Source: a virus
Taxonomy: Duplodnaviria; Caudoviricetes
Virus record (IMG/VR): IMGVR_UViG_3300025154_001556
Reading direction: 5' to 3' (one strand)
DNA length: 64,000 nt
Part shown: positions 1-64,000 of the stretch, piece by piece
Numbering within the stretch: position 1 is the first letter of the stretch
How the letters are laid out: the number at the start of each line of letters is the position of its first letter
Notes under the pieces: generated by a model
What the model saw: only the letters and a program-made list of their open reading frames with translations
Told to the model about the DNA's origin: nothing
The model's database searches: none
Position numbers and translations under genes: made by a program

Positions 1-15
1 TCAGACCATAAGCTG

Positions 16-483
16 ATGTGGCAGGCTTTTGAGGCCTCATCAAAATGGGTAACACGTCGAAATAATGATGCACTTGTTTTTGTAAATATGTACGGTTTAA
101 AGGTGCTGTTAGTAAAAGTAGCTAAACCCGATATAAACGCGTACAGCGTCATAGACCACTCAAATAATCTAAGATGTAATTGCATGGTAATGGACCATAA
201 TGGGCAAGTATTGGAGGTTGTTCCTGGGGCATATAAAGATTGTCAGGATAAAGCCATCTACTTGGCAAGTGAGTTTACATCGAGCAATAGTATGTCATTA
301 GAACGGTATGTGCATATACTTACGCAGGATGGTTGGTCTAATCATATATCACGCAAGTACCTTACACGTAAATCATCACATGGCAAAGTCCCCGTGCGGA
401 AAGGGGTTAATGCCAAAGGCAGTACTAGTAGTGCACTGCATGAAGCAATTATGTCTGCTCAACAGACAGAGCCCATATTTTAA
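16..483 (+). CDS. hypothetical protein (start uncertain)
   Basis: 155 aa ORF in the same orientation as its neighbours; no motif recognised. Confidence 0.45.
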   Translation: MWQAFEASSKWVTRRNNDALVFVNMYGLKVLLVKVAKPDINAYSVIDHSNNLRCNCMVMDHNGQVLEVVPGAYKDCQDKAIYLASEFTSSNSMSLERYVHILTQDGWSNHISRKYLTRKSSHGKVPVRKGVNAKGSTSSALHEAIMSAQQTEPIF

Positions 484-496
484 AGGAGTGATTATT

Positions 497-880
497 ATGG
501 AAGTGTTTGTATATGGTACACTAAAAGTTGGCGGCAGGTATGCGCACCTATTCAATAGGATGCGTAGTTTTGTTACCCAGGCAAAGGTAAAAGGAACTAT
601 GTATAGTGTGGGTGGTAGTTATCCAGCGGTGGTTCTCGATGGTGACACAGAGATAGCGGGAGAGTTGCATCAGTACCCTGATGATAAAAGGAAAGAAATA
701 CTTGCTCGGTTGGATTCCATTGAAGGTTACCGCGGTCCTGATAATGTCAATAATCTATACAACAGGAAAGAGGTGGAAGTTACCACAGCGGATGGGAAAA
801 GCGTTAAAGCAATGATGTATGTGTTTAACCGTGAAGTAGCGCAACTTGAGAAGGTGGCCGACGGGTATTGGCCTGTGTAA
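497..880 (+). CDS. gamma-glutamylcyclotransferase (GGCT/AIG2-like)
   Basis: N-terminal VFVYGTLK motif, G.YP, LD.IEG and Y.R..V motifs; RBS GGAG before ATG 497 (the track start at 308 is too far upstream). Confidence 0.9.
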   Translation: MEVFVYGTLKVGGRYAHLFNRMRSFVTQAKVKGTMYSVGGSYPAVVLDGDTEIAGELHQYPDDKRKEILARLDSIEGYRGPDNVNNLYNRKEVEVTTADGKSVKAMMYVFNREVAQLEKVADGYWPV

Positions 881-959
881 GTGGGTGGTGTTTTTCCCGC
901 TTCGCGGCTGGTTGGGTAGTACTACTTTATCTTAACACATAGTAAGGAGAAAAAACAAA

Positions 960-1298
960 ATGGCAAGTACACAGAAAATCATCTCGATTTCTCTAAAAAA
1001 CGTTCCACAAGGTATGCCGCAACATTTTATCGTGGATCAACCACCAATATTCAAATACAATGCGAACGGCACGACTGGGGGTAACCTCGTGCCTGATTGC
1101 CCTGCGGTTAACAAAATAACCTTTCCGGCAATTGACAATCCGAAGCGGGTATACCCAGATCCGTGTTACATTGTAAGCTTCGTTGATTCAGAAATTAAAC
1201 GAATTATTCCAGTGGCAGAAGTAATAGATGTGTGTTACACCACTGTCAACACGAAACCCGCGAAAGGGGATTCAGTCCCCGATTTGCCGGAAGATTAA
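960..1298 (+). CDS. hypothetical protein
   Basis: 112 aa ORF with AAGGAG RBS. Confidence 0.7.
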   Translation: MASTQKIISISLKNVPQGMPQHFIVDQPPIFKYNANGTTGGNLVPDCPAVNKITFPAIDNPKRVYPDPCYIVSFVDSEIKRIIPVAEVIDVCYTTVNTKPAKGDSVPDLPED

Positions 1299-1307
1299 GG
1301 AGTATTC

Positions 1308-2027
1308 ATGACTGGCGATTTATTAAATAAAAAGATACTTGTTGTAGGATCAATTGACTACGGTTACGCAGTATCGGGTCTTGGTACAATAGTAGGAGAG
1401 GTCAAAGACTTCTTTGAAAAACCCGAAGAGTTTTCCTTGGTATTGTTCACCGGAGGTGCTGATGTCAGCCCTGAATTATATGGTGATACGAGTCCAAAGG
1501 GCTATTGTGTTGACCACCCTGCCAGAGATGCTTTTGAAAAAGAGGTATTTAACCACGCCCGTAAACATGATATTCGTATGACAGGTATTTGTCGTGGGAG
1601 TCAATTCATCAACGTTATGTCCGGTGGACGGATGATGCATCATATAACCAACCACGGAGTAGAGCATACATTCTCCAGCCACAGAACCGAAGAAATAATC
1701 AAAGTGTCCTCAACCCATCACCAAATGTGTCTTCCGGGGGAAGGCGGGTATGTGGTTGGGTGGTCTACACAAAGGAGATCCAGAACGTACATCGGCACTG
1801 CTGATATGGAGGAGGCCTATAATGACCAGGAAGTAGAGGCTATACTATATCCGAAAACATTGTGTTTTGGTGTACAATATCATCCTGAATTCTTACGACG
1901 GACTTCTGCCGGATACCAATGGTATTGGCAAGCAATAAAGGAGTTTATTACGTTACCAATAGATGAGTTTACAAAACTCTACACAGGAACAGAAAATGCA
2001 AGAATCGCAGTCGGATCAAACGCCTGA
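1308..2027 (+). CDS. class I glutamine amidotransferase, peptidase C26 (gamma-glutamyl hydrolase-like)
   Basis: FTGGADVSPELYG, GICRGSQ (nucleophile Cys), STHHQ, GVQYHPE (His-Glu of the triad). Confidence 0.9.
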   Translation: MTGDLLNKKILVVGSIDYGYAVSGLGTIVGEVKDFFEKPEEFSLVLFTGGADVSPELYGDTSPKGYCVDHPARDAFEKEVFNHARKHDIRMTGICRGSQFINVMSGGRMMHHITNHGVEHTFSSHRTEEIIKVSSTHHQMCLPGEGGYVVGWSTQRRSRTYIGTADMEEAYNDQEVEAILYPKTLCFGVQYHPEFLRRTSAGYQWYWQAIKEFITLPIDEFTKLYTGTENARIAVGSNA

Positions 2028-2451
2028 CCTTGTTGATCTTCATTTAATCATGCTTCTCCATGATGGAAGGATCGTATGTACAAGGTCTTTCAATCGATAC
2101 AATGTTGTACCCGCTTGGTATACTTCCATGTACAAAGCGGGTATACACCACGCCAATATAAAACAGTATGTGAAAGCACACGTAAAGGCTCAGTTTGGTT
2201 ACGATATCGCTGAAAACGACATATTGTCTTTCATGTCAACATATACCGATACTACAAAAATAAAAACATTGGTGTACAAATTAATTTTGTCCAATACAGT
2301 GCATTTTAAAGTATCGAGTACACGTGAAGTAAAGGCGTTGCATATAGCGGAGCTCTTTACGGAGCACAGCAGAAATAAAAATGCTTTTGTTGAAATAGGC
2401 ATTGATATAATAAACATTGCTGACAGCATTGGAGAATTGTATGAACAGTAA
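1996..2451 (+). CDS. hypothetical protein
   Basis: ORF overlapping the upstream stop; start could also be 1963. Confidence 0.6.
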   Translation: MQESQSDQTPDLVDLHLIMLLHDGRIVCTRSFNRYNVVPAWYTSMYKAGIHHANIKQYVKAHVKAQFGYDIAENDILSFMSTYTDTTKIKTLVYKLILSNTVHFKVSSTREVKALHIAELFTEHSRNKNAFVEIGIDIINIADSIGELYEQ

Positions 2452-2971
2452 CTTTACAGTGAAAGACTCGTTGAAGGAAAACGTGGGAGGTGAGGTCATC
2501 ATCATCTGTCCGAAAGCAGAGTCCTTTGCAAGTGTTCTCATTGGAACTGTTGAAGTGTGTGATCAGGTAGTTGAGGCAGCAGACTCCTTAATTGAGTATC
2601 CAGCTGTTGATAGTCTGGATTATGGAGTACTACATGGGGTATTGACAGAAGCAACAACTTTGCCGGCAAGTATACCCAAAGGAGTAAAGACCTTTTTACT
2701 GATAATGGACGAAGACCACGAAACCGGTGGTGCCTTTGAGGTAAAAAGCAAAGGTGTCTTGGGTGTTGCCGAAGAGATTCAGGAGTTAGTGTCGGGTTTT
2801 GACGGCGATGCGACCGCGGCAATAGACATAGAACAAATATATATTATCTACGGTTACGAAATTAAGACAATGCTAACTATTGATGAATCCACCGTAGATG
2901 ATGAAGTGCTTTCTGAAGCAAAGGAAATGCTGGACACAATTCCAGAGACAGAAGAAATGCATTTTGCTTAA
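2441..2971 (+). CDS. hypothetical acidic protein
   Basis: GGAG RBS before ATG 2441; Asp/Glu-rich. Confidence 0.7.
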   Translation: MNSNFTVKDSLKENVGGEVIIICPKAESFASVLIGTVEVCDQVVEAADSLIEYPAVDSLDYGVLHGVLTEATTLPASIPKGVKTFLLIMDEDHETGGAFEVKSKGVLGVAEEIQELVSGFDGDATAAIDIEQIYIIYGYEIKTMLTIDESTVDDEVLSEAKEMLDTIPETEEMHFA

Positions 2972-2989
2972 CTTGAAGGAGACTACATA

Positions 2990-3379
2990 ATGGCTGAGAA
3001 GAAACTAACGAGAATAACCCAATACGGGAAGAACATCACGAAACCTGATCTCGTTGGGAGATTGTTGGGGGTAGTTGATGACAACCTGTTCTCAATTATA
3101 AAAAGAGACACTGAGGCAGTCAGGAAAGTACTGTCAGAAGAAACAGTTGCAATTACAGATGTGGTTTCTGTCTTGGAAACGGCAGATCTAGACACTACTG
3201 GATTGCGAATCGCATTAGCAGTAAAAAGAGTGGGCAAAGATCCTTGTACAAAAAGTAGATTGTATGTAACCCCAAGAATAAAAAGTATCACTGCCTATAC
3301 AGCGGGTAAGTCTCTTTCAGCTACATCGGAAGCCAGTCCACTTGATTGGTTCAGAGTGGAAACACTTGAGGAGGTTTAA
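2990..3379 (+). CDS. hypothetical protein
   Basis: 129 aa ORF, AAGGAG RBS. Confidence 0.7.
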   Translation: MAEKKLTRITQYGKNITKPDLVGRLLGVVDDNLFSIIKRDTEAVRKVLSEETVAITDVVSVLETADLDTTGLRIALAVKRVGKDPCTKSRLYVTPRIKSITAYTAGKSLSATSEASPLDWFRVETLEEV

Positions 3380-4087
3380 ATGATATACACGGCGCTCTAT
3401 GAGCCTGGAACCAAAATAGTAAGTATTAGAGATCCAAAATGTGGTCTTTTCAGTCCAGGATCAGTAATGTATTTTTCACACATGGAACGGACTATGGATC
3501 AGCAGGCATGTCTGGTCCGATGCAAATTAGTGGTGATAAAACGTGGAAAAACGGGTAAACCACGTTTGGATTATTGTGCTATAACAATACCTCTTGTATG
3601 GGCTACAGATACAAAGTTGCAAGAACTTATTGAAGCGGTGGCAAATGCCAACGGTGTTGACTTCAACATCGTTGTATATGAGCCAACAAATGAAGGTAAC
3701 GCAAATCTAAAGTACGTAACAGATTTAGACTTTTTGGCTTTTGTTTTGTCAAAAGTAATGTTTTTAAATCACATCAATAAATTAAATAACTACAATTTTT
3801 GGCCTAAAACCCCAAACTTTATATTAAATATCTTCAAGGACGTTATTGCCAAAAGTAGTTTAGACGACTTAACTAAAAACATGGTTAATACTTTAACTAC
3901 TGTTAAAGCACGAAGTGAGGTATTGAACGAGCTGCGCTTTCTAGAGGCACTACTACAGCAACAAGTAACTTTGTACATGGGATCATATAAAAAAAGCTAC
4001 CATAATTGTATAAACGGCTGTATAAGGCCTGCGCTAGCAGGGAAAAAGCCTGATTATTATGATGAGCTGGTACAACTTACTGTTTAA
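3380..4087 (+). CDS. hypothetical protein
   Basis: 235 aa ORF abutting the previous stop, GGAGG RBS. Confidence 0.7.
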   Translation: MIYTALYEPGTKIVSIRDPKCGLFSPGSVMYFSHMERTMDQQACLVRCKLVVIKRGKTGKPRLDYCAITIPLVWATDTKLQELIEAVANANGVDFNIVVYEPTNEGNANLKYVTDLDFLAFVLSKVMFLNHINKLNNYNFWPKTPNFILNIFKDVIAKSSLDDLTKNMVNTLTTVKARSEVLNELRFLEALLQQQVTLYMGSYKKSYHNCINGCIRPALAGKKPDYYDELVQLTV

Positions 4088-4104
4088 CATGAGGGGAATT
4101 AACA

Positions 4105-4968
4105 ATGTTCACGATAGGCGCCAAAATAAAGATACTTGGTAGCAGTTTACTGCGTAGCATGGGCCCTTGTACGGGTAGTACAGGATATGTAAGCCAAATA
4201 GACCACATACTTATGGAGGATTTCGGAGCCGTCCAGGAGGTTACAATATTTTTTGATCGTTTCGGTTATAAGTCTTCTGGTGGTCGTTGTGAAAAGAAAC
4301 GTGTCTTAAATATTGTCCCCTTTGAGACACCACCGTCTACTGTCATAAAAATGTTGCGTAAAAATCTTTCTTTTTTAAATGAATTAATTATGAGGAGTAC
4401 GGATAGGAAAGATTTAATCGAAATACCGAAAGTGGTACTAGCTCCAGCAGCTGCAGTCGATCTCAGTAAAATATCTATTCTTGAACAGCTGTGTTGGGCA
4501 AAAAGTATCCTTCATCCAGAAGATACAAGGTATTTATTATTGAATTGGGCATCAAGTAGAAAAAGCCCTAAGTCGAACTTTATCAGCGCTGACCTTTTAA
4601 AGGACATTAGTGAATTTGTGCTATTGCCAAGAGAAAAACAACTTGCTAAAATAGGTGAGAAGTTTGGTCAGCTGGTGGTAGCACATCGACTAATTAATAT
4701 TATTAACGAGGTTGATTTTCCTCCGCAGATAGTGGCACTTAATGGTCCTTACCAACAACTCTTACAGAAACTCTCATTGAATCACGGAATGCTTAAAAGT
4801 CACTTTGAGGAAGTACTTTTCAAGAGTTTGTTATTACAGGTTTGTTTTACACAAGCTTATGAGTATATTAAATATGTAACAAGAGGTGAACAGTTAAAAA
4901 ATGGTCGCAGCGCGGCTAGCATCATTAGAGAAACAGATCAATGGAAGGAGGATCTAAGTAAACTTTAA
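4105..4968 (+). CDS. hypothetical protein
   Basis: 287 aa ORF, GAGGGG RBS. Confidence 0.7.
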   Translation: MFTIGAKIKILGSSLLRSMGPCTGSTGYVSQIDHILMEDFGAVQEVTIFFDRFGYKSSGGRCEKKRVLNIVPFETPPSTVIKMLRKNLSFLNELIMRSTDRKDLIEIPKVVLAPAAAVDLSKISILEQLCWAKSILHPEDTRYLLLNWASSRKSPKSNFISADLLKDISEFVLLPREKQLAKIGEKFGQLVVAHRLINIINEVDFPPQIVALNGPYQQLLQKLSLNHGMLKSHFEEVLFKSLLLQVCFTQAYEYIKYVTRGEQLKNGRSAASIIRETDQWKEDLSKL

Positions 4969-5061
4969 ATCGGATGAATTGTTACATATAATACAGGTCC
5001 AGTACAGTGTATCTGAATGCTGTATACCAAGTAATTTTTCACATTGTGGAGGTAGTCTTTC

Positions 5062-8000
5062 GTGATAGAACTGATTAATAAACGGGTTAGTGACATTACA
5101 AGTACTTTTGCGTCAAGTTTAAGAAATGGGATGTTAAATAACATCGGTTCCAAGGTATTGGAAACGCCAGCAGGATTCAAACACGAATTGTTGGATAATA
5201 CCTTATGGTTGTACGTGAATGATATGGAGGGGGCACAGCACTCCATTGATATCCCGTTACCATTCACAGAGAATGGAGTGTTGCTGATAAAGCACAATGA
5301 TGTTAAACGTAGTTTAGGAAACCACCTGCTGGAACCAGCAGGAGAGATCCTGGATTATTTGAGTATTATTTCCAAAATAATATTTGAAGTATGTCCAGAG
5401 TTCATTCCACAATACTTGCAAAAACAAGTGCCTTTTATTTATCAGTTAGCCACCGGGGTAAAATGGGGCACAGTAGCTATAACCATCAAGAATCTGCAAA
5501 GTACAATAAACAACCTCATAAATGACTATCCGTTGCATGAGACTTATATGAATAGCTTTGCTATGAATCAAAGACTCATAATTGTTGACCCAGAGTTTGC
5601 CGGTTCAAACCCAAAAGTACGTCATGCTTACCAAATGGCAAAAGCAGATAAATATTTTCCCAAAGGCTGGTCCACCATGGGCTTATCTGACGGCGTGCTG
5701 TCCTCGAAAAACTACATATTGACCGTGGATTTACGGAGGCTTACACCTTTCGGTTTAAGCTATCATAACCCCCAAAGGAATCTTTATTCCACTTTGGGCA
5801 TGCGAGGAGATGAATCCCCGTTAATTATGACTGATTCAAACAAGTATCTGGCCGACCACGGTATTACACGCTCTGGCTGGAATCTGTTCACTGTATTCGT
5901 TGACATTCCTGATGTATGGGAAGATCAATTGATGATGGATATTTCTCACGCAAACAAAAGTGTGACTTACAACAAGAGGTACCAGCTGTTTGGAACACTG
6001 TCTGTAAAACAAGGGGATTCATTGAAAGTGGGCGCCGTGCTTTCTGTGGCAACAGATGGTGAAGTAACCACATTCAAAGAGATAGCTGATAAAGCAGTGG
6101 TCTCTGAAATAAACAACATTGTAACGAATGTAGGTGGAAAGAAAGTTCCCTCATTCAGTGTTATAGTGGCACTAACCCGTAAATTAAAGGATGGGGTCAA
6201 ACTCACTAATTTATCCGCAAACAAAGGGGTAATTCGATTAAAAGATCTTGGTTATGCGGTTGATCCCAGAACCGGGGAAAAGCGTAAAATTGATGTGATC
6301 GTTTCTTCACGAGCAGTACAAAAGAGGAAGAATTACGGACAGGTTATTGAGGCCCTGTCTAATAATTTAAATGACGAAAAGCCCACCATAGTAGCTGATA
6401 ACGTTACTGTGGACATAGCAGCATTGCCGGCAGCCCTTAAAGAAAAGGGATTCAAAGAGGATGGCACATGGGAATGTGACACTTATGCCGGAAAGTTCAA
6501 TTGTGTGGCAGGAAAAGTATTTTGGGGGGTCACACATGATGTAGAGGACATGCTTTGGACCAAAGCGGATACCAACATGACCAACGGTAGGGGGTTAAGA
6601 ACCGCCGGGTTGAAGTTCTCCACAGTAGAACTGCGTGCGTTAACAACACGCTTTGGAAAAGATAATGCCATTGTTGATGAGGTAATGTCTTACGCACAAG
6701 GGGCGGATGATTTGCAAGAGAAGCTGGACATACTTAAAGCAAAACGCGGCGAGCTGCCAGAAGGTAAATATGTTGTACCGTTCAGCAAAGTATTACCAGT
6801 AGATGTATCCAAGTCTACAATTGTACCAAAAGAAAATATAGTTGGTACGGTGGTAGATGAGAATTTTTATAAAGAAGGTTTCGTTCTTCAATTACCCATT
6901 ACTTTTGAAGTGCGCATACAAGAAAATGGTGAGATTGCATATGAAGGGGGTCCTTTACCTTCGGAAGTTGCAGCAGCGGCAGGCCAAATTGTTGTACAAA
7001 GTGACAAGATTTACATACCGTCTGCGCCATTAAGAAAATCATGGCGGCACGATACTGGTAATTACGGCCTAAGTGATACAGCCACCCTCATAAATAATGT
7101 CCTGTTGTTAAGTTACCGCTACGCCGCGGCCCCAACTGTGGATATAAACCACAAACTGCTGATGAATTCAATATTCGCTTACTTTGGCAGAACAGCTTTA
7201 TCGTTATCAACGAAGAAAGGGGATTTGAGTGTTTACGGAATGGCCGTCCGCTACCCGTTCTCTGCAAAAGCGGTGGCTACTTTGAGTAACAGCCTTCCAA
7301 AGAATACCATTGAGATACACAGATCAATGGCGGATGTACTGGAAGTGAATAATGACGACATTGTACTTGTGGAGAGATTCCCTTGCTTAGGCTTCATGTC
7401 TATTCGCCCGCAAAAGGTAAAAATCACCGACGATGAGCTGTGTCGTTATACCATCCGTGCAAGTGGTAACAGTTTGGGATCGTTGGGTTTGGATTTCGAT
7501 GGTGATGTTATTTATTTAGCCTCGTTTCATACGCCTGAAGCTAAGGAGGCTTTAAGGAGAGAATGGACCAACCCAAATAAAACTTGCTATGATAACATTT
7601 CGCTGTTAAATAACAAGATGGGTCGGCCGAGCACAAAAGCGTATTCTTTACAGGATTATGCGATTAAAGCATTTGCCCCATTGACAATGGAATCACATAA
7701 TGATATAGTGGATAAAGCCACAGGTGTAAAGAGCTATACAGGCCCTGTAATATCATTGGCCTACAATATCATGCGCATCATGGAAAACTCCGAAGTGAAA
7801 GACGATCAAAAGACCAATTGCGCAGTGGAAATGTTTTTAGACAGGGTAGCCAACTCCATATTCAAACAGAAACATGGCGCTGTCCCGTTAAGAGACATAG
7901 TTGTAGACGCAGTATGCACTGCAGATATAGAGACGCTGGTGCAACATGGTTTTGAAAGAAGTACCTCTACCATGATTTGTGATACCATAAAAAAGAAGGC

Positions 8001-8478
8001 TCTGTTACGGGGAGTTACTAACCTTGTAGAACACCATGAATTCATCAAAGCAAATAATCGAAGTAACATAATAAACACTATTATGCGAAACGAAAACTTG
8101 GTGTACTTTGCAAGCAGGTCGGCGCTTGAACCCTGCGAGCTTTTGTACCATTTGGAGCAGGAGGTAGTTGATATACCAAGCAAGTTACTGGCTTGGATTA
8201 TGTCAGTGAAATCCGAGAATGTGAGGAACATCCTAACTATTCGAAAAGAGGAGGCACCATTTAAAGCAATAAAGAATCATGCGTTCAGAGAAGCAGGACA
8301 AGAACTTGCACAGTACGTAGAAGATCTTTTAACCGCAAATGTAACTGCCAAAGAAAACACCCTCCCCACCGAGGAGGAGATAGGTGAATTAGTGGCTACA
8401 ACAAAAACATTTTTAAGGAGCATAAACTATGGCAAACGAGAAATCAACAACGCCCTACATGGGCATATCAATAAATGA
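5062..8478 (+). CDS. single-chain two-barrel DNA-dependent RNA polymerase (beta-like and beta-prime-like motifs in one polypeptide)
   Basis: Beta-like motifs: DGVKLTNLSANKGVI, IDVIVSSRAVQKRKNYGQVIE, AGLKFSTVELRAL. Beta-prime-like motifs: KKGDLSVYGMAVRYPFSAKAV, VLVERFPCL, catalytic LDFDGD at 7492-7506. GTG start with GGAGG RBS. Confidence 0.9.
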   Translation: MIELINKRVSDITSTFASSLRNGMLNNIGSKVLETPAGFKHELLDNTLWLYVNDMEGAQHSIDIPLPFTENGVLLIKHNDVKRSLGNHLLEPAGEILDYLSIISKIIFEVCPEFIPQYLQKQVPFIYQLATGVKWGTVAITIKNLQSTINNLINDYPLHETYMNSFAMNQRLIIVDPEFAGSNPKVRHAYQMAKADKYFPKGWSTMGLSDGVLSSKNYILTVDLRRLTPFGLSYHNPQRNLYSTLGMRGDESPLIMTDSNKYLADHGITRSGWNLFTVFVDIPDVWEDQLMMDISHANKSVTYNKRYQLFGTLSVKQGDSLKVGAVLSVATDGEVTTFKEIADKAVVSEINNIVTNVGGKKVPSFSVIVALTRKLKDGVKLTNLSANKGVIRLKDLGYAVDPRTGEKRKIDVIVSSRAVQKRKNYGQVIEALSNNLNDEKPTIVADNVTVDIAALPAALKEKGFKEDGTWECDTYAGKFNCVAGKVFWGVTHDVEDMLWTKADTNMTNGRGLRTAGLKFSTVELRALTTRFGKDNAIVDEVMSYAQGADDLQEKLDILKAKRGELPEGKYVVPFSKVLPVDVSKSTIVPKENIVGTVVDENFYKEGFVLQLPITFEVRIQENGEIAYEGGPLPSEVAAAAGQIVVQSDKIYIPSAPLRKSWRHDTGNYGLSDTATLINNVLLLSYRYAAAPTVDINHKLLMNSIFAYFGRTALSLSTKKGDLSVYGMAVRYPFSAKAVATLSNSLPKNTIEIHRSMADVLEVNNDDIVLVERFPCLGFMSIRPQKVKITDDELCRYTIRASGNSLGSLGLDFDGDVIYLASFHTPEAKEALRREWTNPNKTCYDNISLLNNKMGRPSTKAYSLQDYAIKAFAPLTMESHNDIVDKATGVKSYTGPVISLAYNIMRIMENSEVKDDQKTNCAVEMFLDRVANSIFKQKHGAVPLRDIVVDAVCTADIETLVQHGFERSTSTMICDTIKKKALLRGVTNLVEHHEFIKANNRSNIINTIMRNENLVYFASRSALEPCELLYHLEQEVVDIPSKLLAWIMSVKSENVRNILTIRKEEAPFKAIKNHAFREAGQELAQYVEDLLTANVTAKENTLPTEEEIGELVATTKTFLRSINYGKREINNALHGHINK

Positions 8479-8827
8479 ATCCGAGTTCATCGGTAAGGTA
8501 GCCAGCGAGCCGGAGTACTTCAAGGTCGGTGAAGGGCAAGGTGCTTTTGTCAAGTTGTTGACCCGCTTCAGGAAATTGGATACCAATGGCCAGTGGGTTG
8601 ATGCCGAACAGATTATTCCGTTGGTATGCATGGATACCACAAAAGTGGAAAATACCATCAAAAAGTATGTTCCGGTCGGCCGTCAGCTCCGAGTAACTGC
8701 CTATTACAGCACCTGGGGTAATAACAACGAAAATCACGGTTTTTTCATCACAGGCATCATTCTTGGTGATAAGCCCTTCACTCCGAAGGATACCACCAAA
8801 GACACTGGCCCTGCTTTACCGATGTAA
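8429..8827 (+). CDS. ssb: single-stranded DNA-binding protein (OB fold)
   Basis: INESEFIGKVASEPEY, NGQWVD, G..L.V...Y.T pattern typical of SSB; acidic/Pro tail. Confidence 0.8.
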   Translation: MANEKSTTPYMGISINESEFIGKVASEPEYFKVGEGQGAFVKLLTRFRKLDTNGQWVDAEQIIPLVCMDTTKVENTIKKYVPVGRQLRVTAYYSTWGNNNENHGFFITGIILGDKPFTPKDTTKDTGPALPM

Positions 8828-8845
8828 AGCAAGCACATGAAACAA

Positions 8846-8874
8846 GGGGCCTACCTGGTGTAAAGGTAGGCCCC
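8846..8874 (+). terminator. GC-rich hairpin after ssb, probable intrinsic terminator
   Basis: GGGGCCTACCT / AGGTAGGCCCC perfect 11-bp inverted repeat followed by GATTTGCTTT. Confidence 0.6.
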
Positions 8875-8896
8875 GATTTGCTTTAAGGAGTGACTC

Positions 8897-9313
8897 ATGG
8901 GTATACATTTGATGCTTGGTGGACATTCAGCCGGTTCTGCCGAGTTGTTACAACCAAATACGGTTTTAGATCGAGTAGCTCTTCTTGAAAAGAAGTTGGA
9001 TGCTATGACCAAAGCATTTTTGGCGGCGAGAAGGAGCTTATTAAAAAAGAACACCGAAGAAGAAGTTGGGGAAGATATAATTAATCCGAATGAAAACAAG
9101 GACGGTCTACCGTATAATACTTGTTATATTGGAATATCAAGAGGCATTCCCTACATATTAACTATAAATGCTGTCGGGCAATATATTGTTGCAGATAAAG
9201 TATTTAATACATTATCCGCCGCAGCAGAAGCAGTAAGTGGTGTACGAAGGAGTGGTTGGGCATTCTGGAAGTTGCTTGATGGAAGATCCATTAAAGACGT
9301 TTACAGGAAATAA
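8897..9313 (+). CDS. hypothetical protein with C-terminal RAMA/DUF4357-like motif
   Basis: FNTLSAAAEAVSGVRRSGWAFWK resembles the F.S.S.AA..V.G...GW..W signature. Confidence 0.55.
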   Translation: MGIHLMLGGHSAGSAELLQPNTVLDRVALLEKKLDAMTKAFLAARRSLLKKNTEEEVGEDIINPNENKDGLPYNTCYIGISRGIPYILTINAVGQYIVADKVFNTLSAAAEAVSGVRRSGWAFWKLLDGRSIKDVYRK

Positions 9314-9314
9314 C

Positions 9315-9905
9315 ATGGGCAAGAAAAAAAAGAAGTACAGAGACAACACCTCAAAGAAGTGCAGAGGTAACACCTCATCTATTATGAGTAAGTCGGAGTT
9401 CATTGCCAAATACTGCCGAAAGTGTGGTATATGCACCATTGCAACAAATGCCACATTTTGCTATGACATTATGTATAAGCAATCCCCGCAAGAATTTGTG
9501 GGTTGCGCTTACAATGTTTTAAATAACACTTTGGAATGGCCCACCAGAGAAGATGCACAAGAAACATTCATAGAAGACACTTTCTGTAGATCTGGTGCCT
9601 GTGATGTTATGGTAAATCCTTTTGATTATAGAAGTACCTGTGAGTATATAAAAGAGTGTAGGCAAGCATTTGAAGCACAGGTGGCTGATGATTATTCACA
9701 AGATTACAACGACTTTGCAAGTAACGGTTGGGATTGTGCTCATGGGACTACCAACAAAGAAAAGAAAGCGAACAAAACAAAAGTAAAACAAGCGACAGTA
9801 GCAGTCAATAGAACAATGCAAGCAACTTTTTTTACGAACGGCGATGACGCATGGAGAGAAAGCATGAAGCAGGCAATAATTGATGAAGATAACAATAGCA
9901 AATAG
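9315..9905 (+). CDS. hypothetical Cys-rich protein
   Basis: ATG 9315 right after the previous stop; several CxxC-like pairs. Confidence 0.6.
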   Translation: MGKKKKKYRDNTSKKCRGNTSSIMSKSEFIAKYCRKCGICTIATNATFCYDIMYKQSPQEFVGCAYNVLNNTLEWPTREDAQETFIEDTFCRSGACDVMVNPFDYRSTCEYIKECRQAFEAQVADDYSQDYNDFASNGWDCAHGTTNKEKKANKTKVKQATVAVNRTMQATFFTNGDDAWRESMKQAIIDEDNNSK

Positions 9906-11289
9906 AATCAGGGTTAGAGACCCTGGGGTGTTGAAAGAGGTCATAATGAATGAGTTAAGGATGGAGAATCCTAAGTACGAAAGTGCCGTCAGTAATGGAC
10001 GCAGTACCTTTAAAATTCCTCCAACCTTATTTAATTTTTCAATACTTCCTGATGATAGTCTGAGTGTACCAAGGGGGTACCTTAAACGATTACAGCAGCT
10101 ACTTGTAGACTTTAATATAAAAGATTACACCATTGAAGATGAGCGGTTCATGGGCCCGTTTAATTTTGATATAGACTCCTCTAACATAAAGTTACGAGAC
10201 TATCAAATGAAGGCTATAACTAACTTAATTTCAAATGGCACTGAGGGGCTATTGTTAGCGCCAGCAGGTAGTGGAAAGACAGTTATGGGGGTAAGCCTGA
10301 TACCTATGTTAGGTCAGCAAATGCTGTGGCTTACCCATACAAAACCTCTAATGAACCAAGTCATTGAACGTGTCCAGAGCTTCTTACCTTGTTTAGGCAA
10401 AGAAGATATAGGTACAATAGGTAGTGGTAAATGGGATGTAGGAAAAGTATTTACTGCTGCAATGGTTCAAACATTGGTTCGTAATCCAATAGAAACGTAT
10501 AAATTAAAGAACCAATTTGGTATAGTTGTATTGGATGAATGCCACCATTTGCCTTGCACTACATTTACACAGGTGGTAGGATCTTTAAATCCATATTATT
10601 TGTATGGTTTAACTGCTACCCATCTAAGAAGAGACGGGATGCATAAGTTGATGTTTCAAACTATGGGGCCTATTCTACACACTGTGCCATTAGCAGATGT
10701 TAAAAAGGGTGGTAATATTATAGTACCACAAATACACTGTCGTCATATAAACTGTGTAAGTATCCACGCCCCCGACTTTGGTAACATCTTAACCGAATTA
10801 GCAAATGATGAGTGTAGAAACAACCTTATTGTAAAAGATATAGTAAACGAAGCAACACAAGGAAACATCTGTGTAGTAATTACAGAACGAAGAAATCACG
10901 CGGATATATTATTTAATAAAATTAGTAAACAATGGCCAAAAACAGGGATAGCCACAGGAAGTTACTCATCAAAAGACAACAAAACAACTTTGGAACTACT
11001 ACGTGATGCTAAGATATCTGTCTTAGTAACTACTTCTGCCTTATTGGGAGAAGGTTTTGATCATGCCCCAATAAACAGGGGATTTATTTGCCTACCTTTT
11101 AGAAATATGGTTAAAACAGAACAAGTAATAGGCAGAATACAGCGTAGTGCAAAAGATAAAGATGATGCCATCATTTATGATTATATAGATAAGCATTCTT
11201 TATTAGAGCACCAATTCAAAAATAATGGTAGTTATGGATGCAGACATAATATATACATTAAGTTGGGATGTCGCATACGAGTAGCTTGA
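9880..11289 (+). CDS. superfamily 2 DNA helicase (ResIII/UvsW-like DExH)
   Basis: Q motif LRDYQ, Walker A APAGSGKT, DECHH, GLTAT, GEGFD, QVIGRIQR. Confidence 0.92.
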   Translation: MMKITIANRIRVRDPGVLKEVIMNELRMENPKYESAVSNGRSTFKIPPTLFNFSILPDDSLSVPRGYLKRLQQLLVDFNIKDYTIEDERFMGPFNFDIDSSNIKLRDYQMKAITNLISNGTEGLLLAPAGSGKTVMGVSLIPMLGQQMLWLTHTKPLMNQVIERVQSFLPCLGKEDIGTIGSGKWDVGKVFTAAMVQTLVRNPIETYKLKNQFGIVVLDECHHLPCTTFTQVVGSLNPYYLYGLTATHLRRDGMHKLMFQTMGPILHTVPLADVKKGGNIIVPQIHCRHINCVSIHAPDFGNILTELANDECRNNLIVKDIVNEATQGNICVVITERRNHADILFNKISKQWPKTGIATGSYSSKDNKTTLELLRDAKISVLVTTSALLGEGFDHAPINRGFICLPFRNMVKTEQVIGRIQRSAKDKDDAIIYDYIDKHSLLEHQFKNNGSYGCRHNIYIKLGCRIRVA

Positions 11290-11332
11290 TGGGGTAGTGA
11301 AGTAAGGTGTGTAAAATAGGTAAAGGACAAAC

Positions 11333-12487
11333 ATGAAATTAAATTTGAAATGTTCTTATGTTATGGATCTCAAAGCTACATTTCTCGAAGACCGTACCAT
11401 AAGAATGCCTCAAAAGTATAGAGAACTTTTAGGCTGTGATATAGGACAATTTATTGGACTAAAAACTGTTGATAATGACATTTTAAGTCTACAAGTTATG
11501 CAGGCGTTCAAAGAGGATGTAGAACAAGATGAAAACAGCGCCTATGTAACATCAGCACTATTTAACGTTTTAAATGTTGGCAATCAACATGAATATGATT
11601 TAAAAGTTGTAGACGACATTACATTAGGCTGTGACCCAGAATTTTTTCTACTTTCAGATAAAAAAGTGGTACCAGCTAATAGATACTTCAATAAGCATAA
11701 TCCTGTTGGTAGTGACGGCATGTTAGCAGAGATAAGACCTGCCCCAAGTATAGATGAACATGTGGTTGTAAACAACATAAGAAAGCAATTGATAGAAGCC
11801 AGATCACATATAAACAAAAGAGGACATGAGCATATAAAACTATATGCAGCCTCAGGTTATGGCGGTTTAACTGCTGGGTTTCATTTACATTTTGGTTTAC
11901 CAAACAGTTTATTAGGAAATACTGATATAAAAAAACCTGTTATTGAACAAATAGTTAGGGTACTTGATTACTATGTAGGTATGCCTTGTGTTTTACAAGA
12001 AGGTATAGAAGATAGTCAAAGAAGGTGTGCCACGTTTGTGCCCTATGGTAAAGCAGGTGATTACCGTTTAGATTACAGAACTTTGGAATATAGAGTTGTT
12101 GGCGGTGCTATGTTGAAACATCCAATATTAACAACTGGTTTATTATCTTTGGGTGCCGTTGTTATAGAAGACATAGTAAGCAGAATAAAATTATGTACTG
12201 ACGATTTTGCAAACTTTTCTTTCATCAATAATGATTTAAATTTAAATAAATTATATCCAAACGTACCATCAAACCACGAGTTAATTGAGTTGGTAGGTGT
12301 TCCTGGTACAGAAGGGGTCACCAGACACATAGATAAAATAGTTACCGACGTGGGTAAGATGGTGGGTTTTCATAAAAGAAGTGCGGCAATTGAGCAATTT
12401 TTAATAAACCTACAAAATAAGTTTAGTCACAGTATAGATGATAATTGGTTACTTAACAGTAATAAATTATACTATAATGGGCTATAA
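11333..12487 (+). CDS. phiEco32-like COOH-NH2 ligase type 2 (copy 1)
   Basis: TLGCDPEFFL, GSDGMLAEIRP, AGFHLHFG, YGKAGDYR, LEYR. Confidence 0.85.
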   Translation: MKLNLKCSYVMDLKATFLEDRTIRMPQKYRELLGCDIGQFIGLKTVDNDILSLQVMQAFKEDVEQDENSAYVTSALFNVLNVGNQHEYDLKVVDDITLGCDPEFFLLSDKKVVPANRYFNKHNPVGSDGMLAEIRPAPSIDEHVVVNNIRKQLIEARSHINKRGHEHIKLYAASGYGGLTAGFHLHFGLPNSLLGNTDIKKPVIEQIVRVLDYYVGMPCVLQEGIEDSQRRCATFVPYGKAGDYRLDYRTLEYRVVGGAMLKHPILTTGLLSLGAVVIEDIVSRIKLCTDDFANFSFINNDLNLNKLYPNVPSNHELIELVGVPGTEGVTRHIDKIVTDVGKMVGFHKRSAAIEQFLINLQNKFSHSIDDNWLLNSNKLYYNGL

Positions 12488-12523
12488 TATTTAGTTATAT
12501 GATCATGTGTTACGGAGGAATTA

Positions 12524-14200
12524 ATGAATAACAATAAGTGGCTGTTCTTTAACAATGGTAGTAAACCAGCACTGTCAGCACAAGATGTGCGGTACTGGAA
12601 ATCTATGCTCGGCAAGATTATCAAAGTGGGCACGGAATTTGAGTTTAACTTACCGGAGAGTAAAGGGGACTGCCGTGGGGATAATAAGCTCTGTCCCTGC
12701 TCCAAATTACAGAACAGCACATGTTGGAACTGGTGTATGAACTACGAGAAATGTTCAGATAAACCAGATATTTCTCGTTGTGAATATAATGTTGAAGGCA
12801 CGTGCGACAAAGGAATTAAGACCTGCACAAATTGTGGTGATTACAAATTCCATTGCCCAAAAGAGTTCTGTTCTGGTTTTGTAAGCGCTTGTACAAACTG
12901 CGGCGGCTTTACAAAAACATGTGGCACTTGTGAATACAAGTTCGATCCGAAACACAATCCTGATCATATAAGGTCCATCGTTGATCAGGAATTAAAACCA
13001 TCACATAGTTATGGTTCAATAAGTAAATCTGGTGTCCATAGCATAACCACTGACGGTAGTTTACTCGGTAACAAAGGCATGGAGGTAATAACAATTGGCC
13101 GGAGGGTGGATTATTTCGAGTTTTATAAAATGACCAACGATATAATAGTATCAGCAGTCAAAAAGGGCGCATATGTAAATGAAAGATGCAGTATTCATAT
13201 GCATATTCTTGCAGCATACTATGCAAACTTGGTTACTGATAAAAGCGGCTCCATGGGTATACCAAACGCAGTAAGTGAACTGGAACGACCACTTCCGCAA
13301 GTGATACTGGCCAATTTTCATCAATTATGCAGAAGATACCAAAATGCAATTACCTGGATGACTATGGGCCTTACGGAAAAAGACAGATTAACCAGATGGG
13401 AGAAGTACAGAGTGTCTATTTTAGACATCAGTGCCGTTCCCCACAGCATGTACACTGTTCAGAGAATGGTCTCTGAAAATGCGGGTGGCAATAAGTATGG
13501 CTGGGTTAATTATAATTATACCAGGTTTAACAATTCCGGAGATGTAAGGCAATTACATCTTGAAATGCGCGTGTGTGACGGCCTATTATCACCAAGCGCT
13601 GTATCAGCAATAGCCTGTATGTTTTACGCCTTGATGATAAAAGCGGTAGAGATCTCCAGATACGGCGTATTGGAAGTAGGCAGCGACGAGTGGTTGGTTA
13701 ATGCCAACAGAATTAAAGAAACACTCTTGAATAACAAGAAAGGTTGGAAGGATGGTGACAGGTTCTGTAACACATCCAAGCTACACAAGTATTATGATGT
13801 CTTAATCAAAGAGTCGTTGGAGCTTGTACGTCAGCTTAAACATATATTGCTGGACATTGGGCCGGCATACGGTATTCTGGAGCAACTGGCAGAACGTCCA
13901 GCAGCTCTGAGACTAAGTAAAGGCGAAACATGGGAAGATATAGAACAAAGTTTGGTTGTTGCAGTACCGGATGAATCCGCCATAGAAGGGGCTCTCAGTA
14001 TGTATATTGATTTACGCCTCGTGAATGGAGCCAAAACCATAGAGGAGTGGGTTACTGAGGTGAGTAAAACACTTGGTAACGAGCCGGTGGAATTACCAGA
14101 GAATATAACCGCCTTTATTAAAGGCTACATAGACAATAAGTTGAAGAACGGTGAAGTACTATGGTCCGATTCTTTGGGCGCTGTTGTGCGGATATCATAA
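12524..14200 (+). CDS. putative amidoligase (glutamate-cysteine-ligase-like fold) with Cys-rich insertion
   Basis: KVGTEFEF, TDGSL..GMEVIT, CSIHMHI, YGWVNY, LEMR; 16 Cys inserted after the first motif. Confidence 0.8.
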   Translation: MNNNKWLFFNNGSKPALSAQDVRYWKSMLGKIIKVGTEFEFNLPESKGDCRGDNKLCPCSKLQNSTCWNWCMNYEKCSDKPDISRCEYNVEGTCDKGIKTCTNCGDYKFHCPKEFCSGFVSACTNCGGFTKTCGTCEYKFDPKHNPDHIRSIVDQELKPSHSYGSISKSGVHSITTDGSLLGNKGMEVITIGRRVDYFEFYKMTNDIIVSAVKKGAYVNERCSIHMHILAAYYANLVTDKSGSMGIPNAVSELERPLPQVILANFHQLCRRYQNAITWMTMGLTEKDRLTRWEKYRVSILDISAVPHSMYTVQRMVSENAGGNKYGWVNYNYTRFNNSGDVRQLHLEMRVCDGLLSPSAVSAIACMFYALMIKAVEISRYGVLEVGSDEWLVNANRIKETLLNNKKGWKDGDRFCNTSKLHKYYDVLIKESLELVRQLKHILLDIGPAYGILEQLAERPAALRLSKGETWEDIEQSLVVAVPDESAIEGALSMYIDLRLVNGAKTIEEWVTEVSKTLGNEPVELPENITAFIKGYIDNKLKNGEVLWSDSLGAVVRIS

Positions 14201-14212
14201 AGGAGTGAGACG

Positions 14213-15004
14213 ATGGGTTCAATTTTCGGACTGGCACTAACAAAAAATAATCACGTAAGGAATAAAACACTCGTAAGAAGTATTCTTTACTCGCTAATGT
14301 TGTCAGCCAAACAGGCTAAGGCGGAATCAGTCGGTTTGGCTTTGACAACAGACACTGGTGTAACTTTGATAAGAAAAGCTTGTGACGCAAAGGCTTTTTT
14401 TGACGATCCTTCAATTTCAAAGATTATCGATGAGTCGTTGTGTGTAGACGCTTCTTCAAAAAAATTACTTTCCGTGTTGGGGCATTGCCACACAGGTAAA
14501 GGAAATGAATCTATTGAATTGGAAGATATACATCCCGTACATCGAGATCGTGTTGTGGGAGCTTATTCCGGGTATATTTTTAATCCGGACGAAATTACAC
14601 GACCATTCAGTATAAAACGTAACGGCACGTATTCAGGTGAATTATTTTTCAGTTTAATATCCAGTTTATATAAAAAATATAAGCCCACTGTAAAATCACC
14701 ATTTACCATGGCCATGGAAGAAGCAGCTGAGACAGCGGTAGGCCCCTTAGCTGCAGCCTGTATGTGTACTGACAACCCACACATGTTGTGGCTTGCAAAA
14801 ACAAATTTATCCATATCGGTAAGAAATTACTATGAAACTGGTATGATATTATTTGCTGAATCAGATCTTTACTTGACCAGCGCGACTGTGGCATGGAGTT
14901 TAGGTGCCTATGAAATAATTCCTTTTGTACCTGACTCAATTTTAGGTATTGATTTGTTCTACAATGCCGTAGTTAGAAAAAAAGTGAATGCCAGAATCAT
15001 CTAG
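14213..15004 (+). CDS. class II glutamine amidotransferase-like (Ntn) protein, probably catalytically inactive
   Basis: MGSIFG start (no Cys2), VLGHCHT, HP..DRVVGAYSGYIFN parallel the GATase II pattern. Confidence 0.6.
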   Translation: MGSIFGLALTKNNHVRNKTLVRSILYSLMLSAKQAKAESVGLALTTDTGVTLIRKACDAKAFFDDPSISKIIDESLCVDASSKKLLSVLGHCHTGKGNESIELEDIHPVHRDRVVGAYSGYIFNPDEITRPFSIKRNGTYSGELFFSLISSLYKKYKPTVKSPFTMAMEEAAETAVGPLAAACMCTDNPHMLWLAKTNLSISVRNYYETGMILFAESDLYLTSATVAWSLGAYEIIPFVPDSILGIDLFYNAVVRKKVNARII

Positions 15005-15018
15005 TATAAGGAGAGTCC

Positions 15019-16380
15019 ATGTTAACCACAAGACAGATATATGAATTGAATCAGCTGTCTGATCAAGAAGATTTTAGCAGAGTAATTACTAAGATTAATT
15101 GTAACGGATTGCCTGTGGGTACGCCGTTTATAATGAGAAACTCAGATTTGGCAGTAACAACAGCAGAAAGGGATTATGGCATTATAATCATGAATCCTTG
15201 TCCAGTGGGGCAAGACTATCGATGCAATACTCTTGCAGAGGTAGCAGCAGAGGCAGTGACGGTAACCTCAGAGCCGTCTTTTCTGCATCTACACTATACA
15301 AAAGTGTCTAGCGACGCCAGTGTAACGGAGGATTTTACTGAGGCCTTTAATCACGCCTTAGCTGGAGGCGCGGCGACTGTATTTTTCAAAGATGTTCCAG
15401 CCGCTAACAAGGTTTTGTGTAATTTAATACCAGAATTCGCCGTGAAGTTTAAATATAATGGTATGCTTAGAACAAACGCTTTATCCTCTTCCGAAAAAAC
15501 AGAAAAAACAGTGCTTATGGTACAGTACTTTCATCCTAAACACTGTTGTGCAATATACTACACAGATAAAGTGGATGGTGTAATAATGAGCATATCCATG
15601 ATAATGCCAGAAATATCGGCAGCAAAAAATGCAGTCATACGGCCTATGTATATGTCGTTGTTTATAAGTAATTACCTCGACAATATAGTGTCTCTTGATG
15701 GTACAAAAATAACCTCGATCACCCCACTCATTTGCAATTATTACCATAAGTTTGTAAATGACTGTGGTTCTTCTATGGTAAGTGCGGCCAAACCAATAAA
15801 AAAGCAAACTCCAATTGCCGAAAAACGGCGAGCTATGGATGCGCTTGCTGATAGGATAGGTGTGTCAAGAACACCTAACCTAACTAAAACAGGCACAATA
15901 GATGCCGCCGACGTGCATTCTCTAAGTGGTAAAAAGTCTGTTTTCACTGTCAGCACGTCTGGCGCCTCATTGGATACCTTGAATACTTCATTTGCCGCAG
16001 CAGGAATTGATACAAACATCAACGCTGAATCAGTGGATAATACACATAAACCAGCTTATTCGCAATTTAAAGATGAGGTAAAAGGCAGTAGAGATGCTAC
16101 AGGCATTACTTACTATAAGGATGTCGTAGACGCGCCGGCACCTGAAATGGACATGGACTGGGAGTACATCAGAAAAAAAAGTACTCGTTGGGCTATGGAA
16201 GCGTTTTCTTTGCCCACCTCCAAAAGTGCCGTAGAAGAGGTGGCTAATTTTTTCGATGGTGATGATGATAGCGCCTACCCCACCAGCCCATCACTGAAAA
16301 AACCAAAAGTAAAAGGGAAAAAAGAGACTTACACTGTGGCGGTACCACCGCCAAAGGTTGTAAATGACTTAGATATTTAA
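15019..16380 (+). CDS. hypothetical protein
   Basis: 453 aa ORF, AGGAG RBS; low-complexity C-terminal third. Confidence 0.7.
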   Translation: MLTTRQIYELNQLSDQEDFSRVITKINCNGLPVGTPFIMRNSDLAVTTAERDYGIIIMNPCPVGQDYRCNTLAEVAAEAVTVTSEPSFLHLHYTKVSSDASVTEDFTEAFNHALAGGAATVFFKDVPAANKVLCNLIPEFAVKFKYNGMLRTNALSSSEKTEKTVLMVQYFHPKHCCAIYYTDKVDGVIMSISMIMPEISAAKNAVIRPMYMSLFISNYLDNIVSLDGTKITSITPLICNYYHKFVNDCGSSMVSAAKPIKKQTPIAEKRRAMDALADRIGVSRTPNLTKTGTIDAADVHSLSGKKSVFTVSTSGASLDTLNTSFAAAGIDTNINAESVDNTHKPAYSQFKDEVKGSRDATGITYYKDVVDAPAPEMDMDWEYIRKKSTRWAMEAFSLPTSKSAVEEVANFFDGDDDSAYPTSPSLKKPKVKGKKETYTVAVPPPKVVNDLDI

Positions 16381-16430
16381 GAATAAAGGGTACTTCAAGA
16401 TTAACCACTAATGTGGAGGATAATATATTT

Positions 16431-18287
16431 ATGTGCGGTATTATAGGTGCGGCCATTTTCGGCCCTAAAGCAGATAAAAATGAGGAAACAGCCAGACAGA
16501 AATCAATGATCTATCTGGTAACTCAATTGCTGCAAGAAACCAAAGTACGTGGTGAGGACGCAACTGGCATCGCCACATTATTCAGAAATGGCCTCTATAC
16601 CGGCTTGAAAATGGGAGTAGATTCTGAAGTATTTACGACACGGTATGGCAACGGGGAGGAAAACTACGAAGGCTACCTTCGCAGATGGCAATTAAACGCC
16701 AATCCAGCAGTAATGTGCCTTGGACATTGCCGTAAATCGTCCGTAGGTGGTAATTGGGATAATAAAAACAATCATCCCATACGTGTGCGAGACACAATAG
16801 GTGTGCATAATGGTACACTGAAAAACCATAATCAAATTTTTCAACAATTACAGTCTGGAAGAGACGGTACGGTGGACAGTGAAGCAATCATTCGTCTTCT
16901 TGGGCATTATTCCCAGAATGGGGCAGAGCCATTTACCACAAAAATGATTGATGAAGTAACCAGAAGACTGGATGGTACCTTTGCGGTGCTGGCATTTAAC
17001 GGTAATAATCCGTTCCAATTGGTTACTTTTAGAGATGGTAGACCAATGGAGTATGCTTTAATCAAGCCATTGAATATGCTGCTGGTTGCTTCGGAGCAAA
17101 AGTTCCTCAAGAGAGTCTTGATGGAATATAATAATATGGCCCGGTTGTACTCATTCAAAGAGTTTAAACCAATAATCGCCTCTGATGTAGAATTTGAGAT
17201 GTTAAGACATAATGGCCAGGCCATTTTTGATCTTACGCGGGAAGTAACAGACAAGACAAAAATCTTTGACTTATGTGAACTGGAAAATTTGCCGGTAGCA
17301 AAAATATGGAAGGTAGGTACAAAACCGCCGGAACATAACGTAAGTAGCGGCAATTTAACGACCAAATATAACGATGCGGTTAAACAGACACATCATCACA
17401 GTGGACATACAGAACAAAAGGCAAAGCCGGCAATCAGCTTGAAGGGTAAAGCAGGCTTTATCTGGATAAAGTCTTTAAAAGAATACAGGTGCGCTACCGA
17501 ATTTGGTAGCAGTGATCCGACTGTCGAAGAGGATAAAAAAACATTCGATCTGGATGTAGAGATTGAGACTTCTAAGGCTACTATTACAGTAGAGCCATCG
17601 CCAGTGCTTGGTGGAAATGTAGCGTTTACCGGCAAATTGAAGGAAACTGACAACGTGGAGAATCTGGTAAGTAATCCAGTGAAAGTACAGGATTTGTCTC
17701 CCGCAGCTGCCGGAAAAGCCGCCGATAAGGACAAAAATACCAAAACTGTTGATATGACAGTAGATCCCACGGCATTAGAAGAGGCAAACGAGGCGAGTAA
17801 AAACCTACCAACTCTGGAAAGTGATGAGGATGTTGGCGCAGCCTTGGAAATAGCTGATTTAAGGTCTTTACAAGCCTTACCGCTTCCGGCATTATGCAAC
17901 AGGGTACGAAGGAGTGCCTTTAAAAAGGGCTACTATGATGGCATGTTAAAAGCATATGAGTTGTTGGAGGTCTATACTGCACCTGTAAACCCGGTGGAAG
18001 AGCATACTAAAGATAAAATGGAACAAAAGCTTTTAAAAGCGCAGAAGCAGATAAGACTTTTAAAAGTAGTAATCCATTTGTTTTCAAAACTGGTAGACTC
18101 TTTGAAAAAGAATACCACCGGCACTATGTTTATGCGTATGACACAAGCAACGAACAAATTAGGCCTCGTAGCAGCGAAACAAGGGCTTACTCAGGAAGGG
18201 TTTGACAAATTGTTTACGCAGGGAGATTTACGAAGCAACGATAATCTTATAGCATTGAAAAATGCCATTGGCGATGAGGAGGAGTAG
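16431..18287 (+). CDS. class II glutamine amidotransferase (Ntn hydrolase) with long C-terminal extension
   Basis: MCGIIG start, RGEDATG, GHCRKSSVG, NNHPI, GVHNGTLKN, VDSEAI, RDGRPM. Confidence 0.9.
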   Translation: MCGIIGAAIFGPKADKNEETARQKSMIYLVTQLLQETKVRGEDATGIATLFRNGLYTGLKMGVDSEVFTTRYGNGEENYEGYLRRWQLNANPAVMCLGHCRKSSVGGNWDNKNNHPIRVRDTIGVHNGTLKNHNQIFQQLQSGRDGTVDSEAIIRLLGHYSQNGAEPFTTKMIDEVTRRLDGTFAVLAFNGNNPFQLVTFRDGRPMEYALIKPLNMLLVASEQKFLKRVLMEYNNMARLYSFKEFKPIIASDVEFEMLRHNGQAIFDLTREVTDKTKIFDLCELENLPVAKIWKVGTKPPEHNVSSGNLTTKYNDAVKQTHHHSGHTEQKAKPAISLKGKAGFIWIKSLKEYRCATEFGSSDPTVEEDKKTFDLDVEIETSKATITVEPSPVLGGNVAFTGKLKETDNVENLVSNPVKVQDLSPAAAGKAADKDKNTKTVDMTVDPTALEEANEASKNLPTLESDEDVGAALEIADLRSLQALPLPALCNRVRRSAFKKGYYDGMLKAYELLEVYTAPVNPVEEHTKDKMEQKLLKAQKQIRLLKVVIHLFSKLVDSLKKNTTGTMFMRMTQATNKLGLVAAKQGLTQEGFDKLFTQGDLRSNDNLIALKNAIGDEEE

Positions 18288-18292
18288 GTCGA

Positions 18293-19606
18293 ATGGTAAA
18301 TAAAAGTAGCCTAGTACTCATGGTGTCGCCCCAAATGGATAACAACAAGAAGGAAGACCGTAACGAGCACGGCCTTGTAAGAATGACTGCAAAAACACGA
18401 GCGTTGATGGGATTCAAGGAAGATACTGTTGAGCTCTGGAATGGAGAGTCAGATCTTACGAGAATAAAGTCCTCAACTGTGTTATCTATCTTTAAAGCTT
18501 TCTCCGCCGATATAGCGGCAGCGAAAGCTCTTGTAGAGAAGGGGGAACTTGACAAAGAGGCCATTTATAACGTAGCCTTTGTTACCACAAGAACATATCA
18601 ACGTATAATGGCTGACCACAAAAATGACAAGAACATATGGGTTACCGATGGTGTTGCTGACACCGTAATAGGTGCCGACCCAGAGTTTTTGTTGTTTACC
18701 AAAGAAGGGCTTGTAAGACATGCCAACAGTATAGCCCATCTCAAAAAAGATGGTTTAATAGGATTTGATGGGGCAATGGCAGAAATACGCCCTGATCCTG
18801 CTGTAACACCAGAGGGTTTGGTAAAGAGTATAAGTAGCATATTCCATAATGATGCATACACCAAACCCATCATGGACTTTGATTGGAAAAGTGGCGTTTA
18901 TCATAAGGACAAAAACCGCGATTACCCAATAGGTGGACACATCCATATTGGCAATCCCGCAAAGGTTGCAAGAATTTCTGCAGACGAAAGAGAGTTGTTT
19001 TTCAGAGTATTGAATAAAATTCTTGATGAGTTGTTGTCGTTGCCGATGATGCGCCTTGATGGGGAGGCTGGAACCCAACGCAGAACCAAATGCCAAATGG
19101 GTAACTACGGCTACTTTGGGGCCTATCGAGTACATGATGGTCGGTTGGAGTATCGAACTCTTTCCGGTTTATGGTTGGCCCACCCAACGCTTACAAAAAT
19201 AGTCATGGGCGTGGCCAAAGCAATAATTGATGACGTATATTACAAGGTTTATGAAAATCAGTTTGCAATGTCGTATATGTGCCCTAACAAATTTAAAGGG
19301 GTAAATGTATTAAAAGCAGACTTTGATTCATGGGATGGTATCCCCTTAGCCAAGGATATTGGCTGTGTAAGAACCTCCAAAGTAATGTTTGATTTAATCA
19401 ATAAATCAGACGCAAAAATTGTTGACAAAGCATTTGTTACCGACTGGTATACTACCATGCGAGGCCTATCTTCTTACGAAAAATATCGAAGATATATAGA
19501 TGATTTAAAAACACTGCTTTCTCGTCCTCTAAAAGAGCTGCAAAATATCAATACAGATATTAAAGCAGGTTGGCTGGACGGTGAAGAATTTTCAATTAAA
19601 CTTTAA
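18293..19606 (+). CDS. phiEco32-like COOH-NH2 ligase type 2 (copy 2)
   Basis: IGADPEFLL, GFDGAMAEIRP, IGGHIHIG, YGYFGAYR, LEYRTLSG. Confidence 0.85.
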   Translation: MVNKSSLVLMVSPQMDNNKKEDRNEHGLVRMTAKTRALMGFKEDTVELWNGESDLTRIKSSTVLSIFKAFSADIAAAKALVEKGELDKEAIYNVAFVTTRTYQRIMADHKNDKNIWVTDGVADTVIGADPEFLLFTKEGLVRHANSIAHLKKDGLIGFDGAMAEIRPDPAVTPEGLVKSISSIFHNDAYTKPIMDFDWKSGVYHKDKNRDYPIGGHIHIGNPAKVARISADERELFFRVLNKILDELLSLPMMRLDGEAGTQRRTKCQMGNYGYFGAYRVHDGRLEYRTLSGLWLAHPTLTKIVMGVAKAIIDDVYYKVYENQFAMSYMCPNKFKGVNVLKADFDSWDGIPLAKDIGCVRTSKVMFDLINKSDAKIVDKAFVTDWYTTMRGLSSYEKYRRYIDDLKTLLSRPLKELQNINTDIKAGWLDGEEFSIKL

Positions 19607-19621
19607 CAAGAGGTAAAAAAC

Positions 19622-28009: not shown

Positions 28010-28472
28010 GTTCTCATAAACTATATGACGAAATAGAGGCATCGCGCTTCTTATTTCTCATATAGTGAGAACAAAAAGCAAACAAACGAGTGGGTTGGTG
28101 CGGTGGGATAGCGGTAAAAGTACTTAAAGGTGGTTTCATTGAATGAATTGCCTCCCTTTAAGTACTTAACCAGGTGGTGGTTATAGTTAACACTAGTCTT
28201 TTGCAAGAGAAAGTGTCTTGAAAAATACTCTGTATACTATAATCGCTGCCTGGTTTATAAGTTTGATCTTTTGTTAGTAACAAAATATATCTGACATGTA
28301 TCATTAATATGAAAAGCACACCTTACTTCACATATGAATGGTATAGCAACAAATTACTACGTAAGCTGTAGCTCAGATAGGGGAATTCACGGTTTTTTCG
28401 CAATCAACGGGAATGAAAACAATCCTTCGCCTTATGGAGGCGGGTTCAGCCGTATCCGTTATAGAATTCCCC
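28010..28472 (+). other. non-coding region with four long stem-loops (candidate structured RNA)
   Basis: Inverted repeats at 28010-28072, 28118-28167, 28168-28255 (17 bp with several G-U pairs) and 28380-28472; strand assignment is assumed. Confidence 0.45.
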
Positions 28473-28506
28473 GCCTTTTTAATTTATAATGGTGGGGTAT
28501 TTATTT

Positions 28507-28821
28507 ATGAGTAAAGAGTTCGATATTGACGACTTTATGTTTGGTCTGGGATTTGGTTACGACCTCTCCTGCGGTGAAAACGGAAGAGACTCGTTTGATT
28601 ATGACCCAGAAGTTGATGATGTTCTTGAAATCTCTGCTGCTGATAGAGCAGATCTTATAGAAGATCTCGTCGAAATGACCGCTAACATGGAAGCAGGTGT
28701 TTCAAGTGCATCAACAGAGTTCGAGAAGGTGAGATTTTCAGATAGTATAATGGATCGAAGAAAACCTTTCGAGGTTTTTGTAGATCATTACATTCAGGAT
28801 CTTAACGATGGCCGAAGATAA
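28507..28821 (+). CDS. acidic hypothetical protein
   Basis: Asp/Glu-rich ORF overlapping the next start. Confidence 0.6.
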   Translation: MSKEFDIDDFMFGLGFGYDLSCGENGRDSFDYDPEVDDVLEISAADRADLIEDLVEMTANMEAGVSSASTEFEKVRFSDSIMDRRKPFEVFVDHYIQDLNDGRR

Positions 28822-29587
28822 CAGTAGAATGCTTAGATTGATTGCTAAACCAGGTTCAAAAGCGAGAAAAGATATCACAGCTGCTACTGGTATAGGCCGG
28901 TATACCGGAGACAAAAACAACTCTGTTGTAGCCATCATAAATTATGGTGTATGTGGGGATCATCTTAGCACTTTTCTGAAAAAATATCCAGTCGCGGCAA
29001 AAGTACCTATGCTAAACAAGGGCATAGGCTGTGCTAAATACACAGCAGTTAAGGCCGCAGAGAAAGAAGGTATTGTTGTACCTGAAACACGCCTAAGTCT
29101 TTCAAAAGAACACAAATTAACAGACTGGATAATTAAAAGACAGCATTCTATTGGTGGTATCGGGATAAAATATGCCCAGAATAAAAATCAAAACCCAGGG
29201 CACTATTATCAAAAGTTTGTATCAAACAGGAAGTATGAATTGCGTGTACATGCGTTTACTTGGACCAAATGTACGGTGCAAAAGCGCATTGGAAAGTCAG
29301 ACATTATAGCTTGGAACTTCAAAAATGGTGGACATTTCTTAAATGTACAGCAGCCAGAAAAGTACAAGCTATTCCGAGAAGCAGTACAAGTAGCATTGAA
29401 AATTCTTGAAATAAGAGCCATGGCTTTTGGTGCCGTGGATTTTATTGTGGATACTGAGGGAAAGTTATACTTTATTGAGGTGAATTCCTCCCCTGGTTTT
29501 ACTGACTTCAGTAAACACATATATGTTGATGCTTTCACAGCATTGACTAAATGTAGTAAAGCACAGATACTCGGTCTGTGTGCGTAA
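28808..29587 (+). CDS. ATP-grasp protein (second copy)
   Basis: WIIKRQHSIGGIGI, YYQKFV, YELRVHAF, FGAVDF, FIEVNSSPG. Confidence 0.85.
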   Translation: MAEDNSRMLRLIAKPGSKARKDITAATGIGRYTGDKNNSVVAIINYGVCGDHLSTFLKKYPVAAKVPMLNKGIGCAKYTAVKAAEKEGIVVPETRLSLSKEHKLTDWIIKRQHSIGGIGIKYAQNKNQNPGHYYQKFVSNRKYELRVHAFTWTKCTVQKRIGKSDIIAWNFKNGGHFLNVQQPEKYKLFREAVQVALKILEIRAMAFGAVDFIVDTEGKLYFIEVNSSPGFTDFSKHIYVDAFTALTKCSKAQILGLCA

Positions 29588-29910
29588 ATGCGCACCTTTG
29601 GTGCACATTGGTAAAAGACTTGCTGTATAAAGTGTTTTTGCTCGTAGCTAATGATTAGAGTGACGATTTATAATATAGAATATGAATAGCTCTAAAAGTT
29701 AAGTTGTTGTTCGAGCATAAAATACTGGCAGAGAGTTGTTTTACTGAGGACGAGTGGGATGATGGGTGGGTTGTCACCCTTTCTATGTAAAACTGTGTTG
29801 GCCTGTTCTTAGTGGAGTAGTTTACACGAAACGCGGAGACCGCCATGAATCATTTTGCTTGAAAGGGTGACTGTTTTTTATCCACAAAAACTTAGACAAT
29901 AGGTAATAAC

Positions 29911-30438
29911 GTGAATAAAGCACTGATCATTATAGATATGCTTAATGACTTCATCATGGAAAACGGCGCTTTATATTGTGGCAAAGCAGCTTCGGATATA
30001 GTAGCGCGGATAAAGGATAAATTGGAGTTGGCAAGAAAAAATAATGATGTGGTTATTTTTCTGTGCGATGCTCATAAATCGTACGATAAGGAATTTCAAC
30101 GTTTTCCAAAGCACGCTGTAATACATACAGTAGGTGCTCAAATAATTAACGATCTTTCCCCGGTGGAAAGAGGCCGCGAGTATGTTATTAAGAAAACGCG
30201 TTATAGTGGTTTCTATAATACCAATTTGAATGTGGTATTAAAATTAAATAATATAACACATGCGGAAGTTGTTGGTGTTTGTACCCACATCTGTGTGATG
30301 GACACGGTAGGGGGATTAGCCAACCGGGACATAGCTACTTTTATTGATAAGTCAGCTGTTGCTGATTTTGACAAGGCTGCTGCAGACGCCGCTCTCCTGC
30401 GTATGCAGTCTATATACGGAACAGTCGTGGTTCCGTAG
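29911..30438 (+). CDS. pncA: nicotinamidase (isochorismatase family)
   Basis: LIIIDMLNDF, GALY, D.H, FPKHA, KTRYSGF, VGVCTHICV (catalytic D, K, C); family alone is ambiguous but operon context supports PncA; GTG start. Confidence 0.85.
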   Translation: MNKALIIIDMLNDFIMENGALYCGKAASDIVARIKDKLELARKNNDVVIFLCDAHKSYDKEFQRFPKHAVIHTVGAQIINDLSPVERGREYVIKKTRYSGFYNTNLNVVLKLNNITHAEVVGVCTHICVMDTVGGLANRDIATFIDKSAVADFDKAAADAALLRMQSIYGTVVVP

Positions 30439-30451
30439 TTGTTTCTCCAAT

Positions 30452-30483
30452 GATGGGCGGGGTGGGAGACTACCCTGCCCATC
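30452..30483 (+). promoter_or_regulatory. GC-rich intergenic hairpin between pncA and the radical SAM gene
   Basis: GATGGGCGGGGTG / TACCCTGCCCATC stem with G-U pairs; no U tract, so it may be a processing or stabilising hairpin. Confidence 0.4.
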
Positions 30484-30499
30484 TCTTACGAGGACCATA

Positions 30500-31360
30500 A
30501 TGAAAAAGATAAGCACTTTATCTGTTGTAACCGGCACCAATAGCTGCAATGCAAAATGCCCATTTTGTATAGCCAGAATGACTCCGCAACAAAGTGCTAT
30601 GAACAACATCAATTATCGTAATTTGGACATAGCCTGTCGCTTGGCGGAAAAAGCCGGCGCTGTAACCGCACTAATAACTGGTAAAGGTGAACCTACCTTA
30701 TACCCAGATACCATCTCTTTCTACCTCACAAACCTCTCCAAGTACTTTCCAATCCTTGAATTACAAACCAACGGTTTGATACTCCCCGATGATAAATATA
30801 ATAAGTTTTTAAAAAGTTGGTACGGTCTTGGCCTTACAACAATATCCTTATCCATCGTACATTATAATGACTCCCGAAATAAGGAAATATACACTGGTAA
30901 TAGGGATTATATCAACTTACAATTGTTAATAAACAAGTTGCATAATTACGGATTTAGTGTTAGACTAAGTGTAATCGCGCTGAAAAATTATATAGATTCA
31001 CCGATGGAAATCGCCCGTATGATTAAATTTGCTAAGGATAATAAAGTTGCACAACTAACCATAAGACCTATGGTAGTTTATGAAGCAACGGCCAATAAAA
31101 AAGTTTTAAACTGGGCATTATCCCACACCATCGGCCCTAATTGGGAAGACATTGTTGCTAAAACACTAAGTAAAATAAAAAATACCTTCTTAATGAATCT
31201 TACTCATGGTGGTAAAGTATACGATGTCTCCGGACAAAATGTGTGTTTCAATACTTGTTTAACTTTAAACCCAAACGAGGATGAATTGAGGCAATTAATT
31301 TATTTTCCTGATGGAAAAATAACCTATGATTGGAGATATAAGGGAGCTAGAATAATATGA
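30500..31360 (+). CDS. radical SAM protein
   Basis: CNAKCPFC (CxxxCxxC), TGKGEPTL, LQTNG, SLS; AGGA RBS before ATG 30500. Confidence 0.88.
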   Translation: MKKISTLSVVTGTNSCNAKCPFCIARMTPQQSAMNNINYRNLDIACRLAEKAGAVTALITGKGEPTLYPDTISFYLTNLSKYFPILELQTNGLILPDDKYNKFLKSWYGLGLTTISLSIVHYNDSRNKEIYTGNRDYINLQLLINKLHNYGFSVRLSVIALKNYIDSPMEIARMIKFAKDNKVAQLTIRPMVVYEATANKKVLNWALSHTIGPNWEDIVAKTLSKIKNTFLMNLTHGGKVYDVSGQNVCFNTCLTLNPNEDELRQLIYFPDGKITYDWRYKGARII

Positions 31361-32676
31361 AATCAACGGCAGACTTTCACATGAGACCATTAATAAACAG
31401 TTTATTGGATAATGACGCGTATACATTTTATATGTGCCAATTCATACTAAGCAGATTTAAAGGTACCATTGCTAAATATAAATACAAATGCCGTAATGGT
31501 AACGGTTTTCCTGCTGACATTAGTTATGATCAAAAACACTCATTCGTAGCAATGATGAATAGTCAAATAGACTCTTTCTGTAAATTACGATTTAATGAAA
31601 CGGAAATTCGATTTTTACGGGGGACAGGAAAATTTAAAGAGTACTTCTTAGATTTTCTTAGAACACTTACTTTGGATAGATCTCATATAAAAGCTACACT
31701 TGTAGGTGGTGCTTTATATATTGAGATAGAAGGCCCAATAGAACAGGTAATCTGGTATGAAACACCGGTGCTTGCTTTAAATAGCGAGCTGTATTATCGT
31801 TTTTATGATATCACACTGGACAAATATATTGACAATCAAGCCAACTTTAAACCAGCGTATTTATTTACAATAAAAAATAGTGAGAGACATGCAAATAGTT
31901 TAAATGTGGCTAGGAAAAAGTTGCTCGCTAAAATAGAGAAGATACGTAAAACCAATCTACCCGGTTTCAATATCATTGATTTTGGAACAAGAAGGAGGGC
32001 TGCATTTGATTGGCATGAGAAGGTAGTGGCCACACTTCACAAGGAAATACCTGATGTTTTAAAAGGTACCTCTAACTGTTATTTGGCCATGAAATATGGT
32101 TTGCCTATGATCGGTACTATGGCACATCAAATGTTTCAAATGTATCAACAAATTACTTCTGCCTATGATAGCCAGATAGACTTGCTGACTGCTTGGCGAG
32201 AGGAGTATGGGGATAAATTATTAATTGCTTTAAGTGATATATTTGGCTTTGAAGCCTTCCTATCCGATTTTAGGCACTTTGCTGATCAATACTCTGGGGT
32301 TCGCCATGACAGCGGTAACCCTTATATTTGGTGTGACAAATTGTTGCAGCTTTATAATAAGCGGAATATTGACGCAAAGAGTAAGACTGCTGTTTTTAGT
32401 GACGGCTTAGATGTGGATAAAGCCCTCAATCTTTACGCCACTTTTTACAACAAAATAAATGTAGCCATTGCTATTGGCACCAACCTTACAAATGATACAG
32501 ATGTCGAAGCATTACAAATTGTAATTAAACTCGTTGAGTTTAACCACGGCCCGGTAGCAAAAGTGAGTGACTCTCCTGGAAAAGGGATGTGCGAGAGTAA
32601 AGAGTATGAGGAATACATAAGCTACATTGTAAGCCGAAAAGAAAAGGAGTACAAAGAATGGCTAGAAAACAAGTAG
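31357..32676 (+). CDS. pncB: nicotinate phosphoribosyltransferase
   Basis: SLLDNDAYTFYMCQ, IWYETPVL, DFGTRRR, GTSN, GTMAHQ, ALSD, GVRHDSG, FSDGL, IGTNLTND, IVIKL, AKVSDSPGK. Confidence 0.95.
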   Translation: MKSTADFHMRPLINSLLDNDAYTFYMCQFILSRFKGTIAKYKYKCRNGNGFPADISYDQKHSFVAMMNSQIDSFCKLRFNETEIRFLRGTGKFKEYFLDFLRTLTLDRSHIKATLVGGALYIEIEGPIEQVIWYETPVLALNSELYYRFYDITLDKYIDNQANFKPAYLFTIKNSERHANSLNVARKKLLAKIEKIRKTNLPGFNIIDFGTRRRAAFDWHEKVVATLHKEIPDVLKGTSNCYLAMKYGLPMIGTMAHQMFQMYQQITSAYDSQIDLLTAWREEYGDKLLIALSDIFGFEAFLSDFRHFADQYSGVRHDSGNPYIWCDKLLQLYNKRNIDAKSKTAVFSDGLDVDKALNLYATFYNKINVAIAIGTNLTNDTDVEALQIVIKLVEFNHGPVAKVSDSPGKGMCESKEYEEYISYIVSRKEKEYKEWLENK

Positions 32677-33266
32677 CCTTATTTGGTGGGGCATTTGATC
32701 CTGTAACATTAGGACATATATTGGTAGCAAAGATGATGCTCGGGGTAGCAAATTTTGATAAGATATGGTTCTTGCCGAGCTATCATTCCTGGAATGATAA
32801 AAATATGCAGGACGCCAATCACCGTTTAAACATGTTAAAGTTAACATGTAATGACATTTCTGATAAACGTATAAATGTTTGTTCCTACGAGATAGCCAAC
32901 AAGTTGATAGAACCAACAGTTGTTGTTTTAGATCGCTTGGCCTCATATATCGATGCGGATTTTTTCTTTTGTATCGGAACAGATCAAGCCGCAGAGATTG
33001 AAACTTGGCATGAGTGGGAACGTTTGATAAGTCAGTACTCATTTGTAGTTATGGAGCGTCCAGGTAGCCCGTATGTAGAGGGCAGTTGGTATACTATCGG
33101 AAAACATAAATTTGTTAAATGTACCTCCGGCATAGGCAACGTGTCTTCTACTGAGGTACGTAAGGAAATTGCCAGAGAGGGTATATCATACAATGTGACA
33201 CAATCTGTAATGCAATATATTAAAGATAATAACCTTTATAAGGGGGCTTTGAAAATAAATGCTTAG
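32658..33266 (+). CDS. nadD: nicotinate-nucleotide adenylyltransferase
   Basis: ALFGGAFDPVTLGH, HRLNML, FCIGTD, W..WE.L, VSSTEVR, V..YI..NNLY. Confidence 0.92.
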   Translation: MARKQVALFGGAFDPVTLGHILVAKMMLGVANFDKIWFLPSYHSWNDKNMQDANHRLNMLKLTCNDISDKRINVCSYEIANKLIEPTVVVLDRLASYIDADFFFCIGTDQAAEIETWHEWERLISQYSFVVMERPGSPYVEGSWYTIGKHKFVKCTSGIGNVSSTEVRKEIAREGISYNVTQSVMQYIKDNNLYKGALKINA

Positions 33267-34089
33267 TATTAGTGCAGAGTACAATAAAATGTATAACAAC
33301 ATTTTGGCCGAGGGTATGGAGTACGTGCGAAGGAGCCGTCTGGAATCTTTGGTGATTGGTATTTCAGGTGGTATAGATAGTGCCTTAGTGGCTGCCTTGG
33401 CACGCGTTATTTGTGACGAGACGGGTATTACCCTTATAGGCAGAAGTATGCCTATTGTAACAAATAAACCGGATGAAATAGCACGCGCTTCCGCCATTGG
33501 TAAATGCTTTTGTGATGACTTTGAGACAGTATCCTTGGATGATGTCTACAATAATCTGTATAAATCCATATCAAATCCGGCCAGGCATGATATCACTACA
33601 AAAGCAGAGAGGATTCGCCGTGGTAATGTAAAAGCAAGAACTCGCATGATACTACTGTATGATTTGGCCCATCTTAATAACGGTCTTGTTTTGTCAACAG
33701 ATAATTATACGGAGCTGCTGCTTGGCTTTTGGACAATGCATGGTGATGTTGGCGACTATGGCATGATACAGAATCTGTGGAAAACTGAAGTGTACGGGCT
33801 GGCGGCTTGGCTCTGTAAAAAGTATGCCATGAACGACGCCGTGGATAAAGCAGAAGCACTTAACGCGTGTATAACAGCGGTACCGACTGATGGTCTGGGT
33901 GTAACCGACAGTGATTTCGATCAACTCGGCCTTCGTCGCTACACAGACATCGACAACGTCCTACTCAAATACATCACAGATGGTGTGGAAGAGGATGATA
34001 GTCCGGTTGTGCTTCGCTACAAAAATACGCATTACAAAAGGAATAACCCAATAAATCTTACACGAAATAAGATTTTGGGAATAATGTAA
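33259..34089 (+). CDS. nadE: ammonia-dependent NAD+ synthetase
   Basis: GISGGIDSALVA, GNVKARTRM..LY, STDNYTE..LG..TMHGD, LWKTEVY.LA, PTDGL; no glutaminase domain. Confidence 0.93.
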   Translation: MLSISAEYNKMYNNILAEGMEYVRRSRLESLVIGISGGIDSALVAALARVICDETGITLIGRSMPIVTNKPDEIARASAIGKCFCDDFETVSLDDVYNNLYKSISNPARHDITTKAERIRRGNVKARTRMILLYDLAHLNNGLVLSTDNYTELLLGFWTMHGDVGDYGMIQNLWKTEVYGLAAWLCKKYAMNDAVDKAEALNACITAVPTDGLGVTDSDFDQLGLRRYTDIDNVLLKYITDGVEEDDSPVVLRYKNTHYKRNNPINLTRNKILGIM

Positions 34090-34120
34090 TAAGACAAAAC
34101 ACTGACTAAAAGGAGTTACT

Positions 34121-35371
34121 ATGGGCTCTTTCAATGTAGCTTGCTCAATTAGTAATGTAAGTATTAATGCTGGCCAACGTATAGCATTTATTCCGTTGGT
34201 AATAAAGCGGCATTTAGCCAAAGATGGTAAACTACCAATACCCAACCAGATGCTCATTGAGCCCGACTCATTATTAACTCCTTTTTGTTTACCAATCTTT
34301 GGTAAATATAATGATTATGGTTCGATAGAACACATAGAAAAGGATGCAAACACCGAGGCCATTGAAGCATATATGGGTATGCCCATAGAATCCTTTGTTG
34401 ATTGCATTACTTGTGGTAGAGAGCCTCATGATTATTTCGGCGATTTATTTAAACATTTTGCCACCAATGGAACTCGTGGTGTAGTTAGAGATTATCGAGT
34501 TCATTTTGATGGTAAATACCTGGAACAAGTGGGTTTTAAACGACTTGACATACCGGGAGAAGCCTGGTATGATTATATTTATGAGGACTTTCCTTACCTG
34601 GTTAAACTCATAGCTGGCTATGATCAACGACCTATTTACCCTAATAATGGACATCGTATTATGGGTATAGGCTTTGAAGTATACGATCATACTGGAAGTG
34701 TGGTTTATACGGGCAGTCATTACGACGCAAAGTCGGCCCTACCCAAAGCATTCTTAGCGCTTACTGACTACTTTATTTACGTTAATAAAGAAGACCAGGA
34801 AAAAGTTAAGTTGCTTAAAAGTATGTCTGGTATGTTTATACATAGTGACATCTGGGATTATATGATAAACATGCCAGGGCGTGAAAAAGAGCTGTTTAAC
34901 CTAAGCTTTGACGAATTACAACAAAAGATAATAGCCTATGATAACGGTGAGGAGGACTACTTTACACATACTGTGCCGTCTGTTGAGAAACAGCTTACAG
35001 AGCATAACATGTTATGTGCAATACTGGAAAAGGTGGAAGACTTTGTACCGAATCAACCTGGAAGCACACTTAAAATATCTCAACCATTCTTTGTAGATCC
35101 TATAAAGGCGGTTGTTACTGAAAACTATTTTCATAGATTCTTTAACAATTGGCCGTACTTTGCCCCAGTCTATCGCGCGGCAATAAAGGATGACAGTATA
35201 AAGGAATACTTCATGAATTATTGTAGCTTTTATTGGGAGATGTATTCCACCAACAGATTCTTCTTTCCTGGTATGAATGGTGAACAGTCTGGTAATACAG
35301 AAGCGTCATTGCGTCTTGCAAGGCAAACAGTTAAACTTTTAGAGGAGAGGCAAAAAGAAGAAAATGAGTGA
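34121..35371 (+). CDS. hypothetical protein
   Basis: 416 aa ORF with AAGGAG RBS. Confidence 0.75.
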   Translation: MGSFNVACSISNVSINAGQRIAFIPLVIKRHLAKDGKLPIPNQMLIEPDSLLTPFCLPIFGKYNDYGSIEHIEKDANTEAIEAYMGMPIESFVDCITCGREPHDYFGDLFKHFATNGTRGVVRDYRVHFDGKYLEQVGFKRLDIPGEAWYDYIYEDFPYLVKLIAGYDQRPIYPNNGHRIMGIGFEVYDHTGSVVYTGSHYDAKSALPKAFLALTDYFIYVNKEDQEKVKLLKSMSGMFIHSDIWDYMINMPGREKELFNLSFDELQQKIIAYDNGEEDYFTHTVPSVEKQLTEHNMLCAILEKVEDFVPNQPGSTLKISQPFFVDPIKAVVTENYFHRFFNNWPYFAPVYRAAIKDDSIKEYFMNYCSFYWEMYSTNRFFFPGMNGEQSGNTEASLRLARQTVKLLEERQKEENE

Positions 35372-35528
35372 CAAAAATAAAAAACCTAACTGGACTAATT
35401 GTAAAGACTGCGTGTGCCCCAAGTGTAAGGGCGGCAGAACACAGTGCAGAGAGAATGACCGCGGCGACTTTGAACACAGGTGTTTAGACTGTAAAAATAC
35501 CTGGTGGATTGATGGAGCTGATTATTAA
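35364..35528 (+). CDS. small Zn-ribbon protein (54 aa, not in the ORF track)
   Basis: Manual translation MSDKNKKPNWTNCKDCVCPKCKGGRTQCRENDRGDFEHRCLDCKNTWWIDGADY with CPKC and CLDC. Confidence 0.6.
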   Translation: MSDKNKKPNWTNCKDCVCPKCKGGRTQCRENDRGDFEHRCLDCKNTWWIDGADY

Positions 35529-35557
35529 TGTGACTTGTAAAGGGTGGGGGTTTATTT

Positions 35558-35998
35558 ATGACAACATTTAAAGATATTAAACTAAAAGTCCTACCCTTAC
35601 CAAGCTTCTTTTATTTTTATAGAAGGCTGTTGGGGGAAGAAATCACATTAACTGAGTGTGTTGAAAACTATTCCGGTTATGTCCATGAGATCAGGCCAAT
35701 GGTTGGAAGAGACGGTTGGTACTATGATAGAGTAAACAACTTTGCTTGGTTCGAGGTGGATAAAAGAGCTTTTGTAGATTTAACACCTGAAAGTTTTGTA
35801 TATGAATTGAAAATGCTTAATCATATACCACTGCCGGCCAAAGTAAAACGTGCTATAACAGTGTTGAAGAATTACAATGCGTGCCCTGCTGATCTTAAAG
35901 AGCTTATCTATACGGATGAGTGCTTCTTAATGGGACAACAGGCATATAGAAGTGCCACACTCGCCAGGTTGAGGGTACGAAGACGTTTTAGGAAATAG
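35558..35998 (+). CDS. hypothetical protein
   Basis: 146 aa ORF in operon orientation. Confidence 0.65.
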   Translation: MTTFKDIKLKVLPLPSFFYFYRRLLGEEITLTECVENYSGYVHEIRPMVGRDGWYYDRVNNFAWFEVDKRAFVDLTPESFVYELKMLNHIPLPAKVKRAITVLKNYNACPADLKELIYTDECFLMGQQAYRSATLARLRVRRRFRK

Positions 35999-36010
35999 GG
36001 GGCTTAAGCA

Positions 36011-36166
36011 ATGCTGGGAATTAACTACACCTATATAGACTGTGATAAGCGCAGCTGTAAATATAACAAACACGGCGCCTGCGATCCTCCAGAAGACAGG
36101 GAAGGCGATGGTCGTATAAAGCTTGTTAATGGTAAATGTATTACGTATCAAAGTAAAACAAGGTAA
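36011..36166 (+). CDS. small Cys-containing protein, DUF1540-like (51 aa, not in the ORF track)
   Basis: Manual translation contains CDKRSCKYNKHGAC ... C pattern. Confidence 0.5.
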   Translation: MLGINYTYIDCDKRSCKYNKHGACDPPEDREGDGRIKLVNGKCITYQSKTR

Positions 36167-36175
36167 GTGAGCGCC

Positions 36176-36811
36176 ATGAAATATTACAAGTACCCAAGAA
36201 CTCTACACCTTCCTTGGAGTCCTGGCAAAACAAATGATGACAAAGTATTAAAAGACGCCTCCCATTTTCTTGGAAAAGAAATAGTCATGTCATTGAAAAT
36301 GGACGGGGAGGCGACAACTTTATATAATAATCACATGCATGCCAGATCTATTGATTCTAAGGACCATCCATCCAGGCACTGGTTAAAAGCCCTTCATAGT
36401 GCCATTAGCGGCTTAATACCCGATGGCCATAGGGTATGTGGTGAGAACCTCTACGCATGCCACAGCATACCTTACAATGCGTTATTGAGCTATTTCCAGG
36501 TATACTCTGTGTGGAATGATAAAAATATATGTTTACCTTGGGATATAACCGTTGATGTTTGTAAGCACATGGGTTTAATTACAGTACCTGTTATTTGGAG
36601 GGGCACAGTAAACGATAACCTTGAAACACTCTTACAGGATTTATTTAAACCTTACGCAAATGAGCATGAAGGTTACGTCATACGTACTGCCGACTCTTTT
36701 CCATATGATGAATTTGGTACGCATGTTGCTAAGTATGTAAGGAAAAATCATGTACAGACCGACGGACACTGGTTGAATCAATCAGTAGTTAAGAACAAAC
36801 TTAAACTGTGA
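36176..36811 (+). CDS. ATP-dependent RNA ligase family protein
   Basis: YKYPRTLHLPWSPG, KMDGE (motif I), ARS, CGENLYA.HSI.Y, EGYVIR, AKYVR. Confidence 0.82.
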   Translation: MKYYKYPRTLHLPWSPGKTNDDKVLKDASHFLGKEIVMSLKMDGEATTLYNNHMHARSIDSKDHPSRHWLKALHSAISGLIPDGHRVCGENLYACHSIPYNALLSYFQVYSVWNDKNICLPWDITVDVCKHMGLITVPVIWRGTVNDNLETLLQDLFKPYANEHEGYVIRTADSFPYDEFGTHVAKYVRKNHVQTDGHWLNQSVVKNKLKL

Positions 36812-36823
36812 GGCACTGCTAGC

Positions 36824-37027
36824 ATGTCCAGCAAAAAGCTTAATGTGTTTGTGTACACACTACTATATGGTGACTTACATGAGGTACCACTCAGTGTACT
36901 TGGTGAACACTGCCCCAGCGAAGAAGTATACCGCTCTTTTGATGAGGAGCAGAAGCTACGACTACATGCCGCGGCGACGCTACAAAAACGTTTTGATGAA
37001 GTAATACCAAATAAACTATTAAAATAG
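36824..37027 (+). CDS. hypothetical protein
   Basis: 67 aa ORF filling the gap between genes. Confidence 0.55.
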   Translation: MSSKKLNVFVYTLLYGDLHEVPLSVLGEHCPSEEVYRSFDEEQKLRLHAAATLQKRFDEVIPNKLLK

Positions 37028-37042
37028 GAAAGAAACATTAAT

Positions 37043-37702
37043 ATGAGGCCAAGAAAAGGAAGTCCGGCTGAAAAGTTAGGTATAAAATTTACTGGTAATC
37101 CAGATGCATTAGATCAGCCGAAGAGAAAAGTTACATACGAAATACTTGAAAGGCCTGGAAAATATACAGTAGGGCCGTTGTCTGATAGAGTCGTTATGAA
37201 CGATACTTGGTACGTTTGGTACGTTGATTTAGACGGTGTTTTATGTAACTTTCTTAAAGGTGCCAGTATAGCGACAGGTAAACAACTTACCTCACATGCT
37301 GTTTGGGCTGCCAATAGAAATGAATACTGGGAAGATATACGTAAGCTAGGCCCAAACTTTTGGAGAAATTTAGAGTGGTTGCCAGAAGCAGAAAAGCTGT
37401 GGACAATATTAAAAAAGTTCCATACAAAAATATTAACCGCATACCCCACAGTACCTCAATTGCAACTTGACGCTATTATAGGAAAAGCTGATTGGATAGA
37501 TGTCAATTTAGGTAGCAGGTTTTGTTGGGAGGCTATTATATGCCCAGTTGACTCTAAACAAAAATATGCCGGGTTGAACACAATACTTATAGATGATAAT
37601 GAGTTAACGATTAAGCAATGGAGTGCAAAAGGTGGCATTGGTATTTTACATAATAATGTAGCGGACACTTTGGAGGAGATAAAGAAGTATGCCAATTTAT
37701 GA
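37043..37702 (+). CDS. HAD-family 5(3)-deoxyribonucleotidase (NT5C-like)
   Basis: YVDLDGVLCNF, ILTA, K..W, ILIDDN, W..KGGIGILH. Confidence 0.82.
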   Translation: MRPRKGSPAEKLGIKFTGNPDALDQPKRKVTYEILERPGKYTVGPLSDRVVMNDTWYVWYVDLDGVLCNFLKGASIATGKQLTSHAVWAANRNEYWEDIRKLGPNFWRNLEWLPEAEKLWTILKKFHTKILTAYPTVPQLQLDAIIGKADWIDVNLGSRFCWEAIICPVDSKQKYAGLNTILIDDNELTIKQWSAKGGIGILHNNVADTLEEIKKYANL

Positions 37703-37901
37703 GTATATATGTGAGTCTTGTGGCAAAAGATTCGAGAAAACAAGAGGTATAAAAGAAGACAGCTCTATGGCTGTTTGTTTAAGATGCCAAGGTATTGGAA
37801 GAAAGGTACCATCACTTTCATCATTCCATCTTAAAGGTGGTGGTTGGTATAGTGATTCTTATTCCAATAAAAGCTGTGATATAAAACAAAAGAAAGGTTG
37901 A
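37689..37901 (+). CDS. FmdB-family zinc-ribbon protein
   Basis: MPIYEYICESCG..FE, CLRC, S..F.LKGGGWY. Confidence 0.85.
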   Translation: MPIYEYICESCGKRFEKTRGIKEDSSMAVCLRCQGIGRKVPSLSSFHLKGGGWYSDSYSNKSCDIKQKKG

Positions 37902-37941
37902 GGTTAAATATATTCAAGAGGTTCTTGAAAGGAGCTAGAAC

Positions 37942-38073
37942 ATGTGTACAGTAGCAATAGCCTGGATCAACGCCAAATATAGAACAGGTTACAAGTACCT
38001 ATTTATAGGTGCAATCATGGTAGACATTGCACTTTTTGAAACATTAACTGCTATGTTGGATAAGTGTGGTTAA
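37942..38073 (+). CDS. small hydrophobic hypothetical protein (43 aa)
   Basis: AAGGAG RBS; manual translation MCTVAIAWINAKYRTGYKYLFIGAIMVDIALFETLTAMLDKCG. Confidence 0.45.
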   Translation: MCTVAIAWINAKYRTGYKYLFIGAIMVDIALFETLTAMLDKCG

Positions 38074-38075
38074 TT

Positions 38076-38291
38076 ATGACAACGCTGACAGCCGAAGAGG
38101 CAAAAAAGTTACGATGTTGTAAAGATGTTACGTTGCTTTGTGTGGCAGAAGAGTGCATGGCGTGGCAAATATATTATGAATATGAATTCCCGTCACGGTC
38201 TAACACATGTAAACACCCGCCACAGCAACCACAGCCTTCTATACGCAAGGACACTAATAAAGGTTACTGCGGTTGGCTTTGTAAAGAGTAA
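38076..38291 (+). CDS. small Cys-rich hypothetical protein
   Basis: C..C...C..W...GYCG pattern. Confidence 0.6.
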   Translation: MTTLTAEEAKKLRCCKDVTLLCVAEECMAWQIYYEYEFPSRSNTCKHPPQQPQPSIRKDTNKGYCGWLCKE

Positions 38292-38320
38292 AATAAAAAT
38301 AATTGTCCTATCTGAAAATA

Positions 38321-38345
38321 ACTAGGGAGCCGCAAACTCCCTAGT
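38321..38345. terminator. hairpin between convergent genes
   Basis: ACTAGGGAG / CTCCCTAGT perfect 9-bp stem, A-rich flank on the left. Confidence 0.65.
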
Positions 38346-38392
38346 ACACCCATCCTAGACGCCCGGTTTTTCGCAGGGCATTCACTAGCTTA

Positions 38393-38617
38393 CTAGAGCC
38401 TTTGAAGCTTGTGACCAATTCCTACCACACCTAAGCCTAGCCCCGCATCCATCACCGCCTTGGCCGCCGTATGGCTACCCATCAAGTCAATGACTACACT
38501 TCCGATAATCAAGAAGCCTCCTGTAATAGTTTTCCAATTAGTCCCTAAAACTTTTTCTAACCAAAAGGCAACAACTTGTTGTGTTTGTACTAGGTTTACT
38601 ACACTTTCAGAGTTCAT
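38393..38617 (-). CDS. small membrane protein, holin-like
   Basis: LGTNWKTITGG followed by two hydrophobic segments. Confidence 0.55.
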   Translation of the reverse strand: MNSESVVNLVQTQQVVAFWLEKVLGTNWKTITGGFLIIGSVVIDLMGSHTAAKAVMDAGLGLGVVGIGHKLQRL

Positions 38618-38668
38618 AATAATAGTCCCCCTATCTTTTTAATGAATTCTTTTTAATTAGTAACTATA

Positions 38669-38852
38669 AATTTTTTTTATCTGCCCGTAAAAACTGGTCT
38701 ATGAACCGAGTTAAAAATGGTTCATGGTGCCACCTCACTAACTACTTTTATATTGTTGTATTTATTCATATATAGTATAATGAGGACAGTTAATTTTTTA
38801 CTTTAATTTTTTTTATTCGCCGCCAAAAGTATCTTATGAACCGCGATAAAAA
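38669..38852 (+). repeat. imperfect ~48-bp direct repeat, two copies
   Basis: AATTTTTTTTAT..GCC...AAAA.....TATGAACCG...TAAAAA at 38669-38717 and 38805-38852. Confidence 0.7.
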
Positions 38853-38868
38853 GTGTACCCCAAAATAC

Positions 38869-38897
38869 TTGACATAGTAATGTGTGCATGTTATATT
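38869..38897 (+). promoter_or_regulatory. sigma70-type promoter
   Basis: TTGACA (38869-38874), 17-bp spacer, TATATT (38892-38897) with TG extended -10. Confidence 0.65.
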
Positions 38898-38937
38898 AGC
38901 AAAGTTACTAAATATAAATTCTAACAATGAGGTTATT

Positions 38938-39489
38938 ATGGGCTTGAAACTTAATTTAGGTGGCGGTTACAAAGAGTACGATAATTATATAAACATAGAT
39001 ATAGATCCTAATTGTAAACCAGACTATGTCATAGATTTAGAAAGGGACATACTACCTTTTAAAGAAAATACTGTAAGTGAGGTAAGAGCATATCACATAT
39101 TAGAACATCTTGGAAATGGTTTCTTTCATTGTTTACAAGAATTATATAGAGTATGTGAGCATGGAGCTATTATAGATATACAAGTACCACACCATTTCCA
39201 CGAAGTATTTATTAACGATCCAACACATAAAAGACCGATTACCGTTGAAGGCATGAGGCTGTTCAGTAAAAAATATAATGCGCTGGAAATAGAACGAGGT
39301 GGTAGCTCTTCTTGTTTAGGTATTAGATTTAATGTAGACTTTGAAATAGTACAATATAACTTTATACCTGATTTATTCTATAAAGATATATTAGCAAGTA
39401 ATTCATTTGAACAAAATGTTAGACTTACAAGAGAATGTGTTAATGTGGTAATTGAAACTCATATGAAATTGGTGGTGGTAAAATGCTAA
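38938..39489 (+). CDS. class I SAM-dependent methyltransferase-like protein
   Basis: KLNLGGG, INID, LPF, HILEHL, ELYRV...GA.I.I.VPH; ATG 38938 with GAGG RBS. Confidence 0.8.
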   Translation: MGLKLNLGGGYKEYDNYINIDIDPNCKPDYVIDLERDILPFKENTVSEVRAYHILEHLGNGFFHCLQELYRVCEHGAIIDIQVPHHFHEVFINDPTHKRPITVEGMRLFSKKYNALEIERGGSSSCLGIRFNVDFEIVQYNFIPDLFYKDILASNSFEQNVRLTRECVNVVIETHMKLVVVKC

Positions 39490-40817
39490 ATGAAACTATA
39501 TTATTCCTTAAAGAACGTAACGAGAACAGGGTGGCTGCGGAGCTTCTAATGACCTTTGGTAAGTATGCTCATTCAGTAGAAGAGTATGATTCAATAGCAA
39601 AAGGTTACTGTGATATTAAACGTTATAAAGAGTCTATTAAGTGGGCGGAGAAGGCCCTTTCTGTGGCCGCCGGCAACGAAATGCTTTACGTTGTACGGGC
39701 TAACCTAGCTAAGGTATGTAATCACGCCAACATGCCAGTCAAAGCCTTATTTTATTTGAAGCTTAATGAGGCCCTGACACCAGAAGACCCAGAACTTCTT
39801 TTAGAAAAAGCTTTTAGTTTGTTCTTAATGAACCGACAAAAAGAATCTGAATCTATACTTAGAGGGTTAAACACAAGACCGGGTTTAGATGAGCAGTTAG
39901 CCACCAGAGTTAAGTTTAACCTGGGAACTTATGATCTATATAATGATAAGTTTCAAGAAGGGCTAAGAGGCTTCTTATTAGAAGGCAAGAAGTTAAATAT
40001 TTGGAAAAATATAAAACTACCGCTAGAATTTTGGGAAGGTGGTATACAGCCCGGAAGAACCATAGTTATAGTGGCTGAAGGTGGTATAGGAGACGAAATT
40101 ATAAACATACGTTTCTGTGACAAGCTTGTAGACTATGGTATGGTACCTCTATGGTATACTACTAGAAAGGACCTGTCAGCCATTTTTAATAGGCATGGGT
40201 ACACTACCATCAATTCATTAGAAAACGTCCCTAAGGACGCTCTATGGACTTACAGCATGTCTTTACCAATCTACTTAGACCTACAACCAAAAGATTTGTG
40301 GAAAGGTAAGTATTTATATCCATCAGTAGCCCACCAAAAGAAATGGGATTGGATGAACAAAACCAATAATCTTAAAGTAGGTATAAGGTGGAGTGGTAAT
40401 CCTGAGTATGAACACGATTTACATAGAAGTGTACCCTTAGATAAGTTGTATGAGGTAGTGTTCCCCTTTAATTTTGATTTATATTCTTTACAACGCGACG
40501 AAGGCGTGGAACAAATACAGGAGCACTATGATCTGGATAATCTGTCAGACGAGTTAGTGTCCTTTGAGGATACGTTGGCTGTAATAAACAACTTAGATAT
40601 TGTAATATCGTCATGCACTTCTATACTACATGCTGCTGCAGCAATGGATAAAAAAACGTATGGTTTAATACCGTGTACAGCCTACTACACTTGGTGCTCA
40701 TCTAATGAGTATAAAAGTAAGTGGTATGGAGATAATCTTACTTTATTAAGACAACATGAGTTGAGAAGTTGGGATGGGCCTTTGAATAAATTAAAAGAAT
40801 TGCTAATGAAGGGATAA
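39483..40817 (+). CDS. TPR-containing glycosyltransferase (GT9-like)
   Basis: N-terminal TPR-like helices, EGGIGDEI..IRF, VGIRWSGN, RS.P, LYSLQ, FEDTLAVINNLDIVISSCTSILHAAAA. Confidence 0.8.
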   Translation: MLNETILFLKERNENRVAAELLMTFGKYAHSVEEYDSIAKGYCDIKRYKESIKWAEKALSVAAGNEMLYVVRANLAKVCNHANMPVKALFYLKLNEALTPEDPELLLEKAFSLFLMNRQKESESILRGLNTRPGLDEQLATRVKFNLGTYDLYNDKFQEGLRGFLLEGKKLNIWKNIKLPLEFWEGGIQPGRTIVIVAEGGIGDEIINIRFCDKLVDYGMVPLWYTTRKDLSAIFNRHGYTTINSLENVPKDALWTYSMSLPIYLDLQPKDLWKGKYLYPSVAHQKKWDWMNKTNNLKVGIRWSGNPEYEHDLHRSVPLDKLYEVVFPFNFDLYSLQRDEGVEQIQEHYDLDNLSDELVSFEDTLAVINNLDIVISSCTSILHAAAAMDKKTYGLIPCTAYYTWCSSNEYKSKWYGDNLTLLRQHELRSWDGPLNKLKELLMKG

Positions 40818-40827
40818 TATAAAATGA

Positions 40828-40859
40828 TATAGAGAAGCATCAAACGATGCTTCTCTATA
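40828..40859. terminator. hairpin at convergent strand switch
   Basis: TATAGAGAAGCATC / GATGCTTCTCTATA perfect 14-bp stem. Confidence 0.7.
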
Positions 40860-40860
40860 C

Positions 40861-42006
40861 TTAATTTGCATATGTAATAAAACCTGATGTGAAGTTAGCA
40901 CAACCTATGCTCTTCCAGTTTGTTCTAGAACTAATTTGGGTGGGAGTAGGCTTATCTACTATGTCACCCAAAGCTAGTGTTCCAGTCGTATTATAACCCC
41001 AGCCCCATAGTGTACCATCAGTTCTAATTGCTAATACATGGCTATAACCTAAGGCCACCGTTTTCCAGTCTGTCATAGCGCCCACTTGTATAGGAGATGA
41101 TTTATCCTCAAAAGTACCGATACCTAAATTACCACGAAGATTTCGTCCCCAAGACCACAAGCTACCATCAGTTTTAATTGCAACCGTAAAATTGAAACCA
41201 CCCAATACCGATTTCCAATCAGTAAGTGACCCAAGTTGCACAGGTGAACTTGTTGGTGTTGTTGTACCATCTCCAAGCTGTCCTAAGGCGTTATCACCCC
41301 ATAGCCAAAGGGAACCATCATTTTTAATTGCCATGGTAGCGTAGTACCCACAATTTATCAATGCCCAATCTGTGTCAGAGCCAACTTGAATTGGGGATGA
41401 TTTAGACACAACCGTCCCATCACCTAATTGACCGCTATCATTAAAACCCCAAGTCCAAATAGTTCCATCTGTTTTAAGGGCCGCAGTATGGTATGTACCA
41501 CAGGAAATATGCTGCCAATTAGTGAGAGATCCTACTTGTATTGGAGATGATGTATTAACTATGCTATTGTTACCAAGTTGGCCATAACCATTATAACCCC
41601 AAGCCCATAGTGAGTTATCTTCTTTTATAGCCGCTAGATGGACACGCCCGCTAGCCAGTGTATGCCAATCAGTAAGATTTCCTACTTGTATTGGGGATGA
41701 TTTATCTACCAAAGTGCTATCCCCTAATTGACCGTAATGGTTTCTACCCCATGACCACAAGGTACCATCAGCTTTAATTGCAGAAAATTGTCTGTAACCG
41801 CCTGCAATTAGTTTCCAATTATTAAAACCACCCACTTGAATTGGAGATGATTTGTGTACTTGTGTGCTATCGCCTATGGCGCCGAATTCGTTATCACCGG
41901 ATGTAAATAAATTACCAAAGTCAAATAAATCTCTCCGGGTGAACAAGTCATTAAAATCTACTACCTGATCATTATAAGTAAATTTATAGCCTGTTGGATT
42001 TGACAT
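40861..42006 (-). CDS. RCC1/BLIP-II repeat beta-propeller protein 3
   Basis: About seven ~52 aa repeats KSSPIQVG.LTDW..(G)..H..AIK.DGTLW.WG.N..GQLGD. Confidence 0.9.
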   Translation of the reverse strand: MSNPTGYKFTYNDQVVDFNDLFTRRDLFDFGNLFTSGDNEFGAIGDSTQVHKSSPIQVGGFNNWKLIAGGYRQFSAIKADGTLWSWGRNHYGQLGDSTLVDKSSPIQVGNLTDWHTLASGRVHLAAIKEDNSLWAWGYNGYGQLGNNSIVNTSSPIQVGSLTNWQHISCGTYHTAALKTDGTIWTWGFNDSGQLGDGTVVSKSSPIQVGSDTDWALINCGYYATMAIKNDGSLWLWGDNALGQLGDGTTTPTSSPVQLGSLTDWKSVLGGFNFTVAIKTDGSLWSWGRNLRGNLGIGTFEDKSSPIQVGAMTDWKTVALGYSHVLAIRTDGTLWGWGYNTTGTLALGDIVDKPTPTQISSRTNWKSIGCANFTSGFITYAN

Positions 42007-42014
42007 TTTATCTC

Positions 42015-43193
42015 CTAATAATTTAAATCTGTTATAGCTATTACGCTGGTATTACATCCGAAAATGTTTTTCCAATTATTTAGACCCCCGACTTGGATTG
42101 GAGATGACTTATGTACATTTGTGTTGTCCCCAAGTTGCCCATCGGTATTAAAGCCCCAAGTCCAAATAGTGCCGTCCGTTTTTAAAGCTGTGGTATAACT
42201 ATATCCACAAGATACTTTTTTCCAATTACTAAGGGAGCCTACTTGTACTGGTGAAGAGTAGTTTGCTGTAAGCACAGAACCCAAACCCAGCTGTCCGTAG
42301 TTATTAGCACCCCAAGTCCACAAGGTACCATCGGTTTTTATGGCTGCTGCATGATATTGCCCCGCCTCACAGCTAGCCCAGTCGGTCGAGGAGCCTATCT
42401 GTACCGGTGATGATTTACCCACACTAGTAGCATCTCCAAGTTGGCCACCATTATTATAGCCCCAGGACCATAAGGTACCATCCAATTTTAAAGCAAGGGT
42501 ATATAATTGGCCACAAGAAACTTGCTTCCAATCAGTTAAACTCCCTACCTGAATTGGAGAGGATTTACTATCCAAAGTCCCATCCGCTAACTGGCCGTCT
42601 GTATTACTTCCCCACATCCAGAGTGCGCCGCTCGAATTTATAGCTGCGCCATGCCCACCCCCACTGGCTATCGATATCCAATTAGTAAGCGCCCCTATCT
42701 GAATTGGGGATGATTTAGAAATAGTTGTACCATCTGCAAGTTGTCCGACAGTATTAGATCCGCCGATAGACCATATGGTGCCATCAGTTTTTAAAGCTAA
42801 CATAAAAATATGCCCAGAAGCAACACTTGCCCAATCCGTAAGAGCCCCAATTTGTTGCGGAGATATGGATCTTGTGGTTGTACCATCACCCAACTGTCCG
42901 TATACATTGTTGCCCCAAGTCCACAAAGTGTTGTCATTCTTAGTGGCTATCATTTGCTGCCACCCACCAGCAATGTTTTTCCAATCTACCAAGGAACCGA
43001 GTTGTATTGGTGAAGATTTACCAATTAAAGTACTGTCACCTAATTGCCCACTAGCATTTTGTCCCCAAGTCCATATACTAGCCCTTTTTGAGGACGGTAC
43101 TAATTGTGGGTAAACACGTAACAAATAATCTTTTGTGACAAAGTTACCGCAGTCAGAACCATCTGCTCTTTTATAGTTGGTCGTTATTGTCAT
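42015..43193 (-). CDS. RCC1/BLIP-II repeat beta-propeller protein 2
   Basis: Same repeat consensus. Confidence 0.9.
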   Translation of the reverse strand: MTITTNYKRADGSDCGNFVTKDYLLRVYPQLVPSSKRASIWTWGQNASGQLGDSTLIGKSSPIQLGSLVDWKNIAGGWQQMIATKNDNTLWTWGNNVYGQLGDGTTTRSISPQQIGALTDWASVASGHIFMLALKTDGTIWSIGGSNTVGQLADGTTISKSSPIQIGALTNWISIASGGGHGAAINSSGALWMWGSNTDGQLADGTLDSKSSPIQVGSLTDWKQVSCGQLYTLALKLDGTLWSWGYNNGGQLGDATSVGKSSPVQIGSSTDWASCEAGQYHAAAIKTDGTLWTWGANNYGQLGLGSVLTANYSSPVQVGSLSNWKKVSCGYSYTTALKTDGTIWTWGFNTDGQLGDNTNVHKSSPIQVGGLNNWKNIFGCNTSVIAITDLNY

Positions 43194-43208
43194 CTTTACA
43201 CCTCGGTA

Positions 43209-43841
43209 TTATAGTAGTACATCAAGAGAATCATCTATTGCAGTAAGAGTATTTAAATCAACCGCGTTATTTATTGATGTAACTATGCCAGATTCCCATT
43301 CAAATTGCGCTTGTATATGTGCTAATACAGCAGATACCAGAACTTGTAGATCTGCAAGAGATAATACAAGCCATGTATTACCAAACTTCCAATTAACACC
43401 AGCAACACCAAGTAGTAATGCCTGTGAGTACATATTGCGTGTCTCCCTATCAGTTGCAACTCCTATTTCTTGGTCTTGAAGTGTGATTTTTGTACCGCTA
43501 ACCTCTTTCTGCCAACGAAGATTAGCCACTTTTGCTTTAAGTTCATTACGTACAGCTTCAATAGGTCTATCTACAACGGTGTAGCTGGCGATAGCCTTAT
43601 CCGCTTGTATCGTCCAATTAGGCCCGGCTAGTTGCTGAATCCTGTGGTCATAATTTACAGCAGTAAATTCAACAGGAAGTATCTTTACAGTATCACTAAC
43701 TGAGTATGCTGCTGAATCTTCCGTAATAGTTGGAAGTGTAAAATTTAAACCTAGCTCATCTGTTAAAACAGATTGAAACATATTCTGGTTCCACCAGGTA
43801 GGCCCTAATATCACTTTATTATTAGATACTAATACTTTCAT
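43209..43841 (-). CDS. DUF4376-like phage tail-fibre accessory protein
   Basis: LRWQKEVSG, TDRETR, WK..N.W..LS.ADL..L..AV.AHIQAQF.WE. Confidence 0.7.
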   Translation of the reverse strand: MKVLVSNNKVILGPTWWNQNMFQSVLTDELGLNFTLPTITEDSAAYSVSDTVKILPVEFTAVNYDHRIQQLAGPNWTIQADKAIASYTVVDRPIEAVRNELKAKVANLRWQKEVSGTKITLQDQEIGVATDRETRNMYSQALLLGVAGVNWKFGNTWLVLSLADLQVLVSAVLAHIQAQFEWESGIVTSINNAVDLNTLTAIDDSLDVLL

Positions 43842-43854
43842 TTATATCCTCCAT

Positions 43855-44985
43855 TTAGTTTCCGTATGTAACAACAAGAGGTGTTGCTCCACCAGCCACC
43901 TGTTTCCAATTTGTTAATGAGCCTACTTGTATAGGAGAGGACTTATGTACAATTGTGCCATCTCCCAACTGGCCGTAGTTATTAGGGCCCCAAGACCACA
44001 AAGTGCCATCGGTCTTAGTAGCAAAAGAATTGGATGACCAAGCGGAGGTCTGTTTCCAATCAGTTAAACCCCCTACCTGAACAGGGGATGATTTATCAAC
44101 AATAGTACCGTCGCCTATTTGACCGTAGTAGTTTAACCCCCATCCCCAAAGAGTGCCATCTGTCTTAATGGCTAAAACGTGTAACCAACCAGCTGAAAGA
44201 TTTTTCCAATCCGTGAGTGCTCCTATCTGTACCGGGGAGGATTTACGTGTAGTAGTACCATCTCCTAATACACCTACATAAGCATATCCCCAAGCCCACA
44301 AAGTACCATCGGTCTTTATGGCATGGGAAGATAAACTACTACAAGCAACCTCTTTCCAATCGGTTAAAGTTCCAATTTGTATAGGAGATGACTTTCCTAC
44401 CACAGTATCATCACCAAGCTGCCCATAAGTATTTCTACCCCAAGACCATAAAGTACCGTCGGTCTTTATAGCCAAAACGTGTGAATCGTATGTAATTACA
44501 TCTTTCCAATCTGTTAAACTGCCTACTTGTATTGGAGATGATTTAGGGGCAATTGTTCCATCGCCCAACTGACCGTAGCTATTAGCACCCCAAGACCATA
44601 AGGTACCATCAGTTTTTATAGCTAGTGCATTTATAGAACCAACTTTTATAGACAACCAATCTGTTAAACTACCTACCTGTATCGGGGATGATTTAGGCGC
44701 AATTGTTCCATCACCTAGCTGTCCGTTATTATTGTAGCCCCACATCCATAACGTACCGTCAGTTTTGATACCAGCAGAGACATTACCAATAGAACTTACT
44801 TGTTTCCAATTAGTAAGTGCCCCTATCTGAATTGGGGATGATTTAGAAATAGTGGAAGAATCACCCATTTGCCCAAAGTTATTGTAACCCCAAGAAAATA
44901 AAGTATGTCCTACAAATCTATCTATCAGCTCATAATCAGTGAAGAAGAGGTTGTCTAACTCACCTTCTAATGTTCTGAATCCCAT
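43855..44985 (-). CDS. RCC1/BLIP-II repeat beta-propeller protein 1
   Basis: Same repeat consensus. Confidence 0.9.
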   Translation of the reverse strand: MGFRTLEGELDNLFFTDYELIDRFVGHTLFSWGYNNFGQMGDSSTISKSSPIQIGALTNWKQVSSIGNVSAGIKTDGTLWMWGYNNNGQLGDGTIAPKSSPIQVGSLTDWLSIKVGSINALAIKTDGTLWSWGANSYGQLGDGTIAPKSSPIQVGSLTDWKDVITYDSHVLAIKTDGTLWSWGRNTYGQLGDDTVVGKSSPIQIGTLTDWKEVACSSLSSHAIKTDGTLWAWGYAYVGVLGDGTTTRKSSPVQIGALTDWKNLSAGWLHVLAIKTDGTLWGWGLNYYGQIGDGTIVDKSSPVQVGGLTDWKQTSAWSSNSFATKTDGTLWSWGPNNYGQLGDGTIVHKSSPIQVGSLTNWKQVAGGATPLVVTYGN

Positions 44986-45456
44986 TTATTTATCCTCCAA
45001 TATTTCTAGCCTCTCTCTAAGCTCTTTTATGGCCTCTACCAATATACCTATTGTAGCAATATAGTTGACAGCTTTCATGTTATGTTTATCGGTAACCACA
45101 AGCTCGGGCATTGTAATCTCCACCTCTTGTGCTATAAAACCATAAGATTTTTTACCGGTAGAGATCCAATCAAATGAACAGCCTTCTAAATTATTTAACA
45201 TATCTAAAGCACCATATATTGGCTGTATGTTTGTTTTTAGTCTTTCATCGGAAGATGTTACAAAACCTACGGAAATAAAATTACCTGTGTAAGGATTATA
45301 AGATAATTTATTTGAAGACACCCCTGCGGCACTCATAGTACCGGATATTGTGCTCGTAAACATTGGATAATAAGCGGCATCAGTGGTAATGTCTGATACA
45401 GATATTTCTCCACCAGCTCCACCACCTGTACTTACGTAATCAGAATAATTTGACAT
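44986..45456 (-). CDS. tail-fibre protein with peptidase S74 intramolecular chaperone domain
   Basis: SDERLKTNIQPI, YGFIAQEVE..MPELV, VNY....ILVEAIKEL. Confidence 0.85.
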   Translation of the reverse strand: MSNYSDYVSTGGGAGGEISVSDITTDAAYYPMFTSTISGTMSAAGVSSNKLSYNPYTGNFISVGFVTSSDERLKTNIQPIYGALDMLNNLEGCSFDWISTGKKSYGFIAQEVEITMPELVVTDKHNMKAVNYIATIGILVEAIKELRERLEILEDK

Positions 45457-45467
45457 TTACATCCTCC

Positions 45468-46220
45468 TTATTGTACTATACTTAGGATATTAGGTTTATC
45501 TCTTGTTACCTCAATCGTATGCTCAAAGTGAGCAGAGTATTTTCCTGAAGCGGTAGATATTGTCCAACCATTGGCTTCTCTAAACACCCTACAATCAGGG
45601 CCTTCTATAAGCATGGGCTCTATGGCTAATACCATACCTGCTTTTAATATAGCACCCTTATTTTTTTTACCATAGTTTGGTATTTGAGGTCTTTCATGCA
45701 AATCTTTGCCCACAGCATGACCAACAAATTCGCGTACAACTGAATAACCATTGCTTTCGGCGTGTGTTTGTATGGCATTTGATATATCCCCTATACGATT
45801 ACCGCTGACAGCTTTTTCAATACCTTTATATAAACATTCTTTGGTTGTATCTATTAGCTGTTGATTTTGCTTCGTTACATTTCCTATTGGCAGTGTAATA
45901 GCGGCGTCACCATAAAAATAATCTTTACATATACCAAAATCTATACTAAGTACATCACCATCACGTAATGTAGTATTAGAAGGAAAACCATGTACTACTT
46001 GATTATTAATGGAAGCACATATCGCATACGGGTAACCTTTATAATTTTTAAAGCCTGCTATGGCTTTATGGGATACAGCTAACTCATTGGCTACTTGTTC
46101 TAAATATTGAGTAGTTACACCAGGAACGGCTAAAACTTTCAAATTACTAAGAAAAGTAGCTACTATTTTACAGCTGGTTTTTATTTTTTCTATCTGTGAG
46201 GGTGTTTTTAATATCATCAT
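45468..46220 (-). CDS. map: methionine aminopeptidase type I
   Basis: CASINNQVVHGFP, SIDFG, GDAAIT, GHAVG..LHE.P, AIEPM, SAHFEHT (D, D, H, E, E ligands). Confidence 0.95.
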   Translation of the reverse strand: MMILKTPSQIEKIKTSCKIVATFLSNLKVLAVPGVTTQYLEQVANELAVSHKAIAGFKNYKGYPYAICASINNQVVHGFPSNTTLRDGDVLSIDFGICKDYFYGDAAITLPIGNVTKQNQQLIDTTKECLYKGIEKAVSGNRIGDISNAIQTHAESNGYSVVREFVGHAVGKDLHERPQIPNYGKKNKGAILKAGMVLAIEPMLIEGPDCRVFREANGWTISTASGKYSAHFEHTIEVTRDKPNILSIVQ

Positions 46221-46276
46221 GATGAATAGCCAAGCATTAGTTATATCTCCTTAAATACATTTGAACTAAAATAGAA

Positions 46277-46305
46277 AATAAGGGCAACAAAATGTTGCCC
46301 TTATT
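46277..46305 (-). terminator. intrinsic terminator
   Basis: AATAAGGGCAACA / TGTTGCCCTTATT stem; A-run on the left gives a U tract on the - strand. Confidence 0.65.
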
Positions 46306-46326
46306 CATCGCTTATTCAATCATGTA

Positions 46327-47589
46327 TTACTCTATAATTCTCCAACCGTAAGTATCATTATAGTAAATTAACTCAAACGAAGCATCATCTACATCTATTA
46401 TTAAATCCTGATCAAGCCCCATAATTAATTTACCATTCCTGCTAATTGTTACATTTACTGTACCACAATTACCGCCTCCATCAAAAATAGATACAGGTAC
46501 ACCAAACACTGGGTTTGGTGGCAATGAAATGGTATAGGCAGAAACTGCTTGGGTATTTACCACTATTCTATCATAAGGTAAAGCCGTATAGTTAGCTAGT
46601 TTTTCAACCCAAACTTTAAGACCGCCAGATGCGGCATAAGATGAATTCCATTCTATATTGACCCAATCATCTGTGTATGTATCAAAAGCAGGTGTAACTT
46701 GTAGTACGCCCGCGGCCACAGCAGCTGTGTAATAGTCTGCCGAGTTTTTAAATTTGACACCATTGTAGTACACTTCAAGATCGGCGGGTACAGTAGTAAA
46801 GTTACCATCATACTCCCACACACCACCATTATAAACCATATCAGCACTAGCGTGCTGAATATTTGCAGCACCACTGATTGTAACTATTTTACCGACACTA
46901 TCAACTGTAACGTTAAGACCACCAGATGCTTGGAAAGTTAATGTATCCCCAGAGCTTGATGCTTCAGCGGTATTGACGCCATCAGTCATGTATAGAAAAG
47001 ATTTACCACCACCAGAAACCGTGGTGTCAATCTTATCCGATAAAAATTCACCTGTGTATTTATAAATCTCGCCCCAAAGAGGGCCTGTGTAACCTAAACC
47101 AGTTGGATCAGCATCAAAGTAAACTGTACCAGCTGACGCATCGTACTCCCAGTTAAAAGCAGTCTCTGATGCTAAAATTTCAGAGGCATAATTAGGAGCT
47201 GTACCAGCACCATTATCAGCAAACACGCGAAGTTTGTACTGAGTTTCCGCGTAACGCATCCACATATCTATACGGATAGCGCCTCTTGCTGAATGGCCTG
47301 TTTCAATACAGTCACTTTCGTAACCTATCCAAGCCTTATTACCATTTACAGTAGGATCTGCTGTAAGTTTTATTGTGTGTTTTTCAACTAAACCAGCTGT
47401 GATGCCGCTAGCTACCAACGGACCGTAAGTAGCAACCACATCTATGGCTGGAATTTGATTAGCGAGTATCTGATGAGGGTTCTTTAAAGCAAATGATTCG
47501 TTAGACGCACCTTTGGCGGTTGACGTGAACCCTACATTACTCAGATGCTTGCTTTGAATACTTTCTCTATAAGTATCTGAAAAAGCCAT
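46327..47589 (-). CDS. putative virion/tail-associated protein
   Basis: C-terminal module (VNTQ..TISLP..P..G..V.I.DG..NVTISRNG..IMG...DL..DVD.ASFELIY...GWRI) typical of phage tail proteins; beta-rich. Confidence 0.6.
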   Translation of the reverse strand: MAFSDTYRESIQSKHLSNVGFTSTAKGASNESFALKNPHQILANQIPAIDVVATYGPLVASGITAGLVEKHTIKLTADPTVNGNKAWIGYESDCIETGHSARGAIRIDMWMRYAETQYKLRVFADNGAGTAPNYASEILASETAFNWEYDASAGTVYFDADPTGLGYTGPLWGEIYKYTGEFLSDKIDTTVSGGGKSFLYMTDGVNTAEASSSGDTLTFQASGGLNVTVDSVGKIVTISGAANIQHASADMVYNGGVWEYDGNFTTVPADLEVYYNGVKFKNSADYYTAAVAAGVLQVTPAFDTYTDDWVNIEWNSSYAASGGLKVWVEKLANYTALPYDRIVVNTQAVSAYTISLPPNPVFGVPVSIFDGGGNCGTVNVTISRNGKLIMGLDQDLIIDVDDASFELIYYNDTYGWRIIE

Positions 47590-47601
47590 AATTAATCTCC
47601 T

Positions 47602-49593
47602 TTATAATGTAGGATTAAAAGTAATCTGAGTCAATGCCGTAGGATTACCATTAGCAAATTTAATACGCATAACGATCCTATTACCAAAACTGGAAGAACT
47701 CGTGGTACCAAAGCTAAAGGCCACAGTACTTCCAGAAGAACCTGCACCTAAACAACCATTGCCGGCGTATGTCTGCTGATCAACAGCTAAATCCTGCCAA
47801 ACTGCAGTATTTCCATTACCATAGTCAGAACAATTGGGTAGACGCAGATGAACTTCTACATCAGCTCCCTGGATTGTAGTCAATGCGTTAGACCAACCAG
47901 AGAATGTAATTGTGCCTTGATTGAAAGCACCAGTAGCAATAAAAATTCTGTAATAATAACAATCACCAGATACCGCAGAGTAGTTAGGTCCGGCTGGCAA
48001 GAATAGAGAATGGTTAATGGATGGATAGTCTAATGTACCATTATAAGTCTCTAAATGTCCACCGGCACTTCTATCTGTGGCTTCTACCCAAGCACTGTCT
48101 GTTGATGGAGTATCGCCCAAAGTGATGTCAGTAAAATCTTCTGTACCAACATAACGTTTGTCTTCATCATCAAAATACTCGATAGTGTTTGTACTTGTAA
48201 CTCCGTAAGTATCTACTCTAAATGTGCCAGCAGCAGAACTAGCTGATGTGGCACTAGCAAATACATTCCAATAGGTGGCGGTAGCACGTGCATCTAAATC
48301 TCTAAAATTACCTGCTCCTACCGTTATTGAAGAGTTATAAGTACCTATTGTATCCGTTATAGCCAAAGGCTCCGTTAAACCCAAATTGGTAAGTGTGGGT
48401 GTCTGGTTTGCCGCATTAAATTCACTAAGATTAAGTCTAAGAGGACTTGAAACATATCCTCTATCAAATAAATCCTCAGTATCTGTAACACTGATATTAA
48501 ATGTTGATCCGGTATTGTAATAGGGTACACCACTTAAATACTTATTTGATGGTGTATTTTCTGTTACTGTTGGTGCCGGGGCAGCTATGCCCTGGTCAGT
48601 AGTATCAACCCAAAAACTGGCATAAGTATAAGAAGCCGACCCGCCGACGGTGTGTTGAATTACTATTTGTCCTACATAACCAACGGCTAGTGTGAGTGTC
48701 GCACTCATACTGGCTATTTGATAGGGAGGCCAAAAACCAGCGTAGCCATCAACAGTAGTGTTCATACAACGTCTGTTTGTAAGGTTAATTATATTTGTAC
48801 CGACATTTGTAGCTGTGTGATTAGGATTCGATCCCACATCTGCTTCGGTTTCTTCTAAAACACAACCATCGGCCGCAAAAGCTGCAGCTAGATCCAATGT
48901 ACCAACAATAGTGCCGTCTTTAACTACTTGAAGGGTACCAGTATCTGCTGGGTAAAAACCCCCTGCTATACTAATAACCATGGTATTATCGTCAGTAAAT
49001 CTTACTGTAGTTCCAGCTGTTACTGTGGCCGTATTATCAGTATACTCTTCACTAGGTGCACCACTACTAACTTTTGCCGTTTGATCTATATCATCTATGG
49101 TAAAAGTAGCTGTACCTGGTCTTATAGCATACTGTGAGGTTTCTCCAACATAATTAGGCCTCTTGGGAATTAAAAAAGCCATATTCCGAAGGTCTGTGTT
49201 AGGAGTGTCATTCCAATTATCTTCGCCAACAACCAAATTCATCATTCTACGAAGATAGTTCAAGTCATCCTCTAAATTTTCATGATTGTGTCTTCTACCG
49301 GAAACACTGGCTACCGTAGCACTTGGGGTTGGGCTTACTGTGGCGTTGGTACCAGATACCGCAGTAATCTCATAAACACCGGCCGCATCGCCGGAGTCAA
49401 TAACCAAGTAGTTACCTACCTCATTTCCTGTAAAAGAAGATACATCCGCAATTGTAGGCGAACCTGATGTAACTGTAAAGGTGGCTGTAGCATAATCACG
49501 ACCACACTGCTCAGCGTACTGCTGAAGCATTGCATCATAAAATGTACGAGTACCTCTAATTTTGTCAAACTGTTCCATTAGGCTGCGTGACAT
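47602..49593 (-). CDS. putative virion structural protein, Thr/Ser/Ala-rich beta protein
   Basis: 663 aa, very low Lys, composition typical of extended beta structural proteins. Confidence 0.55.
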   Translation of the reverse strand: MSRSLMEQFDKIRGTRTFYDAMLQQYAEQCGRDYATATFTVTSGSPTIADVSSFTGNEVGNYLVIDSGDAAGVYEITAVSGTNATVSPTPSATVASVSGRRHNHENLEDDLNYLRRMMNLVVGEDNWNDTPNTDLRNMAFLIPKRPNYVGETSQYAIRPGTATFTIDDIDQTAKVSSGAPSEEYTDNTATVTAGTTVRFTDDNTMVISIAGGFYPADTGTLQVVKDGTIVGTLDLAAAFAADGCVLEETEADVGSNPNHTATNVGTNIINLTNRRCMNTTVDGYAGFWPPYQIASMSATLTLAVGYVGQIVIQHTVGGSASYTYASFWVDTTDQGIAAPAPTVTENTPSNKYLSGVPYYNTGSTFNISVTDTEDLFDRGYVSSPLRLNLSEFNAANQTPTLTNLGLTEPLAITDTIGTYNSSITVGAGNFRDLDARATATYWNVFASATSASSAAGTFRVDTYGVTSTNTIEYFDDEDKRYVGTEDFTDITLGDTPSTDSAWVEATDRSAGGHLETYNGTLDYPSINHSLFLPAGPNYSAVSGDCYYYRIFIATGAFNQGTITFSGWSNALTTIQGADVEVHLRLPNCSDYGNGNTAVWQDLAVDQQTYAGNGCLGAGSSGSTVAFSFGTTSSSSFGNRIVMRIKFANGNPTALTQITFNPTL

Positions 49594-49776
49594 TATTAAT
49601 CTCCTTATTAAATTATTAACGCGTTAAAAAACTAAAAACTTGTAACTAGAAAAACATTAACTCCATGACATCGTGCCCGGATGTCGATAAATAAAGATAA
49701 ACCTAATATTAGTAGGAATATTAGACTTAACTTTATTACTCTATATATAGATAGGTTACTTAATTACTAATGCAAT

Positions 49777-49813
49777 AAAAAACCCCACTTAATAATTAAA
49801 TTAAGCAGGGTTT
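49777..49813 (-). terminator. intrinsic terminator
   Basis: On - strand AAACCCTGCTTAAT...ATTAAGTGGGG followed by a T-run, just after the 49817 stop. Confidence 0.55.
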
Positions 49814-49816
49814 ATG

Positions 49817-50215
49817 CTAAACTCTTGTGAGCACACAGCCGGTATCGTCTACTCTAAATGTTTCAAAATAAACCTTGCCTGCTTTTACTAAGTCCCTTAC
49901 ATTTTTTTGTGACTTACTTAGCTTAGATTTACCTGTTTTGATTTCAATAAAAACAATTTCATTATCGTTAATAAGTATACCATCTATCTCCCTCCCAATA
50001 AAAATAAAATCTTCAGGGGCATATGGCCAAGCATCAGTAAAAGGGGCTAAGTTTTCTCCTATTTTGCCTAGACGCACCTCAGAACTTTTCTTTTGTCCCA
50101 ATAGGATGTCGTATTTATTACGCCAATCTTTTACTTCTTTTTTGGCGTCTAAAAAATTTTTTAAGCTTACTATAATTACAAACACACAAACAATAATTGT
50201 TGCTAAATCTGGCAT
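49817..50215 (-). CDS. Holliday-junction-resolvase-like endonuclease (Endonuc_Holl-type) with N-terminal hydrophobic segment
   Basis: SSEVRLGKIGENLAPF, FIG..IDG, VFIEIKTG.S.LS..Q. Confidence 0.75.
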   Translation of the reverse strand: MPDLATIIVCVFVIIVSLKNFLDAKKEVKDWRNKYDILLGQKKSSEVRLGKIGENLAPFTDAWPYAPEDFIFIGREIDGILINDNEIVFIEIKTGKSKLSKSQKNVRDLVKAGKVYFETFRVDDTGCVLTRV

Positions 50216-50216
50216 A

Positions 50217-50963
50217 TTAGTCTTTAATCTCCTCTATGGCTGAGGCGTAATCCACACGCTTTTGATAAACACCTTCAAGTTCTTTGGCCAGAGCGGCCCT
50301 TATTTTCTTTAAGTTACCTAGTTTGGTGTTTACATCATCAAACTGTCCGTTATCAAGCAAACCATTTATGGTTTGTTCTAATACGGCGGCAGGATCAAAA
50401 TTACCAGATTGAACTAGGGACCTACTAGTGGCCTCTACTCTATCACATATAAGTAACACAGCAGCCTCTATTGACTTAGGTTTACTGCAAGGATATCTAA
50501 AAGAATCTGGATCAGCATCTTTACCTGCCCTTGAATAAAAATAAATAGCTATATCGTTACCATGATGTTGACTTATAACTTCTATAACACTTCTTGGAAA
50601 TTTATGGTCACCAAGCAGTATATTTACTGAGTCAGCAACATGCCTTGTTATAATCTGAGTACTTATCCATGAGTCTAAACTATCATGTGGATTTTCATTG
50701 TCTAATTGGTTTTCTGAAAACATGTTTGGATTAACACATTTACCAATATCATGATAAACAGCACACACCTTCATAAATTGAATATCAAGTCCTAATTCCG
50801 CACTTACCGCTTCTGCCATAGAAGCCACTGATTGGCTATGTTTAAATGTGCCAGGGCACTTAGATTTAAACCATTTAGCCAAAGGGTAAGAAGAATCAAG
50901 TAATTCAGCTAATTCTATTTCTTGTGTTGAGATAGCTGTATTATTACTACTCTCGTCGTTCAT
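50217..50963 (-). CDS. stand-alone HD/HDIG phosphohydrolase resembling the 7TM-HD (PgpH) catalytic domain
   Basis: PGTFKHS..VA..AE, YHDIGK..NP.MFSENQ, NPHD, II.RHV, QHHG, FRYP..KP.S.EAAVL..CD.VEA. Confidence 0.85.
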   Translation of the reverse strand: MNDESSNNTAISTQEIELAELLDSSYPLAKWFKSKCPGTFKHSQSVASMAEAVSAELGLDIQFMKVCAVYHDIGKCVNPNMFSENQLDNENPHDSLDSWISTQIITRHVADSVNILLGDHKFPRSVIEVISQHHGNDIAIYFYSRAGKDADPDSFRYPCSKPKSIEAAVLLICDRVEATSRSLVQSGNFDPAAVLEQTINGLLDNGQFDDVNTKLGNLKKIRAALAKELEGVYQKRVDYASAIEEIKD

Positions 50964-50965
50964 TA

Positions 50966-51256
50966 TTAAACTCCTTGAATATCATTACCAAAAAGTTGTT
51001 TTCTGGAAGCTACCTTAGATAAACGTAGTTTTTCTACATTATCAATTTTATTTTGTTGTATCGTACCGTCTCCAAAGGCCATACCCTCAGGGTCATCTCG
51101 GTAATCCCAAATACCTCCTAAGCATTCTTCACCTGTTTCATCATCAATCATAATCTCCAAGGCCAAACCCAAAGGATGAAAAAATAATCTATTGGCTTCC
51201 TGTAAAAAGCCAAATTCTCTAAATTCTTTTATGTCCATCCTATTAATAGTAGTCAT
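50966..51256 (-). CDS. hypothetical protein
   Basis: 96 aa ORF, AGGAG RBS. Confidence 0.7.
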   Translation of the reverse strand: MTTINRMDIKEFREFGFLQEANRLFFHPLGLALEIMIDDETGEECLGGIWDYRDDPEGMAFGDGTIQQNKIDNVEKLRLSKVASRKQLFGNDIQGV

Positions 51257-51266
51257 TTTTATCTCC

Positions 51267-51653
51267 TTAAAGTTGTTTTTTATAATTACCTTTACCTGGT
51301 ATTACATTCCTAACCCCGCCGATAGGATCTTCTACATCCCCGTCACGTCTTGGAATTAGGTGACAATGCGCATGCATTATCGTCTGTCCAGCAGACTCAC
51401 CGCAATTCCAGCCAACATTAAAACCAGTTATAGTGGGATCTTCTCTTACCATTTCTTCTTTTAATATAGTACAAATGCTGTATATATCATCCAACTCCTC
51501 ACGACTTAAATCCCAATAAGTTTTTTTATGCACAAAAGGTATGATTAGTTTGTGCCCCTTTGTTACAGCATACGAGTCATCCACAGCGTAAGCAGTTATT
51601 AATTCCAACACGCCCTGCTTTTCAAAAAATTCTTGATTACAAAATAAGCACAT
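51267..51653 (-). CDS. HIT family nucleotide hydrolase
   Basis: CLFC, GH.LIIP..H, GFNVG.N.G..AGQTIMHAHCHLIPRR.GD. Confidence 0.92.
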   Translation of the reverse strand: MCLFCNQEFFEKQGVLELITAYAVDDSYAVTKGHKLIIPFVHKKTYWDLSREELDDIYSICTILKEEMVREDPTITGFNVGWNCGESAGQTIMHAHCHLIPRRDGDVEDPIGGVRNVIPGKGNYKKQL

Positions 51654-51655
51654 AA

Positions 51656-52141
51656 TTAAACCTCCAAGCTTTTTATTGGCTCCCCTAAGGTTACCTCTTC
51701 ATATAAATTACTCAAAATCTTTCTTGGTATTTTATATCCTAATGTTATATAGTTGTTATTAGGCACCTCTATTAGTGGGATATTCCTTTCTTTGGTGTAG
51801 TCTTCTACAAGTACTATGAGTGCTTGTAAATTTTTAAAAACAAATAGTTTATTATCGTTAATAAAAAAATATATAAATAGCCTACTTCCCTTTTCCCATG
51901 CCTGCCAAGGTCCCCCAGGAGATAGATTATGTTTTTTACTATAACGTTCTATAAAAAAATTAGGCGTTTTATTTATACTATATGTATCTGTTTTAACTTC
52001 GGTAGGGGTACTATTTTTTATATATACCAAGTCTGAAGCACGACTTTTAACAAACCAATCGAAATCATTTGGGTACGTATCTTTAATAAGCTGTTCACCC
52101 TTATTCCCAACCTCTAATTGTTTACTCCATTGATACATCAT
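51656..52141 (-). CDS. putative PD-(D/E)XK nuclease-like protein
   Basis: G..GE, SD...TEVKTD, NFFIE pattern. Confidence 0.55.
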   Translation of the reverse strand: MMYQWSKQLEVGNKGEQLIKDTYPNDFDWFVKSRASDLVYIKNSTPTEVKTDTYSINKTPNFFIERYSKKHNLSPGGPWQAWEKGSRLFIYFFINDNKLFVFKNLQALIVLVEDYTKERNIPLIEVPNNNYITLGYKIPRKILSNLYEEVTLGEPIKSLEV

Positions 52142-52992
52142 TATCCTCCAAATAAATCCACAGTAAGTTTTTTTATTGGGTAGTTGGTTACTATAACTTC
52201 TTCTACTTTACCTCTTCCAGCAGCATCGCTATTAATATACCTGTGGACTTCTATTACATTAATAACGTACTCTTTATATAAATCTTGTATGAATGCGGTA
52301 TTTGCATTAGACAGCATCCATTTTACGCCACGTCTGTTTAATTCATCACACAAGTTTTTTACAAGCTGTTGATCCTTTTGATTAAAATCATCTTTATTAT
52401 AACCTGTAAAAGAATTACCATCTAATATATCGTAAGGAGGATCACTATATACAAAGTCATCTTTCTTGACATAATCAAGTATTTTGCTGTAATGCGCACG
52501 TTCGATGTGGGTATCGGCAAGACTCTCAGCACACTCTTCTAATAAAAACACATCATCTATGGTCGGGTTATTTCTAAAACCAAAGGGGACATTAAAAAGA
52601 CCCTTAGAGTTTACTCTAAACAAACCATTAAAACATGTTTTATTAAGAAATAGAAATCTTGCTGCTTTGTCTATATCTACTTCATCGCTGTACTGATCCA
52701 TGCCTTTTTGATCTCTGACTGTGTAATAATAAGCCTCATCATTTACGTGTTGTTTCAACGCTTCTATTAGTTCCTGAGTATTATTTTTAAGCACCTTATA
52801 AAAATTTATTAGGTCGCTGTTGCAATCTATAAGTATAGCGTTTTTGGGACGTAAGTGAAAAAAGAATGACGCCCCTCCCGCAAAATTCTCTATGTATCTA
52901 TTATAAGCGGTGGGCATATAGCTAGTTAAATCTTTTAATAACTTACCTTTCCCGCCAGCCCACCTTAATGGGGACTTAGCCATACTAATCAC
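52141..52992 (-). CDS. D12-class (Dam-like) N6-adenine DNA methyltransferase
   Basis: SPLRWAGGK, E.FAGGA, NKTCFNGL.RVN..G.FNVPFG, DPPY, WMLSN, EV.V.NY; target sequence not determinable. Confidence 0.92.
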   Translation of the reverse strand: MISMAKSPLRWAGGKGKLLKDLTSYMPTAYNRYIENFAGGASFFFHLRPKNAILIDCNSDLINFYKVLKNNTQELIEALKQHVNDEAYYYTVRDQKGMDQYSDEVDIDKAARFLFLNKTCFNGLFRVNSKGLFNVPFGFRNNPTIDDVFLLEECAESLADTHIERAHYSKILDYVKKDDFVYSDPPYDILDGNSFTGYNKDDFNQKDQQLVKNLCDELNRRGVKWMLSNANTAFIQDLYKEYVINVIEVHRYINSDAAGRGKVEEVIVTNYPIKKLTVDLFGG

Positions 52993-53159
52993 CTATATTT
53001 ATACCCGTATTTATTAGTTAAAATAGCTCTGTACCAAGCCGTGTGCCAATCTCTATCACTATTAGCCCTAGTATTACATCCTATACATAATGTTATTAAA
53101 ATGTATAGCCGGTAGCATGAAACGAATTTATTACTTCAGTGTTACTAGGCGACATTGCA

Positions 53160-54134
53160 TTATATAGGTTTTATATTATTAAAATACTTATCATCTAAGT
53201 CAAATGTATGTTTAATTCTATACTTTGCTATCTCCACAGTTTCTAGATCCATCTCAATACCTAAAAAAGGCCTATTTAGTTTTCTACAAACAACCCCTAA
53301 ACTACCAGTACCGCAATAGATATCAGCAACCAGTTGATTGGATGAGTTAGTTAGAAGTTTTACAAGCCACGAAAGAATACCTAAGGGCTTAACAGATACA
53401 TGTGGGTTGTTTATAGTATTGTTTACAGTTTTCTCTTCTTTGGCCGCTCTAGGACAATACTGTATATTGGTTGGTAGTGCCCCCCTACTATTAGGCACCC
53501 ATTCAGTCCTATTTAATTTACTAAATGTATTACTTTTAGTCTCTGATTGCATATGCCCCTTACCAGTTTCCTCAAATTTTCTGACTATTGAAGAATGGTC
53601 TCCTTTATACACTTGACGAGTATCCTCCAAATTAAGTAGATTGGTTCTGTATAAGGACCAATTATTTAATTCTGACCCAACAAGCTTTTTTCTATATATA
53701 AGTATAGGGTTATAGACATTACGTATCTTACTACCATATGAACCGTCTTCTGTTTTTATACCTTTAATATGTGTACCTGCAAATGCCCAAATTAATTGAT
53801 CTCTAAATTCAAACTGTGTTTGACTCATCCTAGCATATAAAATAGGGAGCATTGACGGCTGACAAAAAATAGCTAAGTGGCCACCTGGTTTTAATTTATC
53901 ATAGCATAAGTTCCATACTTCTACAGACGGCATATCGTTGTCCCAAGTATCCATTTTAACCCCATATGGAGGGTCTGTGATTATAGCATGGATAGAATCG
54001 TCTTGAAGTGCTTGCAATAAGTCTTCACATTTACCTGCGCGCACTTCAAAATTTGATCCTGTTCCTGTATATATATTGGATCTGGGACGCCCTTTTTCAG
54101 GTCTAACTTTACAATCAAAAATATCATAAATCAT
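53160..54134 (-). CDS. beta-class N4/N6 DNA methyltransferase
   Basis: IITDPPYG near the N-terminus, H.SVKP, DIYCGTGS near the C-terminus. Confidence 0.88.
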   Translation of the reverse strand: MIYDIFDCKVRPEKGRPRSNIYTGTGSNFEVRAGKCEDLLQALQDDSIHAIITDPPYGVKMDTWDNDMPSVEVWNLCYDKLKPGGHLAIFCQPSMLPILYARMSQTQFEFRDQLIWAFAGTHIKGIKTEDGSYGSKIRNVYNPILIYRKKLVGSELNNWSLYRTNLLNLEDTRQVYKGDHSSIVRKFEETGKGHMQSETKSNTFSKLNRTEWVPNSRGALPTNIQYCPRAAKEEKTVNNTINNPHVSVKPLGILSWLVKLLTNSSNQLVADIYCGTGSLGVVCRKLNRPFLGIEMDLETVEIAKYRIKHTFDLDDKYFNNIKPI

Positions 54135-54140
54135 TATAAA

Positions 54141-57100
54141 TCACCTATCTAATACATGTCTTATTAATACCGCTAAATCAGTTAATGTGAAGGGTTTATT
54201 TAAATAACCTAAAGCCCCCATAGTTTTTGTTTCCCCAATAGGTCCTGCATCTGAGTAACCACTGGCAATTATTACCTTGGCTTTAGGATCATACTCCAAT
54301 AGTTTTTTCAAACAAGCTATACCACCCATACCAGGCATATTAAGATCCAATATAACTAAATCTATTTTAAAGGTTTTCTTATAGATATCCAGTGCTTCTT
54401 CACCGTTTTTAGCTAATATAACATTATAGCCTTGTGTTGTCAAGTAATTTTCAGTTAAATCAGTTAAAAACTCTTCATCATCTACCACAAGTATGGTTTC
54501 ATTGCCCTCAGTATAATCTGTTACTGTGATTACCGCTGTGGGCGGTTTGATAACAGCGGTTCTATCCGCCGGTAAATAAATACAAAAGGTAGTTCCTTGA
54601 TCAACTACGCTATCACACGTTATATAACCTGAATGGTTTTTTACAATACCATAAACCACATATAAACCTAAACCTGAACCACCTGTCGTTTGTTTTTTCG
54701 TAGTAAAAAAGGGATTAAAAATCTTGCTTATGTTTTCTTGTGGTATACCACACCCAGTATCACTAACCGTAAGTACTACATAGGTGCCTTCTTTAAATTC
54801 TGTATGCCCAGCACCTATATGCGTATTACATGTTATTATATTTAAATCACCACCATCTGGCATAGCATGTACAGCATTTATAGCAAGATTCATTATAACC
54901 TGCTCTATTTGTCCAACATCAGCCATAATAGGGTATAGGTCTTTTTCTAAGGAGTAGTCAATGTTTATCATCTTAGGTATAGTTCTTTTCATAAGCTCTA
55001 CCGTACTTTCTACTGATCTGTTTAAGCTAATTGGTTCTTTAAAACTTCTTTCCTTTTCAGAAAAGTATCTGAGCTGCCCTGTTAAGCGGGCTCCTTTATT
55101 AGCAGCCTCTACTATTGCTTGTATATACTCTTTTTTTGGTGTTTTCTCATTATTTATTTCCAGCATAATTAAATCAGAGTAGCCTAAAATAATTTGTAGT
55201 ATGTTATTAAAATCATGTGATAACCCACCAGATAAGGTGCCTATGGCCTCCATTTTTTGTGCTTCACGTAATTGTTTTTCTAATCGTAATGTTTTTATTA
55301 TATTACGTTTTCGTTGTATTATACGCCAAACATTATCGGCAAGGCTGAGCAAGTGGTCAACGTCTTTATTGTTGTAGTCACCATGATTTTTATTACCTAC
55401 ACCAAAAATAGCTACAATATTGTTACCATCAAATACGGGTACGTTCATATGATTAGTTATAGGCACATGCCCCTCTGGTAAACCACGTTTATTTATATAA
55501 TTAGGATAATCATTTATAAAAATGGCTTCTCTTGTTCTCAAACAATCTGCCCATACACCACACTTATCTAAGTTATAAGTAACATTTAATTTATCTGACC
55601 TAGAGCATTCACTCATAGCTTTGCCATTGTACGCTACTTGGGTTATTTTATCTTCATCACTATTAACCAGACTAACATAGCTTATAGAACTGTCACAAAG
55701 TTTTGAAATACTTTCGGCCACAAAAGCAAATATACTTGCCTCATCTCTTTCTTCCATCTGACTAAGTTCTAAAAGTATTTCTTTACGCTGGCTTAGTAAC
55801 TTGGTTTCTTCCTCCGCCTGTTTGCGCTCAGATATGTCTGTAATAACACAATGTGTTTGTTTAAAATTACCATTGTTATCATAACCAACCCTACCACTGA
55901 CACTAACCCAGACTGGAGTACCATCAGCTTTATTTAAAATATATTCTATACCAGAAAGATAACCAACTTTTTTTAATTTAGGTAGTTGCTCATTTATATA
56001 GGTATGATATCTTTTATCAACAAAATCTAATATATTACGTTTTTGTACTTCTTCTTTTTTATACCCTAATAATTCTAGCCAAGCATTATTAACATCAAGT
56101 AATTCACCGTGTATGCCTAAGGATTGATAGGCCAACGGTGCGTTCATAAACAAATCTTTATATTTTTTCTCATTTTCTATAAGGCGTATTGAGGCTTTTT
56201 GTAAGTCTTGTTGACGTAATTCATTTGATCGTAACGCAAGAAAAATACCAAACAAACCTATTATATACACTGCTGCATGGCAATATAAATCTACTATCAT
56301 TTTAGAATCTGCCAAGTCATGCATATGATCCATTGGAAGGCTTACACTTAGTGCGCCTACTAATTCCCCATCCTTAAATTGTTTGTGGCATACTTTACAG
56401 CCCTCCACTGCGTAAATAGTGTGTATATACCTAAAAGTGTTATCATCCACATAGTAGCTTTCTATTTTTTTACCTTCTTTTATAGACTCTAATAATTTGT
56501 TTTCCCAAAGTTCTGGCTGATCTTTTGTATTAAAACCCAGAATGCGGGCGGAGCTGGCTGCTTTGTGGGTATCTAATGTTACTCCAGCCTCATCAAAGTT
56601 TTTTAGCGTAGTATATGAGTACCTCATTACGACGCTGGGATTGAATAAAGGATTACTAGTACTACCATTAAGACACTCTTTCACATTTGCATGTGTTTCT
56701 TTTTTATGAGTTGTCATATTAGAGTTGGGTAGCCCCCCATAGTTAGTAATCCAGGATCTAAGCAATAAATCCTTTTCAAAAATGTTTTGTGCTTCAAGCA
56801 AAGCTGTGTGTTCTATAATATTATGTATTCTAGTGTGGTTATAACCTAAGGAGCTGGCTATAAGTGCGGTCCAAATAAAGAATACTATGGAATACGCGGT
56901 TGTATTAAGTTTACCACCAAATTTAGTTGTAAACAATAACAATATGGCTACTATTGCCACAAACAACACTAAGTAAGGTATTACTTCTTTTACACCGTAT
57001 TTAGGATATTTTTGTTGTATAGGTAGTTTTGAAAACCATTTATGCAATGCAACACTGTACGGTGATCCTTCATCTATTATCCAATCCTTCATATAATTGT

Positions 57101-57758
57101 CAATAGTGGATAGTATGTTTAAATGTTGATCTTTACGTGTAGCAAATAGTGCGGTGGAGGGAGAAAAAAATAAACCCGTTCTTTTTATATTATATGTTTT
57201 TAACGCGGCAGCATCATGGATATTGTTGGCCACAATAAATGTGGTCTCATTACTACTTATACTATTAAATAATTCAGCATAACTTTGGTAATATAACAAA
57301 GTAGGTTTAATACCAACACTATTGCAATAGTCGTAAAAAGAATTTGCAATTACTGTGTCTTTTATAACCCCTACACGCTTATTATTCAACTCCGTAAAAG
57401 TATTTATACTTGTGTTAGTGTGTGTATAAACAACACCCCAAAAAGTAAATAAAGGTATAGATGAGAAACTAAGAGTTTCTTCAAGAGAATCTGTTTTTGC
57501 AATAGCTGGTAATAGGTCTATTTTACCTGTTTTTAGTTCATCCAAGCACTCTGAAAAATTACAGCTTTTGTAAGTTATATTCCAACCCTCCATAGCTGCT
57601 ATATTATCCAAAACATCTACATACAGGCCTTGTGCTTTATCTTCGTCATAGTAAGTTATAGGTTTATTTTCAAACACACCTACTACTAAATCGTTAGCAG
57701 AAGTAGCTTGTGTTAATAAAACTAGTATGATGCTAAATAATACTGCTTTTAGGGTCAT
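54141..57758 (-). CDS. hybrid sensor histidine kinase (SBP-like, DUF3365-like with CxxCH, PAS, GAF, HisKA, HATPase, REC)
   Basis: Signal/TM segments, GCKVCH, PAS (DVNNAW..LLGY), GAF, GGLSHDFNNIL, NLAINA, DTGCGI, FNPFFTTK, GSGLGL, REC (VVDDE, ILDLNMP, KPF). Confidence 0.93.
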   Translation of the reverse strand: MTLKAVLFSIILVLLTQATSANDLVVGVFENKPITYYDEDKAQGLYVDVLDNIAAMEGWNITYKSCNFSECLDELKTGKIDLLPAIAKTDSLEETLSFSSIPLFTFWGVVYTHTNTSINTFTELNNKRVGVIKDTVIANSFYDYCNSVGIKPTLLYYQSYAELFNSISSNETTFIVANNIHDAAALKTYNIKRTGLFFSPSTALFATRKDQHLNILSTIDNYMKDWIIDEGSPYSVALHKWFSKLPIQQKYPKYGVKEVIPYLVLFVAIVAILLLFTTKFGGKLNTTAYSIVFFIWTALIASSLGYNHTRIHNIIEHTALLEAQNIFEKDLLLRSWITNYGGLPNSNMTTHKKETHANVKECLNGSTSNPLFNPSVVMRYSYTTLKNFDEAGVTLDTHKAASSARILGFNTKDQPELWENKLLESIKEGKKIESYYVDDNTFRYIHTIYAVEGCKVCHKQFKDGELVGALSVSLPMDHMHDLADSKMIVDLYCHAAVYIIGLFGIFLALRSNELRQQDLQKASIRLIENEKKYKDLFMNAPLAYQSLGIHGELLDVNNAWLELLGYKKEEVQKRNILDFVDKRYHTYINEQLPKLKKVGYLSGIEYILNKADGTPVWVSVSGRVGYDNNGNFKQTHCVITDISERKQAEEETKLLSQRKEILLELSQMEERDEASIFAFVAESISKLCDSSISYVSLVNSDEDKITQVAYNGKAMSECSRSDKLNVTYNLDKCGVWADCLRTREAIFINDYPNYINKRGLPEGHVPITNHMNVPVFDGNNIVAIFGVGNKNHGDYNNKDVDHLLSLADNVWRIIQRKRNIIKTLRLEKQLREAQKMEAIGTLSGGLSHDFNNILQIILGYSDLIMLEINNEKTPKKEYIQAIVEAANKGARLTGQLRYFSEKERSFKEPISLNRSVESTVELMKRTIPKMINIDYSLEKDLYPIMADVGQIEQVIMNLAINAVHAMPDGGDLNIITCNTHIGAGHTEFKEGTYVVLTVSDTGCGIPQENISKIFNPFFTTKKQTTGGSGLGLYVVYGIVKNHSGYITCDSVVDQGTTFCIYLPADRTAVIKPPTAVITVTDYTEGNETILVVDDEEFLTDLTENYLTTQGYNVILAKNGEEALDIYKKTFKIDLVILDLNMPGMGGIACLKKLLEYDPKAKVIIASGYSDAGPIGETKTMGALGYLNKPFTLTDLAVLIRHVLDR

Positions 57759-57774
57759 ATTGCCACCTCTATAA

Positions 57775-57809
57775 TAAAGGGCTGATGCTTTAATAACATC
57801 AGCCCTTTA
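57775..57809 (-). terminator. hairpin between Fn3-like gene and kinase
   Basis: TAAAGGGCTGATG / CATCAGCCCTTTA 13-bp stem. Confidence 0.55.
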
Positions 57810-57867
57810 AGTAGCTATCAATTTTTACAGAGTTTAAAAACTCTTTTTAATAAACACAACATTTTGT

Positions 57868-58176
57868 TTAACCAACTTGTACTATCTCCAACACGCCGGG
57901 GGCATTTGGAGCAATAAAATCTAAAGGGACCGCAGTTGCAACACTCATGTCACTTTCATTGCCCCCACCATCGTATGCAGTTACACCTAAATTAAAAACA
58001 CCCTCTTTTCCTGTGGCTATTGTAGATAAATCTACTTCCATGGCCATACCAAGATCAATTGAAGGAGAATCATAGGTTAATTCCATTGTCGCATCTACAA
58101 AATAAAGCTTATACCCAGTCACATCAGCACTACTTGAACCAGGAAACCTTAGAGTTTTACTTACAATTTTTGCCAT
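57868..58176 (-). CDS. small fibronectin type III-like protein
   Basis: DVTGYKLYF, GVTAYD.GGNES, APNAP. Confidence 0.65.
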   Translation of the reverse strand: MAKIVSKTLRFPGSSSADVTGYKLYFVDATMELTYDSPSIDLGMAMEVDLSTIATGKEGVFNLGVTAYDGGGNESDMSVATAVPLDFIAPNAPGVLEIVQVG

Positions 58177-58194
58177 TTTAATTTCCTCCTAAAT

Positions 58195-58884
58195 TTATTG
58201 TATTATTATTGGTCCGGCGCCGGCTACCCAGCCCGAAATTAGTTTTGGGGCAGACACCCAAGCTACCATATTGTCTGCTTTTAAATCCACCCTATATAAA
58301 CCTGTAACAGGTAACTTTATAATTATTACATTTGTATTTATTGTAGATATTATACGGTAAACCTTTTTATTAATATCATATAGCCTGAATGTGTAAGAAA
58401 TCGCACCAGATACCACAGGCCAAGATACAACAATATCCTTGTCCGTGGTACCTACGTATAAGTTCCCACCCAAAAGTTGAGCATCAGGATAATTTATTAA
58501 TATAGTATTAGGGTCTAATGCCCCATCAAGCACGGGTGGCTCTATAACAGGGTCAACCTGAGCAGTTGCCACAACGACTTCTTTGGAATAGTCACTTTCA
58601 AAACCATCGGTATCATAAGCGGTTGCAGCAAAGTATAGGGTAACACCGTCTGGTACACCTACTACTGTGTATGTTACCCTGCCATCTTTGGTCGCTGGTA
58701 ATCCGACATCTATGCCCATTGTATAACTACGGGTTGCTGAACCGTAATAAATTTTATACCCTTTTAAGTTAGTTTCAGTATTCGGTGCCCAAGCAAAAGT
58801 TAGATCTGCCGCATACGAAGTATTACTTATACTGAGTAAACATAGAAATAAAATTAATATTGTGCTTTTAATAAAATGGCGCAT
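58195..58884 (-). CDS. secreted fibronectin type III domain protein
   Basis: Signal peptide (SYA-A), TFAW.PN....LKGYKIYYG, YFAATAYD.DG.ESDYS.EV, second WP.V.GA.SY domain. Confidence 0.75.
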   Translation of the reverse strand: MRHFIKSTILILFLCLLSISNTSYAADLTFAWAPNTETNLKGYKIYYGSATRSYTMGIDVGLPATKDGRVTYTVVGVPDGVTLYFAATAYDTDGFESDYSKEVVVATAQVDPVIEPPVLDGALDPNTILINYPDAQLLGGNLYVGTTDKDIVVSWPVVSGAISYTFRLYDINKKVYRIISTINTNVIIIKLPVTGLYRVDLKADNMVAWVSAPKLISGWVAGAGPIIIQ

Positions 58885-58887
58885 TAT

Positions 58888-60462
58888 TTATAACCCCAAG
58901 TCATTGTATATATCATCTATATTATGAATTATTTTATAAGGTATATTTAGTTTATTATATGTATTTAGTATATTAGTATTTACATCACTTCTAAATTTAG
59001 GGTCCAAATCACGTACACCATCAGCTAACTGAAAGTTAAACATATCCATATTTGGTATATAAATAGTCTTATATAAATTTAGTATATGGTCCTTTATTAC
59101 ACCTTCATAGGCCGACATTGTAGAATTGCTGCCATGTATAGTAAGATCGTAACAATAAGCGTCCATTACAGACCTATCAGCAATAACAAAATCAACCTTA
59201 TCTTGTAATTCTAATTCCTCAGTTATTTGTTTACATGTTAACCATCTTGGAGTATGGGAACCTGCCCCCTTATTTATAATAAAGGGGCATTTCCGAGCTA
59301 ACTCATCAAGTACTATGGCATTTTTACCAGACAACTTCATTTTAGTACAAAGACTATACGCTATGGTGCTTTTTCCAGAGTTTTTTAATACTGTACCATC
59401 TGCATGGAGAAATAAATTATTACCGTCAAGAGTAAATCCATAATAAGTGCCAATACCAAGAGGGGTTACATTACGTATGCCCACTCTTGATGTTGTTCTT
59501 TGAGGATTTTTTACCTGTACCGCCTTTTTATGTGCAAGTTTACATGGTATTATATCTATACCTCTTGTTAAATTTACCCTATAATAATATCCCTCTTTAC
59601 CATTATTTGTGCAAACACATTTTACTTTTTTTATTGTTGTGTGTATACCGCAACTTCTAGAAATATAAAATAAATCATAGGCTAGTTGTTTAGACTTTAA
59701 TTTTACTTCATATCTACCTTTACTACGTTGATCTAAGTGTCCATCGGCATCCAGTATACCGGCTATAATGGATAAACGTTGTTCTATACTTGCATTAAAA
59801 TAATCTAAGGGTATATGTTTATTATTAATTAAATTATATTTCTGTAAATCAACTAAAAAACTATTCCCTTTACCTCTAACATTAGTTATTCCATAAGTAT
59901 ACTTAGTATTACCAACGTGTTTAAAAAACAAATTTCTGCTTTCAGCGAAACACTTAAATGTATTTAATATAATTTCATCTGTATTAGTTAATCTTGTTCC
60001 TGCTGAATGCCCATCACCAAGCCAAACACCCAGTATATATGGCGGTATTGCTAAGGTACTACTTACTGCTCTTTTAATAACAGCATTAAACTTACAAAGA
60101 ATTCTTTGTTTTTGTTTACCTAATTTTAAATAATTTTTTACTGTTATTATACGTATATCACCTAATTGTTGCTTTTTTAGTGATCTTTTTGTAGCCCCAC
60201 TTTTACGAGATTGTGAGTATTGTAATACTAACTCGTGACTTGCATTATAAATATGTTTTATTCCATCAATATATTCAAATTCATAAAGATCTTCCCTACC
60301 GTCTTTAAGTTCCAACACTCTTCTTGGGGTAGAGTCATCCCCCATTAAAACATCACCAACTACTATAAGTTCGACTGGTTTTATGGTACCATCATACATT
60401 CTAACTAAGGTGCCTTTACCAAAACAACCATGCGTGCCGCTAATAGCTATAATTTTCTTCAT
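58888..60462 (-). CDS. AAA_28/NadR-like P-loop NTPase or kinase interrupted by an intein
   Basis: Exteins join to IIAISGTHG|SGKST (Walker A), ELAR, IADRSVMDAY, DGVRD...FR; 175 aa after splicing. Confidence 0.8.
   Translation of the reverse strand: MKKIIAISGTHGCFGKGTLVRMYDGTIKPVELIVVGDVLMGDDSTPRRVLELKDGREDLYEFEYIDGIKHIYNASHELVLQYSQSRKSGATKRSLKKQQLGDIRIITVKNYLKLGKQKQRILCKFNAVIKRAVSSTLAIPPYILGVWLGDGHSAGTRLTNTDEIILNTFKCFAESRNLFFKHVGNTKYTYGITNVRGKGNSFLVDLQKYNLINNKHIPLDYFNASIEQRLSIIAGILDADGHLDQRSKGRYEVKLKSKQLAYDLFYISRSCGIHTTIKKVKCVCTNNGKEGYYYRVNLTRGIDIIPCKLAHKKAVQVKNPQRTTSRVGIRNVTPLGIGTYYGFTLDGNNLFLHADGTVLKNSGKSTIAYSLCTKMKLSGKNAIVLDELARKCPFIINKGAGSHTPRWLTCKQITEELELQDKVDFVIADRSVMDAYCYDLTIHGSNSTMSAYEGVIKDHILNLYKTIYIPNMDMFNFQLADGVRDLDPKFRSDVNTNILNTYNKLNIPYKIIHNIDDIYNDLGL
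59380..60426 (-). mobile_element. intein (349 aa) with LAGLIDADG homing endonuclease, VMA/Hom_end_hint-like
   Basis: Starts CFGKGTLVRMYDG, block B YNASHELVL, LGVWLGDG and IAGILDADG motifs, ends YYGFTLDGNNLFLHADGTVLKN followed by Ser +1. Confidence 0.92.
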
Positions 60463-60463
60463 A

Positions 60464-61240
60464 CTACATCCATACCCCAGACATATCCAAAGAGCGGCCT
60501 ACCGGATTAGCAATCTGAATAAGCTTTCTTAAATTACAAGAAAAGGAGTTGCCGTAACTTCCATTTTGAAGCTTTGTAATAAAATGTGTAGATTCTGGAT
60601 AGCGTTCAACATACAGTGCCAGTAGATCCCCCATAAATTCCTCACTATTTAAATTAGCGAACATTTCATTACAGGCCGTAAAATCACTGTCTTCAAAACC
60701 CCAAAAGCTACCATCAACAATGGCATAGTCATAAACAATGTCATCTTGTGTACGTCTTACGCATACCACCAATACATCTAAAATGAGGTCCTCTGCCACG
60801 CCCACTTTCATTCTGCGAGGCAGTATATCTACTGCTTTAACGTGCTCAGGATAGATAGAGGCATTTGATAACAATTTTTTACTGTTGCCTTTAACCGACT
60901 TAATTTCAATAGCTACCTTAGCGTCCAAAGACACGATATCAAAAGCACACTGAGATGGCATAACCTGCCATGTAAATTCTGGGAACATAGAAGAGATATA
61001 CTTTCTAAGCCTCTCAGAATTTTTATCTACACTGCCATTAAAAGTCCATGATCTGTCAGCGGCAGACAGCCATTCAGCACACACCCTGGCTACGGCTAAT
61101 TTAAGGGGGTTATTGCTAATGGTTATTCTAATATTATTTTTAGGTTCTTTGTACACCTTATTGTGGGTTGCTTCCATTCCTAATGCTGAGTTAACTAATA
61201 CAAAACTATTTCCTTTTCCTTGTGCTTGTTGCATACTCAT
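60464..61240 (-). CDS. putative PD-(D/E)XK restriction-endonuclease-like protein
   Basis: FDI......AIEIKSVK...LSNASIYP pattern. Confidence 0.5.
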   Translation of the reverse strand: MSMQQAQGKGNSFVLVNSALGMEATHNKVYKEPKNNIRITISNNPLKLAVARVCAEWLSAADRSWTFNGSVDKNSERLRKYISSMFPEFTWQVMPSQCAFDIVSLDAKVAIEIKSVKGNSKKLLSNASIYPEHVKAVDILPRRMKVGVAEDLILDVLVVCVRRTQDDIVYDYAIVDGSFWGFEDSDFTACNEMFANLNSEEFMGDLLALYVERYPESTHFITKLQNGSYGNSFSCNLRKLIQIANPVGRSLDMSGVWM

Positions 61241-61253
61241 AATTAAAATCTCC

Positions 61254-61442
61254 TTAGTTTAAATCTAGGCCTAATGCTACTGTGGCTAATTCACCACCAC
61301 AATCGCAGAGTAATTGGCTGCCAAAAACTTTTGTATCAAGTACTTTTTTTGCGCCACAATTTTTACATACGTAATTAAATAATCTTAAATTAGCCACTTC
61401 TTTTTTATCTGCTGCTTTTTTTCTACCATTTTCTTTATACAT
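61254..61442 (-). CDS. small Zn-ribbon protein
   Basis: CKNCG and CDCGG. Confidence 0.65.
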   Translation of the reverse strand: MYKENGRKKAADKKEVANLRLFNYVCKNCGAKKVLDTKVFGSQLLCDCGGELATVALGLDLN

Positions 61443-61952
61443 TTATTCTTCCTCTGGCATCATATCATAAAATGCTGGATCTACCGATAATATATAAGCG
61501 GCTGACATACCCAGCGCTTCTTTATTTTCGTTTGCTAACCAAACATACTTAGGTTTATCTGCCCAAATTCTAAGACGTTCTTTAATTATACGTCTAGCGA
61601 AATCTTGCTCAATAATCAACGTTTTAAATTGATTGCTGTATCTACTTCTAATATATCTGAGGTAACCGCTGCGCATAAGAGCCCATATTAAAGATATTTT
61701 CCACTCATGCAGTAAATCTTCGGTGGTTACATAAACTATTCGATATCCATTAAATCTAGTATCTATACTATCATCGGTTAGTTTATAGTTTACACTATAA
61801 ATACCGTTAATAACTACACCAAACATTGGAATAGCGATGTAAAAAGACGATTTGTTTGTTGTAAAATCTAATCTATATGTTAAAAATAGTGCTTTTAGTA
61901 TAATTTCAACTTCTGTGGCTAATGCGTCAATATTCATAAAATTTACCTGCAA
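61443..61952 (-). CDS. hypothetical protein
   Basis: 169 aa ORF abutting its neighbours. Confidence 0.65.
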   Translation of the reverse strand: MQVNFMNIDALATEVEIILKALFLTYRLDFTTNKSSFYIAIPMFGVVINGIYSVNYKLTDDSIDTRFNGYRIVYVTTEDLLHEWKISLIWALMRSGYLRYIRSRYSNQFKTLIIEQDFARRIIKERLRIWADKPKYVWLANENKEALGMSAAYILSVDPAFYDMMPEEE

Positions 61953-61993
61953 TTAGATAGGGGCTTATAAAGCCCCCATCCATTTATAGATTA

Positions 61994-63931
61994 TTAGCAA
62001 TCATCAGAACATGGTTCAGTACAAGAGCAGCCATCGTTACAAGCGATTATTTGCTCCATCTCTTTTTCAACCACAGCAAAGGATACTTTACCCTTTTTAT
62101 TGCTTACCTTAATAGTAACGTTCTTTTGTATATTATCATCCGCTAACAATTTTTTAGCTAACGGTGTAGCCACTTCACGTTCTATGGTACGTTTTAAAGG
62201 TCTAGCACCGTAATCCGGGTCTATGCCTTTTTCGTAAACAAATTCTTTTACTTTGTCGTCGAATTCGAGCCAAAGTTCTTTATAGTCAGTGTCGTTAGCT
62301 CGTAAATTATCATTTAGTTTATACAACTCAATATCTATGATACGCATAAAGTCTTTCTTATTTAAAGACTTGAAGTGTATAATAGCATCAATACGGTTAA
62401 GAAACTCCGGTTTAAACTTATGCTTTAAAGCTTTGTCCAAAGCAGCTTCTTTTTTATTCTCAGTAATCTCAGCCACACTACCAAAACCAATTGTTTTTCT
62501 GATGCGTTCTACTTCATCCACACCAACATTAGAGGTCATAATAACAATGGTCTGATTAAAATCAACTGTTTTACCCTTGCCATCAGTCAGCCTTCCTTCT
62601 TCAAGAATTTGAAGGAGTAGTTCATGTACTTTCCTAGAAGCTTTTTCAACCTCATCAAATACAATGACACTAAAAGGGCTTTTCATAACAGCATTGGTGA
62701 GAAAACCGCCAGCCTCATGTCCAACGTAACCACTTGGAGAGCCAATTAGTTTAGCATACTCATGATCTGCGGAATACTCAGAACAGTCAATGTTTATTAA
62801 ATTATCTCTTCCTTTAATAAGCTCATCAGCTAAAACTTTGGTGGCCTGTGTTTTACCTACGCCAGTTCTACCAGCAAATAAAAAGGAACCAATAGGCTTA
62901 TTTGGCGCTTTAAGGCCCACACTGGCACGTTGAATAGCCTCGGATAATTGATCCACAGCCTCATCCTGACCAACCAGCATGATTTTCATATTATCTGCGA
63001 GATTTAATAAGTCTTCCTTAGGTAAATCTCTAAAAGATTTCTTCTTCTTTTTGTTACCATTAGCGTACTGCCCCATGGAACCAGAGGTGGCTGTCTTTTT
63101 TTTGCTACCACAAGAGCCACCACAAGAATCGTCCTCTTCTTCTGGTTCATCTGAAAGCGCGTGTGCATTTTCATAAGTTAGAAATGTATTACATGACTTA
63201 CATAACTCATAAAGTTCGTGCATCAGTAGCGGAGGTGCTACCCGTTTTGGTATACCCATGTCATCTAACAATGCGAACAATTCTTCAAAGCCATCTACAC
63301 AAAAAGAAACAACAAAGGTAGAAAAGCTTGTCCTATTATGAAAATATCTGTTCTTTAAAATAGCCTCAGCATCTTCCGAAGAAAAACGTTTAATCTGGAT
63401 ATACTGCCCAATACGTTTCCACCATTTTTGTACAATAGCGTATGAAAGTTTATTTAAATCTGTATTGTTTTTAGTACTATTAGTATTAGTTACTTCTGTT
63501 GTTGTCGGTCTCTTAAAAGAGTCAACTACTGGTGGTTGATCCCAAAATTTAGTATCTGTGAGTACCTTAATGTCTTCCGGCATGTTTTTAATTTTAAGCT
63601 TTATGACATGGTTTCTATTTATCACTAAATTTTCTGGGTTCAACTTAGGATTATGCTCTATAATGGCGGACATAACCTCTGATCTAACAACCAGTAGATC
63701 TTCTGTTTCAAAGTTATCCCCTGCCAATTGAAATAGTAGTTGGTTTATATTAGCCACACAGGTAGCAATAACATAGTCTTCATACATCCCTTTTGAAATC
63801 TGGCCTTTCTCCTTAGTTAAATAGGCTAATTTATCTTCAATTTCCCCTTCTGGTAGTTGAAGCACAAGAATTTCAAAATCATTTGCCTTTTTGATTTTAA
63901 CTCTAAACACTTGGTAGTCGTTTTTAGACAT
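61994..63931 (-). CDS. Clp/Hsp100-family AAA+ ATPase with only the D2 (AAA_2) module and a unique N-terminal region
   Basis: VGQDEAV, RASVGL..PNKPIGSFLF.G.TGVGKT, IDCSEY, LIGSP.GYVG, DEVEKA, GRLTD, MTSN, IGF loop, FKPEFLNRID, YGARPL.R. Confidence 0.9.
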   Translation of the reverse strand: MSKNDYQVFRVKIKKANDFEILVLQLPEGEIEDKLAYLTKEKGQISKGMYEDYVIATCVANINQLLFQLAGDNFETEDLLVVRSEVMSAIIEHNPKLNPENLVINRNHVIKLKIKNMPEDIKVLTDTKFWDQPPVVDSFKRPTTTEVTNTNSTKNNTDLNKLSYAIVQKWWKRIGQYIQIKRFSSEDAEAILKNRYFHNRTSFSTFVVSFCVDGFEELFALLDDMGIPKRVAPPLLMHELYELCKSCNTFLTYENAHALSDEPEEEDDSCGGSCGSKKKTATSGSMGQYANGNKKKKKSFRDLPKEDLLNLADNMKIMLVGQDEAVDQLSEAIQRASVGLKAPNKPIGSFLFAGRTGVGKTQATKVLADELIKGRDNLINIDCSEYSADHEYAKLIGSPSGYVGHEAGGFLTNAVMKSPFSVIVFDEVEKASRKVHELLLQILEEGRLTDGKGKTVDFNQTIVIMTSNVGVDEVERIRKTIGFGSVAEITENKKEAALDKALKHKFKPEFLNRIDAIIHFKSLNKKDFMRIIDIELYKLNDNLRANDTDYKELWLEFDDKVKEFVYEKGIDPDYGARPLKRTIEREVATPLAKKLLADDNIQKNVTIKVSNKKGKVSFAVVEKEMEQIIACNDGCSCTEPCSDDC

Positions 63932-64000
63932 CTAGTTGTCTCCTTTACTGTTTACGGTATAAATGATTTCCATAACTTATAACAGCAACAGCTTGTTTAT

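What the first reader, a model, noticed from the sequence alone, without database searches (positions are those of the whole stretch)
29911..34089. Complete phage-encoded deamidating NAD+ salvage pathway pncA-pncB-nadD-nadE
Four enzymes in pathway order (nicotinamide to nicotinate to NaMN to NaAD to NAD+) are encoded together, with pncB, nadD and nadE overlapping as in a coupled operon. Phage NAD reconstitution pathways described so far use the amidated route (NARP1: Adps plus Namat; NARP2: Nampt plus Nmnat, as in KVP40-type NadV/NatV). A full Preiss-Handler route would rebuild NAD+ from the nicotinamide released by Thoeris/SIR2/TIR-type NADases and could be a distinct anti-defence pathway. 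It needs PRPP and ammonia, which host or phage glutaminases might supply (speculative).
Basis: partly seen in the sequence, partly recalled or inferred. Interest (0 to 1): 0.9.

Follow-up and report, generated by a model that had tools for sequence, protein, structure and literature searches.

The report
Jumbo-phage nicotinamide-to-NAD operon with extra enzyme

Summary
The four genes exist at the stated coordinates and in pathway order. All carry their catalytic motifs; PncB, NadD and NadE pass curated family cut-offs, and PncA's best solved match is B. subtilis nicotinamidase. The block is kept under purifying selection in four related phages of about 160-310 kb.

The genes are not contiguous. 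A 286-aa radical SAM gene (30500-31360) lies between pncA and pncB, and it is this gene that overlaps pncB. A DUF8385 gene follows nadE.

The contig is viral: an IMG/VR record with jumbo-phage gene content, whose near-complete 234-kb relative has a large terminase.

The novelty claim is overstated. Li et al. 2024 (Microbiome, PMC11662467) already described "NAD-jumbo phages" with pncB-nadD-nadE clusters. In IMG/VR, 413 stretches encode PncB relatives, and 12 of the best 80 have all four genes within 10 kb.

I found no experimental test of this route as an anti-defence pathway; that reading stays plausible but unproven.

The radical SAM family recurs in NAD gene clusters of DPANN archaea, CPR bacteria and phages. 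It joined PncB at least four separate times, and its reaction is unknown. Earlier notes of this scan reached the same conclusion on other DNA.

The parts
29911..30438 (+). pncA-like nicotinamidase (175 aa, GTG start). Catalytic D9/K95/C128 and metal ligands D53/H55/H68.
   Evidence: PF00857 E 1.4e-33. Best PDB match is 5ZN8, B. subtilis PncA, E 1.5e-25, with the triad and DxH...H columns aligned. 91% identical in the 234-kb relative, dN/dS 0.11.
30452..30483 (+). 14-bp GC-rich hairpin between pncA and the radical SAM gene, with no U tract after it.
   Evidence: MFE -34.2 kcal/mol for 30430-30510, z -4.67, 0 of 200 shuffles fold as well. In the relative both stem changes keep pairing as G.U, and the 55%-identity phage has an analogous hairpin of different sequence.
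30500..31360 (+). Radical SAM enzyme (286 aa; CNAKCPFC and GKGEPTL motifs). Its stop overlaps the pncB start by 4 nt. Function unknown.
   Evidence: PF04055 E 1.2e-11. No specific NCBIfam model passes: MoaA 49 bits against 284, viperin 33.5 against 180. Family has 504 representatives at E<=1e-30. AF2 model pLDDT 86.8; nearest folds are MoaA (TM 0.73) and viperin (TM about 0.65). Sits within NAD gene clusters elsewhere.
31357..32676 (+). pncB, nicotinate phosphoribosyltransferase (439 aa). An invariant His (H257, in GTMAH) lies where Salmonella PncB is recalled to carry its phospho-His.
   Evidence: NF003704 417.3 bits (cut-off 379) and TIGR01514 341.2 (cut-off 269.6). PDB 1YIR E 4.5e-65, with GTMAH aligned to GTMAH. 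H257 is invariant in alignment A2.
32658..33266 (+). nadD, nicotinate-mononucleotide adenylyltransferase (202 aa; GGAFDPVTLGH and SSTEVR motifs). Overlaps pncB by 19 nt.
   Evidence: TIGR00482 144.2 bits (cut-off 112.45). PF01467 E 2.4e-19. Motifs read from the translation.
33259..34089 (+). nadE, ammonia-dependent NAD+ synthetase (276 aa; SGGIDS PP-loop; no glutaminase domain). Overlaps nadD by 8 nt.
   Evidence: TIGR00552 128.2 bits (cut-off 63.65). PF02540 E 5.4e-38. phrog_11189 'NAD synthetase' E 2e-28.
34121..35371 (+). DUF8385-family protein (416 aa) of unknown function, starting 31 nt after the nadE stop. In two relatives it overlaps nadE.
   Evidence: Precomputed PF28363 on it and its homologues. 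Conserved directly after nadE in four phages. dN/dS 0.17. Not linked to NAD genes in a distant homologue's contig.

Best explanation
This is a functional operon of a groundwater jumbo phage, roughly 235 kb in size. It rebuilds NAD+ from free nicotinamide by the deamidated (Preiss-Handler) route.

1. PncA hydrolyses nicotinamide to nicotinate and NH3.
2. PncB joins nicotinate to host PRPP, driven by ATP, to give NaMN.
3. NadD adenylates NaMN to NaAD.
4. Ammonia-dependent NadE amidates NaAD to NAD+.

The last three genes, together with an upstream radical SAM gene, are translationally coupled. pncA precedes them behind a conserved hairpin, and a DUF8385 gene follows nadE.

The most likely benefit is keeping the infected cell's NAD+ pool up when it is being drained. 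The drain could be a NADase-type defence, which releases exactly the nicotinamide that this route consumes. It could also be the demands of a long jumbo-phage infection.

Shown here: gene identity, catalytic motifs, conservation, purifying selection and viral origin. Inferred: enzyme activities, flux, timing and the anti-defence benefit. The radical SAM step is unknown. My best guess is a nucleotide-directed radical reaction on a pyridine nucleotide or a breakdown product of one.
For: - Family assignments above curated cut-offs for PncB, NadD and NadE.
- PncA matches B. subtilis nicotinamidase over its full length, with the catalytic triad and metal site conserved.
- PncB carries a conserved His in the GTMAH motif.
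- The same gene order occurs in four phages at 42-91% identity, with dN/dS 0.11-0.17.
- Viral origin: an IMG/VR record; PHROG matches to phage RNA ligase, Ro60 and helicase families; Pfam hits to a fused RNA-polymerase-like protein and phiEco32-type ligases; and a large terminase in the 234-kb, 89%-complete relative.
- The locus sits among RNA-repair genes: a CCA-adding enzyme, Ro60 with a Y-RNA-like match, and an RNA ligase. Iyer et al. 2021 discuss RNA repair and NAD+ synthesis together as counter-defence adaptations of jumbo phages.
- Another phage-like contig places an anti-Pycsar Apyc1 gene inside its NAD cluster.
- NARP2 and NARP3 show that simple salvage routes can defeat NADase defences.
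Against: - No enzyme assay, expression data or infection data exist, and no RNA run holds the stretch.
- Many bacteria have the same four enzymes yet are still depleted by NADases, so a copy of the host pathway may not outrun a defence.
- The route needs four steps, PRPP and three ATP-consuming enzymes. No phage PRPP synthetase was found.
- No known anti-defence gene lies in this window.
- The host is unknown, and so is its defence repertoire.
- Two conserved operon genes (radical SAM, DUF8385) have no place in the canonical pathway, so the product may not be plain NAD+.
Confidence: 0.7

Rival explanations
1. The operon is an ordinary auxiliary metabolic module. It tops up NAD+ for the large biosynthetic demand of a jumbo-phage infection, or complements a host that lacks nicotinamide or nicotinate salvage. 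It has no specific relation to NADase defences.
For: Li et al. 2024 interpret such clusters this way and report phage-host complementarity of NAD routes. The set is widespread in large viral contigs. No anti-defence gene was identified in the window.
Against: No NAD-dependent ligase, macro domain or NUDIX was found in this record or its 234-kb relative, which removes some obvious phage NAD consumers. The operon starts from nicotinamide, the NADase product, and sits in an RNA-repair, counter-defence-like neighbourhood.
Confidence: 0.35
2. Because of the coupled radical SAM enzyme, the operon does not simply make NAD+. It might make or recycle a modified pyridine nucleotide, for example a radical-modified NAD/NaAD analogue. 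Alternatively it might convert another NADase product, such as ADP-ribose or a cyclic isomer.
For: - The radical SAM gene overlaps pncB and is under purifying selection.
- Its family lies within 3 kb of PncA/PncB/NadD/NadE homologues for 87 of 106 hits, 101 of them on the same strand.
- It joined PncB at least four separate times on the PncB tree.
- Its nearest folds, MoaA and viperin, both act on nucleoside triphosphates.
Against: No substrate is known. In viral contigs only about 8 of 42 family members sit within 6 kb of NAD genes, so the enzyme can work without them. Many phage Preiss-Handler clusters lack it and carry DUF5662 or an NMNAT-like gene in the same slot.
Confidence: 0.15
3. The contig is cellular DNA, or a prophage flank, mislabelled as viral, so these are ordinary host NAD genes.
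For: Some 'phage' records with pncB really are bacterial chromosome; for example 'Acinetobacter phage MD-2021a' carries serB, psd and phoBR next to pncB. The window itself holds no capsid, portal or tail gene that I could identify.
Against: - No tRNA or rRNA in 64 kb.
- Gene content is typical of jumbo phages.
- The syntenic relative is a 234-kb viral record, 89% complete, with a TerL (phrog_2, E 2.7e-26).
- PncB's closest relatives outside the phage clade are at most 47% identical.
- On the tree it nests among viral PncBs.
Confidence: 0.03

Closest known systems
'NAD-jumbo phages' with Preiss-Handler clusters (Li et al. 2024, Microbiome, PMC11662467; e.g. Kuafu_71 pncB-nadD-nadE)
   Same: A jumbo-size phage carrying clustered pncB, nadD and nadE, with pncA also noted in that paper. 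Predicted to make NAD+ on its own. Bioinformatic evidence only.
   Different: Those phages come from animal and human guts with Bacteroidota hosts; this one is from groundwater and soil. That paper never mentions a radical SAM gene (0 occurrences), whereas here one is coupled to pncB. I could not compare sequences with Kuafu phages.
NARP2 (Nampt + Nmnat; KVP40-type NadV/NatV), the experimentally shown anti-defence salvage route
   Same: Phage-encoded. Starts from nicotinamide and PRPP and ends in NAD+.
   Different: NARP2 takes two amidated steps through NMN. This operon takes four steps through nicotinate, NaMN and NaAD. The PRTase here is a PncB equivalog, not Nampt. There is no functional proof here.
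NARP1 (Adps + Namat) and NARP3 (PnuC + NadR)
   Same: Phage pathways that restore NAD+ after depletion.
   Different: NARP1 recycles ADP-ribose through a PRPS-like enzyme, and no PRPS-like gene was found here. NARP3 imports nicotinamide riboside. In this window the Pfam scan returned only a sub-threshold AAA_28 (NadR-kinase-like) hit, in an intein-split kinase. PnuC was not specifically searched for.
Bacterial PncA-PncB-NadD-NadE salvage (E. coli/B. subtilis type)
   Same: The same four enzyme families, with the same motifs and the same chemistry.
   Different: Cellular genes are usually scattered or under NrtR/NiaR/NadR control. Here they form one coupled phage operon with two additional genes.
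MoaA (GTP 3',8-cyclase) and viperin, as nearest relatives of the radical SAM gene
   Same: Partial TIM-barrel radical SAM fold of about 290 aa with an N-terminal CxxxCxxC.
   Different: 14-20% identity, and scores far below the family cut-offs. Only one invariant C-terminal Cys (C249), so no MoaA-type second cluster. It also has its own invariant C-terminal motifs (YD..GQN.C, R..I..P.G...DW...GA).

Membership tests
Preiss-Handler / deamidating NAD+ salvage pathway | Nicotinamidase: isochorismatase fold with an Asp-Lys-Cys triad and an Asp/His/His metal site | tested here: met
   D9, K95, C128 and D53, H55, H68 align with B. subtilis PncA 5ZN8. However, the E. coli-type PncA equivalog model NF008623 scores only 27.7 bits against 174.
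Preiss-Handler / deamidating NAD+ salvage pathway | Nicotinate phosphoribosyltransferase (PncB type, with the His of the phospho-His motif) | tested here: met
   NF003704 417.3 > 379 and TIGR01514 341.2 > 269.6. H257 in GTMAH is invariant and aligned in 1YIR. Its identity with the Salmonella phospho-His is from memory.
Preiss-Handler / deamidating NAD+ salvage pathway | NadD-type NaMN adenylyltransferase with (H/T)xGH and ISSTxxR motifs | tested here: met
   TIGR00482 144.2 > 112.45. TLGH and SSTEVR are present in the translation. NaMN-versus-NMN preference is not testable here.
Preiss-Handler / deamidating NAD+ salvage pathway | NAD+ synthetase with an SGGxDS PP-loop | tested here: met
   TIGR00552 128.2 > 63.65. 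SGGIDS is present. At 276 aa it has no glutaminase domain.
Preiss-Handler / deamidating NAD+ salvage pathway | The four activities convert nicotinamide to NAD+ | not testable with these tools
   Needs enzyme assays or complementation.
Phage NAD+ reconstitution pathways (NARP) as anti-defence systems | Encoded by a phage | tested here: met
   IMG/VR record; jumbo-phage gene content; TerL in the syntenic 234-kb relative.
Phage NAD+ reconstitution pathways (NARP) as anti-defence systems | Restores NAD+ and phage growth in cells carrying NADase defences | not testable with these tools
   No experiment was found in the literature searches for the deamidated route.
Phage NAD+ reconstitution pathways (NARP) as anti-defence systems | Component families of NARP1 (PRPS-like Adps, Namat), NARP2 (Nampt) or NARP3 (PnuC, NadR) | tested here: not met
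   No PRPS N-domain in this record or its relative. The PRTase is a PncB equivalog. Only a sub-threshold AAA_28 hit (20.8 bits against 27) in an intein-split kinase, with no NCBIfam hit. PnuC was not specifically searched for.
NAD-jumbo phage (Li et al. 2024) | Phage genome >200 kb with at least one complete NAD+ synthesis pathway | tested here: met
   This record is a 77-kb fragment, 29% complete. Identical proteins occur on a 236,830-bp contig, and the syntenic relative is 234 kb. The pathway is complete in the window.
MoaA / viperin (for the radical SAM gene) | Family-specific profile score, and for MoaA a second three-Cys cluster | tested here: not met
   moaA 49.2 bits against 284 and viperin 33.5 against 180. 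Only C249 is invariant in the C-terminal half. Fold similarity only, TM 0.65-0.76.

The most novel reading that the evidence does not exclude
The radical SAM enzyme coupled to pncB may catalyse an NAD-linked reaction that is in no known pathway. If so, this operon is an extended NAD module rather than plain Preiss-Handler salvage. As a whole it could be a fourth, deamidated NAD+ reconstitution route that defeats NADase defences. Supporting observations: the enzyme has a MoaA/viperin-like fold; it sits in NAD(P) gene clusters of DPANN archaea, CPR bacteria, Obscuribacterales, Planctomycetota and large phages; and it was joined to PncB at least four separate times.
Probability: 0.3. Interest if true: 0.85.

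Novelty: new variant of a known kind. Interest (0 to 1): 0.55.

Why it matters
Many bacterial defences, including Thoeris, DSR, SIR2-HerA and RES-type systems, kill by destroying NAD+. The phage answers shown by experiment so far all use amidated intermediates.

The deamidated route is abundant in large phages but has only been catalogued. A direct test would show whether it is a real fourth counter-measure or just metabolic padding.

The operon also gives a compact, selectable context for working out what the NAD-associated radical SAM family does. No radical step is known in NAD metabolism, and the same family is part of the NAD gene set of ultra-small archaea and bacteria.

Tried and rejected
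- **NAD riboswitches.** An Rfam scan of the whole window at gathering score found nothing. A permissive scan of 25.2-31 kb found only a YrlA-like match, so no NAD riboswitch was seen there.
- **Promoters and terminators.** The sigma-70 and intrinsic-terminator scan gave counts no different from shuffles, so operon boundaries rest on spacing and overlaps only.
- **Host donor.** No close cellular relative of PncB exists (at most 47% identity), so no host could be inferred. The window has no tRNAs.
- **Other NAD-related genes in this record and the 234-kb relative.** None found for NAD-dependent ligase, PRPP synthetase, NUDIX or macro domain. The own record is only 29% complete.
- **DUF8385 protein.** No Pfam hit at E<=0.1 in my scans, nothing useful from the ESM Atlas, and its stored model is poor (pLDDT 0.37). 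A distant homologue is not near NAD genes. Function left open.
- **Intein-split kinase as a NadR-like ribosylnicotinamide kinase.** The AAA_28 hit is below threshold, there is no NCBIfam hit, and no local match to the AAA_28 proteins of cellular NAD clusters. Rejected as evidence.
- **Literature on the radical SAM family.** Two full-text searches that paired 'radical SAM' with NadD/NadE/DPANN or with NAD-salvage/CPR terms found nothing relevant.
- **RNA evidence.** No RNA run holds the stretch, and read laying was not used.
- **'Acinetobacter phage MD-2021a' as an isolate precedent.** Rejected, because the record is bacterial chromosome.
- **PncB tree.** The careful tree search did not finish in the time allowed, so the quick tree was used.

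Full report
**Observation**

The interval 29911-34089 holds five co-oriented ORFs, not four.

- 29911-30438 encodes a 175-aa isochorismatase-family protein (PF00857, E 1.4e-33). Its best solved relative is 5ZN8, matched over the full length at E 1.5e-25. PMC13398362 identifies 5ZN8 as B. subtilis nicotinamidase PncA. The Asp-Lys-Cys triad (D9, K95, C128) and the Asp/His/His metal ligands typical of nicotinamidases (D53, H55, H68) are aligned and conserved.
- 31357-32676 is PncB. It scores above the curated cut-offs of two NCBIfam models (417 against 379; 341 against 270). It keeps an invariant His in the GTMAH motif.
- 32658-33266 is NadD (TIGR00482, 144 against 112), with TLGH and SSTEVR motifs.
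- 33259-34089 is a single-domain, hence ammonia-dependent, NadE (TIGR00552, 128 against 64), with the SGGIDS loop.

It encodes a 286-aa radical SAM protein with motifs CNAKCPFC and GKGEPTL. It has its own GAGGA ribosome-binding site, and its stop overlaps the pncB start by 4 nt.

pncA is separated from this gene by 61 nt that fold into a 14-bp hairpin (z -4.67). A 416-aa DUF8385 protein follows nadE after 31 nt.

**Is the block real and selected?**

The block PncA-rSAM-PncB-NadD-NadE-DUF8385 recurs in the same order in three further large phage contigs:
- a 234-kb IMG/VR record;
- a 157-kb contig;
- a lineage whose contigs reach 308 kb.

In each it is flanked by the same Ro60, ATP-grasp and RNA-ligase genes.

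Against the 234-kb relative, dN/dS is 0.11-0.17 for PncA, rSAM, PncB, NadD and DUF8385. NadE is 78% identical, with saturated dS.

The hairpin is conserved too. Both stem changes in the relative keep pairing as G.U, and the more distant phage has an analogous hairpin of different sequence.

**Is it a phage?**

- The window is part of a 77-kb IMG/VR record that CheckV rates 29% complete.
- Identical proteins occur on a contig of 236,830 bp.
- The window has no tRNA and no Rfam match at gathering score.
- Its content is typical of jumbo phages. It includes a fused beta/beta'-like RNA polymerase, two phiEco32-type COOH-NH2 ligases with a glutamine amidotransferase and an R2K ATP-grasp, a sigma-70 region-2 protein, and RuvB. 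It also includes a CCA-adding enzyme, Ro60, an RNA ligase, RCC1-repeat proteins, DNA methyltransferases and a ClpB-like ATPase.
- The syntenic 234-kb relative is 89% complete and encodes a large terminase (phrog_2, E 2.7e-26).
- The stretch is held at full length by runs from nine groundwater and soil studies, so this is not a gut phage.

**How it most likely works**

By established biochemistry of the four families, the route runs as follows:
1. Nicotinamide is hydrolysed to nicotinate and NH3 (PncA).
2. Nicotinate, PRPP and ATP give NaMN (PncB).
3. NaMN and ATP give NaAD (NadD).
4. NaAD, ATP and NH3 give NAD+ (NadE).

The ammonia released in the first step equals the ammonia needed in the last. 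The amidotransferase 12 kb upstream sits beside the phiEco32-type ligases and probably works with them; nothing links it to NadE.

No PRPP synthetase was found in this record or its relative, so PRPP must come from the host.

Nicotinamide is the base released by TIR, SIR2 and related NADases. The operon could therefore recover NAD+ during a defence response, as NARP2 and NARP3 do by amidated routes.

Circumstantial support for a counter-defence role:
- The locus lies in an RNA-repair neighbourhood. Iyer et al. 2021 discuss RNA repair and NAD+ synthesis together as counter-defence adaptations of jumbo phages.
- An unrelated phage-like contig carries an Apyc1 gene inside its NAD cluster.

Against it:
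- Hosts with the same four enzymes are still depleted by NADases.
- The route is long and costly.
- Nothing has been tested.

General NAD+ supply for a long infection is therefore a serious rival.

**What is already known**

Li et al. 2024 (PMC11662467) describe 174 "NAD-jumbo phages" with complete salvage or Preiss-Handler pathways. They name a pncB-nadD-nadE cluster (Kuafu_71) and a phage whose Preiss-Handler route complements a host that has only de novo synthesis. That paper does not mention a radical SAM gene.

The papers on NARP1/2 and NARP3 do not treat the deamidated route. A search for NARP4 or NARP5 found none.

My own survey of IMG/VR found 413 stretches encoding PncB relatives. Of the best 80, within 10 kb:
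- 55 have NadE;
- 35 have PncA;
- 12 have all four genes, many in the same order.

Among deposited phage genomes the gene is rare. It occurs in Agrobacterium phage Atu_ph07, Sinorhizobium phage Phosso, the huge phages of the LR7565xx series and human-faecal contigs. One "Acinetobacter phage" record is really bacterial chromosome.

The four-gene finding is thus a new member of a described kind.

**The extra enzyme**

The radical SAM protein belongs to a tight family. Mean column identity is 53% across 26 sequences, and 504 cluster representatives match at E<=1e-30. No specific Pfam or NCBIfam model covers it.

The family occurs in DPANN archaea, CPR bacteria, Obscuribacterales, Planctomycetota, Acidobacteriota, Chloroflexota and many large viral contigs.

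In 127 family loci I found 106 homologues of PncA, PncB, NadD or NadE. Of these, 87 lie within 3 kb and 101 are on the same strand.

In the 115 family loci whose neighbours I clustered, the commonest neighbour families within 6 kb are:

| Neighbour | Loci |
|---|---|
| NUDIX | 43 |
| NadE or NadE-NadD fusions | 41 |
| Type II phosphoribosyltransferase | 39 |
| PncA | 37 |
| NAD kinase | 35 |
| PLP-fold protein (directly downstream in 27) | 28 |
| AAA_28 kinase | 15 |
| NadA | 13 |
| ADP-ribosylglycohydrolase | 12 |
| PnuC | 9 |

On a PncB tree the window's PncB nests among viral PncBs without the radical SAM neighbour. Well-supported branches force at least four separate changes of that linkage (quick tree). 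This argues for a functional tie rather than simple co-inheritance.

The AlphaFold model (pLDDT 86.8) is closest to MoaA (TM 0.73-0.76) and viperin (about 0.65), both of which act on nucleoside triphosphates. The family lacks MoaA's second cluster, because only C249 is invariant in the C-terminal half.

In viral contigs only about 8 of 42 copies lie near NAD genes. Other phage Preiss-Handler clusters carry DUF5662 or an NMNAT-like gene in the same slot.

The reaction is unknown. Earlier notes of this scan reached the same conclusion on other genomes, and I reproduced their main claims independently here.

**Verdict**

- The pathway assignment is sound.
- The claim of a previously unseen phage pathway does not hold.
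- The anti-defence role is a reasonable, untested hypothesis.
- The unexplained radical SAM and DUF8385 genes make this operon a new variant rather than a plain copy.

Noticed in passing
window 25965-26081 (+), upstream of 26604-27989: A Y-RNA-like (YrlA, RF02553) match at 34.9 bits, E 6.4e-5, below the gathering score of 69. It lies in the gene-poor gap just before a Ro60/TROVE gene, which suggests a phage Ro60-Y RNA module next to a CCA-adding enzyme and an RNA ligase.
   Followed up: partly
window 58888-60462 (-): A small P-loop kinase split in its Walker A loop (GTHG|SGKS) by an intein carrying Hint and LAGLIDADG homing-endonuclease domains. The host protein's AAA_28 (NadR-kinase-like) hit is below threshold, and it did not match the AAA_28 proteins of cellular NAD clusters.
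   Followed up: partly
window 54141-57758 (-): A 1205-aa hybrid sensor histidine kinase on a phage, with solute-binding domain, PAS, GAF, HisKA, HATPase and receiver domains. A related phage contig (L255) has one as well.
   Followed up: no
window 5062-8478 (+): A 1138-aa protein with weak matches to both Rpb2 domain 6 and Rpb1 domain 2, i.e. a fused beta/beta'-like multisubunit RNA polymerase of the kind seen in some large phages.
   Followed up: no
window 11333-21195 (+): Two phiEco32-type COOH-NH2 ligases, a class II glutamine amidotransferase, an R2K/RimK-like ATP-grasp and an acetyltransferase lie in one block. This resembles a peptide-tagging or amidoligase system. Nothing links it to NadE.
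   Followed up: no
window 40861-44985 (-): Three RCC1-repeat proteins on the minus strand, separated once by a 210-aa ORF (43209-43841). They match PHROG 'regulator of chromosome condensation' families, with weaker tail-protein hits.
   Followed up: no
L232:9432-9998, and the same slot in L228, L234, L241, L242, L245-L247, L249 and L251: In another group of viral Preiss-Handler clusters the gene between PncA and PncB is a DUF5662 protein (E 3.1e-32) instead of the radical SAM enzyme. DUF5662 also sits in the NAD cluster of L007. This is a second uncharacterised family tied to phage NAD operons.
   Followed up: partly
L253 (CAKLQH020000008.1, 'Acinetobacter phage MD-2021a'): This 'phage' record carries serB, dtd, psd, phoB/phoR and other housekeeping genes around pncB. 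It looks like bacterial chromosome and should not be counted as a phage with pncB.
   Followed up: partly
L008/L009 (archaeal contig, 156 kb): An archaeal NAD cluster reads NadA-NadB-NMNAT/NAD-kinase fusion-NADAR-radical SAM (this family)-two unknowns-a second 457-aa radical SAM-NUDIX/NrtR.
   Followed up: no
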